A DNA stretch of 64,000 nucleotides from Halobacteria archaeon (lineage in GTDB: Archaea > Methanobacteriota_B > Thermococci > Methanofastidiosales > NM3). Made by a program: the position numbers and the translations under genes. A model generated the notes under the pieces. The model was not told where the DNA came from and searched no databases. It was given only the letters and a program-made list of their open reading frames with translations. The stretch covers positions 7,198 through 71,197 of the forward strand of contig DAINBB010000004.1 of the NCBI GenBank assembly GCA_036733165.1, written 5' to 3'. Of the stretch, positions 1 through 64,000 are shown piece after piece. Positions within the stretch are counted from its first letter, which is position 1, and the number at the start of each line of letters is the position of its first letter.

Positions 1-55
1 AAAAAGAAAATTAAATAAATATCAGAAAGATGGTGATGATAGGGCATTAGCAATA

Positions 56-553
56 ATGGGTGCTCTAATTGTAGAAAATACTTTAGATGAACTTTTATCA
101 AAATGGATTAATAATTATAATATTCTCTATAAGAATAGAGATTTTTCTTTTTCTATGAAAATCGATTTGACATTAGCTATGAGAATAATACCAACTGAAT
201 TATTAACGGCAATAGATAATATAAGAAAAATAAGAAATGTATTTGCACATAATTTAGATGCCATTTCTTTCGAAGAGATAATTAGTAGCGATAATATAAG
301 TGAAAATGAAAAAAAACATCTAAAGAAAATAATTGATATTAATAAAGGATTATATGAAAAAGGTTTAGAAAATAAAAATATCACATCTTATAAAGATGCA
401 TATTATGATACTACAATAAGTATTTTATTAACTTTAACTATTTTTTCAGAACAATTGAGAGTTTTACATGAGTATCTATGGGAAAAAAACAATGCTGATA
501 AATTAATTGAAAAAATATGTAAGGAAACACGAAAACCTAAAAATTCGGAGTAA
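56..553 (+). CDS. HEPN-domain protein, DUF4145-like (Abi-like); hypothetical
   Basis: 165 aa ORF in a ~30% GC stretch. The motif 'IRKIRNVFAHNLD' fits the R-x4-H-N HEPN signature of DUF4145 (compare the typical '...R.lGN.aAH'). Wholly alpha-helical-looking sequence. Lies next to an integrase remnant and a tRNA. Confidence 0.45.
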   Translation: MGALIVENTLDELLSKWINNYNILYKNRDFSFSMKIDLTLAMRIIPTELLTAIDNIRKIRNVFAHNLDAISFEEIISSDNISENEKKHLKKIIDINKGLYEKGLENKNITSYKDAYYDTTISILLTLTIFSEQLRVLHEYLWEKNNADKLIEKICKETRKPKNSE

Positions 554-558
554 ATCTA

Positions 559-744
559 TCATATAATCCCTCTGTTTTTTTGTAGTAATATGGAGGGGTA
601 CACCATAGTGGATTGTATATCCCTATGCCTTAACCGTTTCTGAACTAAGGTAATATCTGCCCCGTTAAGTATCATATTCGTGGCCAATGTGTGCTTAATA
701 CGTGCGCTGTTACCTTCTTCTCCATCCGTGCCTTTCAGGCACAT
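559..744 (-). pseudogene. Tyrosine recombinase/integrase C-terminal fragment (remnant)
   Basis: The 61 aa ORF 'ARIKHTLATNMILNGADITLVQKRLRHRDIQSTMVY' matches box II of tyrosine recombinases (H-T-x-A-T ... L-R-H ... catalytic Y). A stop codon sits immediately upstream in the same frame, so the other ~250 aa of an integrase are absent. It lies between an AT-rich island and the 3' end of tRNA-Arg. Confidence 0.55.
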
Positions 745-869
745 TCCTTAACTATGAGATTAATTCTCTCATGTGATAAGGGCCTCTTATACATCGATAC
801 AATGACTTACATCAAACTAAGAGTTATTTGCTCCATAAAAGAAAATAAGCGTCGTGCTTGCGTTAAAGG

Positions 870-943
870 CGGACCCGGTGGGATTCGAACCCACGATCTA
901 CAGCTTAGGAGGCTGTCGCCCTATCCAGCTAGGCTACGGGCCC
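870..943 (-). tRNA. tRNA-Arg (anticodon CCU)
   Basis: The reverse complement folds as a cloverleaf: GGGCCCG acceptor stem (G3-U70), D loop AGCTGGATA, anticodon stem ACAGC/GCTGT with loop CUCCUAA, T arm GTGGG-TTCGAATC-CCCAC, discriminator G. CCA is not encoded. Confidence 0.85.
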
Positions 944-951
944 ACTATCCT

Positions 952-2814
952 TCAAACAGGTGTGGCATATAAAAATCTTTTCTTTTTCACACCGTTGATG
1001 ATTTTCTGACCCAAATCGCTGTTCTTCTCCACCCTGAGCATAGCCTTCTTGCCGAGCGTCGTTGTGAAAAGCTCCTCGTCCCCAAGGAAGAACGTCATCA
1101 TCTTGTTGGCATACCTGTAGTCCATCGAGAGGTTCACGTACTTCTTCAAGACCTTCGCACCGACAGGCACCTCGCTTTGGTATTCCTCGTCGGTCTTCAC
1201 GTCCAGCTTGAGGCCTAGACGCTGCTCTATCCTCGAGATGTTCTTTCCCTTCTTCCCGATTATGAGCGCCTTGTCCATCGGATCGACATATACGGAGGCC
1301 CTGTTGCTGCCGGTCACCTCAACCCTTACGTCTATGCCGGGCACCATCCTGAGGATTTCCTCCTCGATCGATTTCTGCGCAAGCACGTTCGCAGGGGAGC
1401 GCTTCTTGCTGCTGCCGACCTCCATGACGACCACCTGCTCGCCAAAGGTGTATATCTCATAGACAAGCTGATTGTCCAACTGGTTGTATACTTCTATCAC
1501 AGGCCTGGCGAGGTCTGCTTCGGCCATTCCCGAAGGGACCTTTACCTTGAACTGGAGCTTGAATATCTCGTTGACCTCGCCATCCCCTATATGTATGACG
1601 GTGTCTATCAACTGAGGTATTATGCCAAGCTCGATCCTGCCTATGAATCTCTGTATGGCATCGATGGTCCTGGATGCATGGACCACACCTATCATCCCAA
1701 CGCCCGCGAGGCGCAGGTCCGAGAAGACCTTGAAGTCATCGGTCTTCCTCATCTCATCGAATATCGTGTAATCTGGCCGGACCAAAAGCAGGATGTCGCC
1801 TGTCTTGGACATGTCGCCTGCCAGGGCCGTATACTGCGTTATCTCATCAGAAACTTGAAGGTCCCTTGGTTTTTCCATGGTCTTGACGATCCTTCCCATA
1901 TCGTTGTAATATTCCGCAATGGCCTGCACAAACGTGGACTTTCCCGCCCCCGGAGGCCCTGCCACCAGGATGCCTTCCGCCACTCCAAGCCGCTCCTTGA
2001 GGCTTGAGCTCAGCCTATAGTCGTCCAATGCCATTTTCCTGACAGGGTGAACGGCCGTTATCTCGAATCTGTCCGAGAAGGGCGGTTTAGTGATCGCTAT
2101 TCTGTAATCGACCAGTTGCACGACCGTGGCACCGGTCTCCTCCATTTCTATGAAACAGTCCCTGGTGTTCTTCGCCCTCTCCACAATGTCGTAGGATATC
2201 TCCTCAAGCTCGCTCTCATCAAGTGATGAGTCCCCCTTCAACAATTTCATGTCTCCGGGCCTGCCTTTCTTGTAGAGAGGCGGCAATCCCGCCTTCAGAT
2301 GGACCGACATGGTTGTCTCGTCGAAGAAGTCCTCGATCCGCATTGTGGTCTCCGAGAAGGGTTCTAGGTATATCGTGTCGATACCCTTTGACCTCGCTAT
2401 CTGGGACTGCACCCTGTCGCCCGTGATGAGTGTGGCATTGTTGTCGGAAGCGACATTTCTCACAAGGTCGTCTATTTCACCAAGATAAGCATACATTATC
2501 TCCCTGGGGTCTGGACGTTTGCCATAGTGCGAGAAGGGTATGGATGCTTGTTCGCATATGTTCTTGATCTTCATCAGTTCCCTAATCCCCGCCTCCCCGG
2601 AGGACTTGCCTGTATTTGCTTGATGTTCTATCTCCGCTATGACAGGCTCTGGCATTATTACCTCATCCACCGCGTTGGATTCCAGGAAAGTAGAGAATCT
2701 GCCGTCCAGTATCACAGAAGTGTCAGGGACTATAATCATCGTATATTCTTGAAATGACCTTTTTAAAAAACTATCTAATTGTGAAAGATAGTAATATATA
2801 ACAAATAACGACAT
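952..2814 (-). CDS. PIN-domain / PilT-PhoH-like P-loop ATPase / KH-domain protein (archaeal COG1855-type)
   Basis: N-terminal PIN fold ('MIIVPDTSVILDG...'), Walker A 'AGPPGAGKSTF', C-terminal KH motif 'LIIGKKGKNISRIEQRLGLKLDV'. The true start is probably the internal Met of 'MIIVPD', near 2739. Confidence 0.85.
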   Translation of the reverse strand: MSLFVIYYYLSQLDSFLKRSFQEYTMIIVPDTSVILDGRFSTFLESNAVDEVIMPEPVIAEIEHQANTGKSSGEAGIRELMKIKNICEQASIPFSHYGKRPDPREIMYAYLGEIDDLVRNVASDNNATLITGDRVQSQIARSKGIDTIYLEPFSETTMRIEDFFDETTMSVHLKAGLPPLYKKGRPGDMKLLKGDSSLDESELEEISYDIVERAKNTRDCFIEMEETGATVVQLVDYRIAITKPPFSDRFEITAVHPVRKMALDDYRLSSSLKERLGVAEGILVAGPPGAGKSTFVQAIAEYYNDMGRIVKTMEKPRDLQVSDEITQYTALAGDMSKTGDILLLVRPDYTIFDEMRKTDDFKVFSDLRLAGVGMIGVVHASRTIDAIQRFIGRIELGIIPQLIDTVIHIGDGEVNEIFKLQFKVKVPSGMAEADLARPVIEVYNQLDNQLVYEIYTFGEQVVVMEVGSSKKRSPANVLAQKSIEEEILRMVPGIDVRVEVTGSNRASVYVDPMDKALIIGKKGKNISRIEQRLGLKLDVKTDEEYQSEVPVGAKVLKKYVNLSMDYRYANKMMTFFLGDEELFTTTLGKKAMLRVEKNSDLGQKIINGVKKKRFLYATPV

Positions 2815-2822
2815 TAAATCTC

Positions 2823-3527
2823 GTGAAGGGAGAATGCCTCATAAAAATGGAAAATGTCAGCTATTCCACCAATGGAAAGGACATAGTTAGCGATGTTGAC
2901 CTCTGTTTCAGGAAAGGTAGGACATATGCCATAGTAGGGCCTTCCGGATCTGGAAAGACAACTATAATGATGTTAATCAACGGGTTGATAAGCCCCACGG
3001 AGGGCAAGGTATCCTATAACGGCACCCCTCTTGAGGAGATGGAGATGCCCCATTACAGATCGCAGGTCCCAATGTTGTTCCAAGAACCGTTATTGCTGCC
3101 GGGAGATGGCAGGAAGAACATCATGCTCCCCTTCACCTTGGAAACGAACGTTGGCAAGGTCCCAACGGAGGAGGAGATTCGGGAAAAGATGCGATCATGC
3201 GGATTGGACGAAACATATCTTGATAAGGAGATATCCACGTTCTCTGGCGGTGAGAAACAGAGGTTGAGCCTTGTAAGGACCATACTGTTGAGGCCCGAGG
3301 CCATGCTTCTGGACGAACCCACATCGGCCCTTGATTCAAAATCTGAAAAGGACATAATCAACGTCATAAGGACGATGGCCAAGGAAACCTTGATGATATA
3401 TGTGACCCACTCCTATCAATTAATAGGCGCTGCTGATGATATCATAGTCGTGAAAGGCGGCAGGATATCAACCATCACGGACAGATTGGACAAGTCACGG
3501 CTCAGGGAAATATTGGAGGAGGTATGA
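2823..3527 (+). CDS. ABC transporter ATP-binding protein (FetA/YbbL-like)
   Basis: Walker A 'GPSGSGKTT', ABC signature 'LSGGEKQR', Walker B 'LLDEPTSALD'. Overlaps the downstream permease by 4 nt. Confidence 0.85.
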   Translation: MKGECLIKMENVSYSTNGKDIVSDVDLCFRKGRTYAIVGPSGSGKTTIMMLINGLISPTEGKVSYNGTPLEEMEMPHYRSQVPMLFQEPLLLPGDGRKNIMLPFTLETNVGKVPTEEEIREKMRSCGLDETYLDKEISTFSGGEKQRLSLVRTILLRPEAMLLDEPTSALDSKSEKDIINVIRTMAKETLMIYVTHSYQLIGAADDIIVVKGGRISTITDRLDKSRLREILEEV

Positions 3528-4315
3528 TGACATCACAGATAGTCGACATCTCATTGCTTAGGATGATGGCGTCTTACGGATTCGTCCTGGTCGTCCTTGC
3601 CCTGATAAGATTGAAAAGGATAGGTCTTGGCAGGGACCTCGTGACCGCAGTGATACGCATGACCGTCCAGCTCATAGTCATGGCCTTCATCCTTGAGATG
3701 ATATTTGACATGAGCCTGTGGTATGTGGTCATAGCGATGGAGATGGCCATATTCATCCTCGCCTCAAGGATCGTGCTCAGCAGGGTAAAGGCAAAGACCA
3801 GGAATCTTTCGAGGAACATATTAATATCGCTCCTATTGGGGGCGGGCTCCATAATGGCCTTCTTCATAGTGATTATTGTGGGACCGGACCCTCTATACGA
3901 CCCAAGGTATGTGATTCCGCTCGGTGGCATGATAATCGGAAACTCGATGAACGCCTGCGCAATAGCGTTCGAGAGATTCCATTCCCTGATGAAAAAGGAC
4001 AGAAAACTGATCCTCACGCTTCTTTCGCTGGGCGCTACAAGCACCGAAGCGACCTCCTCGCAGTTCAAGGAGGCCCTCAAGGCCGCATTCCTCCCGATAC
4101 TGATTACTATGACGGCAACGGGCATGGTCATACTGCCTGGCATGATGACGGGCCAGATACTGTCCGGAACATCTCCGTTGACGGCTGTCAAGTACCAGAT
4201 AGCCATTATGATGGGCATCACATCGAGCAACGCACTGGTGGCGTATCTCATCCTCTACTTGGAGAACGGGGAGTTCTTCAACAACAAACACCAATTCCTT
4301 CTCTCCGCAGATTGA
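3524..4315 (+). CDS. Membrane permease partner of the ABC ATPase (UPF0014/FetB-YbbM-like)
   Basis: 263 aa polytopic membrane protein translationally coupled to the ABC ATPase. Size and hydrophobicity pattern fit YbbM/FetB-type permeases. Confidence 0.6.
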   Translation: MMTSQIVDISLLRMMASYGFVLVVLALIRLKRIGLGRDLVTAVIRMTVQLIVMAFILEMIFDMSLWYVVIAMEMAIFILASRIVLSRVKAKTRNLSRNILISLLLGAGSIMAFFIVIIVGPDPLYDPRYVIPLGGMIIGNSMNACAIAFERFHSLMKKDRKLILTLLSLGATSTEATSSQFKEALKAAFLPILITMTATGMVILPGMMTGQILSGTSPLTAVKYQIAIMMGITSSNALVAYLILYLENGEFFNNKHQFLLSAD

Positions 4316-4401
4316 AGACATCTCATGCCATTATAGATGGGAAAATAGAGATCAAACAGATATTGTGATTAAAAAGAATAAACTTATATTTTTCTAAAAT
4401 C

Positions 4402-4437
4402 TAAGGATTATAACCTATTTTGAAAAATAAGGATTAT
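4402..4437. promoter_or_regulatory. Direct repeat TAAGGATTAT x2 (26 bp spacing) upstream of the ATPase gene
   Basis: Two exact 10-mers 'taaggattat' at ~4402 and ~4428 in the AT-rich leader, 20-55 bp upstream of the 4458 start codon. Possible operator or promoter element. Confidence 0.25.
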
Positions 4438-4457
4438 CACACAAGGGGTAAAAGCTC

Positions 4458-6971
4458 ATGGAACTCCCACCTGAAAAACTTGGTTCATTCTACATCGGAT
4501 CAGAATATGATATTGAAAGCGATAAGCTTCTTGGCATCCCCATAAACTATGACTCCAGGGACCTTACAACCCACGCCATCTGTTTCGGGATGACGGGAAG
4601 TGGAAAGACGGGCCTCTGCATAGGAATTCTGGAAGAAGCGGCCTTGGACAAGGTTCCGGCAATAATAATAGATCCCAAGGGGGACATCACCAATCTGCTG
4701 TTACAGTTCCCAGATCTCAAGAGCCAGGACTTCAGGCCCTGGGTAAATCCGGACGATGCCAGAAGAAAGGGAATGGACATCGATGAATACGCAGAATATA
4801 CATCAAAGACATGGGAAAACGGCCTAAGGGAGTGGGGAATAGATCGAAAAAGAATAAGGGACCTAGGCCTGAGCGTCGACTTTAGCATCTATACCCCGGG
4901 TTCCGATGCCGGCAGGCAGATAAGCATACTCGGCGGGCTTGCGCCTCCAGAGATAGATTTTCAAGAAAATATGGAGAACGTGAGGGAACAGATCAATGGA
5001 ACTGTGGCGGCATTGTTGGGCCTTATCGGTCTGGATGCAGACCCTCTAAGAAGCAAGGAGATGATATTGCTCACAAACATATTCGAGCATTACTGGAGCA
5101 AGGGGGAGGGTTTGGACATCGCCAGGCTGATAACTTCCATCCAGTCGCCGCCGTTCAAAAAGCTGGGAGTGTTCGACCTTGATACATATTATCCGGAGAA
5201 AGAAAGATTCGAACTGGCAATGGCATTGAACAGCCTAGTGGCATCCCCCAGCTTTGGGGAATGGTTGAGGGGGGAGGAACTCGATATAGGCAAGATGCTC
5301 TATGATGATAACGGCAAGCCTAGGCACACCATCTTCTATCTTGCCCACCTCACCGATGAGGAAAGGATGTTCTTTGTTACATTACTTCTGGAGAACATAT
5401 TGACATGGGCAAGGAAACAGAGCGGCACTACGAGCCTGAGAGCCTTGCTTTACTTTGATGAGATATATGGTTTCATGCCCCCTGTCGCCAAACCACCTTC
5501 AAAGGCGCCATTGATGACCCTTGTGAAGCAGGCCCGAGCCTTTGGACTGGGATTGATGATGGTAACGCAGAACCCAGTTGACATCGATTACAAGGGGCTT
5601 ACGAACATAGGCACATGGTTCATAGGGAAGCTTCAGGCCAAAAGGGATAAGGAAAAGGTGTTGGAGGGTCTTAAGGGGACATTGTCGCCAAAAGACATGG
5701 AAAGGGGCGTTGATTACGAGAATATCATTGACAGACTGAAGAGCAGGGTGTTCCTGATGCACAACGTCCATGAGGACGGACCGGTCATCTTCAACACCAG
5801 ATGGGTTATGAGCTATCTGAGGGGGCCGCTGACCAGGCCACAGCTTAAGAATCTCCTGAAGATGAATGGCAAGGAAGTAACGGTCCCGAAAGACGTGGAT
5901 GTGGCCACACCACCCGTTATCGAAAAATGGGATACCACATCCTCGCTCTCATCAAGGCCCTCACTTTCCCCGGACATAGACCAGATATTCCTGCCGATAA
6001 ATGTGGGACGGGGATCGGCAATGGATACGGTATATGAAAGTGTTGGACAGGATACGGACATCAAGGGCGTCTACATCCATTATGCACCACATATCCTGGG
6101 GGAGGCCCAAGTCCGTTTCTTTGACAAGAAGCGCGATATCGATGACCTTACAGAGGTCGCCATGATGATAGGGCCCGGGGAGAAGACGGATCTTGTGGAC
6201 TGGGGCAAGGCGGAAGAGCTCTCCATCGGTCCGGACAATATATTGAGCGAGCCAGAACTGCAGGCGGCTGGGGGTAATGTCCTCTATTCCAATGTGCCTG
6301 ACAGTGTCAACGACCCAAGGGAGATAAAAGGCTTGGAGAAGGAATTGTCCAATTGGCTGTACTACAATAAAAGATCGCTGATAAAGGAGCACAAAGGTCT
6401 TGAGATTTTCCAAAAACATGATGAATCCGAGAGGGACTTCCTGGTAAGGCTCCACCAGGCCGCCAGAGAAAGAAGAGACAAAGAGGTAGACAAGCTCAAG
6501 GATAGCTACGAGAAGAAGATTGACAAGCTGTCACAGAAACTTGATGATCTTGAGCTGGACCTAGAGTCAGACAAGGCAGAGTATGAGGCAAGGAAAAGGG
6601 AAGAGATGGTCGGCATGGGGGAGTCGGCACTTAGCTTCTTCATGGGCAGGAAAAGGACCAGCGGCATATCCACCATAGCCAGGAAGAGGAGGCTGACGGC
6701 CAAGGCCGGCCAGGATATAAAGGAAACCACCCAGGATATCGAACAGGTGAAGAATGACCTCTCCAAGTTAGAGTCGGAGCTTGAGACCGCCGTGAAGGAT
6801 ATCACTAAGAGATGGGAGAATGTCGAAGAGGATATCACAGACCTCGAGATCAGGCCAAGGAAGTCGGATGTGGACATCAGGATGATGGCCATTGCATGGA
6901 AACCTTACTGGAAGATGGAGTACGAGACCCGAAATGGAAGCGCCGTGACAGAAGTTGGAGCATATAAATAA
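4458..6971 (+). CDS. DUF853/YjgR-like HerA-FtsK superfamily P-loop NTPase with C-terminal coiled-coil extension
   Basis: Walker A 'GMTGSGKTG' followed by 'IIIDPKGD', Walker B 'LLYFDEIYGF'. 'VTQNPVDIDYKGLTNIGTWFIGKLQA' aligns with E. coli YjgR '[26 protein letters not shown]'. About 250 aa of C-terminal charged heptad-like sequence ('DKEVDKLKDSYEKKIDKLSQKLDDLELDLESDKAEYE'). Confidence 0.7.
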   Translation: MELPPEKLGSFYIGSEYDIESDKLLGIPINYDSRDLTTHAICFGMTGSGKTGLCIGILEEAALDKVPAIIIDPKGDITNLLLQFPDLKSQDFRPWVNPDDARRKGMDIDEYAEYTSKTWENGLREWGIDRKRIRDLGLSVDFSIYTPGSDAGRQISILGGLAPPEIDFQENMENVREQINGTVAALLGLIGLDADPLRSKEMILLTNIFEHYWSKGEGLDIARLITSIQSPPFKKLGVFDLDTYYPEKERFELAMALNSLVASPSFGEWLRGEELDIGKMLYDDNGKPRHTIFYLAHLTDEERMFFVTLLLENILTWARKQSGTTSLRALLYFDEIYGFMPPVAKPPSKAPLMTLVKQARAFGLGLMMVTQNPVDIDYKGLTNIGTWFIGKLQAKRDKEKVLEGLKGTLSPKDMERGVDYENIIDRLKSRVFLMHNVHEDGPVIFNTRWVMSYLRGPLTRPQLKNLLKMNGKEVTVPKDVDVATPPVIEKWDTTSSLSSRPSLSPDIDQIFLPINVGRGSAMDTVYESVGQDTDIKGVYIHYAPHILGEAQVRFFDKKRDIDDLTEVAMMIGPGEKTDLVDWGKAEELSIGPDNILSEPELQAAGGNVLYSNVPDSVNDPREIKGLEKELSNWLYYNKRSLIKEHKGLEIFQKHDESERDFLVRLHQAARERRDKEVDKLKDSYEKKIDKLSQKLDDLELDLESDKAEYEARKREEMVGMGESALSFFMGRKRTSGISTIARKRRLTAKAGQDIKETTQDIEQVKNDLSKLESELETAVKDITKRWENVEEDITDLEIRPRKSDVDIRMMAIAWKPYWKMEYETRNGSAVTEVGAYK

Positions 6972-7082
6972 AGGGAAAAAGGTATCCATCATCGGGGGTC
7001 CTCTTGATGTATGGGCCTCGATGTTTACATTTATATCAAGATAAATTATTGCTTACATAAATGTTAATTAAAAATATATGGT

Positions 7083-7105
7083 GGGATAAAAAAAGAAAAT
7101 ATCCC
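7083..7105. terminator. Hairpin (GGGATA-11 nt A-rich loop-TATCCC) between convergent genes
   Basis: Inverted repeat gggata/tatccc directly 3' of mscL (minus) and ~110 nt 3' of the ATPase gene (plus), in an AT/T-rich context. Confidence 0.3.
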
Positions 7106-7109
7106 ATGC

Positions 7110-7481
7110 TTATTCGATATTGAATCTCTTGGCTGCCTTGATGATGCCGAAAATGACAAGCATGATCACAAGGAATGTGAGAACTGCACCAAAGAAATGG
7201 CCTATCCTGAAAGGACCGAGCATGATAGCCTCCCAGCTTGAGGCATCGGGCACGACGTATTCCAGAAGCGGCATGATAAAATCATTTACGAGCGCTTGCA
7301 CAAGAGCCCCAAGATACATTGCTATGATAAAGGCCACGGCAAGACCCAGCAGCTTGTACTTCCTAATGAATTCCATAAACTCTTCCTGTATGCCCTTGGG
7401 CCCAGCTGGGGGAGCTGGCGGCTTGGGTGTCAGAAGTTCTCTAATCTGTTTTAATTCTTCAAGCATTTCCTCTTCTCGCAT
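7110..7481 (-). CDS. mscL: Large-conductance mechanosensitive channel MscL-like
   Basis: 'EFMEFIRKYKLLGLAVAFIIAMYLGALVQALVNDFIMPLL' aligns with the MscL TM1 core ('[40 protein letters not shown]'). Second TM plus short tail. Unusual N-terminal charged/Pro-rich 35 aa. Confidence 0.7.
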   Translation of the reverse strand: MREEEMLEELKQIRELLTPKPPAPPAGPKGIQEEFMEFIRKYKLLGLAVAFIIAMYLGALVQALVNDFIMPLLEYVVPDASSWEAIMLGPFRIGHFFGAVLTFLVIMLVIFGIIKAAKRFNIE

Positions 7482-7636
7482 TTGAAAACACCCCTAATCA
7501 AAGGATGGATGGGTATTGAATATTAACATTACTAAAAGAACCTTTCGATGTGGCGGAGATAGTATTATCATTTCCCAATATTAATTCTTAAGAGAGATTT
7601 ATATAATATAAATAGGAATTATAATTAGGGATCATT

Positions 7637-7819
7637 ATGGGAGGCAAGTTCGAATACTACAAGGACAAAGCGGGAAAGTACCGCTTCAGGTTGAAGGCCT
7701 CAAACGGCCAGGTTATTGCATCGGGAGAGGGATACAACTCCAAGGATGCATGCATCAACGGCATGGAGAGCGTCAAGAAGAACGCTCCCGATGCGCCAAT
7801 GGTGGAAGTTGAGGGATAG
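7637..7819 (+). CDS. DUF1508 (YegP-like) domain protein
   Basis: 60 aa: 'FEYYKDKAGKYRFRLKASNGQVIASGEGYNSKDACINGMESVKKNA' is the canonical YegP/UPF0339 repeat. Confidence 0.75.
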   Translation: MGGKFEYYKDKAGKYRFRLKASNGQVIASGEGYNSKDACINGMESVKKNAPDAPMVEVEG

Positions 7820-8040
7820 ATTCCCTCTTTTTCTATTTTGTCTTTAGAGTGTTTTTGATATCCGTTGGTAATCTAGAACCATTCAATACCAGAGCGATCC
7901 ATCTTGTCAAGATCCATGTTCCTATTTCCTCACATTTAAAATTCGGAGTTCAGGCGACAGGCCTTACTTGCACGAAAAATAAACATAAATATTATAAATG
8001 AATTTTCAAATGCCTATAATCAATATAGCATGGTGATAAC

Positions 8041-9639
8041 TTGAGCGAGCTTTTTTGGGCAGACAAATCGGCACAGCAGGTAATTGACAGGGACCCCGAA
8101 AGCGACATCTATGTCACGGAATGTGGACTTGGCGCATCTGGAATACCACATGTCGGCAGTTTGGGCGATGGCATAAGGTCCTATGTGGTGACCCTGGCCA
8201 TAGAGAACAAGGGAAAGAACTCCTTCTTCCAGGCCTACTCTGACGACAGGGACGGACTGAGAAAGATACCTTATGGTTTCCCATCCTCGCTCAAGGAATA
8301 CATCGGCAATCCCGTGTCCCACATCCCAGACCCCTTCGGTTGCCATGATTCGTTTGGGGCGCACATATCATCGCTGTTGACAGATGCCTTCGACAGGATA
8401 GGGATCGATTACAAGTTCCAGTCCAGCGACCAGGCATACAACAAAGGAATGCTGGACAGGGAGATAATGGAGCTCCTCTCCAAGCACAAGGAAGCTGGAC
8501 AGATCATCAAGGATGTCACAGACCAGGACAAGTACCTTACACAATATCCATACTTCGCAATATGCGAGGAATGCGGGAAGATATACACCACCAGGGTTAC
8601 AGGTTTCGATGAATCCAAGCGTACGGTCTCGTATGTCTGTGACGGGGAGTTCGTGGGCAAGGACTCCAACACAGGAGAGGACATCCATATCAAGGGCTGC
8701 GGCCACGAGGGAAAATGCGACATCAGGCAGGGCAAGCTTGCCTGGAAGGTGGAGTTCGCAGCGAGATGGAAGGCGTTCGACATTGCCTTCGAGGCGTTCG
8801 GCAAGGACATACTCGAATCGGTGAAGGTAAACGATGTGATCGAGGAGAAGCTGCTTTCGGCAAAGGCGCCGGTGCACGCATTCTACGAGATGTTCGTGGA
8901 GCGTGGAGGAGGCAAGATCTCCAAGTCCAAGGGTAATGTCTTCACTCCCCAGAAATGGCTTTCGTACGGAAGTCCTGACTCGCTGGTCCTCCTCATGCTG
9001 AAGAGGCTCGCGTATTCCAGGGTCGTCGACCTCTTGGAGATCCCCAAGCTCATGGACGAGGTGGACTATCTCCATGATGTCTACTTCAAGAAGGAGAAGG
9101 TCAACAACGAGAAGGAAAGAAGCCATCTGATAAGGATGTACGAGTACATAAAATTCCTTAATCTGCCCGATTCGCCCGGATTGACGATCCCCTACAACGT
9201 CGTGGCTAATGTCGCATCGGTCATACCCGTGGACACCCCCAACAGGGACGACATCATCATCAACATACTCAGAAACTGCGGAAAAATTCCCCAAGAGATA
9301 GATGAAGAGCATATGGGTGAGGCACTGAGGAGGATAGGATACGCAACGAACTGGTTGCAGGAAACTGGCGATGTAGAGAGGGAGAAGATCGAGATAGACC
9401 AAAGGGAGTCGGATGCGCTCTCTGTCCTGCTTGACACGCTTGATGACGGAATGGATGCCGAAAAGATACAAAACACCATATTCCAGACGGCAAAGGACCA
9501 TGATCTGAAACCTGCCAAGTTCTTCAAGCTGATATACTCCATACTCCTAGGCGTCCCAAGGGGGCCCAGGGCCGGAAGCCTTATCGAGACGATAGGGATG
9601 GAAAGGGCGAAGGAACTGATAAGGCAGGAACTAAACTAA
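8041..9639 (+). CDS. lysK: Lysine--tRNA ligase, class I (archaeal LysK type)
   Basis: HIGH-type motif 'SGIPHVGSLGDG' and KMSKS 'KISKSKG'. Zn-binding Cys cluster 'CEECG...CDGEF...CGHEGKC'. Apparent TTG start. Confidence 0.9.
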   Translation: MSELFWADKSAQQVIDRDPESDIYVTECGLGASGIPHVGSLGDGIRSYVVTLAIENKGKNSFFQAYSDDRDGLRKIPYGFPSSLKEYIGNPVSHIPDPFGCHDSFGAHISSLLTDAFDRIGIDYKFQSSDQAYNKGMLDREIMELLSKHKEAGQIIKDVTDQDKYLTQYPYFAICEECGKIYTTRVTGFDESKRTVSYVCDGEFVGKDSNTGEDIHIKGCGHEGKCDIRQGKLAWKVEFAARWKAFDIAFEAFGKDILESVKVNDVIEEKLLSAKAPVHAFYEMFVERGGGKISKSKGNVFTPQKWLSYGSPDSLVLLMLKRLAYSRVVDLLEIPKLMDEVDYLHDVYFKKEKVNNEKERSHLIRMYEYIKFLNLPDSPGLTIPYNVVANVASVIPVDTPNRDDIIINILRNCGKIPQEIDEEHMGEALRRIGYATNWLQETGDVEREKIEIDQRESDALSVLLDTLDDGMDAEKIQNTIFQTAKDHDLKPAKFFKLIYSILLGVPRGPRAGSLIETIGMERAKELIRQELN

Positions 9640-10427
9640 TACCTGTGGTCAAGGAAACTGTCAACAAGGTTGAGCTTCGAGAACCTGCCACGTGTGATGA
9701 ATGCCAGTGTCTCCTCCTTTCCCAGTATCCTGTCCCTTATCTCTTTTCTGGAAAATCCCCTTCCATCGAGTTCCAATACCGAATCTCCCATGGATGTCAG
9801 GTGTGATATCTTTTCCTCAATGACCTTGTCCGGCTCCTCGAACGGGCGGCCATGGCTGGGAAAGAGGATTTCTATGTCCAACTTCGATATTCGTTCCAAC
9901 GAGCCCATAGCATCGTATATGTTGACCTCGTCGCTGACCCATCTTGTCTTGCCCCACAGCACCAGATCGCCTGAGAAAAGATAGCGTTTCTCCGGCAGAT
10001 AGTAACCAACATGGTCATCGCTGTGGCCTGGCGTGTATATCTGCCTCACTTCAAATCCATCGCTCTCGACGGAATCGGGGAATATCGTGGGCTTTGAGGG
10101 CGCCACCCTGCCGGCGATGAAACACTCTATAAACGAGCTGTTGTCGGGGTCCTCCAGGCCCCTCACAGCATTCGCATGGCAATATATGGTGCAACTGTTC
10201 TGGTCCTGCACCACGGCATTGTTGCCCACGTGGTCATGGTGGCGATGCGATATGAATATGTTTTCTACCCCTCTGGACAGGGGCAGAATATCCGTACCCA
10301 TGTTTATCCCGGTGTCGAACATCGTGTTGCCAAATCTATAAACATTGGCGTTGAAAAGCGACCTCTTCAAGAACTTTTTTATCGTGATGTATCTCTCAAC
10401 ATCTCCATATTTCCTAATAGTTATCAT
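9636..10427 (-). CDS. Metallo-beta-lactamase fold hydrolase
   Basis: 'HRHHDHVG' (HxHxDH) plus downstream His/Asp ligands ('GHSDDH', 'SHG'). Convergent 4-nt overlap with lysK. Confidence 0.85.
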   Translation of the reverse strand: MITIRKYGDVERYITIKKFLKRSLFNANVYRFGNTMFDTGINMGTDILPLSRGVENIFISHRHHDHVGNNAVVQDQNSCTIYCHANAVRGLEDPDNSSFIECFIAGRVAPSKPTIFPDSVESDGFEVRQIYTPGHSDDHVGYYLPEKRYLFSGDLVLWGKTRWVSDEVNIYDAMGSLERISKLDIEILFPSHGRPFEEPDKVIEEKISHLTSMGDSVLELDGRGFSRKEIRDRILGKEETLAFITRGRFSKLNLVDSFLDHRY

Positions 10428-10549
10428 ATCAAGGAAAAAATTTACAATTTATTATAAAAAAGTTACCATTTCTAATCAATAACTTTATATAGCATATGAA
10501 ATTTAGCATAATGCAAAAACAAGCCAAAATGTGTTAAGGTGCCAAATGA

Positions 10550-12316
10550 ATGAGAAAGATAATTAGGAACCCAGACGATGATTATTATATAGAGTATTTG
10601 AAACCATATTACGTCCGAACGGCCGATGGTCAATACTTATTCGGGTGCACCCAACCCGGCAGGAGACCAGACAGGGCGTTCTATATGGTACCTGAAGATT
10701 ACAGACTTGGCTACGGTCAGAAATCCTTTCCCACCGACATCGGACAGAAGATATACAAGGTCGCGATGGACTACCTCGACAACGTCGACATAATAGTCCA
10801 GGACGTCATACAGGGCGAGGAGCCATACAAGACCGGCATGCAGATCACGACAAGCGTTGACTGCCCCCACGCGGCATACATACCTTGGATAGGGAGGCAT
10901 ATGACGTTCAAGCATGATGAACAGACGAAGTTCTCCTGTTTCAACTTCATCGTGCCAGAGATACTCCCAGAGGAGTATGCGGATAGGATAAGGGAGTTCT
11001 GGCCGGAATACGATCCCAAGGTTCCCCTCACACTCTACGACTTCACCAGGATGGACAAGGACGTCCGGAAGGTCCTGTCGCTGAGAGTCGACTACTTCGG
11101 GGGTGCCTACAAGAAACCCAATCTCACAATGGTCTGGAACCGCGGAGAGTCAGACGGCCTTGTTTCATACCACGGAGGATGCACCTCCAACAGGATAGTG
11201 AAGGGATTGAGCGGCACGGGCAAGACCACATTGACTGTCGGCCCGATGCTTGAACAGGACGACGCGCTCTTGGGAAAGATAAAGTACGATGAGGAAGGGA
11301 ACGCAAAGGGTCTCACGATCATAGGGCTCGAGGCGGCCAGTTTCGCCAAATCAGAAGGGCTTACACCCAAAAGCCCGGAGTGGGCAGGGCTCATGAGGGC
11401 GAAGGACACCATAGTCATTGCCATGAACATAGACTGCGAGAACGTGGAGTACGTGATGGAAAAGCACGGCGTCCACATGATAAAGGTGCCAAGGGTGGAT
11501 AAGGGAAAGAAGGCCGGAAAGCTCCAGACGACGCTGTATGAGAAGTCCGGGACCAAGAACGGCAGATTCATCTTCGACTTCTCCGCGCTTAATCCGGACT
11601 GGAACAAGAAGACAAAGTCCCTCAAGACGGAGGCTCTCGTGTTCAAGAGATTCAACACTGTCGAACCGATGTTCAGGGTCGTCGACCCGCGGATGGCCGT
11701 GGCGCTTGACAGCGCATGCGAATCCATCATAACCTCTGCCGTCTCCGGTAAGAAGGCCGGCTCCAAGGTCAGGTCATACGCCGCCACAGACTTCATGGCA
11801 AGGGAACAGGCGCAGCAGGCATTGTTGAAGTGGAAGATATATGAGGACCTGGACCTGTCGCTGAGCGGAGATCTGGTGTTCATCATACTCAACTCGGGGT
11901 ATGTTGGAAGGAACGACATTGAGGGCAACGCCCGCAAGGATGCCGATGGCAACCTCCTCGGAGAGAAGATAAGGGTGGAGGACAGCAAGAGAATCCTTGA
12001 GCTGATAGACAGCGAGGAGATCGACGAATGGATTGCGAATCCCATATTCGGATATCTCGTGCCAAACCCGAAGGAAATGGAGGAGAAAGGCATCGAGGGA
12101 TACTCGAAAAGATTCAACATGTTGAACCATTATTCCTCAGAGGAGCTGCTTCGGTTCGCCAATGACGACATTTTAGAGAGGTCGTCATATCTCAACGGTC
12201 TTTTCTCCAATCAGTTGAACGAGGGGGAGCTCAGGCCGATCATAGACTTCTGGAAGAACGTGAAGCTGCCGGACAAGAAGACGGTGGAAAGATTCTACAA
12301 GAAGAACTATTCATAG
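10550..12316 (+). CDS. Phosphoenolpyruvate carboxykinase (ATP)-like protein, divergent
   Basis: Contains the PEPCK(ATP) kinase-1a signature 'GLSGTGKTTLT' at the expected position. The C-terminal 'ANPIFGYLVPNPKE' resembles the PckA 'LPMFNLAIPTELPG' region. The rest is very divergent. Confidence 0.5.
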   Translation: MRKIIRNPDDDYYIEYLKPYYVRTADGQYLFGCTQPGRRPDRAFYMVPEDYRLGYGQKSFPTDIGQKIYKVAMDYLDNVDIIVQDVIQGEEPYKTGMQITTSVDCPHAAYIPWIGRHMTFKHDEQTKFSCFNFIVPEILPEEYADRIREFWPEYDPKVPLTLYDFTRMDKDVRKVLSLRVDYFGGAYKKPNLTMVWNRGESDGLVSYHGGCTSNRIVKGLSGTGKTTLTVGPMLEQDDALLGKIKYDEEGNAKGLTIIGLEAASFAKSEGLTPKSPEWAGLMRAKDTIVIAMNIDCENVEYVMEKHGVHMIKVPRVDKGKKAGKLQTTLYEKSGTKNGRFIFDFSALNPDWNKKTKSLKTEALVFKRFNTVEPMFRVVDPRMAVALDSACESIITSAVSGKKAGSKVRSYAATDFMAREQAQQALLKWKIYEDLDLSLSGDLVFIILNSGYVGRNDIEGNARKDADGNLLGEKIRVEDSKRILELIDSEEIDEWIANPIFGYLVPNPKEMEEKGIEGYSKRFNMLNHYSSEELLRFANDDILERSSYLNGLFSNQLNEGELRPIIDFWKNVKLPDKKTVERFYKKNYS

Positions 12317-12328
12317 TTCTTCATTCCT

Positions 12329-13306
12329 TTATCCCCTTATCAGCAGCATCGCGATATATATTATGTAAAGGGCCAAGAGCACCATGCCCTTCGGCCGCCT
12401 TATCATGCTCTCGACACCCATATGGACCATGACCAGAAACACGGTCGTCGCCACGATCACCAGCAACATGTCCAGGAGAAGGGAATCCATTATTGGTATG
12501 GGAGTAACGATGCTGGACATCCCGAGGACCCAGAGGATGTTGAAGATGTTGGACCCGACTATGTTTCCCACAGCGATGTCACAATTCTTTTTGAATGCTG
12601 CTATCAGGCTGGTAGCAAGCTCGGGCAGCGATGTGCCGAAGGCGACTATGGTCGAACTTATCAATATCTCCGATATGGAGAGGTTTCTCGCAAGCGCCAC
12701 GGCGTTGTCGACTATCAGTTCCCCCCCTATATAGAGGGCGACCACGCCTGCGGATATGAACAGTAAGGACTTCGGAAATCCGTAGTCCGCCTCATATACC
12801 TGCTCATCAAGTATCTCGTCCCTGGACCTCCTAAGGATGAAGAAGAGGAAGAGCAAAAAACCGATCAAGAGCACAATACCGTCAAAACGGGAAATTATGT
12901 TGGTCTGTCCGCCAAGGATTATCACGTCACTTGCCAACACCAGCAAGAGCACTGAAGAGAAGAGGGCGTATGGGATGTCCCTGGTCTTGGCGTAACGATT
13001 GACGTCCAGAGGCATTATCATCGCCGTCACTCCCACTATGAGCAGTATGTTCGCCATGTTGCTACCTATGATGTTTCCCACAGCTATGTCGGTGCTGCCC
13101 TTGAGGGCGGATATCATGTTCACTATGAACTCCGGCAGCGATGTGCCGAAGGCGACGATCGTGAGTCCTATTATGAAGTAGGACACTCCGAACCTTTGGG
13201 CGATGTAAGAAGAGCCCTTTATCAAGTAATCCGCGCCCTTCACCAACATTATGAATCCGATCGCTATCAAAAACAATTCCATGTACATGGGATACATTAC
13301 TATCAA
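12329..13306 (-). CDS. Na+/Ca2+ exchanger (CaCA family, YrbG-like)
   Basis: Two alpha-repeats 'GTSLPEFIVNMISALKG' and 'GTSLPELATSLIAAFKK', each followed by 'DIAVGNI(I/V)GSN'. About 10 TM segments. Confidence 0.9.
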   Translation of the reverse strand: MIVMYPMYMELFLIAIGFIMLVKGADYLIKGSSYIAQRFGVSYFIIGLTIVAFGTSLPEFIVNMISALKGSTDIAVGNIIGSNMANILLIVGVTAMIMPLDVNRYAKTRDIPYALFSSVLLLVLASDVIILGGQTNIISRFDGIVLLIGFLLFLFFILRRSRDEILDEQVYEADYGFPKSLLFISAGVVALYIGGELIVDNAVALARNLSISEILISSTIVAFGTSLPELATSLIAAFKKNCDIAVGNIVGSNIFNILWVLGMSSIVTPIPIMDSLLLDMLLVIVATTVFLVMVHMGVESMIRRPKGMVLLALYIIYIAMLLIRG

Positions 13307-13403
13307 AACATATCAGGATAAATACTTTCTTCATGAAACATGGCGTTCATCCATTGGCCGACATTCGAAGTAATTTTATATATGTGCCAAATTATTATCA
13401 ACA

Positions 13404-14939
13404 ATGTCAAAAAAAGCTAGAGATATATGGGAGCGATTTCAAGGAGGGGGAAAGATATCCATCGGCAGGCCATCCATATGGATCCTTGTCGCATTGGCAG
13501 CCGTCCTGTCCTTGTGCTACTATGTCAGGCCATGGTTCCACGGACTTATCATTGGCCTCTACAGGGCCCCTCTGGTAATGATGTTCCTATTTGCGATATT
13601 TCTCTTTATAATGATGAATCTTTTCATGTACAGCCAACTTGAGAAGACCAGGAACAGGGACACCGCAAGATATGAGAGATATCAAAGGATCAGGAAGGGC
13701 CTGACCGCCCTGGTGGTCATATTTATCATTGCGCTCGTCCCCCTATACATGTATAGCGGATACTACATGGACCGTACACTATATGAGAACACAGATTATA
13801 TCTACATCGAATCGATGCCTGAGACGAACCTGATACGCTTCCTGCCCTTTTCCGTGGCGGAGAGGTACTCGTTGGACGCCTTCACAGACCCCCAATACAC
13901 GCTGGGCGATGGCGATCTTGTGAAGCAGGACGGAAGGCTTTACTGGAACTTCCCCATCGTGCCGGAAGGCACCATCCTCTACTTCACGAAAAAACCCCAG
14001 GGTGTCATCTCCATCAGCGCCGACAACAGTGAGAAGGAGATAAGCACCAACATGTCGGAGATGGACATAGGTGAGAACATCGGCATAACAGATGGCATAG
14101 AATGGAACATCTACAAACAGGACATGTTCTGTGACATCGCCGACATCTACTATCAGGACGACCTGATAATTGTCTCGGTCATCAAGTACAAGTTCAAGCT
14201 CATTGGCAGGTATCCATACTTCGGCGGCGTCTATACGATAGACTTCGATGGCAACATAGAGTATTATGATCCGGAGGAGGCCGCCGAACAGCCATGGGGA
14301 AACAGGATTTATCCAGAATCCCTAGCCAGAAAACAGATAGAGGTCGTGAACACCAAGAACGGCCTTGTCAACATGTGGATCTATCATGAGGAGATGATAG
14401 AGATACAGGACGTGTACAGCGGAGGGAACGTCCAGCCCTTTCTGCTCGATACGGAGGACGGACTCGTTTGGATGACGGCGGTCGAGCCCAGAGGGGAGAG
14501 CTTTGGCCTGTACGAACTGTACTTCCAAAGCGCGGTGGATGGCAAGATATACGTTTACAGGGTGTCCTCGGAGAACCTCACAGGTCCAAGGTACTCCATA
14601 GACTACGTCAAGAAGACGTTCCCCAACTTCGACTGGAACTCGTTCTACATATCAGAACCGAGGCCCATCATAAAGGAAGAGCAACTCTTTTGGCTGGTAT
14701 CCATCGTTCCGTATGATTCCGCAGGCGTCACGAAACAGTGCGTGGTCAATGCCAAGACCAGCGAGGTCACCTCCTTCGAGTCGGATGAGGATGTGTTGGC
14801 GTTCTTTGCGGGGGACGTGCCTGGCACTCCGGACGGGGAAGACATAACCATAGAGGATATCCTTGAGATGATCGACGAACTGGAGACCATGATAGAGGAG
14901 CTAAGGACATTGCTGGAGCAATACGAATCCGAGGGATAG
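13404..14939 (+). CDS. Hypothetical membrane-anchored protein (3 N-terminal TM helices, large extracytoplasmic domain, acidic coiled-coil C-terminus)
   Basis: No recognisable catalytic motif. The N-terminal ~120 aa are hydrophobic. C-terminus 'EDILEMIDELETMIEELRTLLEQYESEG'. Its stop lies 1 nt before the start of the AAC(3)-like gene. Confidence 0.5.
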   Translation: MSKKARDIWERFQGGGKISIGRPSIWILVALAAVLSLCYYVRPWFHGLIIGLYRAPLVMMFLFAIFLFIMMNLFMYSQLEKTRNRDTARYERYQRIRKGLTALVVIFIIALVPLYMYSGYYMDRTLYENTDYIYIESMPETNLIRFLPFSVAERYSLDAFTDPQYTLGDGDLVKQDGRLYWNFPIVPEGTILYFTKKPQGVISISADNSEKEISTNMSEMDIGENIGITDGIEWNIYKQDMFCDIADIYYQDDLIIVSVIKYKFKLIGRYPYFGGVYTIDFDGNIEYYDPEEAAEQPWGNRIYPESLARKQIEVVNTKNGLVNMWIYHEEMIEIQDVYSGGNVQPFLLDTEDGLVWMTAVEPRGESFGLYELYFQSAVDGKIYVYRVSSENLTGPRYSIDYVKKTFPNFDWNSFYISEPRPIIKEEQLFWLVSIVPYDSAGVTKQCVVNAKTSEVTSFESDEDVLAFFAGDVPGTPDGEDITIEDILEMIDELETMIEELRTLLEQYESEG

Positions 14940-14940
14940 G

Positions 14941-15741
14941 ATGACCGAAAATGACGTTGTTGATGGAACGAAGCACCCCATTACCGTGGATTCCCTTGTC
15001 GGCGACCTGGAGAGGATTGGTGTCGGAGAGGGAACAGTGCTCTTCGTGCAGTCATCCCTATCCTCCATCGGGTGGGTGTGTGGGGGTGCGGTCGCAGTCA
15101 TACAGGCGCTCCTGAACACAATAGGGGATGAAGGCACGCTGGTGATGCCGTGCATGTCCTCTGACTGGAGCGATCCGTCACGTTGGGAGAATCCGCCAGT
15201 CCCCATGGGCTGGTGGGACATAATCAAGGACTGCATGCCCCCTTTTGACAAGGATGTGACACCAGCAAGGAAGATGGGTGCGGTGGCCAACGCATTCAGA
15301 TGTTGGCCGGGGGTTGTCAGGTCGGACCATCCGATATCCTTTATTGCCGGCGGGAAACACTCAAGATACGTCGTTGAGGGACAGCCATTGTCATTTCCAA
15401 TGGGAGCGGGTTCCCCTTTGGAGAGATGCTGTGAGATGGACGGATACGGATTGCTTATTGGCACGGAGAGGAACACCACTCTCCACCTCGCCGAATATCG
15501 GGCATGTTTCACGAAAAAGACAGTGAAAAATGGCGTTCCGATGATCAGGAACGGCAGAAGGGAATGGTGTGAATACGAAGAATATGAGGACTACACCGAA
15601 CATTTTCCAAAAATCCTAAGCGAGTTCTCAGGAACTGGCAGATGCAAGATGGGTATGATAGGCAATGCAAAAAGCCATCTTTTCAAACAGTCGGATATCG
15701 TCGATTACGGCAAAGAATGGTTCGAAAGGAACCTAAATTGA
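14941..15741 (+). CDS. Aminoglycoside N(3)-acetyltransferase family protein (AAC(3)/Antibiotic_NAT fold)
   Basis: 'VLFVQSSLSSIGWVCGGAVAVIQALLNTIGDEGTLVMPCMSSDWSDPSRWENPPVP' matches the conserved AAC(3) N-terminal core ('LLVHSSLSSLG.V.GGA..vv.AL....G..GTLvMPt'). Confidence 0.75.
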   Translation: MTENDVVDGTKHPITVDSLVGDLERIGVGEGTVLFVQSSLSSIGWVCGGAVAVIQALLNTIGDEGTLVMPCMSSDWSDPSRWENPPVPMGWWDIIKDCMPPFDKDVTPARKMGAVANAFRCWPGVVRSDHPISFIAGGKHSRYVVEGQPLSFPMGAGSPLERCCEMDGYGLLIGTERNTTLHLAEYRACFTKKTVKNGVPMIRNGRREWCEYEEYEDYTEHFPKILSEFSGTGRCKMGMIGNAKSHLFKQSDIVDYGKEWFERNLN

Positions 15742-15770
15742 TACCCCTTTGTTTCCACTGGAGAATTTAT

Positions 15771-17732
15771 CTAATTAATTGCCCTTGGAATAGAAATTAC
15801 GAATATCGTGCCCCCCATGTCGCCCGATTTGACGGTTATGTTGCCGTTGTGCATCCCCACCATCCCTCTCACTATTGACAATCCCAGTCCGTGGCCCCCC
15901 GTCCTCTCCCTGTTCTTGCCCCTTGTGAATTTGTTCATGAGAGTCACGAGCTCGTCGGAGGATATGCTGTCATGTCCGTCGTCCTCGAACTCGATCTCAT
16001 AATGATCATCCTTGCATTTGTACGAGATACGGCAGGCCGAGGTATACTTTAGGGCATTGTCGATGAGATTGCTAAAGACGTTTACAAGGAGGGGCAGCGC
16101 CTCGATGGGACATTCGTGGTCTAGTGGCGTAAAACAGATGTTATTGTACTTTGGATGGTGTTTGAAGTTCTCTACGGACTCGGACAACAACCCTCCCAAT
16201 TCCATCTTCTCAAAATGCTTTGAGAGTTCCCCTTCTTCCAACCTCGCGAACAGCAACGCGTTGTCTATTATGAGCTTCATCCTGTCGGATTGATAAAGAA
16301 GCTTGGATATAACCTCGTTGGCTTCTGGAGCTTCCTTCAAAAGAATGTCCATGTATCCCCTGCTTATGAATAAAGGATTTTTAAGGTCATGGGCCAGCAT
16401 TGATATGAAGAAGTCTGTCAGTTCCTTCGTATCCTTCAAATTATTGAAGAGCAGGGCGTTCTCCAAGGCTATGGATGTCTGCGCGGCAAACATCTGGGCC
16501 TTTTCCAGTTCCACATTCTCAAAGTTCGTCCCCGTTCTGAAAAGATTCAATACGCCGATGGTGTCGCCATGCCCCTTCAGGGGAACGGACATCATCTTCT
16601 CATCCTTTTCCAACGTCCCGGGTATGAGAATGATATCCCTGTCGGAGAGGGGATCGTTGATGATCTCCGCCTTGCCACCTCTTGCGACGCGTCCCGTAGC
16701 CCCCTCGTTGATCGACGCCTCGAAGCCCATGATCGCATCCCTGTCAACACCTGTTGCATATATCGGATGAAGATACTTCCTCTCCTTGTCTATCTTATAG
16801 AACGATAGTGTGTCAAATGGTATCAGGAGCTTTATCTTTTCGGCTATTCTCCTCAAGACCATATCCAAGCTCAGTATGTTGATGTCGTTTAGGATGTATA
16901 ACAGATTCTCAAGGTATGTCTTGCTCTTCTGGAGTTCGATCTCTGTCTCCTTTATGTCTGTTATATCATACCCCGAAAGACCTATCTTATCATCAGGCAA
17001 TCTGAAGGTATTGACTATGAAATGACATTTCCTACCCTCAACTTCAAACGTGAAACAATCGTCTCTGAAAACGGTGTTATCCTCGAATGAGCGTATTATC
17101 TCATTTTTCAATCTTTGTGCATCTTCTGAGGACCATATTTGTGTATATTCCATGTCAATGCTCTCATCGAGGTTGATATGGGAATAATCCTTGGCGGTCT
17201 TGTTGGCATCAAGTAGATAGAGGTCCCCGGGTGGTCTGTATTTCAGGACGTAAAGGCCCAATGGCAGCGAATGTATTATGTTGTCCGACATTATCAGCTT
17301 TTGTTCCATGTCTTTCTTTTCAATATGTGTCAGATGGTGATGTACGTGCGAATTGATCGCATTATAGATCCTATCATAGCTAGCGAAGCCCACATCTTTT
17401 GTAAAATAGTCATTGGCCCCATGGACAAAGGCCTCCCTCGCCACGGTCTCATCGCCTTGCCCTGTTAGGAAGATGACTGGCAATTCCATGCCTTGGGTCC
17501 TGATATTGTATAAGAAGTCAAGGCCGGTCCCGCCTATCAACTGATAATCGCACAGGACACAATCATATCTGTTGTTCCTAATTTTTTGAATCCCTAGACC
17601 TGGAGACTTCACAAGATCGAAAATCAATCTGTCACTCTTGTTCCTCTTCGCTATATTGTTTAGTTGTATGGATATGAATCTTGAATATTCCTCATCGTCC
17701 TCAACGTGCAGGATATGTAATTGCGATGACAT
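15771..17732 (-). CDS. Hybrid sensor histidine kinase (REC-PAS-GAF-HisKA-HATPase_c)
   Basis: N-terminal receiver (phosphoacceptor Asp in 'CVLCDYQL', 'VIFLTGQGDE'). H-box 'AHDLKNPL'. G-boxes 'GHGLGLSIVRG' and 'GGTIFVISIP'. Confidence 0.9.
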   Translation of the reverse strand: MSSQLHILHVEDDEEYSRFISIQLNNIAKRNKSDRLIFDLVKSPGLGIQKIRNNRYDCVLCDYQLIGGTGLDFLYNIRTQGMELPVIFLTGQGDETVAREAFVHGANDYFTKDVGFASYDRIYNAINSHVHHHLTHIEKKDMEQKLIMSDNIIHSLPLGLYVLKYRPPGDLYLLDANKTAKDYSHINLDESIDMEYTQIWSSEDAQRLKNEIIRSFEDNTVFRDDCFTFEVEGRKCHFIVNTFRLPDDKIGLSGYDITDIKETEIELQKSKTYLENLLYILNDINILSLDMVLRRIAEKIKLLIPFDTLSFYKIDKERKYLHPIYATGVDRDAIMGFEASINEGATGRVARGGKAEIINDPLSDRDIILIPGTLEKDEKMMSVPLKGHGDTIGVLNLFRTGTNFENVELEKAQMFAAQTSIALENALLFNNLKDTKELTDFFISMLAHDLKNPLFISRGYMDILLKEAPEANEVISKLLYQSDRMKLIIDNALLFARLEEGELSKHFEKMELGGLLSESVENFKHHPKYNNICFTPLDHECPIEALPLLVNVFSNLIDNALKYTSACRISYKCKDDHYEIEFEDDGHDSISSDELVTLMNKFTRGKNRERTGGHGLGLSIVRGMVGMHNGNITVKSGDMGGTIFVISIPRAIN

Positions 17733-17813
17733 TTAATAAGAAACTGAAGAAGTGATGATATATTTTTCTGTTGTCGGAAGTGTATATGCTAAAATATCAA
17801 CGGCTATTACGAA

Positions 17814-18362
17814 TCAAATATTCCTCAAGGGGATATATATGGAATTGAGCCGTTCATAGAAACCACGCGTGTGCAAGGACCTCTCCAGCCTCAGAGAGGG
17901 ATGTCTGTAGTCCATATGATGACAGAACTCATGTATGAGCGTGTTGAACAGCGTCTTGTAGGCGACCCTCTTGCCGGTCGCTGTCAACGTGTACAAGGCT
18001 ATCATCGAACGTCCGGGATAATATTTCCCATGGGTGGATGAGACGATCCTCTTCTTGCCAGTGGCGGGGTCCACCTTCCTTCTTGATGGACGTTTTCCCC
18101 TAAGCACCAGCTCAACACCGTCCTCTATGCAGAAGGAACCGTTCAGGGCGTTGAGAAGATTCTGCCCCGAACGCAGTATAAGGTCATCACGGCCGGTAAA
18201 CGTGGATTCCTTGAAGAGGAGTACAGCCTCACGCACATCGTCGTCAGGACAAAAATCCAATGAGATGGAGTTCGACCGCCTATAGGGGTCGACGGATGTC
18301 CCTGCTACGTTGGACATTTTAAATGAAGTCGTCCCTTTCCCTCTTCTTATCCAAGAGAACAA
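17814..18362 (-). CDS. HExxH zinc-metallopeptidase-like protein (SprT/WLM-like)
   Basis: 'TLIHEFCHHMDYRH' supplies HExxH plus a third His. Otherwise unassigned. Confidence 0.4.
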   Translation of the reverse strand: MFSWIRRGKGTTSFKMSNVAGTSVDPYRRSNSISLDFCPDDDVREAVLLFKESTFTGRDDLILRSGQNLLNALNGSFCIEDGVELVLRGKRPSRRKVDPATGKKRIVSSTHGKYYPGRSMIALYTLTATGKRVAYKTLFNTLIHEFCHHMDYRHPSLRLERSLHTRGFYERLNSIYIPLRNI

Positions 18363-18390
18363 TTGAATACCTCATTGCGCGACAAGTGGC

Positions 18391-19179
18391 CTATTGGATG
18401 CCCTTTAACATGTTGTCAACGATCTCCTTGACATAGTCCCTCTCATAGCTACCTATCTCGCCATTGTCCGCAAGCTTTGATATCTCGTGGTCCAATGGTA
18501 TCGAGCCGAGGAATGGCACCTCTGCCAACTTTGCAAGAGCCTCGCCCTCGTCCTTGCCGAAGATCTCATACTTCTCTCCGCACTTTGGACAAACGGCATA
18601 TGCCATGTTCTGGACAAGTCCAAGTATCCTTATCTTCATCGTCTTGGACATGCTGATGGCCTTTCTGACTATCTCGAACGCAAGTTGCTGGGGCGAAGTG
18701 ACCACGACCATGCCTTCCAGGTTCATGCTCTGCATGACCGTAAGTGGAGCGTCGCTCGTTCCGGGCGGAAGGTCTACTATGAGGTAGTCCAGTTCCCCCC
18801 ATGAGATGTCAGACATGAACTGCCTGACCGCATTGGCGATCATCGGGCCTCTCCAAATGACCGCGGAAGTGTTGTCATGAAGGACAAGGCTCAACGACAT
18901 TACCCTGATGCCTTCCTTGGTCGCCGGCGGCACTATTCCATCATCCCCCTGAACGGGCAGTTCGGTTATGCCGAACATCTTTGGTATGCTGGGGCCGGTT
19001 ATGTCCGCATCGAGCAGGCCTACCTTGAAACCACTCTTGGCCAGATAGCTTGCGATAAGACCAGAAACGAGAGATTTGCCTACGCCGCCCTTTCCGCTGG
19101 CAACGGCGATCTTGTGTTTTATCTTTCCCATTCGCTCCTCTATTTTTTGATTCTGTTGAACCATTTTTTCATCCATCAT
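18391..19179 (-). CDS. apbC: Mrp/NBP35-family Fe-S cluster carrier ATPase (ApbC)
   Basis: Deviant Walker A 'ASGKGGVGKS', 'LDADITGPS', C-terminal 'CPKCGEKYEIFG' cluster ligands. Confidence 0.9.
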   Translation of the reverse strand: MMDEKMVQQNQKIEERMGKIKHKIAVASGKGGVGKSLVSGLIASYLAKSGFKVGLLDADITGPSIPKMFGITELPVQGDDGIVPPATKEGIRVMSLSLVLHDNTSAVIWRGPMIANAVRQFMSDISWGELDYLIVDLPPGTSDAPLTVMQSMNLEGMVVVTSPQQLAFEIVRKAISMSKTMKIRILGLVQNMAYAVCPKCGEKYEIFGKDEGEALAKLAEVPFLGSIPLDHEISKLADNGEIGSYERDYVKEIVDNMLKGIQ

Positions 19180-19322
19180 TTTGTTGCCTCCTTAATGAAC
19201 AAAGGTGTAAATATATGAACTTCCCTATAAAAAATTAATTGGGACTATTTTTGGCGTGTTGAGAATCGGACCAGTGACAAAAGCAGCAAAAACTTTATTA
19301 TTTCCTAACCATACTAAGTTCA

Positions 19323-19781
19323 ATGAGCGATGATGAAAAGCAATTCAGCAAGAAATATGAGGATTATCTGGAGTCTATCCTCTGCATAGTCACAAAGAAG
19401 GGCTATGCAAGGACCAAGGACGTGGCCAGTGCCCTTAGCATAACCCCGGCCAGTGTCGTAGAGATGTTCAAGAAACTGGACGATGATGAGCTTGTAAATT
19501 ACAGGAAGTACGAAGGCGTCACGCTGACCCCCAGGGGAAAGGAGTTCGCCAAAAGAACGTATAAGAGGCATAAGATCATAAAACAGTTCCTCGAGCTCAT
19601 CAGGGTGCCAAGGGAGATAGCGGACAACGATGCATGCATAATGGACCATCATCTATCATCTGCCACCATAGGCCAGATACGCAACCTGATCCAGTTCATA
19701 GAGGAGGCTCCCATCTCAGAGGAATGGCTGGAACAGTACAGGGAGTTTCTCAGTACGGGCAAGATAAACAGAAATCATTAA
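19323..19781 (+). CDS. DtxR/MntR-family metal-dependent transcriptional regulator
   Basis: Winged HTH 'ARTKDVASALSITPASVVEMFKKLDDDELV' followed by metal-site residues ('HKIIKQFL', 'CIMDHH'). Confidence 0.85.
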   Translation: MSDDEKQFSKKYEDYLESILCIVTKKGYARTKDVASALSITPASVVEMFKKLDDDELVNYRKYEGVTLTPRGKEFAKRTYKRHKIIKQFLELIRVPREIADNDACIMDHHLSSATIGQIRNLIQFIEEAPISEEWLEQYREFLSTGKINRNH

Positions 19782-19833
19782 AATGCTCCATGACGGATTC
19801 AATAAACAAGTATTGTTCTCAAGGCGATGATAA

Positions 19834-20169
19834 ATGACCTCCAAACAGAAGGCAAAAGGATACTTTTATGAAAAAAAGACCGAAGACTACCTTAACACCA
19901 TCAACGGGGTAAGCGCGAAGAGATCTGTAGCATCTGGCGCCTATGGTAGATTCAGCAAGGAATTGGACGGGGATGTGAGGGCAAACATCCACAAGGACAC
20001 CTACAAGGTGGAATCAAAGGCAAGGAACAAGGAGTTCCCTAAATGGATGGAAAACGCATTCTTGCAGGGAGATGTGGTCTTCTTTTGGAAACCGAGGTGC
20101 GAGCCTGTGGTGGCCATGCCTTTCGAAATATTCAAGAAGATGATAGAGGATGCGGAGGAGACGGAATAG
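19834..20169 (+). CDS. Holliday-junction-resolvase-like PD-(D/E)xK nuclease (Hjc-like)
   Basis: 111 aa with the Hjc pattern: N-terminal Lys-rich 'KGYFYEKKTEDYL', 'ASGAYG', 'DGDV' ... 'YKVESKAR' (E-x-K). Confidence 0.5.
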   Translation: MTSKQKAKGYFYEKKTEDYLNTINGVSAKRSVASGAYGRFSKELDGDVRANIHKDTYKVESKARNKEFPKWMENAFLQGDVVFFWKPRCEPVVAMPFEIFKKMIEDAEETE

Positions 20170-20171
20170 TC

Positions 20172-20669
20172 TCACTCCACACCAAACATCCTTATCCCCT
20201 TTTTCTCGAGTGTCGATATCACTGAGATAGATATCACCGCCCCTATCATGAACTGCGCGAAGTTGAACGGCAGTTCCTCCAATGCCGCCGGCAGACCGAA
20301 AAGATAGGTCTCTGCAATGAAGTAACCTGACGTGAGGACAATCCCCCCCACGATCAGGGCCAGGGCCCTCGTCCTTATGTCCCTTCTCTTTCCGATAATG
20401 CCCACCAGCAGGCCCTCTACGCCCTTTACTACGAAGGTTATGGGGGCAAAGGAACCAAAACCCAGGTACAGGTCTGCGAGGGCGGAACCTACACCGCCCG
20501 CAAATCCTGCGGTAATGCCACCGAATAGAAAGGCCGTGATGTATATGGCGGTCTCCCCGAAGTTGAAGTAACCTCCTGTGGCGGCGATTGGAATTGGCGG
20601 AATTATGGCCGTGGCTATGAACACCAGTGCAGTGAATGACGCCCTTATGGCAATATCGCGGGATTGCAT
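20172..20669 (-). CDS. Small polytopic membrane protein, ECF-transporter S-component-like
   Basis: 165 aa with 5-6 Gly-rich TM helices ('FGGITAGFAGGVGSALADLY'). No ATPase or T component nearby. Confidence 0.4.
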   Translation of the reverse strand: MQSRDIAIRASFTALVFIATAIIPPIPIAATGGYFNFGETAIYITAFLFGGITAGFAGGVGSALADLYLGFGSFAPITFVVKGVEGLLVGIIGKRRDIRTRALALIVGGIVLTSGYFIAETYLFGLPAALEELPFNFAQFMIGAVISISVISTLEKKGIRMFGVE

Positions 20670-20730
20670 AAGATATGCAAATTCTCAAAGGATTAAAAAA
20701 ACTATGCTTAATAACTCATATGTGTTATGA

Positions 20731-21963
20731 CTAGAACCATTCGTCCAAGACCTTCTGTCTAGAGGTGAAGTTCAGGAGCTGTGACCTATCAATGTACCTT
20801 CTTGCCGGAAGCGTGAGGAATCCGTCAAGGTCGGCTATCGCCTCGTCCAGCGTGTCGAACTTCTTCGGCCCCCGCTCCAAGGCATCCTCGAGTATCGTTC
20901 TTACCCTCCAAACGCCGATTGGCGTGTGATACGAAGGTTGCACCTCCATGATCACCAAGGCCATTGCCTGTCTCTTGATATTATCAAGGTACCTTGTGAC
21001 AGGGAGCCTGCCTGCATAATATGCCCCCGTTATCACATCGGCATACTTCTTCCTTCCTGTAAAGTACTCCCAGTCCGATATTATGCTCGGGTTGATGTCC
21101 TCGCCGGAGAACAGGGACCCTGGCAGCCAGCATTCCAGGAACTCATAGGACCATACGCCCGGAATAAATAACGCCGCCAGTTTGTTACCTATCTCCTCGT
21201 GGTGGAACACCATGTGTTCAGATATCTGGGGGCGCTGCCTGACAGACCTCATGAGGTCCTTGGACAATATGTCATCGGTGGCTGTTATGGACCATCTGGT
21301 GGGAACGAACTTTCGATTCTTCTGTTCCCCAAGTATCCCTGCAGAGAGCAGTTTGGAGATATGGGACACATCCACCCCCCTATCGTATAACGTCTTGATG
21401 CCTTCTGTTGCCAACAGGTCGTCGTTGTGCACCTTGTCTATGCTGTTGGGAATGTGTGGATTCTGGGCAAGGTCCAACTTTCTAAGTATCTCCGACGGAC
21501 CGTGTGGAGCCGAGAACTCGGACAGCTTCATTCCAAATCTTGGTTTCTTCTCAAATGACAACTCCGTGTCGACCGGCCTGTCGGACATCACTATGTCCTG
21601 CATCAGCATGACGCGTCTGATGGGGTCCCTGGCGACCTTGACGTCCAATTGGTCCTTGGAGCGTATGAGCGACGTCCTGAAATCGATTATCTCTTCCAAC
21701 TGTCTCCCATGCCAGCTCTCGGGCCTGTCCATATCCGATGTATCGCCGATTATGGGGGGCACGAGAGGACCCATGTATACCTTCGGATAGTTCCAACTGC
21801 CCACGAATATGGACGATGGAGATGAACCAAATATGTCCTTGGAGAGTTTTGGCATCACCTTCGACCTGATTCTCACCCGCTCCAATATGGGACAGAGCGG
21901 CCTTCCGCACAATAGCTTGTTCCCCTTGCAGATGGCACATCTCTCCCCCTTGGACATTTGCAT
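20731..21963 (-). CDS. Archaeal Nre-family protein (DUF650/DUF651; putative DNA-repair protein)
   Basis: N-terminal zinc ribbon 'CAICKGNKLLCGRPLCP' followed by ~390 aa. Size and layout fit NreA/NreB. I could not check this by alignment. Confidence 0.5.
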   Translation of the reverse strand: MQMSKGERCAICKGNKLLCGRPLCPILERVRIRSKVMPKLSKDIFGSSPSSIFVGSWNYPKVYMGPLVPPIIGDTSDMDRPESWHGRQLEEIIDFRTSLIRSKDQLDVKVARDPIRRVMLMQDIVMSDRPVDTELSFEKKPRFGMKLSEFSAPHGPSEILRKLDLAQNPHIPNSIDKVHNDDLLATEGIKTLYDRGVDVSHISKLLSAGILGEQKNRKFVPTRWSITATDDILSKDLMRSVRQRPQISEHMVFHHEEIGNKLAALFIPGVWSYEFLECWLPGSLFSGEDINPSIISDWEYFTGRKKYADVITGAYYAGRLPVTRYLDNIKRQAMALVIMEVQPSYHTPIGVWRVRTILEDALERGPKKFDTLDEAIADLDGFLTLPARRYIDRSQLLNFTSRQKVLDEWF

Positions 21964-22155
21964 GGATAAAGCTCTCCGGGGAAATAGTTAAGGATTTCGA
22001 TTTGTCCATCGGGGTCTGAATGCCAATAGATATGGTTTTGCATATCACGCGCCCGATTCCCATATACAAGGGCGAGGGATGCATAACGTATATATTATTG
22101 TAAATCAATATATTCATCTTCATGATCCCAATTCCATATATAACGTGGTGTTATA

Positions 22156-23343
22156 ATGATAGAATATAACGATCTGTTCTCTGAAAGAGTCAAGGACCTA
22201 AAGGCATCAGAAGTGAGGGAATTACTAAAACTCACAATGAGGCCAGAGATAATATCATTCGCAGGAGGACTGCCGAATCCAAAGTCATTTCCCATGGAGG
22301 ATATCTTCAGGATATCCCAAAGCGTCCTTTTGAACTCCGGAGAGGATGCTCTGCAATACACCACCACAGAGGGTTATCCTGAACTCAGGAAGTTCCTCGC
22401 GGCAAGGGAAAGGAGCGTAAGCGTCCTTGCGACCGAGGAAAACATACTGATAACGTCCGGTAGCCAACAGGGGCTGGAACTGGTGGCAAAGACGTTCATA
22501 AATCCCGGAGACAAGATAATTGTTGAAAGTCCCAGTTATCTTGGGGGGCTCTCGGCCTTCAAGATGTATCAGGCCCAGTTCGAGACGGTCCCGCTGGAGG
22601 AGGATGGCGCAGACCTCGATAGGCTTAGAGAAATACTGGACAGATCGGAAACGAGGCCAAAACTGTTCTACACCGTCCCGACGTTCCAGAATCCCTCGGG
22701 TATCACATATTCCAAGGACAAGAGGAAAGAGCTGGCAGAGATAGCCTACGAGTACGATCTGACAATACTGGAGGACAATCCGTATGAAAAGCTCAGATTC
22801 GCAGGTAACAGGATAAAATCGATAAAGGCCTATGCGCCAGAGAACACCATATACCTGTCCACGTTCTCAAAGGTCCTGTCGCCCGGCTTCAGGCTTGCCT
22901 GGATATGTGCGCCAAAAGAAGTGATAGACAAGCTCATAATAGTGAAACAGGCGACCGACCTCTGCTCAAACTCCTATGTTCAGCATATCACATACCAGCT
23001 TTTGCTAAGAGGGCTCATAGATAGGCACGTGCCATGGATAGCGGCCATGTACAAGGAAAAGAGGGACATCATGCTTGACGCCATGGAGAAATACTTCCCA
23101 GAGGGGGTGACCTGGACAAGACCCGATGGTGGCATGTTCATATGGGTAACGCTTCCGGAACATATTAATGCAAAGGAGATGTTCCCAGAGGCCTTGAAGG
23201 AGAATGTGGCCTATGTGCACGGCGGCGCCTTCCACGTGGAAGGGGGATTCAATCACATGAGACTTGCGTTCATCTATGAGTCTAACGAAAATATAGTGGA
23301 AGGGATAAAGAGACTGGGCATGGTCATAAAGAACAACCTATGA
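22156..23343 (+). CDS. PLP-dependent aminotransferase, class I/II (2-aminoadipate/aromatic-type)
   Basis: 'TVPTFQNPSGITYS', 'STFSKVLSPGFRLAW' (PLP Lys in SKV), 'LILEDNPYEKLRF'. Confidence 0.85.
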   Translation: MIEYNDLFSERVKDLKASEVRELLKLTMRPEIISFAGGLPNPKSFPMEDIFRISQSVLLNSGEDALQYTTTEGYPELRKFLAARERSVSVLATEENILITSGSQQGLELVAKTFINPGDKIIVESPSYLGGLSAFKMYQAQFETVPLEEDGADLDRLREILDRSETRPKLFYTVPTFQNPSGITYSKDKRKELAEIAYEYDLTILEDNPYEKLRFAGNRIKSIKAYAPENTIYLSTFSKVLSPGFRLAWICAPKEVIDKLIIVKQATDLCSNSYVQHITYQLLLRGLIDRHVPWIAAMYKEKRDIMLDAMEKYFPEGVTWTRPDGGMFIWVTLPEHINAKEMFPEALKENVAYVHGGAFHVEGGFNHMRLAFIYESNENIVEGIKRLGMVIKNNL

Positions 23344-23344
23344 G

Positions 23345-23848
23345 CTAACCGTACATCCCTCCGCCCTCATTTTTCAGAAGCAGCCTATCCAGTTCGAGGC
23401 TCAGTTTCTTGTCGAGCTTGCCCTGACTCTTCGAGATGGAGGATAGGGGATTTCCCACTATATTGAAAGGGCCTGTCATGACATTCGTGAAGTCTTCCTC
23501 AAGAGGTTTGGGATCTATCTTGGATATGGATTCGATAACCTCCAATGAGACCTCTCCAGATTTCCTGATGTCCTCTTGGATCTTCAATAGCATGGTTTTC
23601 GAAAGGTCCCTCCACCCGAAGGACATGGTGTATGGCGTTTCTACCCTATCGGATTTTGTGCTCCCCCCCACGCTCAGATTGTTGTAGGGGGAGATGTGAT
23701 GTGTCTTTATCTGCCAAAGTCGCCTGTCCTTTTGTATCAGCACGACGGACCTGTTCTTTTTGTCGACCCCTAACGTGATGAACCATCCCAGAGGGTCACG
23801 GTTGTACCTAGTATAGACCTCTTCAAATATGTCTTTGCTACTTTGCAT
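23345..23848 (-). CDS. Hypothetical protein
   Basis: The ORF runs to 23953, but the upstream part overlaps iscU. The likely start is the Met of 'MQSSKDIFEE' (~23848). No motif recognised. Confidence 0.4.
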   Translation of the reverse strand: MQSSKDIFEEVYTRYNRDPLGWFITLGVDKKNRSVVLIQKDRRLWQIKTHHISPYNNLSVGGSTKSDRVETPYTMSFGWRDLSKTMLLKIQEDIRKSGEVSLEVIESISKIDPKPLEEDFTNVMTGPFNIVGNPLSSISKSQGKLDKKLSLELDRLLLKNEGGGMYG

Positions 23849-24218
23849 GCCTGTCACGGTATTTTTTGATAGCCTTTTCAAAGGCATCCGGTGCCAGGAC
23901 CGAGCAATGGATCTTCTTTTCAGGAAGGCCCCCAAGCTCGTTGACCACCACATCGCTGGTGATCTTCAATGCATCATCTATCGTCTTTCCTTTCACAAGC
24001 TCGGTGAATATGGAAGATGTGGCTATGGCGGCACCGCAACCGAACGTCTTGAACTTTACATCAACGACCTTGTCATCCTTTATCTTCAGATACAGGGTAA
24101 GCATATCACCGCATACGGGACTGCCGACGGTCTCCACTATATCGGCATCCTTCATCATTCCAACATTCTTGGGATTCTCAAAATGTTTTATGACCTTCTC
24201 ATTGAATTCGTAAGCCAT
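23838..24218 (-). CDS. iscU: Fe-S cluster assembly scaffold IscU/NifU
   Basis: 'GSPVCGDMLTLYL', 'FKTFGCGAAIATSS', 'HCSVLAPDA': the three conserved Cys plus His. Confidence 0.9.
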   Translation of the reverse strand: MAYEFNEKVIKHFENPKNVGMMKDADIVETVGSPVCGDMLTLYLKIKDDKVVDVKFKTFGCGAAIATSSIFTELVKGKTIDDALKITSDVVVNELGGLPEKKIHCSVLAPDAFEKAIKKYRDRHAK

Positions 24219-24221
24219 TTC

Positions 24222-25385
24222 CTATTCCTCCTTCCACAGGGGGGACATCGCCCTTAGTCTGGATACTATGTTCTCCAGGGAATCGATGGTGTAGTCAACC
24301 TCCTGCATTGTGTTCATCCTGCTGAGAGAGAGCCTCAATGACCCATAGGCCTCTATTTGGGTCAGGCCCATCGCCATGAGAACATGCGAGGCCTTGCTCT
24401 TCTTCGAGGAGCAGGCGGACCCCGTCGATGCCGCGATGCCTGTCCTGTCAAGGGCAAGTATCAACGCTTCGCCCTCGATCGCCTCGAAAGACATGTTCAC
24501 ATTGTTGCATAATCTGTCTGTGGGATGCCCATTGAGTTTCACATTAGGTATCCTGTCAGTGATACCGGATATGAGTGCATCCCTAAGGTTTGTCATGTAA
24601 GCGATATCCTTGTCGAGATCATTCTTTGCCATCTCACAAGCCTTCCCCAATCCAACTATCCCCGGTATGTTCTCCGTTGAGGACCTAAGGCCCCGTTCAT
24701 GGCCGCCGCCGAATATTATCGGCTCTATGGGTGTTCCGTCCTTTATATAAAGTGCGCCTATCCCCTTTGGGCCATGTAGCTTGTGTCCAGAAATCGACAA
24801 GAGGTCGATATTGTCCTTTGAGACATCAATAGGCAGTTTTCCCAATGTCTGTACCGCATCGGTGTGAAAGAGTGCCCCGTTCTCATGTGCGATCCTGCCA
24901 ATCTCCCTGATGGGTTGTATCGTTCCGACCTCATTGTTTGCATGCATTATGGTCACCAGAGTGGTCCTCTGGCATATGGCATCCTCCAGATCTTCCAATG
25001 ATACTGAACCCTTGTCATCAACGGGGAGATATGATACATCAAATCCACTTTTCTCCAAATGCTCACATGTTTCGAGCACTGCTGGGTGTTCGATCGAGGA
25101 TGTGATTATATGATTGCCCTTTTCCTTGAGGGCCTCTGCAACACCTCTTATCGCAATGTTATCAGATTCCGTGCCGCCAGCAGTGAATATTATCTCACTT
25201 GCATCGGCATTTATGATATTCGCCACCATGGCCCTTGAGTCCTTCATCGCCACAGAGGCATCTCTGCCAAAGCTGTGCAGGCTTGAAGCATTTCCATAAA
25301 ATTCAGTGAAGTATGGCAACATGGCCTTTAGGACCTTTTCATCGACTCTTGTAGTGGCGCTATTGTCAAAATATATCTTGTCCAT
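24222..25385 (-). CDS. iscS: Cysteine desulfurase (IscS/NifS)
   Basis: PLP site 'SISGHKLHGPKGIGALY', active-site loop 'ASTGSACSS'. Adjacent to iscU. Confidence 0.9.
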   Translation of the reverse strand: MDKIYFDNSATTRVDEKVLKAMLPYFTEFYGNASSLHSFGRDASVAMKDSRAMVANIINADASEIIFTAGGTESDNIAIRGVAEALKEKGNHIITSSIEHPAVLETCEHLEKSGFDVSYLPVDDKGSVSLEDLEDAICQRTTLVTIMHANNEVGTIQPIREIGRIAHENGALFHTDAVQTLGKLPIDVSKDNIDLLSISGHKLHGPKGIGALYIKDGTPIEPIIFGGGHERGLRSSTENIPGIVGLGKACEMAKNDLDKDIAYMTNLRDALISGITDRIPNVKLNGHPTDRLCNNVNMSFEAIEGEALILALDRTGIAASTGSACSSKKSKASHVLMAMGLTQIEAYGSLRLSLSRMNTMQEVDYTIDSLENIVSRLRAMSPLWKEE

Positions 25386-25448
25386 ACAAACACCAATTTG
25401 TGATTCTCACAAGACAACATTTAAAAGTTATCGTTAAGAGAGAAGCCC

Positions 25449-26255
25449 ATGATACTCATTATCGCCTCTGAACAGGACCCTGCAGGCATGAACATAGCCA
25501 ATAACATGCTTGAGCACTATGACTTCGAAAGGACCTCAGAAGGCATGTATGAGTATATGAAAAAAGACGCCATACTTACCATCATCAAGGAAAGGACGAT
25601 ATACTCAGACTTCATAGAAAAGGGATTTCCTGATGTCGAGGCGAACTTCTTTATAACCAGACATAGTTCGGAGAGGGGGGTCAAGACCCTTTCGGTTCAC
25701 TCGCCGGGCAACTTCAAGGATGCGATGCACGGAGGAAAAGAGGGCATGTTGTGTCCGTCAAATCCCATAGCCCAAAAGATTGCACTAAGAAGTCTTGTCA
25801 GGCAGAGGGACGAGACGGGGATCGAGTATGAGGTTTCCTTGGAGGCCACCCATCACGGGCCATTGACCGCAGTGCCTACGACATTTTTCGAAGTGGGCAG
25901 CAAATCGGAACAATGGAACGATGCACAGGCAGGCGATCTGGTCGCGAATGCCACAATGGAGGCCCTTGACTGGAAGGACCACGAATACCCTTTGGCCATT
26001 GGCATTGGCGGGGGACATTACCCGATAAAGATCTCGGAGGCCATCGACAGGAGCGAATGGGCCATTGGCCACATAATACCAAAATATGCATTTCCAATAG
26101 ACAGGGGGACCATGATCAAGACCTTCGAGTATAACAGCGGCGGAAATACAGCCATCTTTGACTGGAAGGGCACCCCTAATCGTTCCTATTATGCGGAAAT
26201 GGTCTCATCTTTGGGATACGATGTGTTGAAAACTAAGGATTTGACCTTTTTGTAG
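25449..26255 (+). CDS. dtdA: D-aminoacyl-tRNA deacylase, archaeal type (DtdA)
   Basis: N-terminus 'MILIIASEQDPAGMNIANNM' and overall ~270 aa size match the archaeal DtdA family. Confidence 0.7.
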   Translation: MILIIASEQDPAGMNIANNMLEHYDFERTSEGMYEYMKKDAILTIIKERTIYSDFIEKGFPDVEANFFITRHSSERGVKTLSVHSPGNFKDAMHGGKEGMLCPSNPIAQKIALRSLVRQRDETGIEYEVSLEATHHGPLTAVPTTFFEVGSKSEQWNDAQAGDLVANATMEALDWKDHEYPLAIGIGGGHYPIKISEAIDRSEWAIGHIIPKYAFPIDRGTMIKTFEYNSGGNTAIFDWKGTPNRSYYAEMVSSLGYDVLKTKDLTFL

Positions 26256-26383
26256 CCGTAAATATGGGGAGAATAGTACAAAGATGATAAAAAGGGTTAA
26301 TTATGAGCTATTTTATGAATAAAAACCTTTAAATAGTATAAATCAAACTTATAAACAAATAATTATCATTTCCATTTCGCTAA

Positions 26384-27520
26384 TTGGAGGTATATGACTT
26401 GAAAACGCTTATAGAGGACGCAGTTGCACGTGCATCTCAATGCGAAACTGCCTTATCATTTGACAAATCTACAGCCGATGACGAGGAACTAGAGGAGATA
26501 ATCAAGGAATGCCAGGCCAGGATAAAGGTAATAGGCGTTGGGGGTGCCGGCTGTAATGCCATTACAAGGCTAATTGAAGTTGGCGTGGAAGGTAGCGAGG
26601 ACATAGCCGTTAACACAGATGCCCAAGATCTTAGAAAGTGCAGGGCCAACAAGAAGATCCTGATAGGCACTGAGATAAGCAAGGGACTTGGGGCCGGAAA
26701 CAATCCATCTGTCGGAGAACAGGCCGCCAAGGAAGATGAGAGACTTCTCAGGGAAGCCATCGACAAGGCTGATATGGTATTCGTCACCTGCGGTCTTGGA
26801 GGAGGCACTGGAACAGGTGCCGCACCAATAATCGCCGATGTTGCCAAGAAGACCGGCGCCCTGACAGTGGGGATAGTCACTCTTCCATTCACAGTTGAAG
26901 GTATCAGAAGGCAGAGAAACGCAGAGAAAGGCCTTGAAAATCTCAGAAGGTCATCAGATACTGTCATAGTCATTCCAAATGACAAACTACTGGAACTTGC
27001 TCCGGGACTGCCGATAGGCGCCGCATTCAAGGTTTCCGACGACATACTTATACAGTCGGTAAGGGGAATCACGGAACTCATAACAAAGCCAGGTCTGATC
27101 AACCTTGACTTTGCAGATGTCAGGTCCGTAATGAGCGACGGCGGCGTTGCCATGATAGGCATGGGGGAGTCCGATACGGAGAACAGGGCCATGGAAGCCG
27201 TTGACGAAGCCTTGCATTCACCGCTCATCGATGTCGATGCCACGGGTGCCAGGGGTGCCCTTATCAACATCACAGGTTCAAACGACCTTAAGCTAGAGGA
27301 GTCCGAGCGTATAGTGGAAGCGGTTTCCAATGAATTGGACCCAGAGGCCCAGGTCATTTGGGGTGCCCAGATCGATGAGTCGCTGAAAGGCACCGTGAGA
27401 GTGCTACTTGTTCTGTCAGGAGTAAACTCGCCATATATACTAGGACCCAGGGAAACAGAAATGCTTTTAGGGGATGAGGCAGAGAAGAGCAGCATCAACC
27501 TAGGAATAGACTTTATCTAA
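26384..27520 (+). CDS. ftsZ: Cell division GTPase FtsZ
   Basis: 'GVGGAGCNAI' and tubulin signature 'GGGTGTGAAP', T7 loop 'NLDFADV'. TTG start. TATA-like 'tttaaatagtataaat' ~60 nt upstream. Confidence 0.95.
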   Translation: MEVYDLKTLIEDAVARASQCETALSFDKSTADDEELEEIIKECQARIKVIGVGGAGCNAITRLIEVGVEGSEDIAVNTDAQDLRKCRANKKILIGTEISKGLGAGNNPSVGEQAAKEDERLLREAIDKADMVFVTCGLGGGTGTGAAPIIADVAKKTGALTVGIVTLPFTVEGIRRQRNAEKGLENLRRSSDTVIVIPNDKLLELAPGLPIGAAFKVSDDILIQSVRGITELITKPGLINLDFADVRSVMSDGGVAMIGMGESDTENRAMEAVDEALHSPLIDVDATGARGALINITGSNDLKLEESERIVEAVSNELDPEAQVIWGAQIDESLKGTVRVLLVLSGVNSPYILGPRETEMLLGDEAEKSSINLGIDFI

Positions 27521-27541
27521 CACACGGAAACTGGTGGTAAT

Positions 27542-27727
27542 ATGGAAAGAAAGGGACTTTCGGAGTCTTTACGAGGTTACAGAAAAGTACTTAAACTGAC
27601 AAAGAAACCAGACAGAAAGGAGTTTATGCAAACGGCAAAGATATGCGCGTTGGGCATAGTATTGGTGGCAATCGTAGGCTTTGTTATCAAGCTTGTGTCA
27701 TCATTGATCCAAGGAACAACATTCTAG
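27542..27727 (+). CDS. secE: Preprotein translocase subunit SecE (Sec61-gamma)
   Basis: 61 aa, basic N-terminus plus a single TM helix 'ICALGIVLVAIVGFVIKLV'. Conserved position upstream of spt5-rpl11. Confidence 0.8.
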   Translation: MERKGLSESLRGYRKVLKLTKKPDRKEFMQTAKICALGIVLVAIVGFVIKLVSSLIQGTTF

Positions 27728-27741
27728 ATAGTGTGAAGTAT

Positions 27742-28206
27742 ATGGAACCTGAATACTCTATCTTTATTTTAAAGACGACAATGAATCAGGAAAGAAATGT
27801 AGCGACGATACTCGAGGAAAAGATCAAGAATAAGGGTATAAAGGTCTCTGCGATTCTTGCACCGGAAAGTTTAAAAGGGTACATATTCATTGAAGCCATC
27901 GACGAGGGTGCGGTACAGGAAGCAATAGACGGTCTGAAGAACGTGCGGGGAATACTTCCTGGACATGTTCCGTTCAACGAGGTTGAAAACTTCTTCGAAG
28001 ACAAACCCGCTGTCGAAGGCATCAAACCTGGTGACATAATAGAGCTCGTTGCCGGACCGTTCAAGGGCGAGAAGGCAAAGGTCATACGCATCGACGAAGG
28101 TAAGGAAGAACTTACTGTCGAGCTTCTTGAGGTCACAATACCAATTCCTGTCACCGTTAATGGAAGTTACGTTAGGATTATAGAGAAGAAAACAAAGGAA
28201 GAATAG
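27742..28206 (+). CDS. spt5: Transcription elongation factor Spt5 (NusG)
   Basis: NGN domain 'IFILKTTMNQERNVATIL', KOW motif 'GDIIELVAGPFKGEKAKV'. The listed ORF (27643) runs back into secE; start taken at the in-frame ATG ~27742. Confidence 0.85.
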   Translation: MEPEYSIFILKTTMNQERNVATILEEKIKNKGIKVSAILAPESLKGYIFIEAIDEGAVQEAIDGLKNVRGILPGHVPFNEVENFFEDKPAVEGIKPGDIIELVAGPFKGEKAKVIRIDEGKEELTVELLEVTIPIPVTVNGSYVRIIEKKTKEE

Positions 28207-28218
28207 GTGAGAGAATAG

Positions 28219-28689
28219 ATGGCACAATCCGTAAAGACGCTGGTAGATGGTGGTAAGGCATCTGCTGGGCCCCCTCTGGGACCAGCGCTGGGACCCCTTG
28301 GTGTACCTGTTCCAAAGGTTGTACAGGCAATAAACGATAAGACCAAGGACTTCAACGGTATGAAGGTTCCAGTGACCATCACCGTGGATGACAAGAGGAA
28401 CTTCGAGATAGAGGTGGGCACCCCGCCTACCACAGCACTACTGAAGAAAGAGTTGGGCATCGAGAAGGGCCCACAGAATCCTGGCGCCGAGAGCGGGGGA
28501 AATCTGAACTTTGAATCCATAGTCAAAATAGCCGGGATGAAAAAGGACAGCCTGTTGTCCTATGATATGAAGAGCGCTGCGAAGGAAGTGCTCGGTGCTG
28601 GCATACCAATGAGTATGACAGTTGACGATAAACCAATAAAACAAGTTCAAAAGGAAATCGACGAAGGCAAGTACGACGAGTACTTTTAG
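28219..28689 (+). CDS. rpl11: 50S ribosomal protein L11 (uL11)
   Basis: 'GGKASAGPPLGPALGPLGV', 'PVTITV'. Confidence 0.95.
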   Translation: MAQSVKTLVDGGKASAGPPLGPALGPLGVPVPKVVQAINDKTKDFNGMKVPVTITVDDKRNFEIEVGTPPTTALLKKELGIEKGPQNPGAESGGNLNFESIVKIAGMKKDSLLSYDMKSAAKEVLGAGIPMSMTVDDKPIKQVQKEIDEGKYDEYF

Positions 28690-28730
28690 ACTTCAAAGGG
28701 AGCGTAGCAACAACAAGGAGGTGTTATACC

Positions 28731-29363
28731 TTGATAGAGGCAATAACACGAGGGGTGAAGGAGGCTAGAGAGAAATCAAAGCCGCGAAACTTCACGCAAT
28801 CCTTTGAACTTATAACAAATCTAAAAGAGGTCGACATCAAGAAGCCTGAGTTCAAGATCAGGCAAGAAGTGGCACTGCCCAATGGTAGAGGCAAGCCCGT
28901 CAAAGTGGCTGTCATTGCCGAAAGGGACATGGCACTGAAGGCCAAGGAACTTGGACTTGATGTCATAGAGGATTTGGATACGTTCTCAGGGAACAAGCGT
29001 GAAGCACGTAAGTTCGCGAACAATCATGATTTCTTCATAGCCCAAGCAGACCTGATGCCAACAATTGGTAAGGCGCTTGGACCAATCCTTGCCCCAAGAG
29101 GAAAGATGCCTAAGCCAATGCCACCAACGGCACCGTTGGAGGGCATAATTAGCAATCTAGACAAAACAGTGAAAATCGACATGAAAAAGGCTCCAGTGGT
29201 GCAGGTCCTCATAGGGTCCGAATCACTGACCGATGAGCAGGTTGCAGAGAACGCTATGGCTATTTTGGGCGTCATTGAAAGAAAGTACGAACGTGGACTG
29301 GCACATGTAAAATCGATATTCATCAAGACTACCATGGGAGAGTCCATCAAGGTGGAGGTGTGA
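28731..29363 (+). CDS. rpl1: 50S ribosomal protein L1 (uL1)
   Basis: 'FDLI...GKALGP.LAPRGKMP', typical position after L11. Non-ATG (TTG) start. Confidence 0.9.
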   Translation: MIEAITRGVKEAREKSKPRNFTQSFELITNLKEVDIKKPEFKIRQEVALPNGRGKPVKVAVIAERDMALKAKELGLDVIEDLDTFSGNKREARKFANNHDFFIAQADLMPTIGKALGPILAPRGKMPKPMPPTAPLEGIISNLDKTVKIDMKKAPVVQVLIGSESLTDEQVAENAMAILGVIERKYERGLAHVKSIFIKTTMGESIKVEV

Positions 29364-29367
29364 GCAT

Positions 29368-30384
29368 ATGGCGCACGTTGCAGCTTGGAAGATTAAGGAA
29401 GTCAAGGAGCTCAAGGAAGCGATTGATTCACACCCAGTGGTCGGTATCGTTGACATAAGCGGGATCGCCGCAAGGCAACTGCAGTCGATGAGAAACGGAT
29501 TCCACGAGAATGTCCAGATTAGGACAGCCAGGAACACCCTTCTTAAAATAGCGATCGAAGATGCGGATAACGAGAGTGTGAGAGGCCTATCGGAACATAT
29601 CAGTGGAGGTTCTTCACTGGTCCTGACCGATATGAACCCCTACAGGCTCTACAAGTTGTTCGAGAAGGGAAAGACCAGCGCACCTGCAAAGGGTGGCGAA
29701 ACCTGTCCGAAAGACATAACCATCGAGAAGGGAGACACTGGATTTCCACCTGGCCCTCTGGTAGGCGAGATGCAAAGGGTAGGCATACCCGCTGCGATCG
29801 AAGGAGGAAAGATCGTTGTGAAGAAGAACCATGTGCTGTTGCACGAAGGGGACGAGATAACCCCTGAAGTGGCCGCCATTCTTGGAAAACTGGACATTGA
29901 ACCACTCGAAGTAGGCCTAAATCTTTATGCCGTATACGAAGAGGGATTCATATTCAATGCCAAGGACCTGGCGATAGACGAAGAGGCAATAAAAAGCCAA
30001 TTCGCTCTGGCATATTCACAATCGTTCAATCTTGCAATGAACGCAGCCATACCGACCAAGGACACTATTGGCCTGCTTATTACACTGGCCTTCAGCAATG
30101 CAAGGAATCTTGCCCTAAACGCCAATATCATCAATGATGAAACTTTGCCATTGATAATCTCCAAGGGATACTCGGAGATGTTATCGCTGGCAAGAGCGTT
30201 GGACGACCAATCGCTTGATGATGATCTGAAGGACAAAGTGGGATCCTTTGCGGCTGCCGCCGCTTCGACACAGACGCCAAAGGAAGACAAATCCGAAGAA
30301 GGGACCAGTGAGGAAGAGTCCAAAGAGGAAGAAGAGGCCCCCGAGGAGGAATCCATGGGTGGACTTGACGCCCTGTTTGGGTAG
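29368..30384 (+). CDS. rplP0: 50S ribosomal protein L10 / acidic P0 (uL10)
   Basis: Conserved N-terminus '[15 protein letters not shown]'. Acidic tail ending '[13 protein letters not shown]'. Confidence 0.9.
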
Positions 30385-30407
30385 TTATGATAATAGGAGG
30401 TATTGAA

Positions 30408-30719
30408 ATGGAGTATATATACGCCGCAATGATTTTGCACGCTTCAGCAAAGGAGATCACTGAGGACAACGTGAAGAAGATCCTCGAGGCAGCTGGTGTG
30501 GACGTCGACGAGGCGAGGGTAAAGGCACTTGTTGCATCCCTTGAGAACATCGACATCGATGATGCCATCAAGACAGCTGCAATGCCAATGGCCGCCGCAG
30601 CGCCTGCAGCCGCATCTCCGGCCGCATCACAGGATGCTTCAGCTGAGGAAGAAGAGGAAGAAGAGGAAGAAGCTTCAGAGGAAGAGGCACTCGAAGGACT
30701 TGGTGCTCTCTTCGGTTGA
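30408..30719 (+). CDS. rpl12: 50S ribosomal stalk protein L12 / P1
   Basis: '[11 protein letters not shown]...' Ala/Glu-rich tail ending '[13 protein letters not shown]'. RBS GGAGG 8 nt upstream of this ATG. Confidence 0.9.
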
Positions 30720-30734
30720 AGCGGGACCTTTATA

Positions 30735-30800
30735 AAGGCTCTATATTCCTTTTATTTTTTTCTTTTGTTTTTATTTGAACTTCTTTTTTTGAGCTACGGA
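30735..30800 (+). terminator. Oligo-T tract terminator after the ribosomal stalk operon
   Basis: 'ccttttatttttttcttttgtttttatttgaacttctttttttgag': several T5-T7 runs immediately 3' of rpl12, typical of archaeal termination signals. Confidence 0.4.
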
Positions 30801-31065
30801 TATTTTTCAATCCTCAACAATAATTTTTCTAGTTAATATAGATCGATTTTGTTAATTCATAGGGATGACTATCTTTTGGTGATGGGCCTTGGAAATTATC
30901 AATAACAGATGATAATATTACATATGATATGCATCATGAGAATATATATTATTTATTTAACATGGATGTATTATCCATCCGCCTTACATGTACGGGAGAG
31001 ACTATAAGTTGCTCCAAATCAATCACTTCGTAGAAAAACAATTTTTAGAACTTAGGAGGAATAAT

Positions 31066-31719
31066 ATGTCAGAAAAAGAGCTTTTCGCAAAGCTTAACAC
31101 AGCCGTCGTCAAGGGAGACAACGTCGGTATCCAGGGCATCTGCAAAGAGGTCCTGGACAGTGGGGTCGACCCCTACCGCGCCCTCATCGAAGGCTGTGCC
31201 GAGGGAATGAGGGTCGTCTCGGACAAGTACGACAAGAAAGAGATGTTCGTACCTCAGATCCTTCTCTCGTCAAGGGCCATGTACGCCGCGATGGACGTGC
31301 TCAAGCCCCATATAGAGACGGACGAGACCACCGTCACGGGCAAGATCGTCCTCGGCACCGTGGAGGGCGACATCCACGACATAGGGAAAAACATCGTCAA
31401 GCTGCTGCTCGAGGTGGCCGGATTCGAGGTCTTCGACCTCGGAAGGAGCGTACCGCTCCAGAGCTTCGTCGAGACGGCGAGGGAGAAGAGCGCGGACATC
31501 ATAGGGATGTCGGCCCTGATGTCGACGTCCATGCTCGGCATGCCCGAAGTCATAGAGATGCTCAAGAACGCGGGGATACGCGACCAGGTCAAGGTCATGA
31601 TAGGCGGGGCCCCGATAACCGAGCAGTACAAGGACAAGATAGGGGCCGACGGATTCGCCACCAACGGTCCGGGGGCGATAAAGCTGGCAGAGGGCCTGAT
31701 GAAGGAGAAGGGGGCGTGA
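31066..31719 (+). CDS. Methyltransferase cognate corrinoid protein (MtaC/MtbC/MtsB-like, B12-binding)
   Basis: B12-binding 'D-x-H-x-x-G' motif 'VEGDIHDIGKN', 'GMSALMS', N-terminal helical cap. RBS 'aggagga' before the ATG at 31066. The gene is visibly GC-richer (~60%) than its flanks. Confidence 0.85.
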   Translation: MSEKELFAKLNTAVVKGDNVGIQGICKEVLDSGVDPYRALIEGCAEGMRVVSDKYDKKEMFVPQILLSSRAMYAAMDVLKPHIETDETTVTGKIVLGTVEGDIHDIGKNIVKLLLEVAGFEVFDLGRSVPLQSFVETAREKSADIIGMSALMSTSMLGMPEVIEMLKNAGIRDQVKVMIGGAPITEQYKDKIGADGFATNGPGAIKLAEGLMKEKGA

Positions 31720-31722
31720 AGT

Positions 31723-32778
31723 ATGGAGGTATCCCAGAGATGGCTCAGCTTCCTCAGGGGCGAGGAGGTCGACAGACCGCCGGTCTTTCCTTTATCACAG
31801 GGGCACTGTGCCAAGATCATGGGCGCGCCCAATCTCGGTGACTACTATACAAAACCAAAGTTCAATGTAGAGGCGCAGATTATAGCACGAGAGATGTATG
31901 GCTATGACCAGCCACCAACTTTCATAGAGCCAGGATATGGGTGCGAATGTTGGGGGGGCAAGGTCCTACAACCATACAATCCAAAGATGGGGGCTCCGGT
32001 ACCTATTAGGCCCGCCTGTCTGACACCAGAAGAGTTGGAGAAGGTCGACATACCAGACCCAAGGACAGCAAGTTGGATGCCAGAGTATAGGGAAATGATG
32101 AGACTGGCAATTGAGAAGAATCAGAAACCATACCCCATCATACCTGGAGGCTTCATTTCAACGACAGCGCCGATGTTAGTCCCAATGGAGACCTTTATGA
32201 TATGGTTGATGGAAGCACCAGACCTAGCCCACAAGGCGCTTTCAAAAACGGCGGAATTCGGAATATCCCTGGTCGAGTCCTTTGTAGAGGACTTTGGCAA
32301 CGATACATGGTATCCATTTGAAGGCACGCCGACCGACTCCAATGTGTTGATAGATCCAAACATGTTCGCTGAATTCCCCTTGAGATATGCCAAAAGGCTA
32401 AATGAGAAAATAGTGGACATGGGCCTGTCCATATGGATACACTGGTGCTCAGACCATAGTGGCAACATGAAGGCGGGACATGTGCATAGCATGCCTGTTG
32501 GGCCGGAAGGATTCATAAATATGGGTCCAGAGGTTCCAATGGATGTCCAGGCTGAAAAGCTGGGAGATAAATACAGACTAGTCGGAAATATCAATCCGCC
32601 TCTCATTATGTCTGCCGAGTTCGATGAATGGCAAGACATATGCCTCAAGAATATCGAGGAAGGCACAAAGGCAAAGATGGGATACGCGCTTGGCGTGGGT
32701 TGCGAACTTCCACCGCCGGCCCCTCCGTCAAATGTGTTCGGCATGGTCAAGGCAGCAGAGGAATATGGAAGACGTTGA
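31723..32778 (+). CDS. Methylcobamide:CoM methyltransferase-like protein (MtaA/MtbA/MtsA family, URO-D fold)
   Basis: 'RWLSFLRGEEVDRPPVFPL' aligns with the MtaA N-terminus 'RLLAALKGEPVDKVPVCSV'. Zn ligands conserved ('IHWCSDH', 'GVGCELPPP'). 3 nt after the corrinoid gene stop. Confidence 0.8.
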   Translation: MEVSQRWLSFLRGEEVDRPPVFPLSQGHCAKIMGAPNLGDYYTKPKFNVEAQIIAREMYGYDQPPTFIEPGYGCECWGGKVLQPYNPKMGAPVPIRPACLTPEELEKVDIPDPRTASWMPEYREMMRLAIEKNQKPYPIIPGGFISTTAPMLVPMETFMIWLMEAPDLAHKALSKTAEFGISLVESFVEDFGNDTWYPFEGTPTDSNVLIDPNMFAEFPLRYAKRLNEKIVDMGLSIWIHWCSDHSGNMKAGHVHSMPVGPEGFINMGPEVPMDVQAEKLGDKYRLVGNINPPLIMSAEFDEWQDICLKNIEEGTKAKMGYALGVGCELPPPAPPSNVFGMVKAAEEYGRR

Positions 32779-32848
32779 TCTTCCTTTATCTTTTTTTATT
32801 CGAACTAAAAAACATGTTTCTAGTAATTAAACTAAGATCAAATGTCCT

Positions 32849-33175
32849 CTAGATGGTGTCGTAATACTTGGAAAAGGTATTTGACATGCGTTCTATTCCT
32901 CTTCCGCTCATGGTGCCGGCCAATGGGAATTCCTGATCGCATTTTGGGCATCTGGCCAATTTACATCCCGAGGCTGATCTTGCACACCCGGAACATGCTA
33001 TCGCCCTGCCGTAAATTATGTTGAAAACAAAACCACATTTCGGACATTTCAGAGTTTTGGAAGATTCCGGTACATTGATTCCCTTAGATGTCCTCATCTT
33101 GTCAATGAATCGGTCATAGTATGCAGGATCCCTATATTCTGTATTTTCAATCTTCTTCATGGATCTTGTTTTCAT
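32849..33175 (-). CDS. Zinc-ribbon protein, hypothetical
   Basis: 'CPKCGFVFN...CSGCARSASGCKLARCPKCDQEF': three CxxC pairs. No other motif. Confidence 0.45.
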   Translation of the reverse strand: MKTRSMKKIENTEYRDPAYYDRFIDKMRTSKGINVPESSKTLKCPKCGFVFNIIYGRAIACSGCARSASGCKLARCPKCDQEFPLAGTMSGRGIERMSNTFSKYYDTI

Positions 33176-33279
33176 GCTAGAAAAATATCAGTGAACGTTT
33201 ATATAAATAATGGCTGAATCACCTTCGTATGCCAAATAGATGATTTTAAAGAAATATTATTCTTTTATAAAAGACATAA

Positions 33280-33651
33280 CTAAAAAAATAGATAGGTCAA
33301 GGGACCTTTACGAGGTTTGTATATGCCAGCACGTTCTCCAAAGGCGTCCTTGGGGACAGACCACAGCCCGGCGCCAGCACCCTCTACACCGTCATCTATG
33401 CATTGCTGCGCCTCCGCCTCAACAGTAAGACAAAATGGCACTCTGACGCTCCCTATACCTGCATGTTCCCATGCGCCATAGGCAAGGTCTGCCATCTTAT
33501 TGGCGTTCTTGTGGGCATCCGGCCAATATGACCCCGTCTTTTCCATGAGAGATACAGTACCAGTCTGGAGGGGACAACTGCAGGAGACCCTATCTGTTTC
33601 CTTCCCTTCGAGGGTTCTGATATATCTTTCCTTGGGTGATAGTTTATCCAT
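33280..33651 (-). pseudogene. Truncated N-terminal fragment of a canonical MtaA/MtbA-type methylcobamide:CoM methyltransferase
   Basis: 'LSPKERYIRTLEGKETDRVSCSCPLQTGTVSLMEKTGSYWPDAHKNANKMADLAYGAWEHAGIGSVRVPFCLTVEAEA' is collinear with M. barkeri MtaA residues ~5-100 ('LKTRLLAALKGEPVDKVPVCSVTQTGIVELMD...WPEAH...VRLPYCLTVLVEA'). The ORF stops after 123 aa, and there is no room for the remaining ~220 aa. Confidence 0.6.
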
Positions 33652-33779
33652 TCAAAATATTGAAAACAGTTCAGTTCATTTATATTAATAGTATATTCCA
33701 TATTGGTATAAAAATAATATAATACAGGATAAATAGGAATAAATCACGAAGATAATATGTTCATGACAAGTATCATTCC

Positions 33780-34793
33780 TCATTTTTCTATTCTAGAAAA
33801 ACTGCCTAACACTACCAATGACCTAACGCTCAATTGGCCCAGCCACTCATCGTAGGCACTCGCCATCTGGCCCGAGTATATCTCATTGCCCCAGTGGGGT
33901 TTGATAATTCCATCCTTCCTGAGCATATCGATAATATAGTCAAGATTGCGGTCTATTGCGTCATCCCCTAAGCCAAATCTATTTGAATTTGAAGTTGGAA
34001 CAAAGTCCAGGGGGCGCGGATTGTACCTGTCCCATTTGTCGGCATCAAGGCATACCAGTTGCTCCACAGCCTTCGTGATGTCATTTTCGAAAAGTGTCGA
34101 AATGCGCTCTGGAAGTGCTTCGTACAGTCTGATGTAGCAATATAGTTCATGTGGGGAACTGTATTCCTGCCTTCCCCTAAATTTTTCAAGCGCCACATTC
34201 ACCAACGCATCCACATCAAGCGTGTCGACAAGGTCCCTGTACCCATAGATGTAACCTATAAGCTCCGCAGACGGATTTCCCCAATGCTCGTCGATCGCTG
34301 TCATCTCCTTGTTGTTGTCATAATGCCACCACGGGGCATGCGGGTGAAGATTGACATAGGGAGGAACGGCGAGCCACCCTTCCCTGGCCATGTCAAAGGT
34401 GCATTCAAGATAGTCAATGGCAGAAAGTGCCATAGATTCGGTCGCTTCCCTGTCAGGAAGAGAGTAAAGTATCCTGAGGGCAATAGATGTGGCCATGGCG
34501 GAGGATGACGGCAGGCGGAAGTCAGGTTCCAAAGCGTTCCCAAAACCGCCATCGCGATTCTGATATTGGGATAGGCACTCAATGACACCCTCGCTTTCCA
34601 GACCATGGAAATGATGGTCGAAAATGGCCTTGTCAATGTCCCTGGCAACTCCTTTTATCTGCTCTTCCGCTTGTTCAAACTGTTCCCTTGATAACATCAA
34701 CAACTCACTCACCTCTTGAAAGGACACGATAGATGGTAACGTTGGATAGAGCAACACCTTGCCCCTGTGACCGATTTTTTTTATATTGTACAT
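33780..34793 (-). CDS. Hypothetical protein with prenyltransferase/terpene-cyclase-like repeat (alpha/alpha-toroid?)
   Basis: 'QNRDGGFGN' resembles the Q-x-x-D-G-G-(F/W)-G repeat of prenyltransferase beta subunits and squalene cyclases. The likely start is the internal Met ('MLSREQ', ~34697). Confidence 0.3.
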   Translation of the reverse strand: MYNIKKIGHRGKVLLYPTLPSIVSFQEVSELLMLSREQFEQAEEQIKGVARDIDKAIFDHHFHGLESEGVIECLSQYQNRDGGFGNALEPDFRLPSSSAMATSIALRILYSLPDREATESMALSAIDYLECTFDMAREGWLAVPPYVNLHPHAPWWHYDNNKEMTAIDEHWGNPSAELIGYIYGYRDLVDTLDVDALVNVALEKFRGRQEYSSPHELYCYIRLYEALPERISTLFENDITKAVEQLVCLDADKWDRYNPRPLDFVPTSNSNRFGLGDDAIDRNLDYIIDMLRKDGIIKPHWGNEIYSGQMASAYDEWLGQLSVRSLVVLGSFSRIEK

Positions 34794-34918
34794 CCATCAT
34801 GCCAGCACAGTTCCCATTGTATCTACAAAGATATAAATATTGTCAAAAATCAGAATGTTGAAAATTATCCGTGGGGCGGGCCTTGGCTGGCATGACACCC
34901 CAAAATGGCCACCCCTCT

Positions 34919-36655
34919 CTATTTGACCGTGACGCTCTTTGCAAGATTCCTTGGTTTGTCTATGGGAAGACACTTCTCCTTGGCAATATAATAGGCGAAC
35001 AACTGCCCTATTATCGTTGCAGTTATGGAAAAGGAACCTGGAACGCTCCTCGGCAGGAGAAATGTCGGTTCAAAGTCGGGATTGTCCGATATGGTGATGA
35101 CATTCGCCCCCCTGGCCTCGACCTCCTCCGTGTTAGAAAGCATATCATAGTCCGAGTTCTGTATGAACGCGAACACCGTCGTGCCTTCCTCGATCAGCGC
35201 TATGGTGCCATGCTTGAGCTCTCCCCCCATCATTCCCTCCGCGTGTATGTACGCTATCTCCTTGAGCTTGAGGGCCACTTCTCTCGAGAGAGGGTATGAT
35301 ATGCCCCTTCCTATCACATATATGTCCTTGGCGTCCTTCAGCAAGGGGGAAAGTTCCTTTATCTTCGCCTCAGAGCTGCGTATCGTATCCTCTATCATAG
35401 GGGGTATCTCATCTATGTCTGTGCCAAATCCCAAAAGGTTTGCAAGTTTTATCAACGTGAGTACTTGATTGGTGTATGTCTTGGTAGATGCGACGCATAT
35501 CTCCTGACCCGCATGGATCTCGATAGAGATGTCCGAGAGCCTTTGGATGGTAGAGTAGGGGACATTTACTATCGAGACGATCTTTGAGCCCTTTCCCTTC
35601 GCATACTTCAATGCCTTGACCACATCCATCGTCTCGCCGCTTTGCGAAATGGCTATTACAAGTGCGTCGCTGTCGGCCAGCATGAAGTTATGGAACTCCG
35701 ATGCGATAAGTGTATGGGCCTCTATGCCTACGGTATTGAGCATATACACCCCCGCAAGGGATGCATGGTAGGATGTTCCCGCTGCGACAAACAGGACCCT
35801 CTTGGCCGCCCTGCACAGGTCGGATATTTCATCCATCTTCTTTTTTTGGACTGTGTTCATGGATTCGATGAGAATCCTGGCCATGTCAGGTTGTTCATGG
35901 ATCTCCTTTATCATATAATGGTCATGTTTCTCGTCTTTGTGGCTGGTACCTGTCCAGCTGACCTCTGTGATCTCCTTTTTGATAGGGCCTTTGACATTAC
36001 GGAAGGAATAGGAATCTGGGTTGACGATGGCATATTCATCATCATCAAAGAATATGGCCTTCGTGGTCTTGTCGGAGAATGCGTATATGTCCGATGCCAG
36101 GACGAATCCATCGTCCAAGACCCCCATCACAAGCGGCGAGTCCCTCTTGATGGCATATAGCGTCCCATGTTCCTTCAAAAGCATCAATATGGCAAATGTC
36201 CCAACGGCCTCGCCGATAAATGCCTTGATAGAATCCTCAACGTCCATTCCCGAATCAAGGCTGTCCTGTATGAAGTTCGCGATGACCTCCGTATCGGTCT
36301 GTGAGAGGAACACGAATCCCTTGTCCATTAGTTTTCTTTTCATGTCCTCATAGTTTTCGATGATGCCATTATGGACGACCATTACATTTCCGTTGTTGGA
36401 AGTATGGGGATGGGCATTTTCCTTTGTCACCTTTCCATGTGTTGCCCACCTTGTATGAGATATGGCCAGCCTTGTCCTTTTGGAATCGAATCCTTTGATG
36501 AAATCATTTATCTCACCCACAGCCTTTATGACAACGCCATCGGAAGTGGCGATCCCAACCGAGTCGTATCCCCTGTATTCCAATCTTTTCAGAGCTTTTA
36601 TCACGTCGATTGTGTCAAACGGACGTTTCGATACCATGCCGACAATACCACACAT
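34919..36655 (-). CDS. glmS: Glutamine--fructose-6-phosphate aminotransferase (GlmS)
   Basis: N-terminal 'MCGIVGMV' (Cys2 nucleophile), 'HTRWATHG'. Two SIS domains. C-terminus '...DKPRNLAKSVTVK'. Confidence 0.95.
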   Translation of the reverse strand: MCGIVGMVSKRPFDTIDVIKALKRLEYRGYDSVGIATSDGVVIKAVGEINDFIKGFDSKRTRLAISHTRWATHGKVTKENAHPHTSNNGNVMVVHNGIIENYEDMKRKLMDKGFVFLSQTDTEVIANFIQDSLDSGMDVEDSIKAFIGEAVGTFAILMLLKEHGTLYAIKRDSPLVMGVLDDGFVLASDIYAFSDKTTKAIFFDDDEYAIVNPDSYSFRNVKGPIKKEITEVSWTGTSHKDEKHDHYMIKEIHEQPDMARILIESMNTVQKKKMDEISDLCRAAKRVLFVAAGTSYHASLAGVYMLNTVGIEAHTLIASEFHNFMLADSDALVIAISQSGETMDVVKALKYAKGKGSKIVSIVNVPYSTIQRLSDISIEIHAGQEICVASTKTYTNQVLTLIKLANLLGFGTDIDEIPPMIEDTIRSSEAKIKELSPLLKDAKDIYVIGRGISYPLSREVALKLKEIAYIHAEGMMGGELKHGTIALIEEGTTVFAFIQNSDYDMLSNTEEVEARGANVITISDNPDFEPTFLLPRSVPGSFSITATIIGQLFAYYIAKEKCLPIDKPRNLAKSVTVK

Positions 36656-36863
36656 GTCTGTTCACCTCAACATATCGGATTGATTATCAATATTATATAT
36701 TATTAGTATATAATGGAATGGCCTTACATTGTATATTAATGTATCGGATGCAATGATTATCCTGCTTTGCAAGATGTGCACCGTGAATGATGATTAATGC
36801 CAATATTGAATAAGAATAATGATTTGAACGATTTCTTGGCCCATTATATGAAACGAAACTGTA

Positions 36864-37796
36864 TTATAAAATGAATATTGTGATTATCAGACTTAAGAAC
36901 CCAAATAAAGCCCCTATTGACCATAATAGAAGGACAAGGGAGTATTCCTTCAATCTGAACCTTGATGTGAGAAAGTTGGCCACGGAACTATAGGGCGGCG
37001 GCGTCAGATACCCATATTCGTCCACCTTGGTCGGACCATAACTTACACCCTTGAATCCTACCTTGGACTTGAGAATAAATTCCATTATCTGTGGAACGAG
37101 AACAACGATGCCAAGAATGACATTTCCCCCAACGATAACAGATATGCCGATGGCCCCACCGATCAGTAGTGTGCCAGTATCCCCAGGAAACACCCTGGCA
37201 GGATACTTGTTGTATACGAGGAATGCCAGCAATGAAGCGAACACTGGGAGAAGAATCCACTTCATTGTTTCATTGCCGAGCAGCTGGGCATCCAGGAGCA
37301 AAAAGCCTGTCGATATCACGCCGAGGCCTATGGACTCGCCGTTGAATCCTTCCAGAATGTTGGTCAGATTGGACGAAGCTGCCAGGCCTATGATGGCCAG
37401 GACTGCGTAGAGGACCCCATATCCGATGACAAACAAGGTCAAGTCGATGGAGCCTCCACTGTAGAAAAGCAAAGGTATGGCGGACAGCAGCAGCAATGAG
37501 AGTTTGGTCCTTTGCCTGATGGCGAAGATGTCATCTACGATGCCAACGATAAACACTATGGACAGCGAGGCGATAACATAAGTCCAGAGACCACTCCCAT
37601 CCGTGAATGCAATGTAGGCATAGGATGAAAGGATGCCCAGAAATATCGCGATCCCCCCCATCTCAGGAACGGCGGGCCTGTCTTTCTTGTGCCTATCCAG
37701 GCCTATCTTCCCTAAGGACGAGAAGACCCTGATGTGCAATGGGGTTAGGCACAAGGTGACTACAAATGACAAGAACGCCAATGTCGATAAGCCCAT
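36864..37796 (-). CDS. Polyprenyl-phosphate N-acetylhexosamine-1-phosphate transferase (MraY/WecA family GT4; AglH-like)
   Basis: 10-TM protein with 'IVGIVDDIFAIRQRTKL' (DDxxD-type Mg site) and 'VFPGDTGTL'. Confidence 0.75.
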   Translation of the reverse strand: MGLSTLAFLSFVVTLCLTPLHIRVFSSLGKIGLDRHKKDRPAVPEMGGIAIFLGILSSYAYIAFTDGSGLWTYVIASLSIVFIVGIVDDIFAIRQRTKLSLLLLSAIPLLFYSGGSIDLTLFVIGYGVLYAVLAIIGLAASSNLTNILEGFNGESIGLGVISTGFLLLDAQLLGNETMKWILLPVFASLLAFLVYNKYPARVFPGDTGTLLIGGAIGISVIVGGNVILGIVVLVPQIMEFILKSKVGFKGVSYGPTKVDEYGYLTPPPYSSVANFLTSRFRLKEYSLVLLLWSIGALFGFLSLIITIFIL

Positions 37797-37891
37797 AAGT
37801 TTGCATTGGGGACTGTATTTTAAATACTTCTGTTTTTAGGGACGAGGACGGTCAGGACAAACGATATAAAGCGCATATCATATGATACTCC

Positions 37892-39148
37892 ATGGTCGGG
37901 CAGAAGGGTGTAGAATATATCTCATTCCTTTTGAAACACAAGAACGTGCTGCTTCTGTGCAGCGCCATTTTCATGAGCATGATAGGCTTTGGAATGATAT
38001 TTCCCCTGTTGCCCACCCTGGCATCCACCATGGGCGCATCGAAAACCGAGATAGGCATCGTCGCCTCCAGCTTCGCATTCACCAGGATGCTTCTGGTCAG
38101 GCCCTTCGGGGCGCTATCCGACAGGATAGGAAGAAAACCGATGCTTATCTATGGTTTCATAGGCTATGGCATATTCATGTCAAGCTTTGCCTTCGCCCAC
38201 GATATCCATACCTTGATGTTCCTGAGGGGCATGCAAGGTGTTTGCTCTGCCAGTGTCTGGCCGGCGGCGTCTGCATTGATAGCGGATAGCGTCAATGTTC
38301 GGGAAAGGGGAAAGGCGATGGGATACCTAGGCATGTCCACGAGCGTCGGCCTGATGTTCGGTCCAGCCTTCGGAGGTTTCCTAAAGGACATATATGGCAT
38401 GCAGCTCCCATTCATATTGTGCGGGCTGATAACGGGTAGCATGCCGATATTGATAAAGAGGAAGATCCACGAGACCGTTGAGGATGTCAAGCCAATATGG
38501 AACAAGAGGGATATCAAAGGATGGGGGAATCCATTTGCATGGATAAGGGAAGACTATGAAGAGATAAGAAATCATTCTTTTTCAAGGACCATATTCAGCA
38601 TATTCGCAGCCGGTTTCATATTTAATTTTGCATATGCGCTCATAGAACCCCTGCTGCCGGTGTTCGTCACGGAAAAGATAGGTGCAACGTCGACAGAGGT
38701 GGGATTGGCATTCACTGCCGCAGGTATCGTGGGGTCAGTGGTCAGACCCCTGGCAGGAGACCTTGCGGACAGGATAGGAAGAAAGAGACCAATAATATTT
38801 GGGACCTTGTATTCGGGGCTCCTGACGATACCGATGGCTTATATAAGATCATCCACTGAAATGATAATGGTGATGGGTGTGAGATCAGTTGGATGGGCAG
38901 TGACAGACCCTTCCACGCTTGCATTGCTCTCTGATGTCAGCGATGAAAAAAAGAGAGGAAAGATATTCGGCTTACACCAGTTGTCATCCGGACTAGGATG
39001 GATGCTGGGACCCTTGGTAGGAGGAATAATATATGATCTGAAGGGAGGCGAACTTTCTTTTCTGTTGACCGCATTCGGGACATTGCTGACCGCAGTGATA
39101 CTCATAATGAACCTGGAAGAGACCTTGGAGGCAAAAAGAAATGTATGA
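37892..39148 (+). CDS. MFS transporter
   Basis: 12 TM helices. MFS motif A-like 'GALSDRIGRKPML' and a second copy 'GDLADRIGRKRPI'. Confidence 0.85.
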   Translation: MVGQKGVEYISFLLKHKNVLLLCSAIFMSMIGFGMIFPLLPTLASTMGASKTEIGIVASSFAFTRMLLVRPFGALSDRIGRKPMLIYGFIGYGIFMSSFAFAHDIHTLMFLRGMQGVCSASVWPAASALIADSVNVRERGKAMGYLGMSTSVGLMFGPAFGGFLKDIYGMQLPFILCGLITGSMPILIKRKIHETVEDVKPIWNKRDIKGWGNPFAWIREDYEEIRNHSFSRTIFSIFAAGFIFNFAYALIEPLLPVFVTEKIGATSTEVGLAFTAAGIVGSVVRPLAGDLADRIGRKRPIIFGTLYSGLLTIPMAYIRSSTEMIMVMGVRSVGWAVTDPSTLALLSDVSDEKKRGKIFGLHQLSSGLGWMLGPLVGGIIYDLKGGELSFLLTAFGTLLTAVILIMNLEETLEAKRNV

Positions 39149-39785
39149 CACCTTCATATTCGACCTTGACGGCACATTGGTCACTCATGAGATGGACTTC
39201 GCAGCCCATAGGAAGGAGCTTGAGAAGATACTTTTGTCCAGAGGGCTGCCGGAAGAGAAGCTGATCTGGAAGGATGGATTCATAGCATCTTTCAACATTT
39301 TCTGCAAGGAACTGAACTCATTGGGATATGATGGGGACAGGGTGATAGACGAGCTTATAGAAAGCATCAGGCTCTATGAGGTCGAGAGGGCTTCATATAC
39401 CAAGGCAATAGAAGGCGCGACAGAGGTCCTGTCCTATCTCAAGGGCAAGGGGTACAAGATAGCCATAGTGACCAGGAACAATCGGGACGCCGCAAACATA
39501 TCTATAGACAATGCAGGGTTTAGGGAATATGTCGATGTCATCATCGCAAGGGACGATGCGTCTGCGATGAAACCAAAGGAAGACCAGTTCGTCATTGCCT
39601 TGGAGAGACTCGGATCAAGTCCTGAATCAACAGTCGTCGTGGGTGACTACAGTCATGAGATAACTGCGGGGAACAGGCTCGGTTGCATGACGATAGGCGT
39701 TCTTTCGGGAAGCGGCGACCTTGAAAGGCTCAAGGGGGCTGAAATAATAGTATCGTCCGCCAAGGACATCATGGATTATTTCTAA
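39141..39785 (+). CDS. HAD-superfamily hydrolase (phosphatase, subfamily IA)
   Basis: Motif I 'FIFDLDGTLV', motif II 'IAIVTRN', motif III/IV 'K...VVGDYSHEI'. Confidence 0.8.
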   Translation: MYDTFIFDLDGTLVTHEMDFAAHRKELEKILLSRGLPEEKLIWKDGFIASFNIFCKELNSLGYDGDRVIDELIESIRLYEVERASYTKAIEGATEVLSYLKGKGYKIAIVTRNNRDAANISIDNAGFREYVDVIIARDDASAMKPKEDQFVIALERLGSSPESTVVVGDYSHEITAGNRLGCMTIGVLSGSGDLERLKGAEIIVSSAKDIMDYF

Positions 39786-39859
39786 ATTGACCAATTTACT
39801 TTATTTTAATACAAATATTTTTATTATAATTGATTTCAAGAAGAAGAAAGGTAAGTATT

Positions 39860-40912
39860 ATGTCAGTTTATGAACTTATTGATAAGATATCAAAGATGCA
39901 GGCGGAAGGTAGGGACCTCATAAGACTGGATATTGGTCAGCCGGACCTTCCCGTTCCCGAAGAGATCAAAGAGGCCACGAAGAAGGCCATAGATGAGAAC
40001 AGGACCGGTTACACCCACTCCATGGGCATTGCCGGGCTCAGAAAGGGGATAGCAAAACTGCACAATGTTTCGGATGAGAACGTGATAATCACCGTAGGCG
40101 GCAAGTTCCCAATATACTCCGCCCTGACCAACAATCCCGGGAAGACGACCTTGATAAGGCCATGCTGGGGCGCATACCCCCTCATACTGAACAAGCTCGG
40201 CAAGGAGTTCGATTCCATAGACACCAGCTTCGAATCGGGATTCCAGCCAGATCTGGATGCGATAGGCAACACGGACATGCTTGTCATCAACTACCCCAAC
40301 AACCCCACTGGCGTGTGCATATCCAACGAAGACTATGCCAAACTGGCGGACCTGTCCAATGACAAGGAATTCACCATAGTGTCTGACGAGGTCTACACAA
40401 AGATGGCTTTCAGGGACACAGATTCCATCACCAACCATGATTGCGACTACATATGCGTAGGTTCGTTCTCAAAGACGTTCTCTATGACGGGCTACAGGTT
40501 GGGATACGCGATATCATCCCCTGAGAACATAAAGAAGATACAGGAACTTCAACAACTTACCACTACAAGCCCAACAGAGTTCGCCCAATTCGCCGCGCTT
40601 GCTGCCATGGACATGATGGACAAGACATCGGAACGCATAAGCAGATTCTATAAGAAGAGGATGGACGAGGCTGTGTCCCTTCTTGAAACTGCAGGTTTCG
40701 AAGTCGTTCCTGCAGAGGGCACGTTCTACCTTTTCCCAAGGCTTAAGGCGGATTCCAACAAGTTCGCGATGAGGCTGCTCGAGGAGGGCGTTTCCGTGCT
40801 TCCGGGGAGCCCGTTCGGCCCATACGACAATCATTTCAGGATATCATTGGTAACGGACAGGATGGACGAGGCCACAAGGAAGATGGAAAAGGTCAGAAAG
40901 GAGCTCGAATAG
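39860..40912 (+). CDS. Aminotransferase, class I/II (aspartate/aromatic-type)
   Basis: 'NYPNNPTGV', 'SFSKTFSMTGYRLGY' (PLP Lys). Start taken at 'MSVYELIDK'. Confidence 0.85.
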   Translation: MSVYELIDKISKMQAEGRDLIRLDIGQPDLPVPEEIKEATKKAIDENRTGYTHSMGIAGLRKGIAKLHNVSDENVIITVGGKFPIYSALTNNPGKTTLIRPCWGAYPLILNKLGKEFDSIDTSFESGFQPDLDAIGNTDMLVINYPNNPTGVCISNEDYAKLADLSNDKEFTIVSDEVYTKMAFRDTDSITNHDCDYICVGSFSKTFSMTGYRLGYAISSPENIKKIQELQQLTTTSPTEFAQFAALAAMDMMDKTSERISRFYKKRMDEAVSLLETAGFEVVPAEGTFYLFPRLKADSNKFAMRLLEEGVSVLPGSPFGPYDNHFRISLVTDRMDEATRKMEKVRKELE

Positions 40913-41039
40913 GGCTCACATCCTTTTTTTTGTCAATGTCTTGACTATGTTGTACAACAATAGGCCTATTACGAAACCGATTATCACCAAGTAAGCGCTG
41001 TTCATGGCCTCTAATCAGTAAGGGGGAATAATAGTGTTT

Positions 41040-42101
41040 CTATATCGGGACTACATGAAGTGCTGTGCTCTTGAAGAACACGCCCACTTCCGATCCCACC
41101 TCTAGGCCCATGTCGTTGATGGACTGCATCGTCACCGCCACAACTACTGGGAAACCACAATCAATCCTCAAAAGATTGAAGAATCCGTGGTATTCCATGG
41201 AACTGATAGTCCCCCTGAACCGATTCCTCGCACTTGTGAGCTCGCCGGAGCCTATAACTATGTCCTCAGGTCTTATCAGCAATCTGGCCCGTTCCCCTAT
41301 GGGGGACGTATATTGCCCTGTCAGAATCTCCTTGCCGTCAAGCTTCATCAGCAGGCCCTTTGGGGAATTGTCAACTATGTCGACATCCCATATGTTCTCG
41401 ACCTTTACGAACCTTGCGACATCCACTGACACGGGTTTGAAAAATATCTCCTTGGGGTCGCCCACCTGCACTATCCTGCCATCCATCATTATGGCTATCC
41501 GGTCTGCCAGTATCATGGCCTCTTCCTGACTGTGGGTCACGTGGATCGTTGTGATGCCCTCCCTCCTATGAAGCGCCTTCATGTCGTTGATGAGCTTTTC
41601 CTTGGTGGCCTCGTCCAATGCTGAGAACGGCTCGTCCAAAAGCAGTATGTCGGGCCTCACGGCCAATGCCCTGGCCATGGCCACCTTCTGTTGTTCGCCA
41701 CCGCTGAGCGTCGTCACGTCCCTGCTCAGCAGATGCCCGATGTCCAGCATTGATGTCAGCGCCTCAACGATTCTGTTTATCTCCTCCTTTGGCAGCTTCC
41801 TTACCTTCAGCCCATATTCGATATTGGACCTTGAGTCATAGTTCGGAAAGAGCGAGTAGTCCTGGTACAGAAATCCCACGTTCCTTTTCTCTGGCGGAAG
41901 CGTCGTGACGTCCTTGCCTCTCAGTTTTATCGATCCCTCATCGGGATAGTAGAGACCTGCGATTATCTCCAGAAGAAGGGTCTTTCCTGCGCCTGTGGGG
42001 CCGAGTATCACAAAATACTCCCCTTCCCTGACATGCAAGTCTATTCCCTTCAGGGAGAATATGCCATCCCAGTCGTTGCTGATGTCCTTGATTTTCAACA
42101 T
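41040..42101 (-). CDS. wtpC: Molybdate/tungstate ABC transporter ATP-binding protein (ModC/WtpC) with C-terminal TOBE domain
   Basis: 'GPTGAGKT', 'LSGGEQQKVAMARA', 'LLLDEPFSALD'. C-terminal ~110 aa mop/TOBE-like. Confidence 0.85.
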   Translation of the reverse strand: MLKIKDISNDWDGIFSLKGIDLHVREGEYFVILGPTGAGKTLLLEIIAGLYYPDEGSIKLRGKDVTTLPPEKRNVGFLYQDYSLFPNYDSRSNIEYGLKVRKLPKEEINRIVEALTSMLDIGHLLSRDVTTLSGGEQQKVAMARALAVRPDILLLDEPFSALDEATKEKLINDMKALHRREGITTIHVTHSQEEAMILADRIAIMMDGRIVQVGDPKEIFFKPVSVDVARFVKVENIWDVDIVDNSPKGLLMKLDGKEILTGQYTSPIGERARLLIRPEDIVIGSGELTSARNRFRGTISSMEYHGFFNLLRIDCGFPVVVAVTMQSINDMGLEVGSEVGVFFKSTALHVVPI

Positions 42102-42107
42102 AGATTA

Positions 42108-42917
42108 TCACCATTTTTTCTTAGAGACCAGCCTGAGTGCCATGAACGTGATAAAGCACATTATTATCAGAAGGACCGCTATCGGCTGCGATTCGCTGAG
42201 TCCGCCGGTATTGAATCTGTAGAGGATGAGGGTCGATGCTATCATAGGATAGTAAGCTATCACCACCACGGCTCCGAACTCGCTTACTCCGCGCGCCCAT
42301 GACATTATCGCGCCGGATATCACGTGACGCAGAGACAGGGGCAGGGTAATATGTAAGAACGCATGTGTTTGGCTGGCACCCAGCGTCCTTGCCACATTCT
42401 CATAGTTGGGATTCACACTGGCAAAGCCGTCCTTGGCGGCATTTACGAAGAAAGGATAGCTTACGAACAGCATTGCCGCCACGACACCCCACATAGAATC
42501 CTGGAAGACGATGCCTATGCTCTCAAAGAAACCGCCAATGGCGCCCCTCTTCATCAATAGGGAGAACAAGGCTATGCCGGCGACCGTATGAGGAATTATT
42601 ATTGGTATGTCGATGAAAGACTCAATGACCTGCTTGAACGGAAAATCGTGCCTTGCCAACACATACGCCAAGGGTATCCCAAAGATCATAGCTATGATGG
42701 TGGCCAAGAACGATGTGTACATGGTAAGCCATATCGAGCGCAACACTGTCTCGTCCTGCATGACCTTGTAAAAGTTATCTGTATTGAGAAACAATGTCTT
42801 GAACAGTAGATTGAAAAGTGTTCCTGCGACAAAGAGTATTATTCCAAGACCTACAAAAAAGAAAAAAAATGAGAGAGGATTTTTCCTCACTGAACAAAAA
42901 AACCCTGAAAAATTCAT
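42108..42917 (-). CDS. wtpB: Molybdate/tungstate ABC transporter permease (ModB/WtpB)
   Basis: Polytopic permease with the EAA-like loop 'ARTLGASQTHAFLHITLP'. Lies between the binding protein and the ATPase. Confidence 0.85.
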   Translation of the reverse strand: MNFSGFFCSVRKNPLSFFFFFVGLGIILFVAGTLFNLLFKTLFLNTDNFYKVMQDETVLRSIWLTMYTSFLATIIAMIFGIPLAYVLARHDFPFKQVIESFIDIPIIIPHTVAGIALFSLLMKRGAIGGFFESIGIVFQDSMWGVVAAMLFVSYPFFVNAAKDGFASVNPNYENVARTLGASQTHAFLHITLPLSLRHVISGAIMSWARGVSEFGAVVVIAYYPMIASTLILYRFNTGGLSESQPIAVLLIIMCFITFMALRLVSKKKW

Positions 42918-43954
42918 ATCTCTTCAAGATATTCTTCAAGACCGCCTGGCACGAGATCTATGTCGTTTACGCCTGCAGGTACTATCGGTGGTTGTCCATC
43001 CTCTGTGAATATGCCCTGTCCTATCCCGTTTATCACATATTCAACGAAAAGGGCCGCTTCTTCGGCGTTTGGCGCATTGAGGGGGATGGTTATGCCATAT
43101 ACTATCGGCTTCCCTGTCTGTGTACCACCATTGGATAGGATGATAGACACATTATCGTATGTGTCAGCGTAGCTCACTGAACTCAGATTGATGGATGATG
43201 GGAGCCTGATGTAGTTGAGATCGTTTTGAACTGCCACTGAGAGATATTCCCAAGCGTAGTCAAGACCTCCCTCCTGTATCATCGCGACCAGATCAACTGA
43301 TTTGTCCCTTATTGTGAGATAGTCCGTGTCTGGGTCAAGGGCCTCCGGGGCCGTGATTGTGTAGACGCCCGAACTCTCTTCTACCGAGATGGCGCTGTTC
43401 GCTACGATGAGGTCGTCGAATATCATGTCATCGCCATATTCCAGCTCTGCCAACTGTATGACCATGGGTGTCCTGTACCCACAGGGATCCAGATTGGGGT
43501 TCGAGAACGCCCATAGCACATCGTCCCTGCGAAGGATGTCATACCAGTTGTCGGCAGTTATCTCGTCGGCGTAGTTGCTGTTGTCAGAGTATGTGAGCAC
43601 CATTTCGTTGCTCGCAAAGAGGACATACCAATCCGCATAGTCCGGCATCATCATCGACGGGATCAGGGTGTAGTCGGCCGATGCCAGCACATCTGCCTCA
43701 ACTCCGGTCTCAATTATCTTGTTGACGCATGAGACGCTGCCGGCAGCTTCCAATTGCACATCGATATACGGATATTCGGCCTCGAATTCCGCCTCTATCT
43801 TCTCAAATGGCGAGGCTAGGCTTCCCGCATGCAGGACCTTCAAGGTGACTGCCTCATGTTCCTCCTCGTCATCAGAGGATATGCATCCGGAAAACATCGA
43901 TATTGTTATCACGAGACACATTGCCGCCATCAAAACTAACTTCATTTTTTTCAT
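42914..43954 (-). CDS. wtpA: Tungstate/molybdate-binding protein WtpA/ModA-like (lipoprotein)
   Basis: Signal peptide plus lipobox 'ISMFSGC'. 'LKVLHAGSLASPFEKIEAEFEAEYPYIDV' is typical of WtpA. Confidence 0.8.
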   Translation of the reverse strand: MKKMKLVLMAAMCLVITISMFSGCISSDDEEEHEAVTLKVLHAGSLASPFEKIEAEFEAEYPYIDVQLEAAGSVSCVNKIIETGVEADVLASADYTLIPSMMMPDYADWYVLFASNEMVLTYSDNSNYADEITADNWYDILRRDDVLWAFSNPNLDPCGYRTPMVIQLAELEYGDDMIFDDLIVANSAISVEESSGVYTITAPEALDPDTDYLTIRDKSVDLVAMIQEGGLDYAWEYLSVAVQNDLNYIRLPSSINLSSVSYADTYDNVSIILSNGGTQTGKPIVYGITIPLNAPNAEEAALFVEYVINGIGQGIFTEDGQPPIVPAGVNDIDLVPGGLEEYLEEI

Positions 43955-44061
43955 TGATTCACCTCGTTATTTACATCTAGAGATAACGAAAATATTGATT
44001 AATTTAAATCTTTCTTCACTCTCAAGAATTATTTCTATTAAATTTGGACTTGACACCCTGA

Positions 44062-44391
44062 TTATTCCTCTACAAGCTCACCATTGATTTTCTGCCAATG
44101 CCTCAAAGCCTTTATCACGGCCTTTCTGGACCATACCTCCTCGGGGAAACCCCTCATCAACATCAGGATCGATATTGCGCCCACGATCTCCTCTTCCTTG
44201 GCACCGGCATCCAATGCCCTTTTCACATGATAGTCGATGCATGTCTCACATCGATTGATGATCGATATTATTATTGCTATCAGTTCCTTGGTCTTGAGGT
44301 CCAGTGCGGTCTCATCCCTCATTATCCTTCTGACCATCTGATCATAGGCATCCCATAGCTCTGCGTAGTGTTTCTCAATAAGCGATGGCAT
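44062..44391 (-). CDS. Carboxymuconolactone-decarboxylase/AhpD-like protein
   Basis: 'ELIAIIISIINRCETCIDYHVKRALDAGA': the AhpD C-x-x-C ... H motif. Start taken at 'MPSLIEKH'. Confidence 0.7.
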   Translation of the reverse strand: MPSLIEKHYAELWDAYDQMVRRIMRDETALDLKTKELIAIIISIINRCETCIDYHVKRALDAGAKEEEIVGAISILMLMRGFPEEVWSRKAVIKALRHWQKINGELVEE

Positions 44392-44512
44392 TTCAACACC
44401 TTCTATTAGATTACAATGACAGAATATAATGTTTGTCATGTTACTCGCATTGTATCTTTGCACGGACCCTGGCACCCTAGTAAAATATATATTTTCAGAA
44501 AAGCAAGTGAAG

Positions 44513-45160
44513 ATGATGATCTTTGGAAAGAAGGAGGACGAGGTCAGCGACCTGATAGAACAACACTCCAAATTGGTCCAGAAATGCTTGGACTACTTCA
44601 AGGAAGGTCTGGAATCGTATCTGAACGACAACTTGTGCATATGCGACGACATCAGGGAAAAGATCGTCAGGAAGGAACATGAGGCCGACGAGGTTAGAAG
44701 AGAGATACAGATGAAGCTCTATGACGGCGCCTTCATGCCCCTCTACAGGGACGACATCTATCTCTTCATCGATAAGCTGGACAATATCGCAGACGAGACC
44801 AAACACCTGATAAACGTCCTTGTATTGGAAAAACCACATATACCAAAGACACTATCAGACGATTTCTACAATCTGATGAATGAGAGCGTATCCCCATACA
44901 AGGACCTCAAGGTGGCCCTGAGATATTTCAAGAGCGACAAGGAGAAGACCTTGGCGTCGACCCTGCAAGTAGAGAAGAAGGAGAGCAAGGTGGACCTGAT
45001 GGAGCATGACCTCAGAAAGAAGATATTCAGCATCGAGGACCTTAGCCTGGCTCAAAGGCTTCATATGCGCTCATATTCACTCCACCTGGCCTTGATATCC
45101 GACATCATAGAGGATTGCTCGGACATCATAGAGATGATGCTAGTCAAGAGGCAGCTCTAG
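44513..45160 (+). CDS. DUF47-family protein (PhoU-like fold)
   Basis: ~215 aa helical protein. 'HEADEVRREIQMKLYDGAFMPLYRDDIYLFIDKLDNIADETK' is typical of DUF47 (YkaA). Confidence 0.6.
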   Translation: MMIFGKKEDEVSDLIEQHSKLVQKCLDYFKEGLESYLNDNLCICDDIREKIVRKEHEADEVRREIQMKLYDGAFMPLYRDDIYLFIDKLDNIADETKHLINVLVLEKPHIPKTLSDDFYNLMNESVSPYKDLKVALRYFKSDKEKTLASTLQVEKKESKVDLMEHDLRKKIFSIEDLSLAQRLHMRSYSLHLALISDIIEDCSDIIEMMLVKRQL

Positions 45161-45721
45161 GTCAAGGGACCTTATGTAGTCTGCCAGTTCGTTCCTGCCA
45201 ATCGTCTTCAAGAGCCACCTCAGGTCTTCCATCGTGTCAAGATCCCTGAAGCTATCCGATCGGTATACTCGTAAGGGGATTCCCATTTCCTCGGCTTCCC
45301 CTGTGTGTAGGGCAAAACTGTTTTTTCCAAATCGTGGCGTGAACTCTACTTCCCGTGGTATGAAAAGACCGCTGGTCCCCCCGTCCTGGGACGGTGCCGT
45401 CGAGAGCGTCATGGAATTGCCCATCAGTTTGAGCACGTCGCTCGTTGTCAGTAGTGGGAGGTCGCATGGAAGCACCAACAGGTCATCGTTGAGCTTTCTC
45501 CTGATGTCCATGATGCCGTTGTTGATATCGTCACTGTCCCTGACCCCGTCGATGGCCGCCTTATGGGTCCTGGGGAGCACGGTGACCGGAAAGTCCTCAA
45601 GCGCGTTCAGCACGCGCGAGAACATTATCAGTACCATGTTCCTTCTTTGGTCAAGATCAAAAAAAGGAGAAAGGCGTGATTTTGCGTTCTCTATGTTCAA
45701 GAGCACGACGGCATTGACCAT
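45140..45721 (-). CDS. cofC: 2-phospho-L-lactate guanylyltransferase CofC-like (MobA-like NTP-transferase fold)
   Basis: N-terminal 'ENAKSRLSP', central 'LVLPCDLPLL'. Length ~190 aa. Confidence 0.6.
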   Translation of the reverse strand: MVNAVVLLNIENAKSRLSPFFDLDQRRNMVLIMFSRVLNALEDFPVTVLPRTHKAAIDGVRDSDDINNGIMDIRRKLNDDLLVLPCDLPLLTTSDVLKLMGNSMTLSTAPSQDGGTSGLFIPREVEFTPRFGKNSFALHTGEAEEMGIPLRVYRSDSFRDLDTMEDLRWLLKTIGRNELADYIRSLDLELPLD

Positions 45722-45733
45722 ACGCCCAACTGC

Positions 45734-46510
45734 TTAAGCTTGTATAAAAGCCTTTTGCACAAACGAAAAAGCCTTTGTCCTGAAGACAAGAAGCCATGCT
45801 ACAGACACTTCCAATATGCCCTGGATTATGTTCAGAGAGAGGATGCCCCACCAGGGTATCATCTGCAATGCCATCTCCGGGGTAAGCCCAGGAATGAACA
45901 AAGGCAAGGCAAAATAGTAGTTGAGCACCGTGGTGGTGATGCCCCTGACCACCAAGGCCAGTGCCAGTGCAATAAGGACCTTCTTAGGGTCCCTGTACGA
46001 GGATACGTCCTCCCTGTCCATGCCCTTCGTGGCGAAGAAGAAGGCGAAGTAGAATATCGCCGATGCGATTAGGACCACTATGGGAGAGTAAAAGACGTTG
46101 TCCTGCGCCCCCACAAGCTTGTACATTGCCCCAAGCAACCCTATCAGGGAGACCATGCTCACTATGGCCGCAATGACTACCACAATGTCCTCCTTCAGGG
46201 CGTCCCTCCTTATCTTGACGGAGAGTATGGCGGGCGTGATTATCATCGGCATGGTGGCCAACCATTTCATCGTACCGCCTATGAGGCCCTCAGATGCTAT
46301 TATGGACACTATGAAGAAAAGACCGAAACATACCGTTATAGAGGTCCTGAAACCATAGAGGAAGAACGCAAGCAGGACGGGCAAGGCCACGAGGTCCACA
46401 CTTATACCCCAAGGCGACACATATCCAAGCGGAGGTTTCAATAATTGGAATATTGCTATTAGAGCTAAGAACATTGCTACAAGCGCCACATCTGTTGATT
46501 TCTTTAACAT
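45734..46510 (-). CDS. Polytopic membrane protein, hypothetical
   Basis: ~8 predicted TM helices. No catalytic motif. Confidence 0.5.
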   Translation of the reverse strand: MLKKSTDVALVAMFLALIAIFQLLKPPLGYVSPWGISVDLVALPVLLAFFLYGFRTSITVCFGLFFIVSIIASEGLIGGTMKWLATMPMIITPAILSVKIRRDALKEDIVVVIAAIVSMVSLIGLLGAMYKLVGAQDNVFYSPIVVLIASAIFYFAFFFATKGMDREDVSSYRDPKKVLIALALALVVRGITTTVLNYYFALPLFIPGLTPEMALQMIPWWGILSLNIIQGILEVSVAWLLVFRTKAFSFVQKAFIQA

Positions 46511-46561
46511 AGAAGTGGACTTTTTGAATTGATTAAAAAGTTTTTAGGTAATTAATCAATA

Positions 46562-47059
46562 TTGAGTAAGCTTCTTTCCTCCGTAAGATTAAATAAATCG
46601 ACCGGGACAATAAGAGGTATGGAGGTCGAGGGCAAGGAAGACTACTCATTGGAGATGGAAGGCATGCAGGTAAACATCAGGAACGGCGAGAAAAAGAGCA
46701 TATGCCCGCACATTGCCATCGTGCTCGAGCAACACGGCATAGTCTCCATCCCCGTCGTCGATGATGTCACGATAAAGAAGATGATCATGGAAGAGAAGAG
46801 GGGGGCCCTACCCATGAAACTGCCCGAAGACTTCTACGACCTCGTGAGACATAGTATCGACAGAACGGACGATGAGAAGAAGAGGAAGTTGATGATGGCA
46901 TTGGCAAAGGACCTGCTGAAGGAGAGGGTGGAGAAGATATTCAAGCTATGCCTGAAGGACAAGACACCTAAGGCGGAGCTGCTGTCCTCCGAGATGACAC
47001 TACTTCTTAAACTGTCAATGTCAATAAAAGAATACGAGAAAGATACCATAGGTGTGTGA
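46562..47059 (+). CDS. GINS subunit-like protein (Gins51/Gins23), putative
   Basis: Small helical protein whose stop overlaps the mcm start by 8 nt, the conserved archaeal gins-mcm arrangement. Sequence support is weak. Confidence 0.4.
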   Translation: MSKLLSSVRLNKSTGTIRGMEVEGKEDYSLEMEGMQVNIRNGEKKSICPHIAIVLEQHGIVSIPVVDDVTIKKMIMEEKRGALPMKLPEDFYDLVRHSIDRTDDEKKRKLMMALAKDLLKERVEKIFKLCLKDKTPKAELLSSEMTLLLKLSMSIKEYEKDTIGV

Positions 47060-49112
47060 CCATATGATAGAGGACTACGACAGCATTGTCACTGGATTCA
47101 GGGGCTTCATCGACACTTACCCAGATGTGGCATATCCCAAATATAAGATGGCCATAGAGGAGATGTCACTGGAGGAAAAGAAAAGCTTGGAGATCGACTG
47201 CGACGACCTGATAGGTTATGACCAGGACCTCTATCTGAAGTTGGTAGAAGACCCCATGGGTGTCTTGCCCATAGTGGAGGAAATCCTGCATGACAACATG
47301 CCAAACGTGCCGGCTCACAGGCTCCATGTCCGTTTCCGCAATCTCGATGCAACGATGTGCAGGGGCATCAGGGACATAAGGGCGGACGACATGCACAAAC
47401 TGGTACAGATAACTGCCATTGTCGGCAGGGCCTCTGAAGTCAAACCAGAACTTACCGAGGCGGTCTTCGAATGTGAGAGATGCGGAGAGATCATCTTCAT
47501 CAGGCAGGATTCCAACGACTTCAAGAAACCGATTGCGTGTATCAATCCCACCTGCGGGAAGACGGGGCCTTTCAAGCTTTTGGAGGACCAGTCCACATTC
47601 ATTGACTGGCAGATGTTGAAGGTCCAGGAAAGACCTGAATCACTTAGGGGCGGACGAATGCCCCAACACATCAATTGCTTTGTTAGGGACGATATCGTGG
47701 ACAAGGCCCAGGCTGGTTCCAGGGTCACCCTCACCGGCATTCTCAAGACGGTCCAGGACAGTCAGTTCAGGGTAAAGAAGACAACATTCTCCAAGTATCT
47801 GGATGTTAATGCCATCGATGTGCTGGAGAAGGATGTTGACGATACGGTGATAACGGATGAAGATGAGCAGAACATCATAGAGCTCGCGAACGACTCAAAT
47901 GTGATACCTATGATAACCGGATCGATAGCTCCAGCGATATACGGTCTCAACGATGTCAAGGAGGCAATCGCACTCCAATTGTTCTCCGGTGTGGTCAGGG
48001 AGCTACCGGATGGTACCAGATTAAGGGGTGACTCGAACATATTGCTGGTGGGTGACCCAGGTGTGGCAAAATCGCAGATCCTCCAGTATGTGGCCAGACT
48101 CGCGCCGAGAAGCGTCTACACCTCCGGAAAGGGCACCTCAACCGCAGGTTTAACTGCCGCAGTTGTAAAAGACGAAACTACGGGGGGCTGGGCCTTAGAG
48201 GCTGGCGCATTGGTCCTCGCTGACGGTGGGATGGCCTGTATAGACGAGATTGACAAGATGAGCAATGACGACAGATCATCAGTTCACGAGGCGATGGAAC
48301 AGCAGACCATCAGCATTGCAAAGGCGGGTATTGTCGCCACGCTTAACGCAAGGTCCTCGATACTGGCCGCGGCAAATCCAAAGTTGGGAAGATTCGACAA
48401 TTATAAGGGTGAGTTGGAACAAATTGATCTTCCTCCCTCCCTGCTCTCAAGATTCGACCTCATCTTCATCATGAAGGACATCCCCAACAACACAGAGGAT
48501 GAGAGGATAGCGGCCCATATACTCAAATCACACAGGGGATTGAGCGAAAAGGTCATGCCCAAGATAGATTCAGAGATGATGGTGAAGTTCATATCCTATG
48601 CAAAAAAGAAGGTAGAACCCGAACTCAGCGACGAAGCCGAGAAAAAGCTACTAGAGTTCTATATCAACTTAAGGAGGAGAGGCCAGGAAAGTGGGGCCGT
48701 CCCGATAACTGCCAGACAGCTCGAGGCGCTCATACGTCTCTCCGAGGCAAGGGCGAGGATGAAGCTATCGGACATCGTGACGGAGGAGGATGCGGATGCC
48801 ACCATAGCCCTCTACACCAGCGTCATCGAGAAGGTGATGATAGACAAGGAATCCGGCGAGATGGATGTCGATATGCTTATGACGGGAAAATCATCATCAC
48901 AGAGACACAAGATGATAGCCGTATTTGAGATAATCCATAACATAGAGAAGAACTATGACGAGGGCGCCCCATTTGACGAGATCGTCAAGACCTCCAAGGA
49001 TAGGGGCATCAACAGGGAATTCGTAGTTCGCGCCGTTGAGGAACTGACAAGGAACGGCGAGATATTCGAACCGAGACCCGGGTACTTGAAGACCGTGCAA
49101 CTGAACTATTGA
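47052..49112 (+). CDS. mcm: Replicative helicase MCM
   Basis: Zn finger 'CERCGE...CINPTCGK', Walker A 'GDPGVAKSQ', Walker B 'CIDEIDKM', arginine finger 'SRFDLIF'. No intein. Confidence 0.95.
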   Translation: MCDHMIEDYDSIVTGFRGFIDTYPDVAYPKYKMAIEEMSLEEKKSLEIDCDDLIGYDQDLYLKLVEDPMGVLPIVEEILHDNMPNVPAHRLHVRFRNLDATMCRGIRDIRADDMHKLVQITAIVGRASEVKPELTEAVFECERCGEIIFIRQDSNDFKKPIACINPTCGKTGPFKLLEDQSTFIDWQMLKVQERPESLRGGRMPQHINCFVRDDIVDKAQAGSRVTLTGILKTVQDSQFRVKKTTFSKYLDVNAIDVLEKDVDDTVITDEDEQNIIELANDSNVIPMITGSIAPAIYGLNDVKEAIALQLFSGVVRELPDGTRLRGDSNILLVGDPGVAKSQILQYVARLAPRSVYTSGKGTSTAGLTAAVVKDETTGGWALEAGALVLADGGMACIDEIDKMSNDDRSSVHEAMEQQTISIAKAGIVATLNARSSILAAANPKLGRFDNYKGELEQIDLPPSLLSRFDLIFIMKDIPNNTEDERIAAHILKSHRGLSEKVMPKIDSEMMVKFISYAKKKVEPELSDEAEKKLLEFYINLRRRGQESGAVPITARQLEALIRLSEARARMKLSDIVTEEDADATIALYTSVIEKVMIDKESGEMDVDMLMTGKSSSQRHKMIAVFEIIHNIEKNYDEGAPFDEIVKTSKDRGINREFVVRAVEELTRNGEIFEPRPGYLKTVQLNY

Positions 49113-49708
49113 GATGAAATGGCCTTTCTAACAACATCGACAAAGGAATCGGGGCCCACGCCAGGGGATTCCACCCCCTCCCTTTCATAGAATCGTGATA
49201 TCCTATCATGCAACCGTGACAGTTCTGTGTTCCTAAGCTCATCCTCAAGTTCGAACAGTTTGTCCTCAGGATAAAAAAAGAAGTCACCCGTAAACTTCAC
49301 TGACCTTATCAGGTTGCCCTTGTGGATCACCCTTGCGCACAGGAGTCCCCCGGGGAACTTCTTCTCTGCATAATCATCATCCATCCTGTCAAGTTCCTTC
49401 TCCTTTCGGAACGGATGGCGTCTGACATTTCCGCAATGGAGACATGTGGTGGACACCATGCCGGACCTTGTCCTGACCCTTGACGTCCTTCCCGGGACCA
49501 GGGGGGTGTTGCATTTCTTGCAGAAGAGGCCCTTTTGTTCTGGAGCGAGCTTAACCTTGTGCTTGCGGATCATGTCCCTGGCTATCTGGACATATCGCCT
49601 GGACCTCTCCGGCCGCTCATCCAGATTGTCCAATGAAAGTTCAAGCATCCTCTCCACATGTCTTGATGCTATCCTCTTTCTCTGGTGCTTCACCCGCTTC
49701 CATTTCAT
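49106..49708 (-). CDS. rnp4: RNase P protein subunit Rpp21 (Rnp4) fused in frame to a lipoate-protein-ligase C-terminal-domain-like (LplB-like) domain
   Basis: N-terminal ~115 aa: 'KRIASRHVERMLELS...RRYVQIARDMIRKHKVKL' plus zinc ribbon 'CKKCNTPL...CLHCGN' = Rpr2/Rpp21. C-terminal ~85 aa: 'GGLLCARVIHKGNLIRSVKFTGDFFFYPEDKLFELEDEL' resembles the LplA C-terminal domain (GDFF motif). Confidence 0.6.
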   Translation of the reverse strand: MKWKRVKHQRKRIASRHVERMLELSLDNLDERPERSRRYVQIARDMIRKHKVKLAPEQKGLFCKKCNTPLVPGRTSRVRTRSGMVSTTCLHCGNVRRHPFRKEKELDRMDDDYAEKKFPGGLLCARVIHKGNLIRSVKFTGDFFFYPEDKLFELEDELRNTELSRLHDRISRFYEREGVESPGVGPDSFVDVVRKAISSQ

Positions 49709-49749
49709 ATGCGAAGAACATCGAACAAGAATAAAAATCTAATTGAGAT

Positions 49750-50361
49750 TCACAAGGAGTATATGACATGGTTCACCACAGACCACGCCATCAGTTCCTC
49801 ATCGAATATTGAATATCTTGGATAATCCATGTCTACACTGAAGTCCCCGTGGGGGAACCCGCCTATTATTATCACCGAATTGTCCGCAGGCCTGTATTGT
49901 CCGCCCTGAAAATGCATTAGCTTCACGTCCATTCCCTCAGAGATGTCGTCAATCAGATCTGTCAGCCCCATTTCCTTGATCTTCAGGAGCACTGTTTCCT
50001 CATGGCATATCTTTCCGGTCTCAAAGAGCTTCTCCATCAGCCCGACGAATCTGTTGTAGGAACGTGGAACCCTCCATTCCGGAGACATCTCTATCACCTG
50101 GTCGTTCCTGGTGTGGATATAGAACTCAAGCCCCCCCGTCTTGTTCAATGGGGACTCCAGGGCATTTAGAAGGGATACGTGAACAATGTCCGGCCTTCCC
50201 CTGCGATAGGCATCATCAAGGCCCTTCATGGCGGAGTGGTGGAAATTGCTGTCAAGGAGCACAACGTCCTTGTCGCCAAATGCATTTCTGAACTGGCGTC
50301 GGCGCCTTATCTCCTCCGGGACAGGTTCAAGCTCGCTTTCGGCAAGGACTATCTTCAACAT
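49750..50361 (-). CDS. nep1: Ribosomal RNA small-subunit methyltransferase Nep1 (Emg1, SPOUT)
   Basis: 'GRPDIVHVSLLNALESPLNKTGGLEFYIHTRNDQVIEMSPEWRVPRSYNRFVGLMEKL'. Confidence 0.85.
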   Translation of the reverse strand: MLKIVLAESELEPVPEEIRRRRQFRNAFGDKDVVLLDSNFHHSAMKGLDDAYRRGRPDIVHVSLLNALESPLNKTGGLEFYIHTRNDQVIEMSPEWRVPRSYNRFVGLMEKLFETGKICHEETVLLKIKEMGLTDLIDDISEGMDVKLMHFQGGQYRPADNSVIIIGGFPHGDFSVDMDYPRYSIFDEELMAWSVVNHVIYSL

Positions 50362-50426
50362 CCCTCTATGATGATTGATAAAAGATATAAATCTTTTTAG
50401 TTATTATATATGATATAGGACAATAG

Positions 50427-50648
50427 GTGATAGAGATGAAGATAAAGACATTGATGGGAAAAAAGGTATATGATTCGGATGCAATATCTATCGGTAAGAT
50501 CACCGATGCCGAATTCAACGAGGACACTTACCAGATCGTGGCCGTGGAAGTTAGCCAAGGCATCATGAAGAAGCATAAGGTCGAGGTCGAGAAGATCGAC
50601 AAATTGGGAGACTCCGTCATACTCAATGTCAAGTTACTGGACCTCTGA
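50427..50648 (+). CDS. PRC-barrel domain protein
   Basis: 73 aa: 'GKKVYDSDAISIGKITDAEFNEDTYQIVAVEV'. Confidence 0.55.
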   Translation: MIEMKIKTLMGKKVYDSDAISIGKITDAEFNEDTYQIVAVEVSQGIMKKHKVEVEKIDKLGDSVILNVKLLDL

Positions 50649-51198
50649 CCAGGGATATCTTGTATATGCACCATTCCCAGTATTCGGGTCCATAGTTCTC
50701 AGAGATAAAATCGATGTTCGTGTCATCGATAAGCAGCCTTGAGGGTCCGCCGGATTCGGCGTTGTTGGAGAAGTTTATATCCAGTTCCTCGTTCCCGTAC
50801 ATCACAGCGAGCAGGAAGGAGTCCTTGTACTCTATGATGTTCGAAAGAGGTATCGAGACCGTCTTGCCCTGTATATTGGTGAAGACAACGTTTATCGAAT
50901 ATATATCCTCCTCGTCCGAGATATCGGATATGTCTGACATATAATCAATGAAGTCATAGACACGAAGGGTGGAGTACTTCTTTGTGGCGGTTAACCAGAC
51001 ATCGTAGATGGACTTCTCGGCAAGACCGCAATTCGTGGCAATCTCGGACACGGATATCCTTTGGGAGGTTCCGTCGATGTCGACGAATATGATGTCGTTG
51101 GGCGTCTCGCCATCCGGAGCATAGCGTAGCGAGAAAAGCCCTACGGCCCCCAGTATCACCACTATCACCATCAAGGGGTACAACAGCTGCAACCTCAT
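50629..51198 (-). CDS. Hypothetical secreted / membrane-anchored protein
   Basis: N-terminal TM/signal 'LYPLMVIVVILGAVGLF'. Acidic repeats 'DISDISDEED'. Confidence 0.4.
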   Translation of the reverse strand: MRLQLLYPLMVIVVILGAVGLFSLRYAPDGETPNDIIFVDIDGTSQRISVSEIATNCGLAEKSIYDVWLTATKKYSTLRVYDFIDYMSDISDISDEEDIYSINVVFTNIQGKTVSIPLSNIIEYKDSFLLAVMYGNEELDINFSNNAESGGPSRLLIDDTNIDFISENYGPEYWEWCIYKISLVRGPVT

Positions 51199-51277
51199 AA
51201 TCTCACCAAATCTAGCAATTGCCCAAAGCCAATATTGAACTCACACGTTATAAAACTTCTTCAAATAATCTCCACTA

Positions 51278-51892
51278 TCATGACAAGATAACGCACAGGG
51301 AATCGAATATTATGGATGTCGTCCAATGCAGGAGGAATGACGGAAGTATGCTCTTCGAGTCCCAATCAATGTATCCAAACGCCAAGCCCGCGAAAAACGA
51401 GTAGTATACCTCTGTCATCGGTTTTCCGATATGCACCAACGCATAGGGTACGGCCTGGACCAGTATGGACCACCTGCCCAGGTCCCTGAGACCAAATGTC
51501 ATGAAACCTCTATAGAAGAACTCTGTCGACAGCATCAGTACGCCGACCATCAGTTCCCATCTTACGAAGTCCAAAGCGCTGTTGTAGTAGAACCTTGGAT
51601 AATAGTTCTGGTACTCCGACATGGAGGCCCCTATGAGCATGAACGGAACGGCGGCGAGGAAAAGGATGATGAAGTACTTTCTCAGTTTTCGTTTGTCCCC
51701 CAGAGACAGCCCATAATCCCGGGGGTCCTTCCTTATCGCCATGAGGACGATCGCCGGCAAGGCCAGATAGAAGATCGCCTCCTTCCATATGAACTCCTGA
51801 AAACCATGGGTCCTGTAGGACCTGTTGATAACTATTATGGCCAGGGAGGCAAAAAGAAAGAACAAGATACCGGCCAGGCGCTTCCTCTGCAT
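51278..51892 (-). CDS. CPBP-family intramembrane metalloprotease (CAAX protease/Abi domain)
   Basis: 'STEFFYRGFM' (EExxxR motif) and 'ALVHIGKP' ... 'FLLHWTTS' His motifs in TM helices. Confidence 0.7.
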   Translation of the reverse strand: MQRKRLAGILFFLFASLAIIVINRSYRTHGFQEFIWKEAIFYLALPAIVLMAIRKDPRDYGLSLGDKRKLRKYFIILFLAAVPFMLIGASMSEYQNYYPRFYYNSALDFVRWELMVGVLMLSTEFFYRGFMTFGLRDLGRWSILVQAVPYALVHIGKPMTEVYYSFFAGLAFGYIDWDSKSILPSFLLHWTTSIIFDSLCVILS

Positions 51893-52101
51893 GAAAAGTA
51901 ATTGTCGGTCCCAATTTAAAGATATTGTGTGATTTAGCTAAAAAATAGAAAAAACTGTCTGATTTGATTTTATAAAAGAAATTATTATTTTTATTATATT
52001 ATAATATATTTTATATATAACAATAATAAAATAATATATATTAATTATATCATTTGATAATAAAAAGGTTTTAATAGGTTATATCACATTATTTTTTAAT
52101 A

Positions 52102-52854
52102 ATGGTCAAGGACGATTACGAAAAGGGATTCGTTGATAAGATACTCGGTGACATCTTTTACACAACAACGCAAAATATAAGGGAAGAGATCTCAAACAAG
52201 GTTCCGGTAGATAGTGAAACCAAGATTTTAGTGGTTGCCTGCAGGACTGGAGAGACCGTATTCTATTTTGCAAAAGAATTCGACTGCAAGGTGATCGGAG
52301 TCGACCTTTTCGATGAGAACATAAAGGAAGCAGAGAAGATAGCCAGAAGGGAGAAACTCACAAAAAAGGCCTCTTTCATAAAGGGACATGCGATGAGACT
52401 GCCACTGGAAGATGACAGCTTCGACCTGGTCATATTTGAAAGGTCACTCTCCTGTTATGATGATAAGTCGTCCGAGATCGAGGAATGCGTCAGGGTGCTG
52501 GCCCGCGGAGGCACATTCGTGATGGCCGACTTCACCGTTGACCAGATTGAAGAGGATGAGAGGGAGGACCTCAAGGAACTCACATGCCTTGTATCCGCCC
52601 TGTCGATGCAAGGGTATCTTGAACTCCTGTCCAAAAGCGACCTCAGGGCCTATGGCGAGGTGAAGGAGGACATAGCCGAGAGGAATACTAGGCTCTTGAT
52701 ACAGAAATGGAAGAAGATAAGGCTTTTCTCAAACATATTTCTGAAGGCCTCGTCGGCAGATGCCGGCAGGTTCGAGACCCTGATGAGAAAGGGTGAGATG
52801 ATAATCAAGGAAAAAAGGCTTGGATATGCACTCTTCATCGGCGTAAAGGACTAA
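52102..52854 (+). CDS. Class I SAM-dependent methyltransferase
   Basis: Motif I 'ILVVACRTGE', 'VIGVDLFDENI', 'FDLVIFERSL'. Confidence 0.8.
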   Translation: MVKDDYEKGFVDKILGDIFYTTTQNIREEISNKVPVDSETKILVVACRTGETVFYFAKEFDCKVIGVDLFDENIKEAEKIARREKLTKKASFIKGHAMRLPLEDDSFDLVIFERSLSCYDDKSSEIEECVRVLARGGTFVMADFTVDQIEEDEREDLKELTCLVSALSMQGYLELLSKSDLRAYGEVKEDIAERNTRLLIQKWKKIRLFSNIFLKASSADAGRFETLMRKGEMIIKEKRLGYALFIGVKD

Positions 52855-53900
52855 AGAATCTCCTTGTCCACCAAAATCCTGTTGTGTGTCGGATATTCCT
52901 TTATTATCGAAAATATTATCTGAGGGTCATCGACCATCTCTTTCAGTTCTTCGACAGCGCTCCATGTCGTCATTATGGAAGTGCCCCGGACCTCGTACAT
53001 CCCAGTGTCGTCCTCGAAGTTGTCATTGATGATGTTGATGACCATTTCCAGGCCGGAGTGAGTCCCCGCCTCTATGAGCCCTGTGACAAGCAATCCGTCC
53101 TCATCGATGTCCTGATACCTTGTTCTAACGTTCCCGGCCCTTCTCTTCAATCGTTCCCTGAGCTGTATGCCGTCCTTGAATCTCGACGAGCAGTAGTGCA
53201 CCGAGAGGTCCATATCCCTTGTGGACTCGACTATCTCCAAGGCAAGCTCCTCGCTCCCGATGACGGCATTTGAGTCTCCCGAGAACTCGAATCCCCTCGA
53301 CCTCAGCGCTTCCATGTTCGTATCCGAATACTCAAGCTCGTTGAGATTTATGAAGGCAGCCCCTACATTCTCCAGATGCTTGCAGAATCTCAATATATTC
53401 TCCTTCTCGCCCGGGATCACAGGTATCTCTGCCCCCACATCGATATCGAAGGATAGGGCGAGGCCTATCTTGTCCCAGTCTTCCTCCTTGGGATGGAAAC
53501 GTATCTCGTCCACCACGTTCTCCAGATAACCCAGGATCGTCCTATCTATAAGATTTCCAGGAGTGTAGAGATGTATGTGATGGCCGTCACCGAAGGTCTT
53601 CTTGAGCAGGCTTGCGTACTTGATGGTGTCATCGGCGAACATTATTGGATCGCCGCCCGTGATGCCGGTGCCCAGGGCATCCATCTTCCTGGCCTCGTCG
53701 ACGACATCCTCATCGGATGCCACAGGTCTTTCGTTCGCCCAGGTCTGCCACTGCCCCTTCCTCTTGGTGGACAGTGGGCAGTAATAGCAGTTGCTGAGAC
53801 ATACGCCGTTGATGAACAGCACCATCTTGGCCCCTTGGGCGCATAGCTCGCATCCTTTTGGTATCTTGCCGTGGAACGTGTCTTTCGGGAAAGGGTCCAT
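52851..53900 (-). CDS. Radical SAM protein
   Basis: 'GVCLSNCYYC' (Cx3Cx2C) preceded by a CxxC pair ('CELCAQG'). TIM-barrel-length body. Subfamily not assigned. Confidence 0.75.
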   Translation of the reverse strand: MDPFPKDTFHGKIPKGCELCAQGAKMVLFINGVCLSNCYYCPLSTKRKGQWQTWANERPVASDEDVVDEARKMDALGTGITGGDPIMFADDTIKYASLLKKTFGDGHHIHLYTPGNLIDRTILGYLENVVDEIRFHPKEEDWDKIGLALSFDIDVGAEIPVIPGEKENILRFCKHLENVGAAFINLNELEYSDTNMEALRSRGFEFSGDSNAVIGSEELALEIVESTRDMDLSVHYCSSRFKDGIQLRERLKRRAGNVRTRYQDIDEDGLLVTGLIEAGTHSGLEMVINIINDNFEDDTGMYEVRGTSIMTTWSAVEELKEMVDDPQIIFSIIKEYPTHNRILVDKEIL

Positions 53901-53954
53901 GGAACATGGTCACCAAAAAGCTTTAAATACGTTTTCTATATTTGAATAAGCTGT

Positions 53955-54028
53955 GCCCTCGTAGTCTAGCTGGATATGACGTCAGCCTGCGGAGCTGAAG
54001 ATCCCGAGTTCGAATCTCGGCGGGGGCG
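53955..54028 (+). tRNA. tRNA-Arg (anticodon GCG)
   Basis: GCCCTCG acceptor stem, D loop with GG, anticodon stem TCAGC/GCTGA with loop CUGCGGA, T arm CCGAG-TTCGAAT-CTCGG, discriminator G. CCA is encoded (to 54031). Confidence 0.85.
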
Positions 54029-54091
54029 CCATGATTCTTTATACTCCCGTTTAGGGCATATCGTTTATAATTATAAAAAAATACAAAGACA

Positions 54092-54724
54092 TCAGATGAG
54101 CTCTGACATCTCGATTAACTTTTCTAATATAAAAACAGGATCGAAATCGGTCAAGCTTTTGTATGACATTATGACTAGAACATCTTTCTTAGCAAAACGC
54201 ATTTCGATATATGTATAAGATTCCTCTTTTTCGTATCTGGATACTCCAACGTAATACTCAGTTTCATAGCTCGTTGCTTCGGTCCCGGAAGCTGGAACAA
54301 AGGTCCATCCATCACCAAAGGAGAAGTTCTCTTCGATGACATCCAAGGGGTATCTCATTACCAATTGAGTTAAAGTTTCCAACGGTTCGCCATTTTCATC
54401 AGGATGCCAAAATATCGCACACACGTAATCGGAAGGTTCTGGAAGGCCAGAATAATCTGTGAAATCCAAAGGAGTTTTAACGGAAATGAACGTCCAGCCA
54501 TCGTTTGTAGTATAACCTTGAACACTAACAAACTCCCAGCCATCTGCAGGTTTCTCGATGAGAATTGTTTCCATCCACCCAGGTAGCTCATCTTCGGTAA
54601 AGAGAAGATCTTCCAAAGTACCATCGTATAACTCAGCCTCATTGCCACCTATGTTGCCCACGACTGTAATTGACAACAATAGAACTCCAAGTACGGCTAA
54701 GAGACCATATCTTAATTTGGTCAT
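54092..54724 (-). CDS. Hypothetical secreted protein
   Basis: Signal peptide 'MTKLRYGLLAVLGVLLLSITVVG'. Acidic, aromatic-rich body. Lower GC than its flanks. Confidence 0.45.
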   Translation of the reverse strand: MTKLRYGLLAVLGVLLLSITVVGNIGGNEAELYDGTLEDLLFTEDELPGWMETILIEKPADGWEFVSVQGYTTNDGWTFISVKTPLDFTDYSGLPEPSDYVCAIFWHPDENGEPLETLTQLVMRYPLDVIEENFSFGDGWTFVPASGTEATSYETEYYVGVSRYEKEESYTYIEMRFAKKDVLVIMSYKSLTDFDPVFILEKLIEMSELI

Positions 54725-54845
54725 GATATGAAATAGAACTAACAAAATAAATAAATTGTCCCGATTTGGTATTATAATGATGGATTTCTTAGATCTACAG
54801 CCAATCAAGTTACTGGAAGGTGCTTACGCTAGAATTTGATTATAT

Positions 54846-55430
54846 CTATCGAACTGCACCATTCTTGAAGTTGTCGAACCAGTGATCCAATTCTTCATCG
54901 CTATCGGCCTTTAAAATTTTGAAAATCTCATAGGCGAATTCTACAGCTGCTGTTTCATTTGCAGTGACAAACCCGCCATCAACAACCACTTGTGCTTGAA
55001 CATATAGAGAACGTCCATTGTAGCCTTTTTGATTTTGAAACAGTTCCAGACTGTCACCCGTATGTTTTACATGATCAAGAAAACCATGCTTACACAAAAA
55101 GGTTGATGCACCACATATCGCTGCAATGGGAATATCTGATTGTATAGCCGTATGGATAAACTCAGCAATCTCATCATAGTCATTCTCTTCCCAAGAAAGA
55201 CCTCCTGGCAGAATGACAATCGCCACATTGTCTAAATCCTGATAATTATCTATGCAATGATCAACGCTTGCTTTGATGCCGCCCATTGATATCTTAGGGC
55301 AAGTGTCAATCGCGATGGTCTCCACCACATAGTCGGTATAAGAGTTGGTTGCTGCAATAACATAACTTGCCTCCCAGTCACACCAACGGTCAGTTAAAAA
55401 CAGGAGTATCTTATTTTTAGTCCCTTTCAT
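54846..55430 (-). CDS. DJ-1/PfpI-family protein (class I glutamine amidotransferase-like)
   Basis: 'IAAICGASTFL' nucleophile-elbow Cys, 'VILPGG'. Confidence 0.8.
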   Translation of the reverse strand: MKGTKNKILLFLTDRWCDWEASYVIAATNSYTDYVVETIAIDTCPKISMGGIKASVDHCIDNYQDLDNVAIVILPGGLSWEENDYDEIAEFIHTAIQSDIPIAAICGASTFLCKHGFLDHVKHTGDSLELFQNQKGYNGRSLYVQAQVVVDGGFVTANETAAVEFAYEIFKILKADSDEELDHWFDNFKNGAVR

Positions 55431-55804
55431 TACCAACACATCTCTAATACAAATAATCCAAAGTTCAGGTTCCAATATTTCGTTTTATTTCGATATATAT
55501 GTTATGCCACATATACCGTTTCATCACTATAAATATCATATTGCTAAGTTCCTTCAAGGCGCGTAAATTCCATCTGTATGCATTTCTTTGCCGTTTCAGA
55601 CCCTCATCGTTCCGTATCTCCAACTCAGGATCTCCTGTGCCGCAATGGCCAACATCGGCGATGTTCATTTCAATCTTGGAAACGGAGGACAATTTCTTGG
55701 TATTAATCTTGAACATGGCATCCAATATACTATCATCAATATATGAAACAACAGTGTCTCAAAAAAAAGAGAAAAATAAAAAAATTAAGGATATGGACAG
55801 ATCA

Positions 55805-55999
55805 TCATTTCAGGTGTATCTTACCCACTTCGTCCAAATGGAATATCTTTGAACATTCGAAGCATTCCAAGGCATACCCAATGTTCTGACCTGGTGATAA
55901 CGGACCGTGCTTGAAAAGAACGTACACGTCCCCTTCGCAGAACGGACACTTTACATCATCCTTAACATTAGCTAAATTGTATCTTTCAGCGTCTACCAA
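55805..55999 (-). CDS. Small zinc-ribbon protein, hypothetical
   Basis: 64 aa with 'CPFCEG ... CFECSK'. Confidence 0.3.
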   Translation of the reverse strand: MVDAERYNLANVKDDVKCPFCEGDVYVLFKHGPLSPGQNIGYALECFECSKIFHLDEVGKIHLK

Positions 56000-56106
56000 T
56001 GTTATTTTTATCCACCTCCATGCAAAAAGCTTGCACTACAATTTGTGAATACTAATTAAAATAATTTATTGTATAATCGATGGAAAATAAGAATAAAAAC
56101 AGAAAA

Positions 56107-57198
56107 TTATTTTTTCATGTTTTTCCATATCAGATTGGCGAGGTCCACGGTGTCGATCTCTATGTTCTCCGCCTCCTTGATAGTGTCAAGATGATACAGG
56201 CAGAACGGACAATACGACACTATGCAGTCGGTCCCCTCGGCCCTGTCGAGGGACACCTTCCCTATGGCGTTGGATATCTCCGGAAAGTTGGGTTTTACGC
56301 CGGCGGGCGCGCCGCAACAGAATATCTTGCCATCAAATGGTTCGTCGACATCATAACCCATGGCAACCAATAGTTCCCTCGGCACATCAAATATGTCCTT
56401 CATTGGGCATGGATCCCTGATGCTCACCCTGCCAGAGGACTTCTTTAATTTTATCTTGCCCTCGTCGAACAATTGCTTGAAAAGCTCAACGGCGTATATG
56501 ACCTCATAGTTTGGCTCCCTGTAGAGCCCGGGATAGATGTCCTTGATGACCTTGTAGCATGCGGGGCAGGATACCAATAGCTTCTTCACGCCTTGGGACT
56601 CTATGCAGTCGGTGTATTCCTTCGCATATTGTTTGATCTCGTCCATATGCCCATTGTCAATGAGGAAGAGTCCGCAACACCTCTCGTCCTTCAGCAGCAT
56701 GGGCTTTATACCACAGGCATTGAGGATGCGAACAGTGTCCTGTGCTATGCTTACGTTTCTCAGAGTTACCCAGCATCCGGCCATGTATGTCAGTTCGGGG
56801 TCATCTGAGAACTTCAGGTCGTCGGTGGCCCACATCTCCGCCCTGTTGGGGATGTCCATACCCTTGGGATTATACTTTGTGAATATGTTGTTCGCAATGT
56901 GTTTTGTCTTTTCAGGTTCCCTGCCCTGGTCCGCAAGCAGCTTACGTTCGTACTGTATTATGCCATAGATGTCAATGCTCTCCGGGCATACATCGTTGCA
57001 TACCCCGCAACGGGAACAAAGATAGACCGTGTCTAACTCGTCCTGGGTGAGCTCTTCGTTGTTCTCTATCTTTTCCAATTGCTTGATCTTGTTGTTGGGC
57101 GTGTATATATCCTTATCAGAAACAAAACAGATCGGACAGATGCTGCCGCATTCGCCGCATTCTGTACACATGTTCACTTGATCCAAATAACTAGACAT
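56107..57198 (-). CDS. hdrD: HdrD/GlpC-like Fe-S oxidoreductase (two 4Fe-4S ferredoxin motifs + two CCG domains)
   Basis: 'CTECGECGSICP' and 'CSRCGVCNDVCP'. CCG motifs 'ERCCGLF' and 'IFCCGAP', with further Cys in each half. Confidence 0.7.
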   Translation of the reverse strand: MSSYLDQVNMCTECGECGSICPICFVSDKDIYTPNNKIKQLEKIENNEELTQDELDTVYLCSRCGVCNDVCPESIDIYGIIQYERKLLADQGREPEKTKHIANNIFTKYNPKGMDIPNRAEMWATDDLKFSDDPELTYMAGCWVTLRNVSIAQDTVRILNACGIKPMLLKDERCCGLFLIDNGHMDEIKQYAKEYTDCIESQGVKKLLVSCPACYKVIKDIYPGLYREPNYEVIYAVELFKQLFDEGKIKLKKSSGRVSIRDPCPMKDIFDVPRELLVAMGYDVDEPFDGKIFCCGAPAGVKPNFPEISNAIGKVSLDRAEGTDCIVSYCPFCLYHLDTIKEAENIEIDTVDLANLIWKNMKK

Positions 57199-57244
57199 GA
57201 TCCCACCACTTCCAATTAAATGCCAGGTTCAAATCATATAAGTT

Positions 57245-58225
57245 TTATGGCCTCGTAAGCTTGTATATGTGCCTGACCAGAGATTTGTGCACACGTACCT
57301 GTGCCTTGGCATCGATCATGAAACCATAAGTGGTGAAGTCATGTTCCATCGGGAGTACTATCACGGCCTTTTTCCCACATATCTCATATATTATCTTAAA
57401 GACCTTGGAGTAAAGTGAACTCCTGTCATCGTTCCCTATCACGGTCGACTTGCCGTATGGAACGTCGGTGACGATCGTCTCGTAGGTTGCGGAGATGTCC
57501 AGTTTGGATGAATCGCCCACCGCTATATCCCCGTCTATCCCGTAGAAACCAAGATTTCGTCTAGTGCCCTCTACCATCTTCTCCTCTATGTCAACTCCAT
57601 GAACATCCAATCCCATCAATCCCGCCTCTATCAGTATCCCCCCTGTGCCGCAGAAGGGGTCCATCACCTCATGCCTGGCCTCCGATAGATTCACCAAGGC
57701 CCTGGCGAGCCTCGGGTCTATTGAGGAGGGATGAAAATATGGCCTATGTTGCGGTTTCCTCTCATTGAAGGATTTTGGGTCGTTCACGAACAATGTGTAG
57801 CCTACGTGCACCATCCCATCGACGTAGAGGGCGTAGAGCTCCTGGTCCGGGGACGAGAGGTCCACATTCGCGGAAGTTTTGGACAGGATCTGTTCGGATA
57901 TCCTCCGTTCCTCCTCCATCGAGTTCATGTCCTTGTCTATTTTCCGCACCCTGAAGCTGAAGCTTCCTTCCGTGAGCACTTCGCTCAAGGCATCTTGAGG
58001 AATGAGACCCTTGCCAGGCGTGAGCGCTCCGAGATACCTCATCGCCCTGTGGGTAAGCGCCAGCCTGGAGAGCATCTCAAGGCAGAGGTGCCCAGTATCC
58101 AGGACAAGTGTCTGCCTGCCCCTGATCTTGACATGGCAATCCATGCCATATGCCCTGATAAGAGAGGTAACTTCCAAAAAGGCCAGTTCCTCATGCTCGC
58201 CATTCAAAAAGAAGAGATATTCCAA
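57245..58225 (-). CDS. THUMP-domain N2-guanine tRNA methyltransferase (Trm11/Trm14 family)
   Basis: N-terminal THUMP-like region. SAM motif 'DPFCGTGGILIEAG'. Catalytic 'DVPYG'. Confidence 0.75.
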   Translation of the reverse strand: MEYLFFLNGEHEELAFLEVTSLIRAYGMDCHVKIRGRQTLVLDTGHLCLEMLSRLALTHRAMRYLGALTPGKGLIPQDALSEVLTEGSFSFRVRKIDKDMNSMEEERRISEQILSKTSANVDLSSPDQELYALYVDGMVHVGYTLFVNDPKSFNERKPQHRPYFHPSSIDPRLARALVNLSEARHEVMDPFCGTGGILIEAGLMGLDVHGVDIEEKMVEGTRRNLGFYGIDGDIAVGDSSKLDISATYETIVTDVPYGKSTVIGNDDRSSLYSKVFKIIYEICGKKAVIVLPMEHDFTTYGFMIDAKAQVRVHKSLVRHIYKLTRP

Positions 58226-58233
58226 AACACCAC

Positions 58234-59250
58234 CTATATGTGCCTCAGAAAGTCCACATCGCCAGCCAGTATGTGTGAGACGGTGCCGTCATCCTCCTCG
58301 AGTATCAAGGCGCCTGTATCGTCGATGTCCACTACCTTCCCCCTCTTCTCCACTCCAAGGAACGATACCCGCACGCGATTGCCGATGGTGTTCGATATCT
58401 GTTTGGAGTATTCCATTATGGTCGAAAACTCTTTTCTCTCAAAGTGGGTGTACTCATCTTTGAACTTGTTCAGGATACTTGCCATGAGCATGTTCCTGTC
58501 GGTCTCTTTTCCAATTATCTCACTGATCGATATGAAGCTCGAATCCTTTGGAAGTTGATTGTTAACGTTTATCCCTATGCCTATGACCACATAGTGCATG
58601 AGATCGATATCCGAGGACACGAGGATGCCTATGCCACAAAGCTTCTTGCCCCCGTAGAAAATGTCGTTTGGCCACTTCATGCTCGGTTCTATGCCATAAA
58701 GCTCGTTCATGGCCTTTGCAACGGCGTTTGCAACGACGAAGTTCAGGATTGGGGCCATTGAGGGAACGCACCTTGGCCTCATGATGAAGGAGAACCACAG
58801 TCCCCCTCTCGGAGATTGCCACTCGCGTCCCATGCGTCCCCTTCCGGCAGTCTGTATCTCTGAGACTATCAATGTTCTCTCCGGAAATCCGTCCAGGGCA
58901 TGTTTTCTTGCCTGAAGATTGGTCGAATCTGTAGAATCGTGATGAAAGATAGGTTTGAAGTTCGTCTCGAGGACTATGAACTCGGGAACTATTATGTCTG
59001 GAAATGATACGAGCCTATATCCCTTGTTCGTTTTCGAATATATCTTGAAACCGTCCTCTTTTAGTTGATTTACCTTTTTAGAGACGGCCTGTCTGGTGAT
59101 GCCGAGCTTCTTGGCTATGTACTCTCCTGATACGAAGGTATCGCGATTATCGATCAGGAATGTCAGGATGTCCTTGGCCATTAATAAAGAAGAATAGAAG
59201 AACATTATAAAAATATTGCTATTTAAATTAAAATTGTCAAAAAGGGGCAT
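58234..59250 (-). CDS. birA: Biotin--protein ligase / repressor BirA
   Basis: N-terminal HTH 'ISGEYIAKKLGITRQAVSKKV'. 'QTAGRGRMGREWQSPRGGLWFS' biotin-binding loop. Confidence 0.85.
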   Translation of the reverse strand: MPLFDNFNLNSNIFIMFFYSSLLMAKDILTFLIDNRDTFVSGEYIAKKLGITRQAVSKKVNQLKEDGFKIYSKTNKGYRLVSFPDIIVPEFIVLETNFKPIFHHDSTDSTNLQARKHALDGFPERTLIVSEIQTAGRGRMGREWQSPRGGLWFSFIMRPRCVPSMAPILNFVVANAVAKAMNELYGIEPSMKWPNDIFYGGKKLCGIGILVSSDIDLMHYVVIGIGINVNNQLPKDSSFISISEIIGKETDRNMLMASILNKFKDEYTHFERKEFSTIMEYSKQISNTIGNRVRVSFLGVEKRGKVVDIDDTGALILEEDDGTVSHILAGDVDFLRHI

Positions 59251-59308
59251 CTACCCCTATCTGTCCAGATGGCGATGAGGAAAACAAGGAGATATGGAGA
59301 GCCGCTGT

Positions 59309-59989
59309 TCAGATCCCCATGTCCCTCATGAGATCGTTGATTATGCTTGCGTCCTCCCTCTCTTTCCTCAAGATCAGTTCATCAAGGCCGAAGAGCTTGT
59401 AGAGCGACTTGCCCTTCTTGATGTCATCGATTATCCGCTCCTCCATCTCGGTGGACTCGCTGGCCTTGCCAATGACCTGATCAACATGCTCTGCAGGTAT
59501 CACCACAACGCCATCGTCATCGCCAAGGATGTAATCCCATGGTTGCACGCAAGCTCCAGAACACGTAATCTTCGTGCCTAGCTCGCCCAGTCCCCTTATG
59601 GTCCCATCCCTGGGAGATGAACCTATGGCAAACACTGGAAAGTCCAGCACCTTTATGTTCATCGTGTCCCTTACCGCACCATTGATGATAACGCCCGCCA
59701 GTTCCTTGACCTTTGCCTCATATGTCATGAGACTGCCCCATATCGCGGCCTCGGTATATCCTCCACCGTCTATGACCAGAACGGAACCTTTTGGCGCCTC
59801 GTTCAAGGCCCAATAGCATGTTAGCATGTCCCCAGGAGGGCTCGAAGCGGTAAACGCCCTTCCAACAACCTTGCTAACGGAACCGATGGGTTTGATGTTT
59901 GAGGCAAAAACGCCCTTTCCGTCCATCACATCTGCCACTGATGCGGTGGTCAATTTGCATAAGATATCGATCTTTGCATCAGAATTCAT
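59309..59989 (-). CDS. RraA-family protein (4-hydroxy-4-methyl-2-oxoglutarate aldolase / regulator of RNase activity A-like)
   Basis: 'GSVLVIDGGGYTEAAIWGSLMTYEAKVKELAGVIINGAVRDT'. Confidence 0.8.
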   Translation of the reverse strand: MNSDAKIDILCKLTTASVADVMDGKGVFASNIKPIGSVSKVVGRAFTASSPPGDMLTCYWALNEAPKGSVLVIDGGGYTEAAIWGSLMTYEAKVKELAGVIINGAVRDTMNIKVLDFPVFAIGSSPRDGTIRGLGELGTKITCSGACVQPWDYILGDDDGVVVIPAEHVDQVIGKASESTEMEERIIDDIKKGKSLYKLFGLDELILRKEREDASIINDLMRDMGI

Positions 59990-60044
59990 CTACTTCCTCC
60001 CAAATAACAATAGTCATTCAGGATATATAAACATTATAGAAAAG

Positions 60045-60118
<74 letters not shown>

Positions 60119-61018
60119 TCAGGCGAAGGTCTCCCTGAACTCCTTCAGAAAGTCTTCTACCTTCCTGAGACTCTGTGCAAATATAAAGTTTCCGGAGATG
60201 AAAACCTCATCGGAAAGACGTGAAGCCGCCACTGAAAGCTCCTCCACGTTCGGCACTTGTTCTGGGTACAGGGATTCCCAGACCTCCTCGATATTATATC
60301 TTTCAAACGAGTTTATCATGATTTCATTGAGCCTGTTCTCAAGCTCGGAAATCTGATTAGCATACTTTTGATTTTCCAACCTAAGTTCATTGGCCTCGTA
60401 TATGGCCTCAGATTCATCCTCTTTCTCTGAGGTCTCGTAAGCATCAACGGAGGACATCCAGCTGATCGCATTGTAATCCTCTTCAGAGGGAGATGTATCG
60501 TCAGGAGCTTTCTCATATGAAGAGGAGCCTTCATCCTCGTAATCGTCGGCATAGTTTCCATATTCGCCCCCAGGTACGTTGGTGTCATCGATGTACGGAG
60601 ACCCATCTTCGCTATAATCCTCAAATTCCACCCGCATTAGTTTTAGGGCCTTTAGGCCAGACCTGATTATCGCCTTCTCGACGGAATCCTTCAGAAGCAT
60701 GCTGTCATAGTACTCGACATTCTGTCCATTGGGGAGCCTTATGTTCTCAACTATGGTGCATACGCCTTGCAACGCCTCGTTCATCGTTTCGGAGAGCGTT
60801 CTGCCTGCACCGTCCGCATCCATTGCTACCAGTACGATATCGGCACCACTGGCAGCATTGATCGCAATGAAAGGGTCTGTGGTGGGTATAATAGAGGTGA
60901 TGGACGCGCCATAGTCGCTGCCCAACGAGGAATGCTCCAAAGCATCACATATCTTCCTTACATCATTCAATCCTTCAACGACGATGCGAACATCAGTAAC
61001 CATATTTGTTCCAGTCAT
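60119..61018 (-). CDS. Toprim-domain protein, hypothetical
   Basis: N-terminal Toprim signature '[11 protein letters not shown]' (Glu) ... '[10 protein letters not shown]' (DxD). Acidic low-complexity linker, C-terminal coiled-coil. Start overlaps the rpl37e 3' end. Stop abuts tRNA-Ala. Confidence 0.55.
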
Positions 61019-61166
61019 ACTTTCTCATCCTACTAGAAACACCATATCCGCAAGAACCGCACCTGTGCTTACGAATATGATAGGAATGGTTACCGCATCT
61101 TCTGCAACGGATGTGGACCTTTGAGTTCCTCTTACCAAAAGAAGGTGTTCCCTTACCCATAGTCAT
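60993..61166 (-). CDS. rpl37e: 50S ribosomal protein L37e
   Basis: Not in the ORF track (57 aa). Hand translation gives '[57 protein letters not shown]', the L37e C4 zinc-finger family. Its ATG overlaps the Sm gene stop (TGATG). Confidence 0.8.
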
Positions 61167-61402
61167 CACCTTAGGTCAGGAGATATGAGAACGACGTTGT
61201 CGCCGCGAACGACTGCATATCCCAGATTCCTGATAAGCTGTCCATCCTTTAGCTCTTCAGCGTTCTCAAGCACTAGATTCATATGAATATCGTAACCTTT
61301 AAGTATTCCTCTAAATTCTCTTCCACCCTTCAACTCTACAAGGACGTTTTTCTCTACAGATTTGTGGATTATATCCAATGGTCTTTCGGCCATATTAATC
61401 AC
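61166..61402 (-). CDS. Sm-like archaeal protein (SmAP/LSm)
   Basis: Sm1 '[31 protein letters not shown]' and Sm2 '[10 protein letters not shown]'. Confidence 0.9.
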
Positions 61403-61575
61403 CCCTATGATAACATTAACACGTGATTACTGAGGTATTTAAATTTATCTGAACCACCATCAGTTTACCAAATGTTAATTGAACGTTATGAGATATGACA
61501 ACCTCCCGTTATAATATAAATGTTTCTGTGTGTGGTGTCCTTTGCACAATCTTTTTATGATGGCCTGTTTTAGAC

Positions 61576-62199
61576 ATGAACGATAAGATGAGGTATCCTA
61601 AGGCACTTTTATTCGATATGGATGGCGTTCTGGTCGACTCCACGGAATCCTGGAGGGGGGCCCTGAACGATGCGTTGAGGCGATACGGTCAGAGAGAACT
61701 GTCAAAGGAGGAGTTCCTGGATCAGTACTGGGGTGCCGACCTTTTTCAGATACTGGAAAAGTTGGGATTGGACATGGGGATAGGCAGGTTTTGCAATGCC
61801 ATCTACCCTGAGCACATCAGAGATGTCAAGCTGTTCCCAGAGACTATAGACACGCTTGAGAGGCTTCGGGATGTTGACAAGGCACTGGTCACCAACACGA
61901 CGCTGGACTGCACTGAGAGGATCCTCGACAAATACGGCATAAGGCAATACTTCCTTGAGATAGTCACAAGCGACCAGGTACAATACGGGAAGCCACGTCC
62001 TGACATGCTTATCCTGGCCTGTGAAAGGCTTGGAAGGACGGCCGGAGAGGTCATGATGATAGGCGACACCATCAACGACATAATAGCCGCCAGGGATGCA
62101 AGATGCACATCGATAGGCATAGGCGTCGACGGAGATTACCGGATAGGGTCGCTCAAGGAACTACCATCCCTCCTGAAAAGGATAATGGACAGTACATAA
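61576..62199 (+). CDS. HAD-superfamily hydrolase (beta-phosphoglucomutase/phosphatase-like)
   Basis: Motif I 'LLFDMDGVLVDS', motif II 'ALVTNT', motif III/IV 'K...MMIGDTINDIIAA'. Confidence 0.85.
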   Translation: MNDKMRYPKALLFDMDGVLVDSTESWRGALNDALRRYGQRELSKEEFLDQYWGADLFQILEKLGLDMGIGRFCNAIYPEHIRDVKLFPETIDTLERLRDVDKALVTNTTLDCTERILDKYGIRQYFLEIVTSDQVQYGKPRPDMLILACERLGRTAGEVMMIGDTINDIIAARDARCTSIGIGVDGDYRIGSLKELPSLLKRIMDST

Positions 62200-62288
62200 C
62201 GGATGACGCCATTATCTGTTGCTTTCATCCCAAGCCCTGGTTGCCAACTCCCGCCCGATCAGGAACATGTCATACAAGATGGAAGTGC

Positions 62289-63029
62289 CTATCGCACGAT
62301 CGGATTTGATTCCATGTCGAAAGGATTCAGCCTCATTGCCAATGAAAAGAGGTAGGGATAATGTCTCTGCAGGTGGCGCATGTAATCCAGCCATTCGCCC
62401 ACAAGCTGTATGTAAACCCTTTTTAGGTCGCCCCTCAGGTGTTCCAGGTCGGTTGCCGGCAGCTTGTCAAGGTCTTTCCTGCTCTCCAATTCCTCGACCG
62501 CATGGAAGACCGCCTGCAAGAGGTCAGTGAACGATTCATGCTCCAGAAGCATGGGGTTTTCCAAAAGCCTTACCAGGAAACCTCTTTTTCCCACCAGGAA
62601 CTCCTTGAGGCATTGAAGGTCGACCTTCCCGATATCCACATCGTAGCTGTATTCCCTTAGCACTGCCTCTGCCCTGTCGAACTCATCGTCGTTCCAGTCG
62701 TTCTCGACTATCAGGGAATCCCTTATCTTGTCAAGATTCGGGTCGCTGTCGGAAAGGTGCACCAACAACCTCGTTCCCACCTCGCTGAAGAAGGCCCCGA
62801 TGACGATGTTCATCTTTTCCATCTTCTGTCGCTTGTCCCTGATGTTGAGGACTTTGTGTATGATCAAGGTCACCAAGAGCACATCGATTGGTACAAACGC
62901 TATATCGCCCAAGAGATAGATGAAGATGTGGTGAGAGTCGCTGAATATGATATAATGAAGAATGTATAGGATGGCGGATGCCGCCACAAGCGCCATCGCC
63001 AATTTTAGCTCCCATCTGATCCTTTTCAT
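62289..63029 (-). CDS. Hypothetical membrane-anchored protein
   Basis: Two N-terminal TM helices ('LKLAMALVAASAILYIL', 'IFIYLLGDIAFVPIDVLLVTLII'), then a ~170 aa soluble helical domain. Start taken at 'MKRIRWEL'. Confidence 0.45.
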   Translation of the reverse strand: MKRIRWELKLAMALVAASAILYILHYIIFSDSHHIFIYLLGDIAFVPIDVLLVTLIIHKVLNIRDKRQKMEKMNIVIGAFFSEVGTRLLVHLSDSDPNLDKIRDSLIVENDWNDDEFDRAEAVLREYSYDVDIGKVDLQCLKEFLVGKRGFLVRLLENPMLLEHESFTDLLQAVFHAVEELESRKDLDKLPATDLEHLRGDLKRVYIQLVGEWLDYMRHLQRHYPYLFSLAMRLNPFDMESNPIVR

Positions 63030-63366
63030 GATATGAAACAAGGGGACATGACTATTAATATTTAGCGATTTTGACATTTTAGGACCAAACTCACCCAAAA
63101 TTTTATAAATGATTTGTATAATGAAAGTCATAATTCGGAGTCTGATCATTATGAACGCTGTTGATTTGGAGGCTAAGGCACTTTCAATGTGTGCTGGTCG
63201 CCTTCATGCCCGATAAGATGGATACAAACCTCATTGATGAAAACGACAGTATCCAAACCGACTCCATCGCAATCTCATCGACTATTCTGGGAGGTTCCAA
63301 AAATGATTTCCAAAGGTGATTTATTTCATGGCCCGCAGCTTTGACTACAAAGAGAAGGAAGAAGTA

Positions 63367-63951
63367 ATGCTCGTGCTGCCCAAAAACACCGGACTCAAGG
63401 AGTACACACAATTGTTCATGGACAAATATCCTGACTACAAGGAACTCAAGGTTGTGGAGGTCAGGGGTGAGGATGTGCCGTTCTGGATAAGCCAACTGGC
63501 AAGGAAAGGGAAAAAGGTGTACGGATTCACCGGCAGGGACCTCTATCATGAGTATGAGCTTGAGAATCCCGATGAGGAGCTGGTCGAGGTCATTGATGTG
63601 ATGGAATGGAACGATCCCACTGCCATGTATAATAAACCGGCGCTGTGCCTGATAGGCCCTGAGAAGATGTCCATGGAGGATATGCCCAAGGACATCACAA
63701 TATGTGCGAGCAAGAAGTACAGGTGCATAGTTAAGGATTATCTAAACAGATATAGGGAAAAAGGATACAGATTCAACGAGGTATTCGTCAACGGAAGTGT
63801 GGAGACCAGCTGCAGCGAGGGCATATCGGACCTTGCGATAGATATTGTATACTCTGGCAGGAGCATGAAGGAATGCGGTCTGAGGATCTATGATGTCATA
63901 TTTAAAAGCGATTGTGTCATCCTCGGGGGTAGGTCAAATGATAGAACCTAA
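63367..63951 (+). CDS. hisG: ATP phosphoribosyltransferase HisG (short form)
   Basis: N-terminus 'MLVLPKNTGL', C-terminal HisG signature 'DLAIDIVYSGRSM' (D-[LIV]-x-x-[ST]-G-x-[ST]-[LM]). Confidence 0.65.
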   Translation: MLVLPKNTGLKEYTQLFMDKYPDYKELKVVEVRGEDVPFWISQLARKGKKVYGFTGRDLYHEYELENPDEELVEVIDVMEWNDPTAMYNKPALCLIGPEKMSMEDMPKDITICASKKYRCIVKDYLNRYREKGYRFNEVFVNGSVETSCSEGISDLAIDIVYSGRSMKECGLRIYDVIFKSDCVILGGRSNDRT

Positions 63952-64000
63952 TCAATACATCCGCAAGGTCAGCGGTTACGTCCCCCCCATGGAAGGGAGG

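Follow-up and report, generated by a model that had tools for sequence, protein, structure and literature searches.

A probable eroded tRNA-Arg(CCU)-integrated element of Candidatus Methanofastidiosa that retains an intact DUF4145-like HEPN gene

The 64,000-nt stretch of an archaeal contig analyzed here (the window) opens in AT-rich DNA that gives way to host-like composition at a tRNA-Arg(CCU) gene. The question raised by this locus is whether the window starts at the edge of a large defence island, with further cargo upstream of base 1, or within something smaller. The window start lies inside a fully delimited relic of ~1.5 kb and not at the edge of a large defence island. A sequence-only reading had described an AT-rich islet edge of ~860 bp at ~30% GC against ~48% for the remainder, and measurement agreed, with 28.7% GC across bases 1-867 and 48.0% across 944-64000. 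Its claim that the islet stops at the 3' end of tRNA-Arg(CCU) also stood, bases 1-867 directly abutting the tRNA at 868-943. The low-GC block was uneven (GC 0.231 for 1-553 and 0.385 for 554-867), and its extreme AT-richness belonged to a gene for a HEPN-type protein, the neighbouring integrase fragment having a GC of 0.42. In any other 553-nt stretch of the 64-kb window, GC reached a minimum of 0.32. The features of the islet, in window coordinates, are as follows.

317-454 nt upstream of window base 1, minus strand: 45-aa Cys4 zinc-ribbon ORF (PF07295, 4e-11)
1-553, plus strand: DUF4145-like HEPN gene, 3' 184 codons (residues 45/46-228), stop codon at 551-553, cut by the window edge
233-250, plus strand: HEPN Rx4-6H motif R123-N124-V-F-A-H128, read from the sequence
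559-809, minus strand: tyrosine-integrase pseudogene remnant, last ~80 codons (PF00589, XerA_Arch, phrog_216 and codon reading)
810-867, no strand: spacer of 58 nt between the integrase remnant and the att copy
868-943, minus strand: intact tRNA-Arg(CCU), the integration target (ARAGORN; Rfam 870-943, 69.1 bits)
869-915, minus strand: proximal att copy, 47 nt, 47/47 identical to the distal copy (repeat search)

The DNA upstream of base 1 was recovered from metagenome contigs, located via a 620-aa PIN-ATPase-KH protein and the HEPN-like protein. A 12.8-kb JGI contig (L006) differed from the window at one of 3,083 bases, and the end of an 81-kb ENA contig (L007) was identical to it over 10,553 bases; in L006 coordinates, the window begins at base 9746. 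Upstream of this base lay the first 44-45 codons of the HEPN gene, the 45-aa zinc-ribbon ORF, and a spacer, followed by core genes of normal GC, which refutes the earlier hint of more defence cargo in this direction. A direct repeat of the 3' part of the tRNA, suggested earlier as a check, was found as a perfect 47-nt match flanking the islet. The distal copy was 563-609 nt upstream of window base 1 (L006 9137-9183) and the proximal copy was at L006 10614-10660 (window 869-915), giving a copy spacing of 1477 nt with only 1,430 nt between the repeats. Normal-GC core genes with no att repeat before them, the arrangement that the same reading had named as fatal to it, were not what lay upstream, since the repeat exists. 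Read on the plus strand, the att 47-mer is GCGGACCCGGTGGGATTCGAACCCACGATCTACAGCTTAGGAGGCTG and covers the tRNA from its anticodon stem through the base that follows the discriminator. Sites of attachment within tRNA genes typically run from the anticodon stem to the 3' end, and a duplicated tRNA 3' segment is the classical att site of tyrosine integrases, including those of archaeal integrative elements. For a 27-nt probe taken from the repeat, zero chance matches were expected. On the identical contigs, GC dropped to 0.21-0.36 only between the att copies and was 0.44-0.57 outside them. These data demonstrate site-specific integration into tRNA-Arg(CCU) with a 47-nt duplication.

Beside the tRNA, a 61-aa ORF on the minus strand (559-744) had been taken for a fragment of a tyrosine recombinase. 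It scored 31.7 bits against Pfam Phage_integrase (cut-off 27.1, E=1.6e-7) and its peptide aligned to integrase C-termini, as had been predicted. The in-frame stop noted directly upstream of it was real, and the true continuation was found in another frame (window 794-696), tblastn mapping the remnant to two frames. In frame B of the minus strand, the codons read M-Y-K-R-P-L-S-H-E-R-I-N-L-I-V-K-E-C-A-(TGA, 735-737)-K-A-R-M-E-K-K-V-T-A-H-V-L, and after the deletion frame A continues (K)-H-T-L-A-T-N-M-I-L-N-G-A-D-I-T-L-V-Q-K-R-L-R-H-...-Y to the stop at 559-561. Lesions comprised TAA at 807-809, TGA at 735-737, and the loss of one nucleotide near 694-696 within HVL[R]H, which destroys the Arg codon completing the H-x-L-R-H box, the canonical box of tyrosine recombinases. 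When the frame was repaired, the resulting 78-aa peptide scored 52.8 bits against PF00589 and 7e-16 against the phrog_216 integrase. Its best profile was NCBIfam XerA_Arch, matched at 71 bits (cut-off 220 bits) over model positions 189-256 of 263. The box II His (625-627) and the catalytic Tyr (598-600) survive ahead of the stop at 559-561; the full catalytic set R-K-H-R-H/W-Y was not present in one ORF, box I Arg and Lys being deleted. None of the frames of the 58-nt spacer at 810-867 gave an integrase-like reading; the spacer is too short for the ~185 missing N-terminal codons and hence points to a 5' deletion. The integrase is therefore dead by truncation, frameshift, and at least one nonsense codon. 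No other recombinase or cognate integrase was found in the 64-kb window, and a word-indexed protein search with the remnant returned nothing. A partitioned integrase of the SSV type was considered since one frame is open through att, and was rejected: no integrase-like reading occurred beside the distal att, and what survives is the final third of a protein, with a match to Xer-type models. A 218-aa integrase in another locus (L016) was likewise discarded as a better-kept relative, being unrelated by eye and having no tRNA in its locus.

Gene order around the islet was compared with that of relatives. Beyond the distal att, genes encoding CrcB, Usp, an MBL-fold protein, a PK_C-domain protein, a 420-aa protein, Sm_multidrug_ex, and UbiA followed in this order, and on the tRNA side lay those for PIN-ATPase-KH and an ABC ATPase. 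The tRNA-Arg(CCU) sequence was identical in loci L002-L005 and L022-L028, and a scan of genome contigs for the 3' part of the tRNA returned relatives only; sequence from the upstream extension had no match in that collection. In one of these, the MAG 'archaeon NM3' (L002), Usp, MBL, PK_C, the 420-aa protein, Sm_mdr, and UbiA were encoded in unchanged order on the corresponding side of the identical tRNA, and PIN-ATPase-KH was conserved on the other. Relatives with the identical tRNA lacked this insert and the content of their slot was variable. A small zinc-ribbon ORF occupied the slot in L002 and L003, followed in L002 by P-II and Amt genes, whereas the L026 slot held a flavodoxin-like ORF and ~0.9 kb of AT-rich spacer and lacked both an integrase and a second att. 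The locus thus combines a flanking tRNA repeat, an att-adjacent integrase (as a pseudogene), and absence from the syntenic L002 and L026, as expected of a tRNA-integrated element. Its flanks (CrcB, Usp, MBL, and PK_C on one side; PIN-ATPase-KH and ABC ATPase on the other) are not those of a defence island, and in the defence-gene search PADLOC matched the HEPN gene only. A second tRNA-linked islet, proposed at 54-56 kb, was rejected for having neither an att-type repeat nor mobile-element genes. For annotation, the AT-rich start of this window is a delimited relic, with no hidden cargo to expect upstream.

The one sizeable gene within the repeats had been read as an intact ORF at 56-553 in the visible part. 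This was wrong, as the window edge cuts a 228-aa gene: the frame of that ORF is open back to base 2, and on the identical contigs its true start is 134 nt upstream of window base 1 (L006 9612). In NCBI, the 228-aa protein is listed as hypothetical, from the MAG of a Candidatus Methanofastidiosa archaeon. The gene has a GC of 22.6%, and the chance of a 228-codon open frame at such composition is ~4e-12; hence, it is intact and not decayed. All recovered copies were 100% identical, and purifying selection is for this reason unmeasurable. The closest homologues, which sit among archaeal genes, had 23-28% GC. Such AT-rich homologues, together with 23% GC in a host of 48% GC, suggest that the gene was acquired fairly recently from an AT-rich archaeal lineage, and it could be a recently stranded passenger.

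The HEPN motif claimed for this ORF was confirmed. R-N-V-F-A-H-N is encoded at window 233-253, and R59, E70, R123, N124, and H128 were invariant in a 60-member alignment, R, N, and H of the motif thus being kept in all 60 sequences. Family-wide, therefore, the protein carries Rx4-6H with a polar residue after the Arg, the criterion set for the HEPN superfamily (PMC3710099). A full HMMER search of 1.84 billion representatives recovered 423 cluster representatives at E<=1e-3 and 128 at E<=1e-10, mostly of 200-250 aa, while a word-indexed protein search with the 228-aa protein returned the query itself only. The best Pfam match over the motif region was DUF4145 (PF13643), at 20.3 bits and E=6e-4 against a gathering threshold of 23.1. 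It was also touched weakly by 25 of the 60 members (best E=3.6e-5), below threshold in the sample. The 228-aa protein also matched PADLOC CARF_HEPN through the HEPN half of that model (E=1.3e-6). The earlier assignment to DUF4145 was consequently upheld in part: profile matches of HEPN/DUF4145 type and the fold support it, while strict membership fails at 20.3 bits against 23.1. On these profile comparisons the name 'DUF4145-like' appears justified and strict Pfam DUF4145 membership does not.

An AlphaFold2 (AF2) model of the 228-aa protein (pLDDT 87.1, pTM 0.85) predicted an all-alpha helical bundle superposable on solved HEPN domains. Structural matches of the model were MtlR (10.7), YggD (10.4), HepS (9.0), and the archaeal HEPN protein AF0298 (8.7), with weaker matches to sacsin HEPN, Csm6, and HEPN toxins at 6-7; a Foldseek search of the model against PDB gave nothing significant. 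MtlR has been grouped with DUF4145 and c2405 as 'DUF4145-like' HEPN (Anantharaman et al. 2013, PMC3710099), so that the fold and profile evidence agree. The gene is thus intact, with a conserved catalytic motif, and its product is predicted to adopt the HEPN fold. Neighbourhoods of homologues were mixed, including a VapBC pair, a 110-aa partner, a 600-aa partner, and an integrase 2 kb away, and no clear defence islands were seen among those examined. The search flags a HEPN family of ~420 clusters, largely in archaeal contexts, that is missed by Pfam.

Taken together, the locus is very likely a heavily eroded tRNA-integrated element in a Candidatus Methanofastidiosa chromosome that keeps a probable HEPN toxin or Abi nuclease gene. 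A virus, plasmid, or integrative element with a tyrosine recombinase would have inserted by recombination between its attP and the 3' 47 nt of tRNA-Arg(CCU), regenerating the tRNA and leaving part of a second tRNA copy at the opposite end. Erosion would then have left 1,430 nt holding the ~80-codon end of a XerA/XerC-like integrase, the 228-aa AT-rich gene, and the 45-aa Cys4 ORF. With ~185 N-terminal codons and one nucleotide of its integrase lost, and at least one nonsense codon gained, the element is no longer self-mobile. Perfect att repeats alongside a lesioned integrase suggest a modest age, with at most a few per cent of neutral divergence. By analogy with characterised HEPN proteins, the protein probably oligomerises, two R-N-x3-H motifs forming a metal-independent RNase site, and once triggered it would cut tRNA or mRNA in the manner of prophage HepS.

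Two other accounts of the DNA itself were weighed. In the one, the repeat and islet would be an assembly artefact, or a tRNA-fragment duplication that arose with no site-specific integration. Assemblers do struggle at this point, as short contigs (L001, L010, and L011) end at or near the distal repeat, but the att-to-att stretch of 1,524 nt recurs unchanged within longer contigs (L006, L007, and L008/L025) of three independent assemblies. These assemblies come from different samples, namely JGI 3300010350, JGI 3300025702, and ENA ERZ27264001. The integrase remnant beside att, the typical span of the repeat, and a composition shift confined to the interval between the repeats also speak against this account, which we consider extremely improbable. 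In the other, the 1.4-kb unit would be a miniature att-bounded cassette, movable in trans by the integrase of a related element. The att copies have indeed remained perfect (47/47) despite several integrase lesions, and relatives differ in what this tRNA slot contains. However, a perfect 47-mer is also compatible with a few per cent of neutral divergence, and no cognate integrase is encoded in the window. An excised form would be betrayed by the predicted empty-site junction (AACGGATATTATAAACA + 47-mer + TCGCCCTATCCAGC) or circle junction (CGTGCTTGCGTTAAAGG + 47-mer + ATTTTAATACTTATTTT), yet no empty site of this lineage occurred among the seven metagenome loci and no circular-junction sequence was recovered. 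Metagenome contigs carried two att copies in this population only, and the 47-mer had no match among viral contigs, so that no parent virus was identified. Mobility in trans is accordingly very unlikely, and a decayed element with a dead integrase is the reading that we retain.

As for the cargo, the zinc-ribbon ORF and the HEPN gene might constitute a two-gene module, either as a split RAZR/PD-T7-4 system or as a toxin that is paired with a small protein. In RAZR, a DUF4145 HEPN domain is joined to a Cys4 zinc ribbon at the N terminus (PMC13017515), and PMC3710099 lists DUF4145 proteins that are fused to zinc ribbons. Here the two ORFs are adjacent and divergent, 182 nt apart, and the small ORF is preceded by GGAGGTGAT, a Shine-Dalgarno-like sequence 3 nt ahead of the TTG start codon. 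Their opposite strands mean that they are not a split gene, the PADLOC PD-T7-4 models gave no match at E<=1, and a small Cys4 ORF lay within 1.5 kb in none of seven homologue loci. Small zinc-ribbon ORFs are common in archaea, and one also adjoins the tRNA in L002 and L003. A module of any sort is thus very improbable, and a conserved zinc-ribbon/HEPN pair or split RAZR was rejected on the opposite strands and on the lack of a partner in all seven homologue loci. Also unlikely is an MtlR/YggD-like role for the 228-aa protein, in which a HEPN protein without catalytic activity would serve in regulation or RNA binding. Judged by analogy with characterised HEPN proteins, it is probably a mobile-element-borne HEPN toxin or Abi RNase.

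HepS, a single-HEPN Abi anticodon nuclease of the Gifsy-1 prophage (R100-N101-x3-H105; PDB 9oik/9oij; PMC13043305), is the nearest characterised structural analogue with a defence role, making the protein a reasonable candidate for a single-protein archaeal Abi. In a PDB profile search, the family profile aligned exactly with HepS on the catalytic segment, a match that was not significant (E=0.26, 17% identity), and phmmer found no homology between the 228-aa protein and HepS. We tentatively raise the possibility that the stand-alone DUF4145-like HEPN family works like HepS, as an element-borne single-protein Abi that would sense a component of an archaeal virus and cut tRNA, so shutting down translation. 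If true, this would place an abortive-infection system in methanogen-related archaea. To our knowledge, single-protein Abi systems are essentially undescribed in these organisms.

The locus offers a clean case of gene capture in uncultured Methanofastidiosa, where the element has decayed and its foreign AT-rich HEPN gene is intact. Both the element remnant and the HEPN protein are of known kinds and will not surprise a specialist; the only mildly novel point is the unannotated HEPN family of mainly archaeal context, with HepS as its nearest characterised functional analogue. Like other tRNA-integrated islets and prophage remnants, the element shows a tRNA 3' repeat, a regenerated tRNA, an att-adjacent integrase, foreign composition, and absence from relatives. 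Unlike them, it has been reduced to 1.43 kb, with about two thirds of its integrase deleted and the rest frameshifted, and holds one sizeable cargo gene. The integrase resembles XerA and XerC/D recombinases, XerA_Arch being its best profile and HxLR[H], LxH, and the catalytic Tyr being recognisable. It differs in being a fragment and a pseudogene beside a tRNA att, not a dif-resolving housekeeping gene. Within the DUF4145-like assemblage, from which both its best Pfam match and its top folds (MtlR and YggD) come, the family of this protein is a peripheral, unannotated branch with no REase, helicase, or zinc-ribbon fusion. RAZR/PD-T7-4, a defence RNase that combines a zinc finger with a DUF4145 HEPN domain (PMC13017515), shares the DUF4145-type HEPN effector, the Cys4 ribbon being encoded next door here; it differs in that the ribbon of the present locus is encoded by an ORF of its own on the other strand, PD-T7-4 models are not matched, and the pairing is unconserved. 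With HepS, the likeness is at the level of the predicted fold (9.0) and R-N-x3-H and does not extend to sequence homology. The host of the present protein is archaeal. A tetramer, a tail-tip trigger, and tRNA cleavage are features of HepS.

The gene adjoining tRNA-Arg(CCU), which is the core neighbour of the tRNA, was conserved in all relatives examined, and its product was called at 595 aa on some contigs.

Window 952-2814, minus strand: PIN, P-loop ATPase and KH-domain protein, 620 aa.

On the far side of the tRNA, the slot extending to CrcB was scrutinized in L026, a relative carrying an identical tRNA, with the window's spacer between integrase remnant and att used for comparison.

L026 6552-7985: tRNA-to-CrcB slot; compared with window 810-867.

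This slot contained an ORF encoding a 147-aa flavodoxin-like protein and ~0.9 kb of non-coding DNA at 25 to 27% GC, and neither a second att nor an integrase was present in it. The ~55 nt directly 3' of the L026 tRNA were similar to the element-internal flank of the window (local alignment, p~0.002 by shuffling) and bore no resemblance to its distal flank. A related element may have left an older remnant in the L026 slot, or the likeness between the flanks could reflect just a T-rich terminator common to both.

In the window's own population, short metagenome contigs (L001/L009, L010, and L011) ended 555 to 592 nt upstream of window base 1, at the distal 47-nt att copy or just within it. Because several contigs end there, these data suggest that the tRNA-fragment repeat is a break point for assemblers, which may account for MAG contigs starting or ending near this point.

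A mild GC dip (39 to 40%) at window 54000-56000 also lies immediately 3' of a tRNA.

Window 53955-54031, plus strand: tRNA-Arg(GCG).

The dip contained ORFs encoding a 238-aa secreted or membrane-like protein and a 209-aa DJ-1/PfpI-like protein. No mobile-element genes were found in it, nor any att-type repeat of tRNA-Arg(GCG) within 6 kb.

At the locus of P0004, a 205-aa homolog of the element's HEPN protein, an ORF with an R-N-G-L-A-H motif was found two genes downstream, possibly a second HEPN-like gene.

L016 7783-8361 and L018 8066-8284: locus of P0004.

A divergent 218-aa Phage_integrase gene was located ~2 kb away, and no tRNA was found in this locus.

In L002 (~340-480) and L003, both relatives with an identical tRNA, a small CxxC...CxxC zinc-ribbon ORF was found on the opposite strand, immediately 3' of tRNA-Arg(CCU). 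While sequence similarity to the 45-aa zinc-ribbon ORF of the window lineage was not obvious, the two occupy a similar position.

Follow-up and report, generated by a model that had tools for sequence, protein, structure and literature searches.

Concerted evolution of corrinoid protein genes has been described before. In Methanosarcinales, mtmC and mtbC, together with mtmB and mtbB, evolve in concert through long-lasting gene conversion (Commun Biol 2018, PMC6053082), and the same holds for mtrA (PMC4632066). Two further systems are close to the locus considered here in their gene pairing, namely MtsA/MtsB, the methylthiol:CoM methyltransferase of Methanosarcina barkeri, and MtpA/MtpC, the MMPA:cob(I)alamin methyltransferase of M. 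acetivorans (bioRxiv 10.1101/548461). According to a passage of PMC7302380 that cites Nobu et al. 2016, Methanofastidiosa use methylated-thiol-specific methyltransferases. Finally, GC-biased gene conversion in prokaryotes is associated with recombining stretches whose GC content at third codon positions (GC3) is higher than that of their surroundings (Lassalle et al. 2015, PMC4450053).

We analysed a stretch of 64,000 nucleotides from Methanofastidiosia (hereafter the window), in which a gene for a corrinoid protein is followed by a gene of the URO-D family. The case is a new example of the known concerted evolution of corrinoid genes, and the GC-rich corrinoid module is long-standing and lineage-wide, not a recent import. 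Our preferred explanation, which we regard as probable but not secure, is that the corrinoid gene and the beginning of the URO-D gene (approximately codons 1 to 14, or 1 to 40) constitute a constant module, kept homogeneous and combined with divergent methyltransferases, and that its GC3 excess is endogenous. The first gene and its translation signal are as follows.

31066..31719, + strand: gene for a methyltransferase-cognate corrinoid (B12-binding) protein of 217 aa, the GC3-rich and putatively constant module of the cassette.
31055..31059, + strand: ribosome-binding site GGAGG, read from the sequence, 6 nt 5' of the ATG at 31066.

The extent of this gene had been given correctly in an earlier note on the same DNA: the GGAGG motif supports the 217-aa start, which is also the start used at NCBI for an identical protein (P0274), and in relatives the ribosome-binding site is conserved as GGGAGG or GGGGG. 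The protein has the expected architecture, a B12-binding_2 helical cap (PF02607, 71.7 bits) followed by a Rossmann-type B12-binding domain (PF02310, 93.3 bits), and its DxHxxG cobalt-ligand motif, which provides the histidine lower ligand of cobalt, reads DIHDIG (residues 102-107, coordinates 31369-31386). It scores 215.3 bits against TIGR02370 (MtmC/MtbC/MttC/MtsB type), for which the cut-off is 215.3, and stays below the cut-offs of the substrate-specific equivalogs (MtbC 192 vs 350, MtgC 192 vs 370, MtaC 124 vs 420). The best solved structures are 1y80, 7xcn (the corrinoid protein of a trimethylamine methyltransferase) and 3ezx (MtmC). Beginning 4 nt past the corrinoid stop codon is its partner, with two associated features.

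31723..32778, + strand: URO-D-family zinc methyltransferase gene, 351 aa, MtaA/MtsA/MtpA-like but of a distinct subfamily, the putatively variable module of the cassette.
31952..31958, + strand: G7 homopolymer within the URO-D gene, around which differences between assemblies cluster.
32779..32800, + strand: T-rich stretch TCTTCCTTTATCTTTTTTTATT directly past the URO-D stop codon, read from the sequence.

The T-rich stretch is likely the end of a two-gene transcription unit, at which the oligo-T run would act as terminator. The URO-D protein matches PF01208 with 122 bits over residues 5-348, and its sole PDB match is MtaA (4ay7, E 1.6e-10). The earlier note had called the gene MtaA-like, but it is not a canonical MtaA: it reaches 60.6 bits against the MtaA/CmuA model TIGR01463 (cut-off 235.4), 42.8 against MtaA_Meth (cut-off 400) and 32.5 against MtbA (cut-off 600), and since these scores fall under every MtaA/MtbA cut-off, we did not file it as MtaA. 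Word-sharing relatives of the protein number only 32 in 5.8 billion proteins. Residues H240 (32440-32442), C242 (32446-32448) and C327 (32701-32703), which are invariant in 20 members of the family, form a His-x-Cys...Cys motif and are predicted, from MtaA, to be the zinc ligands. The URO-D enzyme would take a methyl group from its substrate, probably a methylated thiol, and pass it to the corrinoid protein, thereby feeding H2-dependent methyl-reducing methanogenesis; judging from the gene pairing and the reported physiology of the lineage, a function like that of MtsA/MtsB or MtpA/MtpC is the most likely one.

Other assemblies of this species differ from the window only near the G7 run, where T-to-G differences are seen at 31921, 31938 (TAT to TAG, codon 72), 31980, 31988 and 32017 in L001, L054, L055 and L065, and three such contigs end at 32022-32023. 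Since all five are T-to-G differences at conserved residues, and since three contigs end there, a reproducible sequencing error is the likelier cause. Pyrrolysine at the TAG of codon 72 was set aside on the grounds of this single direction of change and the conserved residues that are hit, and a diversity-generating retroelement was likewise rejected, there being only one type of substitution and neither a reverse transcriptase nor a template repeat in sight.

Turning to composition, the corrinoid gene is indeed GC-rich amid lower-GC neighbours, as the earlier note had perceived. Its GC content is 0.589 (0.58, 0.36 and 0.83 at codon positions 1, 2 and 3), while neighbouring genes have 0.43-0.52 and the intergenic region 5' of it 0.21-0.34. 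It is the richest 654-nt stretch of the 64 kb, across which 654-nt windows average 0.479 (sd 0.041) and every such window with a GC of at least 0.57 starts at 31024-31417. A GC3 of 0.83 places it first among 43 curated genes (mean 0.616, sd 0.057, maximum 0.72; z = 3.7), and no 217-codon stretch of another gene in the window exceeds 0.79. Codons ending in T make up 4% of the gene vs 17% of the background. The enriched stretch extends as follows.

31100..31785, + strand: GC3-rich tract, from about corrinoid codon 12 to about URO-D codon 21; its 3' end may lie anywhere in 31764-31845.

At the 5' end, GC3 is 0.45 in corrinoid codons 1-11 and 0.85 in codons 12-217. At the 3' end, the first 120 nt of the URO-D gene have a GC of 0.60 and a GC3 of 0.75, as opposed to 0.49 and 0.53 in the remainder. 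By maximum likelihood, GC3 changes at URO-D codon 21 (31785); the 2-log support interval spans codons 14-41 (31764-31845), the log-likelihood exceeds that of a model switching at the gene border by 4.7, and a comparison of GC3 in codons 1-20 with that from codon 41 onward gives a Fisher p of 0.004. The permutation p for a change inside the URO-D gene is 0.058, however, and the extension is marginal, barely separable from the gene border. The end point near 31840 that the earlier note had proposed for the GC-rich run thus lies within the support interval, but the run into the downstream gene is itself only marginally significant. Amino-acid composition supplies part of the raw GC of this 5' stretch (GC of positions 1 and 2, 0.53-0.60), and mRNA structure at the corrinoid/URO-D junction, considered as a cause of the GC-rich 5' end, was nothing unusual (z -0.59).

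The same arrangement is found in a related species (L002/L013), which has the gene order FtsZ-SecE-NusG-L11-L1-L10-L12-corrinoid-URO-D in common with the window. There the corrinoid protein is 92% identical to that of the window, and GC3 is 0.71 in the corrinoid gene and 0.39 in the URO-D gene. Synonymous divergence between the two corrinoid genes is ordinary, with 61% identical codons at identical residues (51-78% in ribosomal genes). Since the block, its locus after L11-L1-L10-L12 and the GC3 step are common to the two species, they predate the split between them. Elsewhere in the clade, GC3 of the corrinoid and URO-D genes is 0.78 and 0.52 (L011), 0.74 and 0.52 (L015), 0.78 and 0.54 (L064) and 0.77 and 0.66 (L058), and a contig with a corrinoid gene only (L056) has 0.76. 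Methanofastidiosum shows no corrinoid excess (0.25-0.31 vs 0.25-0.30). The rise in GC3 over the first 12-20 or so URO-D codons is seen in the window, L002, L011, L012/L058 and Methanohalarchaeum HMET1, and is absent in L015/L064.

It is in these relatives that homogenisation can be observed. In L002 and in L013 alike, a single contig holds two cassettes, copy B being joined to L015 by L064, and the corrinoid genes of copies A and B are 96% identical while their URO-D genes are 58% identical. Between species the order is reversed, the URO-D gene of copy B being 89% identical to that of cassette F (L057) and its corrinoid gene only 85%; copy B was assembled from L064 and L015, and its orthology was fixed by the neighbouring genes. 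Corrinoid copies that resemble each other more within a genome than between species are a mark of concerted evolution; the adjacent URO-D genes do the opposite. L002 and L011 share a 267-nt identical tract that reaches URO-D codon 14, 41 nt past the start of that gene, and beyond it identity is 72-79%; the two come from different metagenome samples, and assembly chimeras among repeats could partly explain the identity. The GC3 change point of L002, at URO-D codon 16, coincides with the end of this tract. L002 and L013 belong to one species and are identical except for 15 sites, which are confined to the 3' half of the corrinoid gene and form a patchwork common to other copies. Several contigs of relatives (L002, L013, L011, L012, L015 and L063) are broken inside a corrinoid gene.

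A similar picture emerges in Methanohalarchaeum HMET1, where three to four copies lie in tandem. Over 593-745 nt, three tandem cassettes have corrinoid genes with 100% identity, which ends 35 nt into the URO-D gene. The URO-D genes themselves agree at about 66% of positions and contain mosaic blocks. GC3 is 0.40 in the corrinoid genes, 0.24-0.30 in the URO-D genes and 0.40-0.55 in URO-D codons 1-20; of the recently converted blocks within the URO-D genes, one has 0.35-0.38 vs 0.25, and the other shows no difference. These alignments support a boundary set by recombination within the 5' part of the URO-D gene, both in relatives of the window and, independently, in Methanohalarchaeum. The recombination junction that the earlier note had placed in the downstream gene therefore survives as a module boundary seen in relatives, where identity ends 35-41 nt into the gene, though not as the seam of a foreign graft.

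Under our preferred explanation, recombination would start in the near-identical corrinoid gene and halt where URO-D homology collapses, just past the conserved N-terminus, and this halt would fix the module boundary inside the downstream gene. Past the tract, the URO-D genes of these relatives are old, divergent paralogues. The GC3 excess would have arisen within the lineage by exaggeration of the host's codon preferences and purging of T-ending codons, caused by GC-biased gene conversion acting on a repeatedly converted tract, by codon selection on an abundant corrinoid protein, or by both. The window genome itself offers little sign of conversion in progress. There is no second cassette or copy of the upstream element (see below) in the 64 kb, and no other corrinoid copy at 90% identity or more for the organism in the public protein collection; given the lack of a second cassette, along with five assemblies of the species that pass unbroken through the corrinoid gene, ongoing conversion there is no more than conjectural.

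One may also consider codon-usage selection alone, which would push the gene towards C/G-ending codons on the assumption that the corrinoid protein ranks among the most abundant in a methyl-reducing methanogen. The true boundary would then be the gene border, and the approximately 20 GC3-rich URO-D codons would be a product of chance and of a conserved, GC-rich N-terminal peptide. We consider this unlikely. In its favour, codons of the NNY type (Asp, Phe, Asn, Tyr, His, Cys) end in C in 31 of 33 cases in the corrinoid gene, and ATA, the host's major Ile codon, has been kept over ATC, which is not obviously expected from a blind drive towards GC. That the GC3-rich tract begins only past about codon 11 is usual in expressed genes, the extension into the URO-D gene is of marginal significance, and the window species, seemingly single-copy, nevertheless has the highest corrinoid GC3 of all those compared. 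To this one may add a conserved element upstream of the gene.

30962..31001, + strand: conserved upstream element about 90 nt 5' of the corrinoid start codon, with the core ATCCATCCGCCTTACATGTACGGGA at 30973-30997 and two short palindromes.

The core occurs exactly 5' of the corrinoid genes in both copies of L002 and of L013 (A and B), L059 and L060, and with one or two mismatches in L056 and L058; the spacer between the element and the ribosome-binding site is not conserved. Where a corrinoid gene shows no GC3 excess (L019, L057), the core is lacking 5' of it. A stable RNA hairpin is unsupported (z +0.27), Rfam gave no match for the element, and the Rfam scan of the whole window returned three tRNAs only. 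The element is probably an operator or promoter-proximal regulatory site common to GC3-rich cassettes. As GC3-rich cassettes share an upstream element that the others lack, expression-linked codon selection is confounded with homogenisation. Against selection as the only force, ribosomal-protein genes next door have a GC3 of 0.49-0.57, which is below background, and their codon-usage deviations are uncorrelated with those of the corrinoid gene (rho -0.15), which argues against ordinary translational selection. In addition, the corrinoid genes of Methanofastidiosum, presumably equally important to their hosts, lack the excess, and the GC3 rise extends over the first 12-20 or so URO-D codons and, in L002, stops where the conversion tract does.

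A second alternative, compatible with our preferred explanation, looks to the other partner. Of the two genes, it is the URO-D gene, and not the corrinoid gene, that is the more anomalous when sequences are compared with the relative, showing only 66% identity to its positional counterpart as against 84-97% for neighbouring genes. The body of the URO-D gene might be a newcomer joined to a resident corrinoid gene, with homology arms supplied by the corrinoid gene together with the conserved 5' end of the URO-D gene, or else a tandem pair might have collapsed to one. The region 3' of the cassette is relevant here.

32849..33175, - strand: Cys-rich zinc-ribbon ORF, 108 aa, with weak zinc-ribbon Pfam matches, conserved beside the cassette.
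33283..33651, - strand: remnant of a canonical MtaA/MtbA-type (MT2) gene, in which residues 1-84 run directly into about 25 residues of the C-terminus, an internal deletion having removed about 225 codons.

The syntenic DNA match between the window and L015 reaches 33209. A true MtaA-type gene adjoins the cassette in relatives (L015, Methanofastidiosum), whereas the window has only the remnant, which matches PRK06252 with 99 bits over residues 1-84 only and is identical in form in L001 and L053; a tblastn search with the intact 336-aa homologue of L015 places residues 1-84 at 33651-33400 and residues 310-334 at 33380-33306. Between the same flanks (L12 on the 5' side; zinc-ribbon, mtaA and glmS on the 3' side), the relative carries a tandem pair of cassettes and the window a single one, as a swap or collapse would produce. 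Identity of the window's URO-D protein with its two positional counterparts is 66% and 62%, and with the closest known type 70%, while flanking proteins are 79-97% identical, and DNA identity between the window and L002 drops from 0.77 to 0.62 past the first 60 nt of the gene. Moreover, its GC3 (0.55) lies slightly under background (z -1.1), and corrinoid and URO-D trees differ in topology within the clade. On the other hand, neither a donor nor an orthologue came to light for the URO-D type present in the window, and fast divergence of positional orthologues would yield equal numbers, so that we view such a replacement with considerable doubt.

The earlier note itself had argued for horizontal gene transfer, in which a foreign high-GC corrinoid gene, for example from Methanomassiliicoccus, was acquired with the 5' end of its partner and grafted onto a resident mtaA-like gene. 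The atypical composition with its sharp edges, the top rank of the corrinoid gene in GC and GC3, and a change point falling within the downstream gene all invite this reading, and of the signs by which acquired islands are known the first, atypical composition, is present. The others are missing. The corrinoid gene retains the host's codon dialect (ATA for 53% of Ile, AGG for 67% of Arg; rho 0.72 with the host background), and the same pair with the same GC3 step occupies the syntenic locus of the relative, at a synonymous divergence normal for vertical inheritance. Both proteins have their nearest relatives among clade-mates, followed by Methanofastidiosum, with Methanomassiliicoccales or other high-GC matches nowhere near the top, the host being a member of Methanofastidiosia and not of Methanomassiliicoccales. 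Incongruent phylogenies would be expected from a graft, but both trees put the window pair sister to the Methanofastidiosum versions and are congruent at depth. No mobility genes flank the cassette; between 30300 and 34000 only short repeats at chance level were found, and neither a tRNA nor an integrase at the cassette borders. Thus, a foreign origin or recent graft is largely refuted, and we consider it very improbable. Least credible of all, to the point of being negligible, is a chimeric metagenome assembly or a random fluctuation in composition, since, although the window comes from a metagenome contig and contigs related to it are interrupted within or close to the cassette genes, L053, L001, L054, L066 and the NCBI MAG contigs L055 and L065 are 99.9-100% identical through 31066-31861 and beyond (L054, L055 and L065 may stem from the same reads), and a z of 3.7 with rank 1 in 64 kb speaks against chance.

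Returning to the homogenised module that we favour, a more far-reaching version can be put forward tentatively, and we would not call it likely. The small clade contains at least seven URO-D types, 58-89% identical, and each cassette may join a homogenised corrinoid module, which would also include a common operator and about the first 12-14 partner codons, to one member of this rapidly diversifying set; the module might then be a portable homology arm for duplicating, collapsing and swapping between loci, and the GC3 excess a direct trace of archaeal GC-biased gene conversion. A sharp GC or GC3 island whose edge falls within a gene need not signal horizontal transfer, and here it appears to mark the homogenised part of a modular family. 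Near-identical corrinoid proteins are paired with strongly diverged URO-D methyltransferases in relatives within Methanofastidiosia and, independently, in Methanohalarchaeum, which suggests that several substrate specificities are served by one carrier protein. If the more far-reaching version is true, these "fastidious" methyl-reducing methanogens would have a broader and more modular substrate range than assumed. The cassettes are also a compact natural test of GC bias in archaeal gene conversion, with converted and unconverted DNA in one operon and a boundary that can be mapped to a few codons.

How, then, does the locus compare with systems already described? As in MtaA/MtbA, the methylcobamide:CoM methyltransferase (MT2; 4ay7), the URO-D protein has the URO-D (TIM-barrel) fold and carries the His-x-Cys...Cys motif, but it lies below every cut-off of the MtaA/MtbA models. 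As in MtsA/MtsB and MtpA/MtpC, the corrinoid gene adjoins an MT2/URO-D-family methyltransferase with a presumed substrate-side (MT1) role, although the window protein belongs to a distinct subfamily and the likeness is one of gene pairing and reported lineage physiology. The GC3 trend resembles that of Lassalle et al. 2015 (PMC4450053) in being independent of, or opposite to, the codon bias of ribosomal proteins; their case is between-strain recombination across genomes, whereas ours is candidate conversion between paralogous archaeal cassettes, with a putative bias. The closest parallel is with mtmC/mtbC, where corrinoid paralogues are likewise near-identical within a genome (here 96% between copies A and B as against 85% between species, and 100% in HMET1). 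In Methanosarcinales the MT1 partner is homogenised too, whereas here the tract comprises the corrinoid gene and 12-14 or so partner codons, the partners being 58-78% identical. A GC3 excess accompanies the tract here, while we found no mention of GC content in PMC6053082 or PMC4632066, and the lineages concerned are not Methanosarcinales but Methanofastidiosia and Methanonatronarchaeia.

The unit consists of a corrinoid-protein gene and an adjacent URO-D-family methyltransferase gene, together referred to as the cassette:

31055-31059, + strand: GGAGG before the corrinoid gene, read from sequence
31066-31719, + strand: corrinoid protein gene, 217 aa, B12-binding_2 and B12-binding domains
31723-32778, + strand: URO-D-family gene, 351 aa, start 4 nt past the corrinoid stop codon

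It is flanked by an AT-rich intergenic region upstream (GC 0.21-0.34) and a T-rich stretch downstream. The corrinoid gene is as GC-rich as the earlier note described, with GC of 0.589 and third-position GC (GC3) of 0.826, i.e. z = 3.7 relative to 43 curated window genes (mean 0.616, sd 0.057, maximum 0.72). It is the peak of the 64 kb, all of which was scanned: every 654-nt window with GC >= 0.57 starts within 31024-31417, and T-ending codons make up 4% of the gene versus 17% of the background. The GC-rich run also continues into the partner gene, where GC3 is 0.85 over codons 1-20 and 0.75 over codons 1-40, compared with 0.55 for the whole gene (codons 1-20 versus codons 41 onward, Fisher p 0.004). 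The maximum-likelihood change point is URO-D codon 21 (31785; support codons 14-41, 31764-31845), yet the preference for a switch inside the gene, as claimed in that note, over one at its border is marginal (log-likelihood difference 4.7, permutation p 0.058), and the position is weakly determined from the window sequence alone. The ribosomal-protein and NusG genes at 27643-30719 have GC3 of 0.46-0.57, below the window gene average of 0.62, and thus classical highly expressed genes are not where the genome-wide leaning towards G/C-ending codons is strongest.

The earlier note took this block for a graft from a foreign high-GC donor, an interpretation of horizontal gene transfer that is not supported. 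The host is a member of the Methanofastidiosia (WSA2), of roughly 48% GC, and not of the Methanomassiliicoccales, since an identical corrinoid protein is named 'Candidatus Methanofastidiosa archaeon' at NCBI and the window GlmS shares 70-75% identity with named Methanofastidiosa/Methanofastidiosia MAGs (58% with Methanofastidiosum). JGI contig Ga0116244_10000176 (113.7 kb) is identical to the window, and the same species was assembled from several further samples. The corrinoid gene keeps the codon dialect of this host (ATA 53% of Ile codons, background 56%; AGG 67% of Arg, 61%; AAG 79% of Lys, 75%; relative codon usage, rho 0.72), and no repeats or mobility genes lie beside the two-gene unit. 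For both proteins the nearest relatives are clade-mates, followed by Methanofastidiosum and UBA9212 and then by Methanomethylicia and Methanohalarchaeum; nor did phylogenies of the two genes part ways, their neighbour-joining trees being congruent at that depth and their deep identities the same (about 0.6 each).

The window organism cannot have received the block as a recent graft, because the GC3 step is common to the syntenic locus of a related species (contigs L002 and L013) and to other cassettes of the clade. L002 and L013, whose ribosomal cluster DNA is about 80% identical to that of the window, have the same gene order (FtsZ-SecE-NusG-L11-L1-L10-L12-corrinoid-URO-D) and the same step (GC3 of 0.71 in corrinoid, 0.39 in URO-D and about 0.5 in the flanks). 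The window corrinoid protein and theirs share 92% identity, much as the ribosomal proteins do (84-97%), and identical codons are used at 61% of identical residues (51-78% in ribosomal genes), a ribosomal-like synonymous divergence, whereas the URO-D proteins are just 66% identical.

GC3 of corrinoid and URO-D genes in further cassettes
L011: corrinoid 0.78, URO-D 0.52
L015: corrinoid 0.74, URO-D 0.52
L064: corrinoid 0.78, URO-D 0.54
L058: corrinoid 0.77, URO-D 0.66
L056: corrinoid 0.76, URO-D beyond the short contig

The contrast is absent from L019 (0.48/0.54), L057 (0.60/0.57) and Methanofastidiosum (about 0.25-0.31 in both genes).

Comparison of these loci divides the cassette into a constant module, made up of the corrinoid gene and the URO-D start (~12-20 codons), and a variable module comprising what is left of URO-D. 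The related species has two tandem cassettes, A and B; L002 and L013 stop 86-117 nt into the second corrinoid gene, which L064 bridges to L015, and L015 shares downstream synteny with the window (zinc-ribbon ORF, mtaA, unknown gene, glmS). Within this genome corrinoid A and B are 96% identical and URO-D A and B 58%, whereas between species URO-D B is 89% identical to that of cassette F (L057) and corrinoid B 85%, identities that fit the classical picture of concerted evolution. L002 and L011 share 267 identical nt ending 41 nt into URO-D (codon 14), beyond which they are 72-79% identical, and this end matches the L002 GC3 change point (codon 16). Between L002 and L013, which are identical elsewhere, all 15 differing sites fall within the corrinoid gene's 3' half and form a patchwork common to other copies. 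Contigs of several relatives break inside the corrinoid gene, as expected of a repeat.

The same pattern recurs independently on a 1.69-Mb contig of Methanohalarchaeum HMET1, where the corrinoid genes of three tandem cassettes are identical over 593-745 nt and the identical tract stops 35 nt into the URO-D gene; GC3 is 0.40 in corrinoid, 0.24-0.30 in URO-D, 0.40-0.55 in URO-D codons 1-20 and about 0.28 in the flanks. These alignments demonstrate that the constant module is homogenised where a genome holds more than one cassette. The Methanohalarchaeum thermophilum HMET1 locus (L010, 3076-13737) holds another partial corrinoid gene beside the three cassettes, its corrinoid DNA being 100% identical, and its URO-D genes, at about 66% identity, have a mosaic structure in which different copy pairs have 94-100% identical blocks in common.

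We infer that strand exchange begins within the near-identical corrinoid gene and would abort where URO-D homology collapses, right after the conserved N-terminal peptide MEVSQRWL.FLR.E..DR. Against types A, C and D, the window URO-D protein shows 82% identity over residues 1-40 and 64-68% over the rest. The GC3 excess itself could stem from GC-biased conversion, which has a precedent in prokaryotes (PMC4450053): the excess tracks the tract past the gene border, accompanies homogenised copies in two lineages and is missing from lineages that lack them, and opposes the A/T-leaning bias of ribosomal-protein genes. It could also stem from codon selection, for which speak the C-ending NNY codons of Asp, Phe, Asn, Tyr, His and Cys (31/33, with ATA retained), the upstream element common to GC3-rich cassettes, and the highest GC3 being that of the window species, where no second cassette copy is visible. 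Of two recently converted blocks in the HMET1 URO-D genes, one has GC3 of 0.35-0.38 against 0.25 and the other shows no difference. An explanation by mRNA structure was not supported.

That upstream element (30962-31001) is a conserved stretch of ~40 nt about 90 nt before the corrinoid start codon, with core ATCCATCCGCCTTACATGTACGGGA and GGATG..CATCC and TACATGTA palindromes. It is exact or near-exact before every GC3-rich corrinoid cassette of the relatives, the two tandem copies of L002 and L013 included, and missing from cassettes without GC3 excess (L019, L057). It has no Rfam match and no unusual RNA stability, and probably serves as an operator or promoter-proximal site.

The more anomalous partner of the pair is the URO-D body. 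Its identity to every known type is 61-70%, its GC3 lies slightly under background and its codon deviations are similar to those of ribosomal genes. Since the window has one cassette versus two in the relative, a cassette collapse or swap with the constant module as homology arm, undated, is plausible. In the related species (L002/L013, L064 and L015) the two lie between ribosomal L12 and zinc-ribbon/mtaA/glmS. This small clade contains at least seven URO-D types with mutual identities of 58-89%, and several of these were recovered together from the same metagenomes.

The corrinoid protein has a DIHDIG (DxHxxG) motif and scores exactly at the TIGR02370 cut-off. Its partner has the URO-D fold with an invariant H240/C242/C327 triad, and represents a separate subfamily rather than canonical MtaA, because it reaches 60.6 bits with the MtaA/CmuA model (cut-off 235.4). 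Cassette function may be surmised from likeness to MtsA/MtsB and MtpA/MtpC, where MT2-family enzymes work substrate-side with a cognate corrinoid protein (10.1101/548461), and from the methylated-thiol methyltransferases reported in Methanofastidiosa (PMC7302380).

Several other features were noted in the window:

32849-33175, - strand: Cys-rich zinc-ribbon ORF, 108 aa, without family assignment, between cassette and mtaA (synteny kept in L015)
33283-33651, - strand: canonical MtaA/MtbA-type MT2 gene remnant, residues 1-84 joined to about 25 C-terminal residues
54092-55852: low-GC block of three ORFs, one a DJ-1/PfpI family protein, abutting tRNA-Arg(GCG) 53955-54031
56-553: ORF at the window edge near tRNA-Arg(CCT) 868-943, GC 0.23, GC3 0.13, weak DUF4145/HEPN-like matches

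The MT2 remnant, the same in other assemblies of the species, lacks about 225 codons, the deletion being bounded by short 'EAEA'-type repeats; L015 has an intact gene of 336 aa at the syntenic site, and in Methanofastidiosum the gene also follows the cassette. As a candidate for foreign DNA, the low-GC block (GC 0.37-0.41, GC3 0.37-0.45 versus 0.62 elsewhere) is more conventional than the corrinoid gene. Within the operon (31066-32778) other assemblies of the species (L001, L054, L055, L065) differ only by T-to-G changes at 31921, 31938, 31980, 31988 and 32017, around a G7 run (31952-31958); L001 and L054 have one more difference each upstream, at 27799 and 26092. One of these turns URO-D codon 72 from TAT to TAG and others alter conserved residues (N86K, M89R), and three contigs of the species stop at 32022-32023. 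This cluster is most likely a reproducible Illumina sequence-specific error by the homopolymer, with a real pseudogenised allele as the less likely alternative.

That the cassettes are shuffled as modules and carry a biased-conversion footprint in Archaea is a tentative and rather doubtful proposition. Concerted evolution of methanogen corrinoid-protein genes has been documented for mtmC/mtbC, with mtmB/mtbB, in Methanosarcinales (PMC6053082). In contrast to that system, the present case lies in new lineages, its tract is limited to the corrinoid gene and a few codons of a divergent partner, and a GC3 excess goes with the tract.

Follow-up and report, generated by a model that had tools for sequence, protein, structure and literature searches.

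The analysed stretch of DNA (the window, 64 kb) carries a tightly coupled gene pair in which a corrinoid protein gene is followed, 3 nt after its stop codon, by a gene for a divergent protein of the URO-D fold. Both genes and their spacing had been described in the initial annotation, and the open reading frames confirm them. Two further features, a small zinc-ribbon gene and the remnant of a methyltransferase gene, lie next to the pair on the opposite strand (Table 1). The ORF list gives a longer form of the corrinoid gene (30988–31719), which is probably not used: the true start is almost certainly the ATG at 31066, since AGGAGG is found 6 nt upstream (31054–31059), ortholog starts agree and NCBI entry HPR41333.1 has the corresponding length of 217 aa. 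Given how strongly both match their families, the genes are real and chance is no issue for the pair.

Table 1. Genes and remnants at the corrinoid/URO-D locus (positions in the window)
Feature	Position	Strand	Basis
Corrinoid (B12-binding) carrier protein, 217 aa	31066..31719	+	Pfam domains, orthologs, NCBI HPR41333.1
Divergent zinc-type URO-D-fold methyltransferase, 351 aa, putative MT1	31723..32778	+	Pfam, AF2 model, family profile
Small Cys-rich zinc-ribbon protein, 108 aa	32849..33175	-	Weak zinc-ribbon matches, downstream of mtaA remnant
Pseudogene remnant of cognate canonical MtaA-type MT2	33280..33651	-	tblastn, synteny with L020

Pfam recognizes two domains in the corrinoid protein (B12-binding_2, 71 bits; B12-binding, 93 bits), and its His-on motif reads G-D-I-H-D-I-G-K-N, the DxHxxG part being invariant across 9 orthologs. 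Judged by both B12 domains and this motif, the protein belongs to the methyltransferase-cognate corrinoid proteins, with a TIGR02370 score (214.8 bits) marginally under the cut-off of 215.3. MtbC/MtgC models (184–192 bits) score above MtaC models (119–127 bits), and the equivalog cut-offs of MtbC, MtgC and MtaC are all missed.

The second protein is deposited as HPR41334.1 and labelled just 'uroporphyrinogen decarboxylase family protein'; exact sequence matches assign the proteins of the window to a 'Candidatus Methanofastidiosa archaeon' MAG. Pfam URO-D (PF01208) matches it over the full length (residues 5–348) with 122.1 bits against a gathering threshold of 23.9. On models for the methyltransferases of this fold it scores poorly: 60.6 bits on TIGR01463 MtaA/CmuA (cut-off 235.4), 59.5 on NF004889 (244), 42.8 on the MtaA model NF040654 (400) and 32.5 on the MtbA model NF041608 (600), while genuine MtaA genes in related MAGs reach 388–426 bits. 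Canonical MtaA or MtbA was rejected on these scores, and the divergence from MtaA that had been noted for this protein is borne out both by them and by a separate position in the tree described below.

A sequence search of solved structures returns a sole relative, the M. mazei MtaA 4AY7 (44 bits). The same structure is the best Foldseek match (TM 0.82–0.85, identity 19–21%) of an AF2 model built from a 26-sequence alignment (pLDDT 94.8), and HemE structures rank after it with TM of about 0.77. The URO-D protein resembles MtaA/MtbA in having the URO-D TIM-barrel and the HxC..E..C zinc site, and differs in its low identity, in scores of 32.5–60.6 bits against cut-offs of 235–600, and in being always coupled to a corrinoid protein. 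A profile of the family gives 105 bits on 4AY7 but, for CdmB as for plant HemE, no more than 42 bits, so by profile comparison the family lies nearer to the thiol-methylating MtaA than to CdmB or HemE. HemE identity was rejected in view of the zinc site, the corrinoid partner and the greater closeness to MtaA; the O-demethylase/CdmB type was rejected as nearest kin on the profile scores.

Conservation of the zinc ligands, also claimed initially, holds. The putative ligands H240, C242 and C327, together with E270, are invariant in 26 family sequences and align with HxC, C and E of 4AY7, respectively, making these four residues the probable zinc site. The protein thus shows the His-x-Cys...(Glu)...Cys ligand pattern of MtaA/MetE-type thiol methyltransferases. 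It should be noted that this motif is common to MT2 enzymes, so it is equally compatible with MT1, MT2 and bifunctional activity.

The initial annotation reported no substrate-specific MT1 gene beside the pair. We agree: Pfam families of known MT1 (MtaB, MtmB, MtbB, MttB) are absent within ±10 kb of the pair and from the other large window ORFs scanned. A different picture emerged for the nearby mtaA fragment, which had been cited for comparison and credited with the string 'VPVCSVTQTG'. This string is that of M. mazei MtaA; the fragment reads 'RVSCSCPLQTGT', and it is in fact the decayed cognate MT2 of the locus. In tblastn, aa 1–84 are found at 33651–33400 and aa 310–334 at 33380–33306 in a different frame. 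Codons 1–81 are joined in frame to about codon 300 through an 'AEA'/GAGGCGGAGGC microhomology, with the loss of ~218 codons including the HxC motif, and a frameshift precedes the APGCG zinc-ligand motif.

An intact 336-aa MtaA ortholog occupies the syntenic position in locus L020. Compared with the window, L020/L022 have a corrinoid protein of 90% and a URO-D protein of 62% identity, and carry on the strand opposite to the pair the zinc-ribbon gene (81%), the 336-aa MtaA, a 306-aa protein of unknown function (57%), GlmS (79%) and a GT4 glycosyltransferase (69%). Divergence is thus faster on the substrate side, in the URO-D protein, than in the corrinoid protein paired with it. A second assembly (JGI contig L001), 99.995% identical to the window over 21 kb, has the same remnant. 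An assembly artefact was rejected as its cause, and the remnant is a real pseudogene, because two separate lesions occur in two assemblies.

No other MT2 and no RamA is encoded in the 64-kb window, so the pair must depend on genes located outside it or do without such partners. We saw no intact MtaA of the same MAG (HPR accession block) in the clusters whose members were examined. Metagenome scans aimed at such a copy were negative as well: P0062 as query gave no match, and with an alignment as query the 80 best matches included no contig of the sample that the window comes from.

Related loci are more informative. All homologous loci examined keep the order corrinoid gene, then divergent URO-D gene; they belong to Methanofastidiosales, to one 'Thermoplasmata' and one Nitrososphaerota MAG, and to Ca. 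Methanohalarchaeum (at least 5 pairs). In addition to this conservation our data show that in Methanofastidiosales relatives a canonical MtaA, and often RamA/RACo, comes after the pair. In L021 the corrinoid protein, the divergent URO-D protein, MtaA and RACo/RamA form one operon next to a NiFe hydrogenase. Four Methanofastidiosum loci (L013, L012, L010, L009) have, downstream of the pair, a canonical MtaA scoring 388 bits where the cut-off is 244. Two of them, L013 and L012, also contain another operon that is transcribed divergently and consists of corrinoid protein, a second paralog (URO-D2), MtaA (426 bits against 400) and a RamA-like activase. Two corrinoid plus divergent-methyltransferase modules flank a single MtaA in L023–L025. 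The full set of MT1 candidate, corrinoid protein, MT2 and RamA is present in L021, L013, L012 and L010. The pair has no adjacent MtaA in L002/L003, L004–L006 and Ca. Methanohalarchaeum, and Ca. Methanohalarchaeum HMET1 encodes a canonical MT2 elsewhere in the genome (P0431).

The URO-D family is small. We found 32 relatives of the protein among 5.8 billion proteins; among 1.84 billion 50%-identity representatives there are 25 at E ≤ 1e–30 and 192 at E ≤ 1e–10. Named carriers are Methanofastidiosum MAGs (some titled 'Thermococci'), the single 'Thermoplasmata' and Nitrososphaerota MAGs, and Ca. Methanohalarchaeum thermophilum, in which three of the at least 5 pairs form one tandem array; the genome scan for the family used an alignment trimmed to 13 sequences. 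In a neighbour-joining tree, a crude one in being distance-based and midpoint-rooted, the family groups with Methanofastidiosum URO-D2 and many unnamed representatives, apart from canonical MT2. The signature of this group is H-W-C-S-D-H / G-C-E-L-P-P, that of canonical MT2 H-I-C-G / P-G-C-G.

Taken as a whole, this context leads us to a moderate preference for reading the pair as the MT1 and carrier module of a methyl-substrate:CoM system whose MT2 is supplied in trans. The pair would form the half that activates the substrate within a corrinoid-dependent methyl-substrate:coenzyme M methyltransferase system serving H2-dependent methyl-reducing methanogenesis in Methanofastidiosa. The URO-D zinc enzyme, as the substrate-specific MT1, would move a methyl group from a small methylated compound to the Co(I) of the corrinoid protein encoded next to it; an MT2 of the canonical MtaA type, encoded separately, would hand it to coenzyme M, and a RamA/RACo-type activase would repair oxidised Co(II). 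We infer the MT1 role, the direction of transfer and the substrate. Since a CoM methylase and an activase are already present in the relatives' loci, the divergent URO-D protein is the only MT1 candidate there, and several paralogous modules sharing one MT2, the usual MT1 pattern, support the same assignment. It also fits the fact that the UroD superfamily supplies MTIs generally (PMC13222342).

The initial annotation had instead likened the pair to the bifunctional methylthiol systems MtsA/MtsB and MtpC/MtpA. The pairing of a corrinoid protein with an MT2-like one stands; the bifunctional part fits less well, as MtpA is MT1-only and the relatives have canonical MtaA and RamA/RACo. If it applied, the URO-D protein would carry out both the transfer from substrate to corrinoid and that from corrinoid to CoM, and the pair alone would be a complete methylthiol:CoM methyltransferase. 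There is a precedent in M. barkeri MtsA/MtsB (10.1101/548461; PMC7374477), the URO-D protein has the zinc site of the thiol type, the pair is intact in the window beside a decayed MT2, and it occurs without adjacent MtaA in the loci listed above. However, for a bifunctional enzyme the canonical MT2 that is co-operonic in most Methanofastidiosales loci would be redundant, HMET1 keeps one too, and canonical MT2 proteins are only distantly similar to the URO-D protein. Moreover, KEGG mtsA is callable in no Methanofastidiosales genome (PMC10654671 supplement), and MtpA, predicted to be bifunctional by the same logic, proved otherwise (10.1101/548461). We therefore consider a bifunctional enzyme unlikely.

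MtsA/MtsB of Methanosarcina barkeri is likewise encoded by two genes, for an MT2-like zinc methyltransferase and a corrinoid protein, and it is from this system that the literature takes the label 'MtsA' for Methanofastidiosa genes. The gene order is said to be mtsA then mtsB (reportedly after Paul and Krzycki, 1996), while in the window the corrinoid gene comes first; besides, relatives of our pair have their own canonical MT2. M. barkeri MtsA is not listed by name among the homologs of Methanofastidiosa MtaA or of the Methanosarcina sp. MTP4 paralog. KEGG mtsA/mtaA profiles co-annotate Methanosarcina MtsA, yet no mtsA is called in Methanofastidiosales (PMC10654671 supplement).

MtpC/MtpA of Methanosarcina acetivorans shares with the pair a corrinoid gene followed by a gene for an MT2/URO-D-family methyltransferase, a likeness of gene order and published description rather than of compared sequences; mtpP/msrH-like transporter or regulator genes are not found beside our pair. 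MtpA is a dedicated MMPA:cob(I)alamin MT1, biochemically shown not to be bifunctional and to need a separate MT2 (10.1101/548461). The UroD-superfamily MTIs of acetogens and archaea (MtoB, MtvB/OdmB/VdmB, CdmB, CmuA) are also similar, being URO-D-fold MT1 enzymes encoded beside a corrinoid protein with MT2 and activase in the cluster (PMC13222342; PMC8630106). They differ in that the methyl group goes to a pterin-type MT2.

A further alternative would make the URO-D protein a divergent MT2 isozyme, acting on methyl-corrinoid and CoM only, or an anabolic thiol methylase, for example a corrinoid-dependent methionine-synthase-like enzyme. The fold and zinc site are MT2-like, and core methionine synthases using corrinoid proteins are known in anaerobes (PMC7857596). 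An MT2-only enzyme, however, would deprive the system of an MT1, and other MT1 enzymes are reported to be absent from the lineage. In L021 the divergent gene shares its operon with those for a canonical CoM methylase and for RamA. For a housekeeping enzyme it would be unusual to find several paralogous pairs in one genome, and Pfam finds no Meth_synt_2 match in the protein. Either role appears very improbable.

The substrate is more difficult to assign. Within the MT1 reading the donor is most probably a thiol or a methyl thioether, for example methanethiol, dimethylsulfide or methylmercaptopropionate; we favour such a donor because the zinc site is of the MtaA/MetE type and because of what has been published on the lineage. 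According to papers citing Nobu 2016 (PMC7382037; PMC10654671 and its Supplementary Note 1; PMC12724199; 10.1101/548461), Methanofastidiosa, a class defined by predicted methylated-thiol reduction through an 'MtsA' homolog, are inferred to live solely by H2-dependent methylated-thiol reduction via 'mtsA'. Methylthiol-reduction genes are reported to be expressed in situ, with metatranscriptomes backing methylthiol reduction, and other methyl-substrate routes to be absent (PMC7382037; PMC10654671 supplement). The prediction of 'MtsA' for Ca. Methanofastidiosum in Nobu 2016, to the extent it is quoted in these sources, concerns the same lineage and the same proposed physiology. The gene meant there (KYC51554.1), which is not among the clusters examined, may correspond either to the URO-D member of the pair or to the gene of MtaA type next to it. 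A methylated-thiol:CoM system, suggested initially as uncharacterised, is therefore plausible but not new for the lineage, having been predicted since 2016 as far as these texts go (PMC7382037; PMC10654671; 10.1101/548461).

Two observations do not sit easily with a thiol donor. No methane was formed from methyl sulfides in sediments of neutral salt lakes harbouring Ca. Methanohalarchaeum (PMC9796771), and HMET1 has the most copies of the pair, which counts weakly against such a substrate. Methanonatronarchaeum AMET6-2 is a mercaptan user (PMC9796771). That no named AMET6-2 match appears among the family matches, though AMET6-2 is present in the protein database, is another weak argument in the same direction. 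A point against the preferred reading as a whole is that the corrinoid protein is more like MtbC/MtgC than like MtaC, while MtsB was placed as sister to MtaC in one study (PMC9635834). The neighbours examined of the stand-alone Ca. Methanohalarchaeum pairs hold no substrate hint.

It is conceivable that the protein is an MT1 for a non-thiol donor; methoxylated compounds, methyl halides and methylated metalloid or onium compounds are examples. The UroD superfamily includes O-demethylases (MtoB, MtvB, OdmB, VdmB), haloalkane MTIs (CdmB, CmuA, MecE) and uncharacterised clades (PMC13222342); the distribution of the family between Methanohalarchaeum and Methanonatronarchaeum fails to track methyl-sulfide use (PMC9796771); and the URO-D protein evolves away faster than its corrinoid partner. 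On the other hand, the family profile lies far closer to MtaA than to CdmB, and a zinc site of the form HxC...C, invariant in the family, points to thiolate chemistry, for which it is typical, while CdmB is without zinc (PMC13222342). On balance we find a non-thiol donor quite doubtful. A related and broader proposal is that the clade with H-W-C ... G-C-E-L-P-P, together with the wider unnamed clade, forms a distinct family of corrinoid-dependent MT1 whose donor is perhaps neither methanethiol nor DMS. It might be so, although we would not expect it. In that case the substrate that defines Methanofastidiosa would be mis-assigned, as would the role of at least 5 modules in Ca. Methanohalarchaeum, and the enzymes would open a way to methane, from some methylated compound, that has so far gone unrecognised.

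Returning to the MT1 and carrier reading, a methyl-sulfide-to-methane route has already been predicted for Methanofastidiosa, and the pair is most likely its substrate-capturing half. What our analysis adds is the proposed MT1 assignment from operon context, the decay of the cognate MT2, the spread of the family beyond Methanofastidiosa and the caveat on the substrate. Methanofastidiosa, which are uncultured, occur widely in digesters, landfills, oil reservoirs and sediments, and their whole predicted energy metabolism rests on the family of corrinoid and divergent URO-D genes, whose URO-D member standard pipelines label no more precisely than the database entry for our protein. Treating the pair as a probable MT1 module, the adjacent MtaA as its MT2 and the substrate as a prediction would make the methyl-sulfide-to-methane claim testable, and methyl-reducing methanogens would be better annotated. 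That the MT2 has decayed in the MAG of the window is a caution against reading an active pathway from marker genes alone.

The 108-aa zinc-ribbon protein encoded between the pair and the mtaA remnant is a recurrent neighbour of corrinoid and URO-D clusters. Besides L020/L022, homologs adjoin such clusters in L017 (43%), L069 (43%) and L085 (39%).

The corrinoid/URO-D pair (31066-32778) was compared with the syntenic contig L020, with L003 and with L021, whose operon runs corrinoid protein, URO-D protein, MtaA and RACo/RamA. Over the C-terminal 111 aa, the corrinoid protein of the pair is 90% identical to that of L020, whereas the URO-D protein, the putative MT1, shares only 62% identity with its L020 counterpart and is closer to that of L003 (69%), where the corrinoid protein stands at 81%. 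Judged from these sequence identities, the methyltransferase has either evolved faster than its corrinoid partner or been exchanged. In L002 and L003, which hold the closest relatives of the window's URO-D protein, the place of MtaA after the pair is taken by a NapH/NosR-like Fer4_5 protein of 472 aa and by one of 496 aa that matches no family. Another arrangement is seen in a 'Thermoplasmata' MAG, where a third kind of URO-D-family protein, scoring 180 bits on TIGR01463 (under the cut-off of 235.4), lies between the pair and canonical MtaA.

Among cultured organisms, two near-identical paralogs (P0176/P0190; AKB25385.1 and AKB25374.1) of Methanosarcina sp. MTP4 come closest to the MtaA-type MT2 encoded after the pair in Methanofastidiosales, at 49-53% identity versus ∼38-45% for ordinary MtaA proteins. 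Methanethiol/DMS was the isolation substrate of this strain.

Features of the window and of related loci
Feature	Locus	Positions	Strand	Remarks
Zinc-ribbon protein	window	32849-33175	-	small, Cys-rich, ∼105 aa
Zinc-ribbon homolog	L020	1447-1758		81% identity to window protein
Zinc-ribbon homolog	L017	9121-9357		43%
Zinc-ribbon homolog	L069	1000-1227		43%
Zinc-ribbon homolog	L085	1041-1301		39%
337-aa ORF	window	33780-34793	-	directly upstream of mtaA remnant, same strand
HdrD-like protein	window	56107-57198	-	Fer4_8 and two CCG domains
Loci of closest URO-D relatives	L002; L003	1324-4278; 2255-3223		69% to window URO-D protein
MtaA-type MT2 after pair	L013 (Methanofastidiosum)	9086-10099		
Third URO-D-family protein	L011 (MAG UBA9212)	4703-5833		376 aa
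Four tandem corrinoid + URO-D-family pairs	L007 (Ca. Methanohalarchaeum thermophilum, MSDW01000001.1)	3103-14785		

The tandem array of Ca. Methanohalarchaeum thermophilum, a genome with two more stand-alone pairs elsewhere (L014, L016), also contains two other genes between its pairs, one for a molybdopterin oxidoreductase of 682 aa and one for a membrane protein of the Gpr1/Fun34/YaaH type, and ArsP is found nearby. The oxidoreductase falls under the cut-off of every model; it scores highest with the Fdh-alpha model, and weaker matches are to thiosulfate, nitrate and DMSO-type reductases.

Zinc-ribbon genes adjoin corrinoid + URO-D (+ MtaA) clusters on several unrelated contigs. The protein is without family assignment and may have an accessory or regulatory role. 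In the window, a single transcript may carry its gene together with mtaA and the 337-aa ORF, which has no match in Pfam or NCBIfam; the L020 counterpart of this ORF (306 aa, 57% identity) keeps its position. Elsewhere in the window, the HdrD-like protein is a candidate component of the heterodisulfide-reductase type and fits a methanogen genome.

Follow-up and report, generated by a model that had tools for sequence, protein, structure and literature searches.

Rpp21 of RNase P and an LplB-type lipoate-protein ligase domain share a single reading frame in Methanofastidiosales

Introduction

Archaeal Rpp21 (Rnp4), known from Pyrococcus PH1601 and PF1613 and from chain G of the M. jannaschii structure 6K0A, consists of a helical pair and a C4 zinc ribbon, and the canonical protein of ~95-130 aa ends soon after this ribbon. 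LplB, represented by Ta0513 of Thermoplasma acidophilum (PDB 3R07 chain C) and by Lpl-C of Thermococcus kodakarensis, is usually a free polypeptide of ~90 aa, and its gene directly adjoins lplA in most archaeal loci examined (36 loci). The ligase genes of T. kodakarensis are unclustered (Tanabe et al. 2023, PMC10332631). The LplB fold also occurs as a covalently attached accessory domain in single-chain LplA of the E. coli type, Lpl(AB), and in the circularly permuted Lpl(BA), and in both its partner is the catalytic LplA domain.

In the present study we have analysed a gene, from an archaeon of the methanogen-related Methanofastidiosales, in which the two families meet. No published link of Rpp21 or RNase P with lipoate or LplB was found in the literature searched, and the Rpp21-LplB fusion is apparently undescribed.

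Results

The fusion gene and its neighbours. The gene occupies positions 49106..49708 of the window, that is the whole 64-kb stretch of DNA analysed, on the minus strand (the strand was missing from the earlier note), and its 200-aa open reading frame runs from an ATG at 49706-49708 to a TAG at 49106-49108. An EMG1/Nep1 methyltransferase gene (49750..50361, minus strand; Pfam EMG1, 191 bits) lies 41 nt upstream, and the convergent MCM helicase gene (47052..49112, plus strand), a conserved neighbour, overlaps the 3' end of the fusion by 7 nt. Profile searches, sequence matches in the PDB and the AF2 fold bear out the earlier reading of an in-frame fusion and confirm that an Rpp21 and an LplB domain are encoded on a single reading frame. 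The alignment of homologues places the junction at residues ~109-112 (49373..49384, minus strand), including Met109, so that a linker of ~4 residues separates the two domains. The AF2 model of the window protein has a pLDDT of 83.5 and a pTM of 0.46, and with this pTM the packing of the Rpp21 domain against the LplB domain is not confidently predicted.

The Rpp21 domain. Residues 1-108 (49385..49708, minus strand) form an Rpp21/Rpr2 domain, RNase P protein component 4, in which a zinc ribbon comes after two long basic helices, and the AF2 model places helices at 2-27 and 33-50 and strands at 75-99. The identification in the earlier note of residues 1-115 as Rpr2/Rpp21 with a C4 zinc ribbon is upheld by Pfam Rpr2 PF04032 (residues 29-93, E=1e-14, 54.9 bits, above the gathering score of 29.3) and by the NCBIfam model of RNase P component 4, NF003045 (residues 4-108 on profile positions 8-115 of 121, E=1e-23). 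The window protein scores 83.6 bits with the latter against an equivalog cut-off of 162, a low score that could be explained by a divergent lineage. In a PDB sequence search residues 7-108 match the Pyrococcus Rpp21 structures 2k3r and 1x0t (E~1e-15), and Foldseek superimposes the AF2 model of the domain on 2zae_B with a target-normalised TM-score of 0.87 and an rmsd of 1.5 Å. The ribbon cysteines Cys63, Cys66, Cys89 and Cys92 (49433..49522, minus strand) are all four invariant among the fusion homologues, in an alignment of 6 as well as in one of 10. No RNase P RNA was found within the 64-kb window.

The LplB domain. Residues ~113-198 (49115..49372, minus strand) were assigned to a LplB-type (Lip_prot_lig_C) domain of beta3-alpha3 fold on the basis of the NCBIfam LplB model and of 3r07_C. 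The resemblance to Lip_prot_lig_C that had been noticed from the sequence holds in PF10437 at the margin (residues 114-165, E=2.9e-5, 24.4 bits vs a gathering score of 24), and the NM3 orthologue, with 23.3, falls just under that score. NCBIfam LplB NF053749 covers residues 115-197 on profile positions 2-86 of 86 (E=3e-14), with 52.9 bits for the full protein and 54.6 for the isolated domain, below its cut-off of 65. By phmmer residues 119-194 match residues 15-89 of the 91 of T. acidophilum LplB, 3r07_C (E=5e-13), and the AF2 model of the domain superimposes on the same chain in Foldseek with a target-normalised TM-score of 0.87, an rmsd of 1.5 Å and 35% identity; Foldseek also pairs it with the C-terminal domain of LplA from Listeria, Enterococcus and Mycoplasma.

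The LplB family signature GDFFFYPE is found at residues 141-148 (49265..49288, minus strand). In an alignment of 30 fused and standalone LplBs the G, D, F, F and P of this motif do not vary, and its Y and E are conserved in at least 90%. When 10 fused domains were aligned with 20 standalone LplBs, the motifs K-x-x-GGL, GDFFxYPE, LE and ESPG were kept in all ten. The net charge of the fused C-domains ranges from -5 to +2, mostly acidic as in standalone LplBs, and their composition is thus one in which we see no shift toward RNA-binding charge.

Conservation and distribution. The identical ORF is present on 8 contigs from at least four independent assemblies (Logan, JGI and two from ENA), and full-length homologues are found in ~11 protein clusters as well as at 9 other loci. 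Five full-length homologues share 54-67% identity, and homologues down to about 28-46% identity retain a single uninterrupted frame of 198-211 aa. A HMMER search of 1.84e9 representative proteins gave 5 further full-length clusters (E<=1e-56), all others in the best 150 matches listed being single-domain proteins with E>=1e-26; judged by the spans of these alignments, the Rpp21-LplB family is the only one to cover both domains among the best 150 matches listed of the 1.84 billion representatives searched. The Rpp21 domain is 44-75% identical and the LplB domain 28-64% identical to that of the window protein, the C-domain evolving faster. Both halves are under purifying selection, with a dN/dS for the L004/L006 pair of 0.084 in the Rpp21 half and 0.144 in the LplB half.

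The arrangement with EMG1 upstream and a convergent MCM gene downstream is shared by L001, by the genome loci L003-L006, by L091 and by the metagenome loci L093-L095, all of which carry the fusion. The named members of the fusion clusters all belong to Candidatus Methanofastidiosa/-ia, and the loci are labelled Methanofastidiosa or NM3. A metagenome scan for an unfused Rpp21 in EMG1/MCM synteny in a sister lineage did not find one, and returned more fusions together with distant unfused Rpp21s in other contexts. P0013, considered in the same connection, lies in an unrelated ribosomal-protein gene context. The stop codon between two separate genes that was looked for in relatives is absent, the relatives keeping a single ORF. 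Rpp21 elsewhere carries other C-terminal additions, namely isochorismatase, DUF1122 and CRM domains.

The family bears inconsistent names at NCBI ('ribonuclease P protein component 4', 'lipoate protein ligase C-terminal domain-containing protein' and 'hypothetical protein').

The LplA partner. The earlier remark that no LplA gene is nearby holds throughout the 64-kb window, where tblastn with 36 archaeal LplA queries and a motif scan found none, and the same two approaches found none within 10 kb of the fusion in L001-L006. A gene at 58234-59181, ~8.5 kb from the fusion, encodes a protein of the same superfamily and was rejected as LplA, being a canonical BirA-type biotin ligase (HTH+BPL+BPL_C). 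As tblastn queries, an archaeal LplA, LipS1/S2-like proteins and the GcvH of L042 gave no match, and the single fused LplB region was the only LplB detected with this set. A search with the C-domain alone for standalone LplB in the fusion-bearing genomes returned 6 matches. A profile of 30 LplB sequences gave 1555 matches, with none labelled Methanofastidiosa in the best 120 of the 1555.

Published tables supply a wider view of these genomes. In the NM3 genome GCA_004212155, a MAG and as such possibly incomplete, the sole PF10437 match listed is RXIG01000001.1_162 (151669-152304; Tanabe et al. 2023, PMC10332631, S3/S5), which is exactly the fusion gene of locus L006. It was tabulated as a plain LplB match, exactly at the cut-off score and with the Rpp21 half unmentioned, and the same genome also encodes a catalytic-only LplA on a separate contig (Tanabe et al. 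2023, PMC10332631). For JAFGGT01, the genome in which L003 lies, the listing gives Lpl=1, E2=1 and GcvH=1 (Tanabe et al. 2023, PMC10332631). These tables show that LplA and lipoyl-acceptor proteins co-occur with the fusion in GCA_004212155 and JAFGGT01. The Methanofastidiosum rows of table S5 place LplA and LplB on different contigs, and that genus has a standalone 90-aa LplB adjoining LipS1 (Tanabe et al. 2023, PMC10332631), so that an alternative LplB exists within the order.

Discussion

We consider it probable that the gene is a genuine, vertically inherited fusion restricted to Methanofastidiosales, including NM3, whose single polypeptide carries two independent ancestral functions. Residues 1-108 would be the organism's Rpp21 and, paired with Rpp29, would occupy the specificity domain of the RNase P RNA, while residues ~113-198 would act as LplB and associate in trans with a catalytic-only LplA whose gene lies at another place in the genome. 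As in the split ligases LplA-LplB (Thermoplasma) and Lpl-N/Lpl-C (Thermococcus), the LplB domain would then make possible the ATP-dependent formation of lipoyl/octanoyl-AMP before transfer to GcvH or to E2 lipoyl domains, and both domains would be active while fused. The origin of the fusion was probably opportunistic: lplB may have joined the gene next door, being free to fuse with an adjoining gene because, in this region of the archaeal tree, lplA lies apart from it. Furthermore, the finding of Rpp21 with other unrelated domains suggests that such fusions are opportunistic, and, together with the occurrence of LplB in a methyltransferase fusion, that both partners tolerate fusion. We infer that the fusion does not imply that RNase P and lipoylation are functionally coupled, and that two unrelated housekeeping functions in one polypeptide, rather than a new mechanism, is the most likely meaning of the architecture.

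Several observations count against this bifunctional reading and favour a different one, in which the LplB-fold domain has been co-opted, has no lipoylation role and acts within or alongside RNase P as a structural, dimerisation or regulatory module or as a tether. The curated LplB models score at or under their thresholds (24.4 vs 24 for PF10437; 52.9 vs 65 for NF053749), the Rpp21 domain has diverged more slowly than the C-domain, the fusion is tight, with a junction of just ~4 residues kept across an order-level clade, and the standalone LplB beside LipS1 in the sister genus Methanofastidiosum could serve the ligase. We regard such co-option as unlikely, since every family-invariant LplB motif is retained, the C-domain is acidic like ordinary LplBs and not basic like an RNA-binding module, the fused copy is, within the limits of MAG completeness, the sole LplB listed in the NM3 genome, alongside an orphan catalytic LplA, the AF2 model lacks confident interdomain packing, and the fusions of Rpp21 to other unrelated domains point to opportunism. 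A real physical or regulatory link, with an LplB-fold module on the RNase P holoenzyme of Methanofastidiosales that has a new RNase P role or recruits LplA, appears very improbable; if true, it would tie the maturation of tRNA to the lipoylation of proteins and to one-carbon metabolism.

It is also conceivable, with a low probability, that one fused gene yields separate products, LplB being set free through an internal translation start or through proteolysis, so that Rpp21 and LplB would be present in the cell in their ordinary forms. Met109 stands at the junction of the window copy, where the earlier note had placed a possible internal start, and in L091, a single contig of 1.6 kb, each half is called as an ORF of its own. 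A conserved internal start is unlikely: Met109 is not retained in the homologues, and five of six loci (L001 and L003-L006) lack any in-frame ATG, GTG or TTG over the 30 codons of the junction. Upstream of Met109 there is a weak 4-nt partial match, AGGA, and no GGAGG-type Shine-Dalgarno. The split in L091 is due to the loss of a single G from a run of G, seen in one contig of low coverage, and restoring the G recovers the consensus FPGGLVCA. This sole frameshifted copy breaks the fusion instead of making one, and we found no evidence for the remaining proposal, that a sequencing or assembly indel deleted the stop between adjacent rnp4 and lplB genes. Such an error is practically negligible as an explanation, given the same ORF in independent assemblies, its unbroken frame in diverged homologues and the purifying selection on both halves, and it is these homologues and assemblies that settle the choice offered in the earlier note in favour of a genuine fusion.

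The Rpp21-LplB protein is a new domain architecture built from known parts. For lipoylation surveys it means that archaeal genomes with a seemingly orphan LplA may hide LplB inside an unrelated protein, and fused copies scoring slightly lower than that of NM3 would escape such surveys entirely. For RNase P it provides a natural Rpp21 bearing a folded C-terminal addition of ~10 kDa conserved across an order, which suggests that the Rpp21 C-terminus tolerates cargo within the holoenzyme. The fusion alone opens no long-standing question, the opportunistic joining of two housekeeping functions being its likeliest reading.

Compared with the known systems, the N-domain has the helical pair and C4 zinc ribbon of archaeal Rpp21, with 30-34% identity and target-normalised TM-scores of 0.7-0.87 to the solved structures, and the fusion differs from the canonical protein in adding a folded C-terminal domain of ~88 residues. 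The C-domain has the fold and signature motifs of Ta0513 and Lpl-C; here, however, LplB is not free but is built into an RNase P subunit as its C-terminal half. In contrast to the loci where lplB adjoins lplA, no LplA lies in the 64-kb window, and the fusion in this resembles T. kodakarensis, where Lpl-C is also not encoded beside lplA. With Lpl(AB) and Lpl(BA) the fusion shares the covalent attachment of the LplB fold, but the partner is the functionally unrelated Rpp21. A parallel in this respect is a methyltransferase-LplB fusion of Hadarchaeota B88-G9 (L073, QMUK01000040.1_9), which had been a candidate for a distant Rpp21 fusion, with a tblastn span over residues 10-197, and was rejected as such, its N-terminal part being a SAM methyltransferase. 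There too the only LplB listed for the genome forms the C-terminal part of a protein otherwise unrelated to it, and LplA is encoded elsewhere, although the partner, in the single instance seen, is a class I SAM methyltransferase and not Rpp21.

Domain structure of the Rpp21-LplB protein

The fusion gene encodes 200 amino acids and lies at 49106-49708 of the window on the minus strand, running from an ATG to a TAG codon. It is placed 41 nt downstream of EMG1/Nep1 (49750-50361, minus strand) and is convergent with the MCM helicase gene (47052-49112, plus strand), which it overlaps by 7 nt. By profile the protein divides cleanly into two parts. The N-terminal part matches Pfam Rpr2 (residues 29-93, 54.9 bits against a gathering score of 29.3) and NCBIfam RNase P component 4 (residues 4-108, E=1e-23). 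The C-terminal part matches Pfam Lip_prot_lig_C, PF10437 (residues 114-165), at 24.4 bits against a gathering score of 24, and positions 2-86 of the 86 of NCBIfam LplB (residues 115-197, E=3e-14), at 52.9 bits, below the cut-off of 65. A search of solved structures related residues 7-108 to Pyrococcus Rpp21 (E~1e-15) and residues 119-194 (E=5e-13) to chain C of 3R07, the LplB of Thermoplasma acidophilum that has been characterised by experiment. In the AlphaFold2 model two long helices and a zinc ribbon are followed by a short helix and a β3-α3 domain; the mean pLDDT of 83.5 with a pTM of 0.46 indicates two well-folded domains whose mutual orientation is not confident. Foldseek superposed the halves on Rpp21 (2zae_B) and LplB (3r07_C), each with a target-normalised TM-score of 0.87 and an rmsd of 1.5 Å. 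The earlier note had described, from the sequence alone, an in-frame fusion of Rpp21 with an LplB-like domain at this position; ORF, profiles and structure matches bear out both its coordinates and the identity of the two parts.

Elsewhere in the window, at 30988-32778 (plus strand), a gene for a corrinoid protein (B12-binding_2 and B12-binding) precedes one for a URO-D family methyltransferase, and a second URO-D fragment is found at about 33280-33651 (minus strand). These genes fit the methyl-reducing methanogenesis ascribed to Methanofastidiosa. Three tRNA genes, at 870-943 (minus), 53955-54028 (plus) and 60045-60118 (minus), are the sole Rfam matches of the window at gathering score; the window holds no RNase P RNA gene.

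Conservation of the fused gene

The same 200-residue product is called on eight contigs, which stem from no fewer than four independent assemblies (Logan SRR5007228, JGI 3300025702, ENA ERZ795048 and ENA ERZ27257475). A further overlap with the window is provided by a JGI contig of 113.7 kb. Homologues of 198-203 residues with 54-67% identity bear both Pfam domains. An exhaustive HMMER search over 1.84 billion cluster representatives gave five further full-length representatives (199-206 residues, E<=1e-56); below the full-length set, among the best 150 matches listed, E-values fell abruptly to about 1e-26 and each match covered one half only, being an ordinary Rpp21 of about 100-130 residues or a standalone LplB of about 75-125. 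Species-representative genomes contributed four full-length loci (L003-L006, 46-58% identity), and JGI metagenomes three more (L093-L095) together with one truncated copy (L098). The relatives keep a single ORF, and the order EMG1 -> fusion <- MCM is common to every fusion locus. All named cluster members are 'Candidatus Methanofastidiosa/-ia archaeon', and L006 is of the NM3 lineage, placed by GTDB in Methanofastidiosales; full-length homologues are widespread inside this one clade. Between L004 and L006, the sole pair close enough for the test, dN/dS was 0.084 in the Rpp21 half (19 synonymous and 6 non-synonymous changes) and 0.144 in the LplB half (11 and 6), so that both halves are clearly under constraint, from small change counts. 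The loss of a stop codon between two genes through a sequence or assembly error, an alternative raised in the earlier note, is excluded by the identical independent assemblies, the full-length homologues down to 46% identity and the constraint on both halves, and we give it practically no credence.

The junction comprises only about four residues, from the end of the Rpp21 homology (~108) to the start of the LplB homology (~113). Separate products, arising by cleavage or internal initiation, could be suggested by Met109 ('MDDDY') at the junction of the window copy, from which an internal lplB start had been considered, and by the two ORFs of L091 (JGI Ga0436860_080764, a 1.6 kb contig), in which the fusion is split into 136 and 73 residues. 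However, Met109 is found in the window copy alone, where it is preceded by a weak 4-nt partial match (AGGA) and by no GGAGG-type Shine-Dalgarno, and at the remaining five loci for which DNA was compared, none of the 30 codons across the junction is ATG, GTG or TTG; a conserved internal start is thereby unlikely, and separate products are improbable. The L091 split is caused by a single G missing from a G run (ccaggggcc, L091:1320-1350), and adding one G back regains the consensus FPGGLVCA frame; it is probably a homopolymer error, and could be a private mutation or real frameshift.

When ten fused C-domains were aligned with twenty LplBs that stand alone, the former proved to retain all family-invariant columns (GDFF, P), those that are nearly so (GG-L, Y, E, LE) and also the motif ESPG. 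At -5 to +2 and mostly acidic, the net charge of the fused domains is within the ordinary LplB range, indicating no shift to an RNA-binding surface. Compared with the window protein, C-domains are 28-64% identical and Rpp21 halves 44-75%; the LplB domain evolves faster. Of the standalone LplBs, those closest to the fused domain (P0158-P0163, 83-95 residues) show 41-49% identity; they are found at L089:5951-6226 and L090:3387-3668, archaeal contigs of ~32-33% GC, beside aIF5B/IF-2, SAMP2 and HcyBio genes and with no LplA within the contig.

Lipoylation genes in fusion-bearing genomes

Methanofastidiosales genomes are positive for lipoate-protein ligase, mostly have GcvH and/or E2, and are without LipA, LipB and LipM; JAFGGT01 sp016930445, the genome of L003, is scored Lpl=1, E2=1, GcvH=1, and NM3 sp004212155 Lpl=1, E2=1 (Tanabe et al. 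2023, PLoS Biol, S3, PMC10332631). For GCA_004212155 (NM3) one PF10437 match only is listed, RXIG01000001.1_162 (151669-152304, HMM on residues 115-164), with a catalytic-only LplA on a separate contig, RXIG01000019.1, 70806-71573 (S5, PMC10332631). The former is exactly the L006 fusion gene, tabulated there as LplB with the Rpp21 identity of its first 110 residues unmentioned (PMC10332631). At least one fusion-bearing genome therefore combines an orphan LplA with lipoylatable proteins and has the fusion as its sole recorded LplB, on the basis of MAGs that are perhaps incomplete and a Pfam score at threshold. In the genus Methanofastidiosum a standalone LplB of 90 residues directly follows LipS1, whose 3' end it overlaps, and LplA is encoded on a different contig (S5, PMC10332631), so the order also has free LplBs; LipS1 occurs there without LipS2 (S3/S5, PMC10332631), an unusual partial LipS system.

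Among other lineages, standalone LplB loci of Bathyarchaeia (L019, L025-L027, L031, L035, L037, L055) gave no tblastn match to 36 archaeal LplA queries, and some Bathyarchaeia LplBs have LipM-type neighbours (Tanabe 2023 table, PMC10332631). In Anaerolineae and most other archaeal loci LplA is directly adjacent to LplB.

Discussion

We consider the fusion probably a bifunctional polypeptide, in which the N-domain would act as Rpp21 within RNase P and the C-domain would dock in trans on separately encoded LplA, enabling formation of lipoyl- or octanoyl-adenylate by the latter. The established LplA-LplB mechanism of Thermoplasma (3R07 entry) is the model for this step. The data show the ORF, what its two domains are, that they are conserved and under selection, and that they co-occur with LplA; we infer that both domains are active while fused. 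The faster divergence of the C-domain and the free LplB beside LipS1 in Methanofastidiosum might instead speak for co-option of the LplB fold to a non-lipoylation role; this is rather unlikely given the retained family motifs, the absence of an RNA-binding charge shift and the presence in GCA_004212155 of an orphan LplA with the fusion as only recorded LplB. That RNase P and lipoylation are truly coupled, physically or by regulation, seems very doubtful, and nothing in the data indicated that the two are functionally connected.

An opportunistic origin of the fusion is favoured by three observations. In this region of the archaeal tree lplB is already separated from lplA: the genes for Lpl-N and Lpl-C of T. 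kodakarensis are unclustered (PMC10332631), and LplA and LplB are on separate contigs in Methanofastidiosum. A 262-residue class I SAM methyltransferase (Methyltransf_11, 64 bits) with a C-terminal LplB (PF10437, 39 bits), at L073:894-1682 (plus strand, QMUK01000040.1) in the MAG 'Thermococci archaeon B88_G9' (GTDB Hadarchaeota B88-G9), is a second, independent case of LplB joined to an unrelated enzyme; it is its genome's only listed LplB, with LplA on another contig (Tanabe 2023 S5, PMC10332631). Finally, metagenomic Rpp21 proteins carry by Pfam a C-terminal isochorismatase (P0014), DUF1122 (P0018), CRS1/YhbY (CRM) RNA-binding domain (P0124) or HATPase_c fragment (P0141), or a tail of ~100 residues with no family match (P0061), each being a candidate fusion from one 50%-identity cluster representative. 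Both partners thus tolerate fusion, and the Rpp21 C-terminus seems to accept cargo. What is unusual is that the Rpp21-LplB fusion was fixed and then kept under selection across a clade more than 50% divergent in this protein.

Rpr2/Rpp21 and LplB are both well-known families, and the new part is the domain architecture. Public databases already contain members of the fusion family, inconsistently named, and no description of the fusion as such came up when full texts were searched for Rpp21 or RNase P in combination with lipoate or LplB. It is a well-supported curiosity that bears on annotation and on surveys of archaeal lipoylation.

As the earlier note had remarked, no LplA catalytic gene is nearby: LplA, LipS-like and GcvH genes are missing from the 64 kb window and from 10 kb either side in the loci L001-L006. 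A BirA-type biotin-protein ligase/repressor of 315 residues (58234-59181; HTH_11, BPL_LplA_LipB and BPL_C) is encoded ~8.5 kb upstream, like the fusion on the minus strand; though a member of the LplA superfamily, it is not an LplA. The fusion, with no LplA near it, differs in this from most archaeal standalone LplBs recovered (36 loci), which have a catalytic LplA of ~250 residues directly beside them, in one case (L042) within a complete lplB-lplA-lipS-lipS-gcvH cluster.
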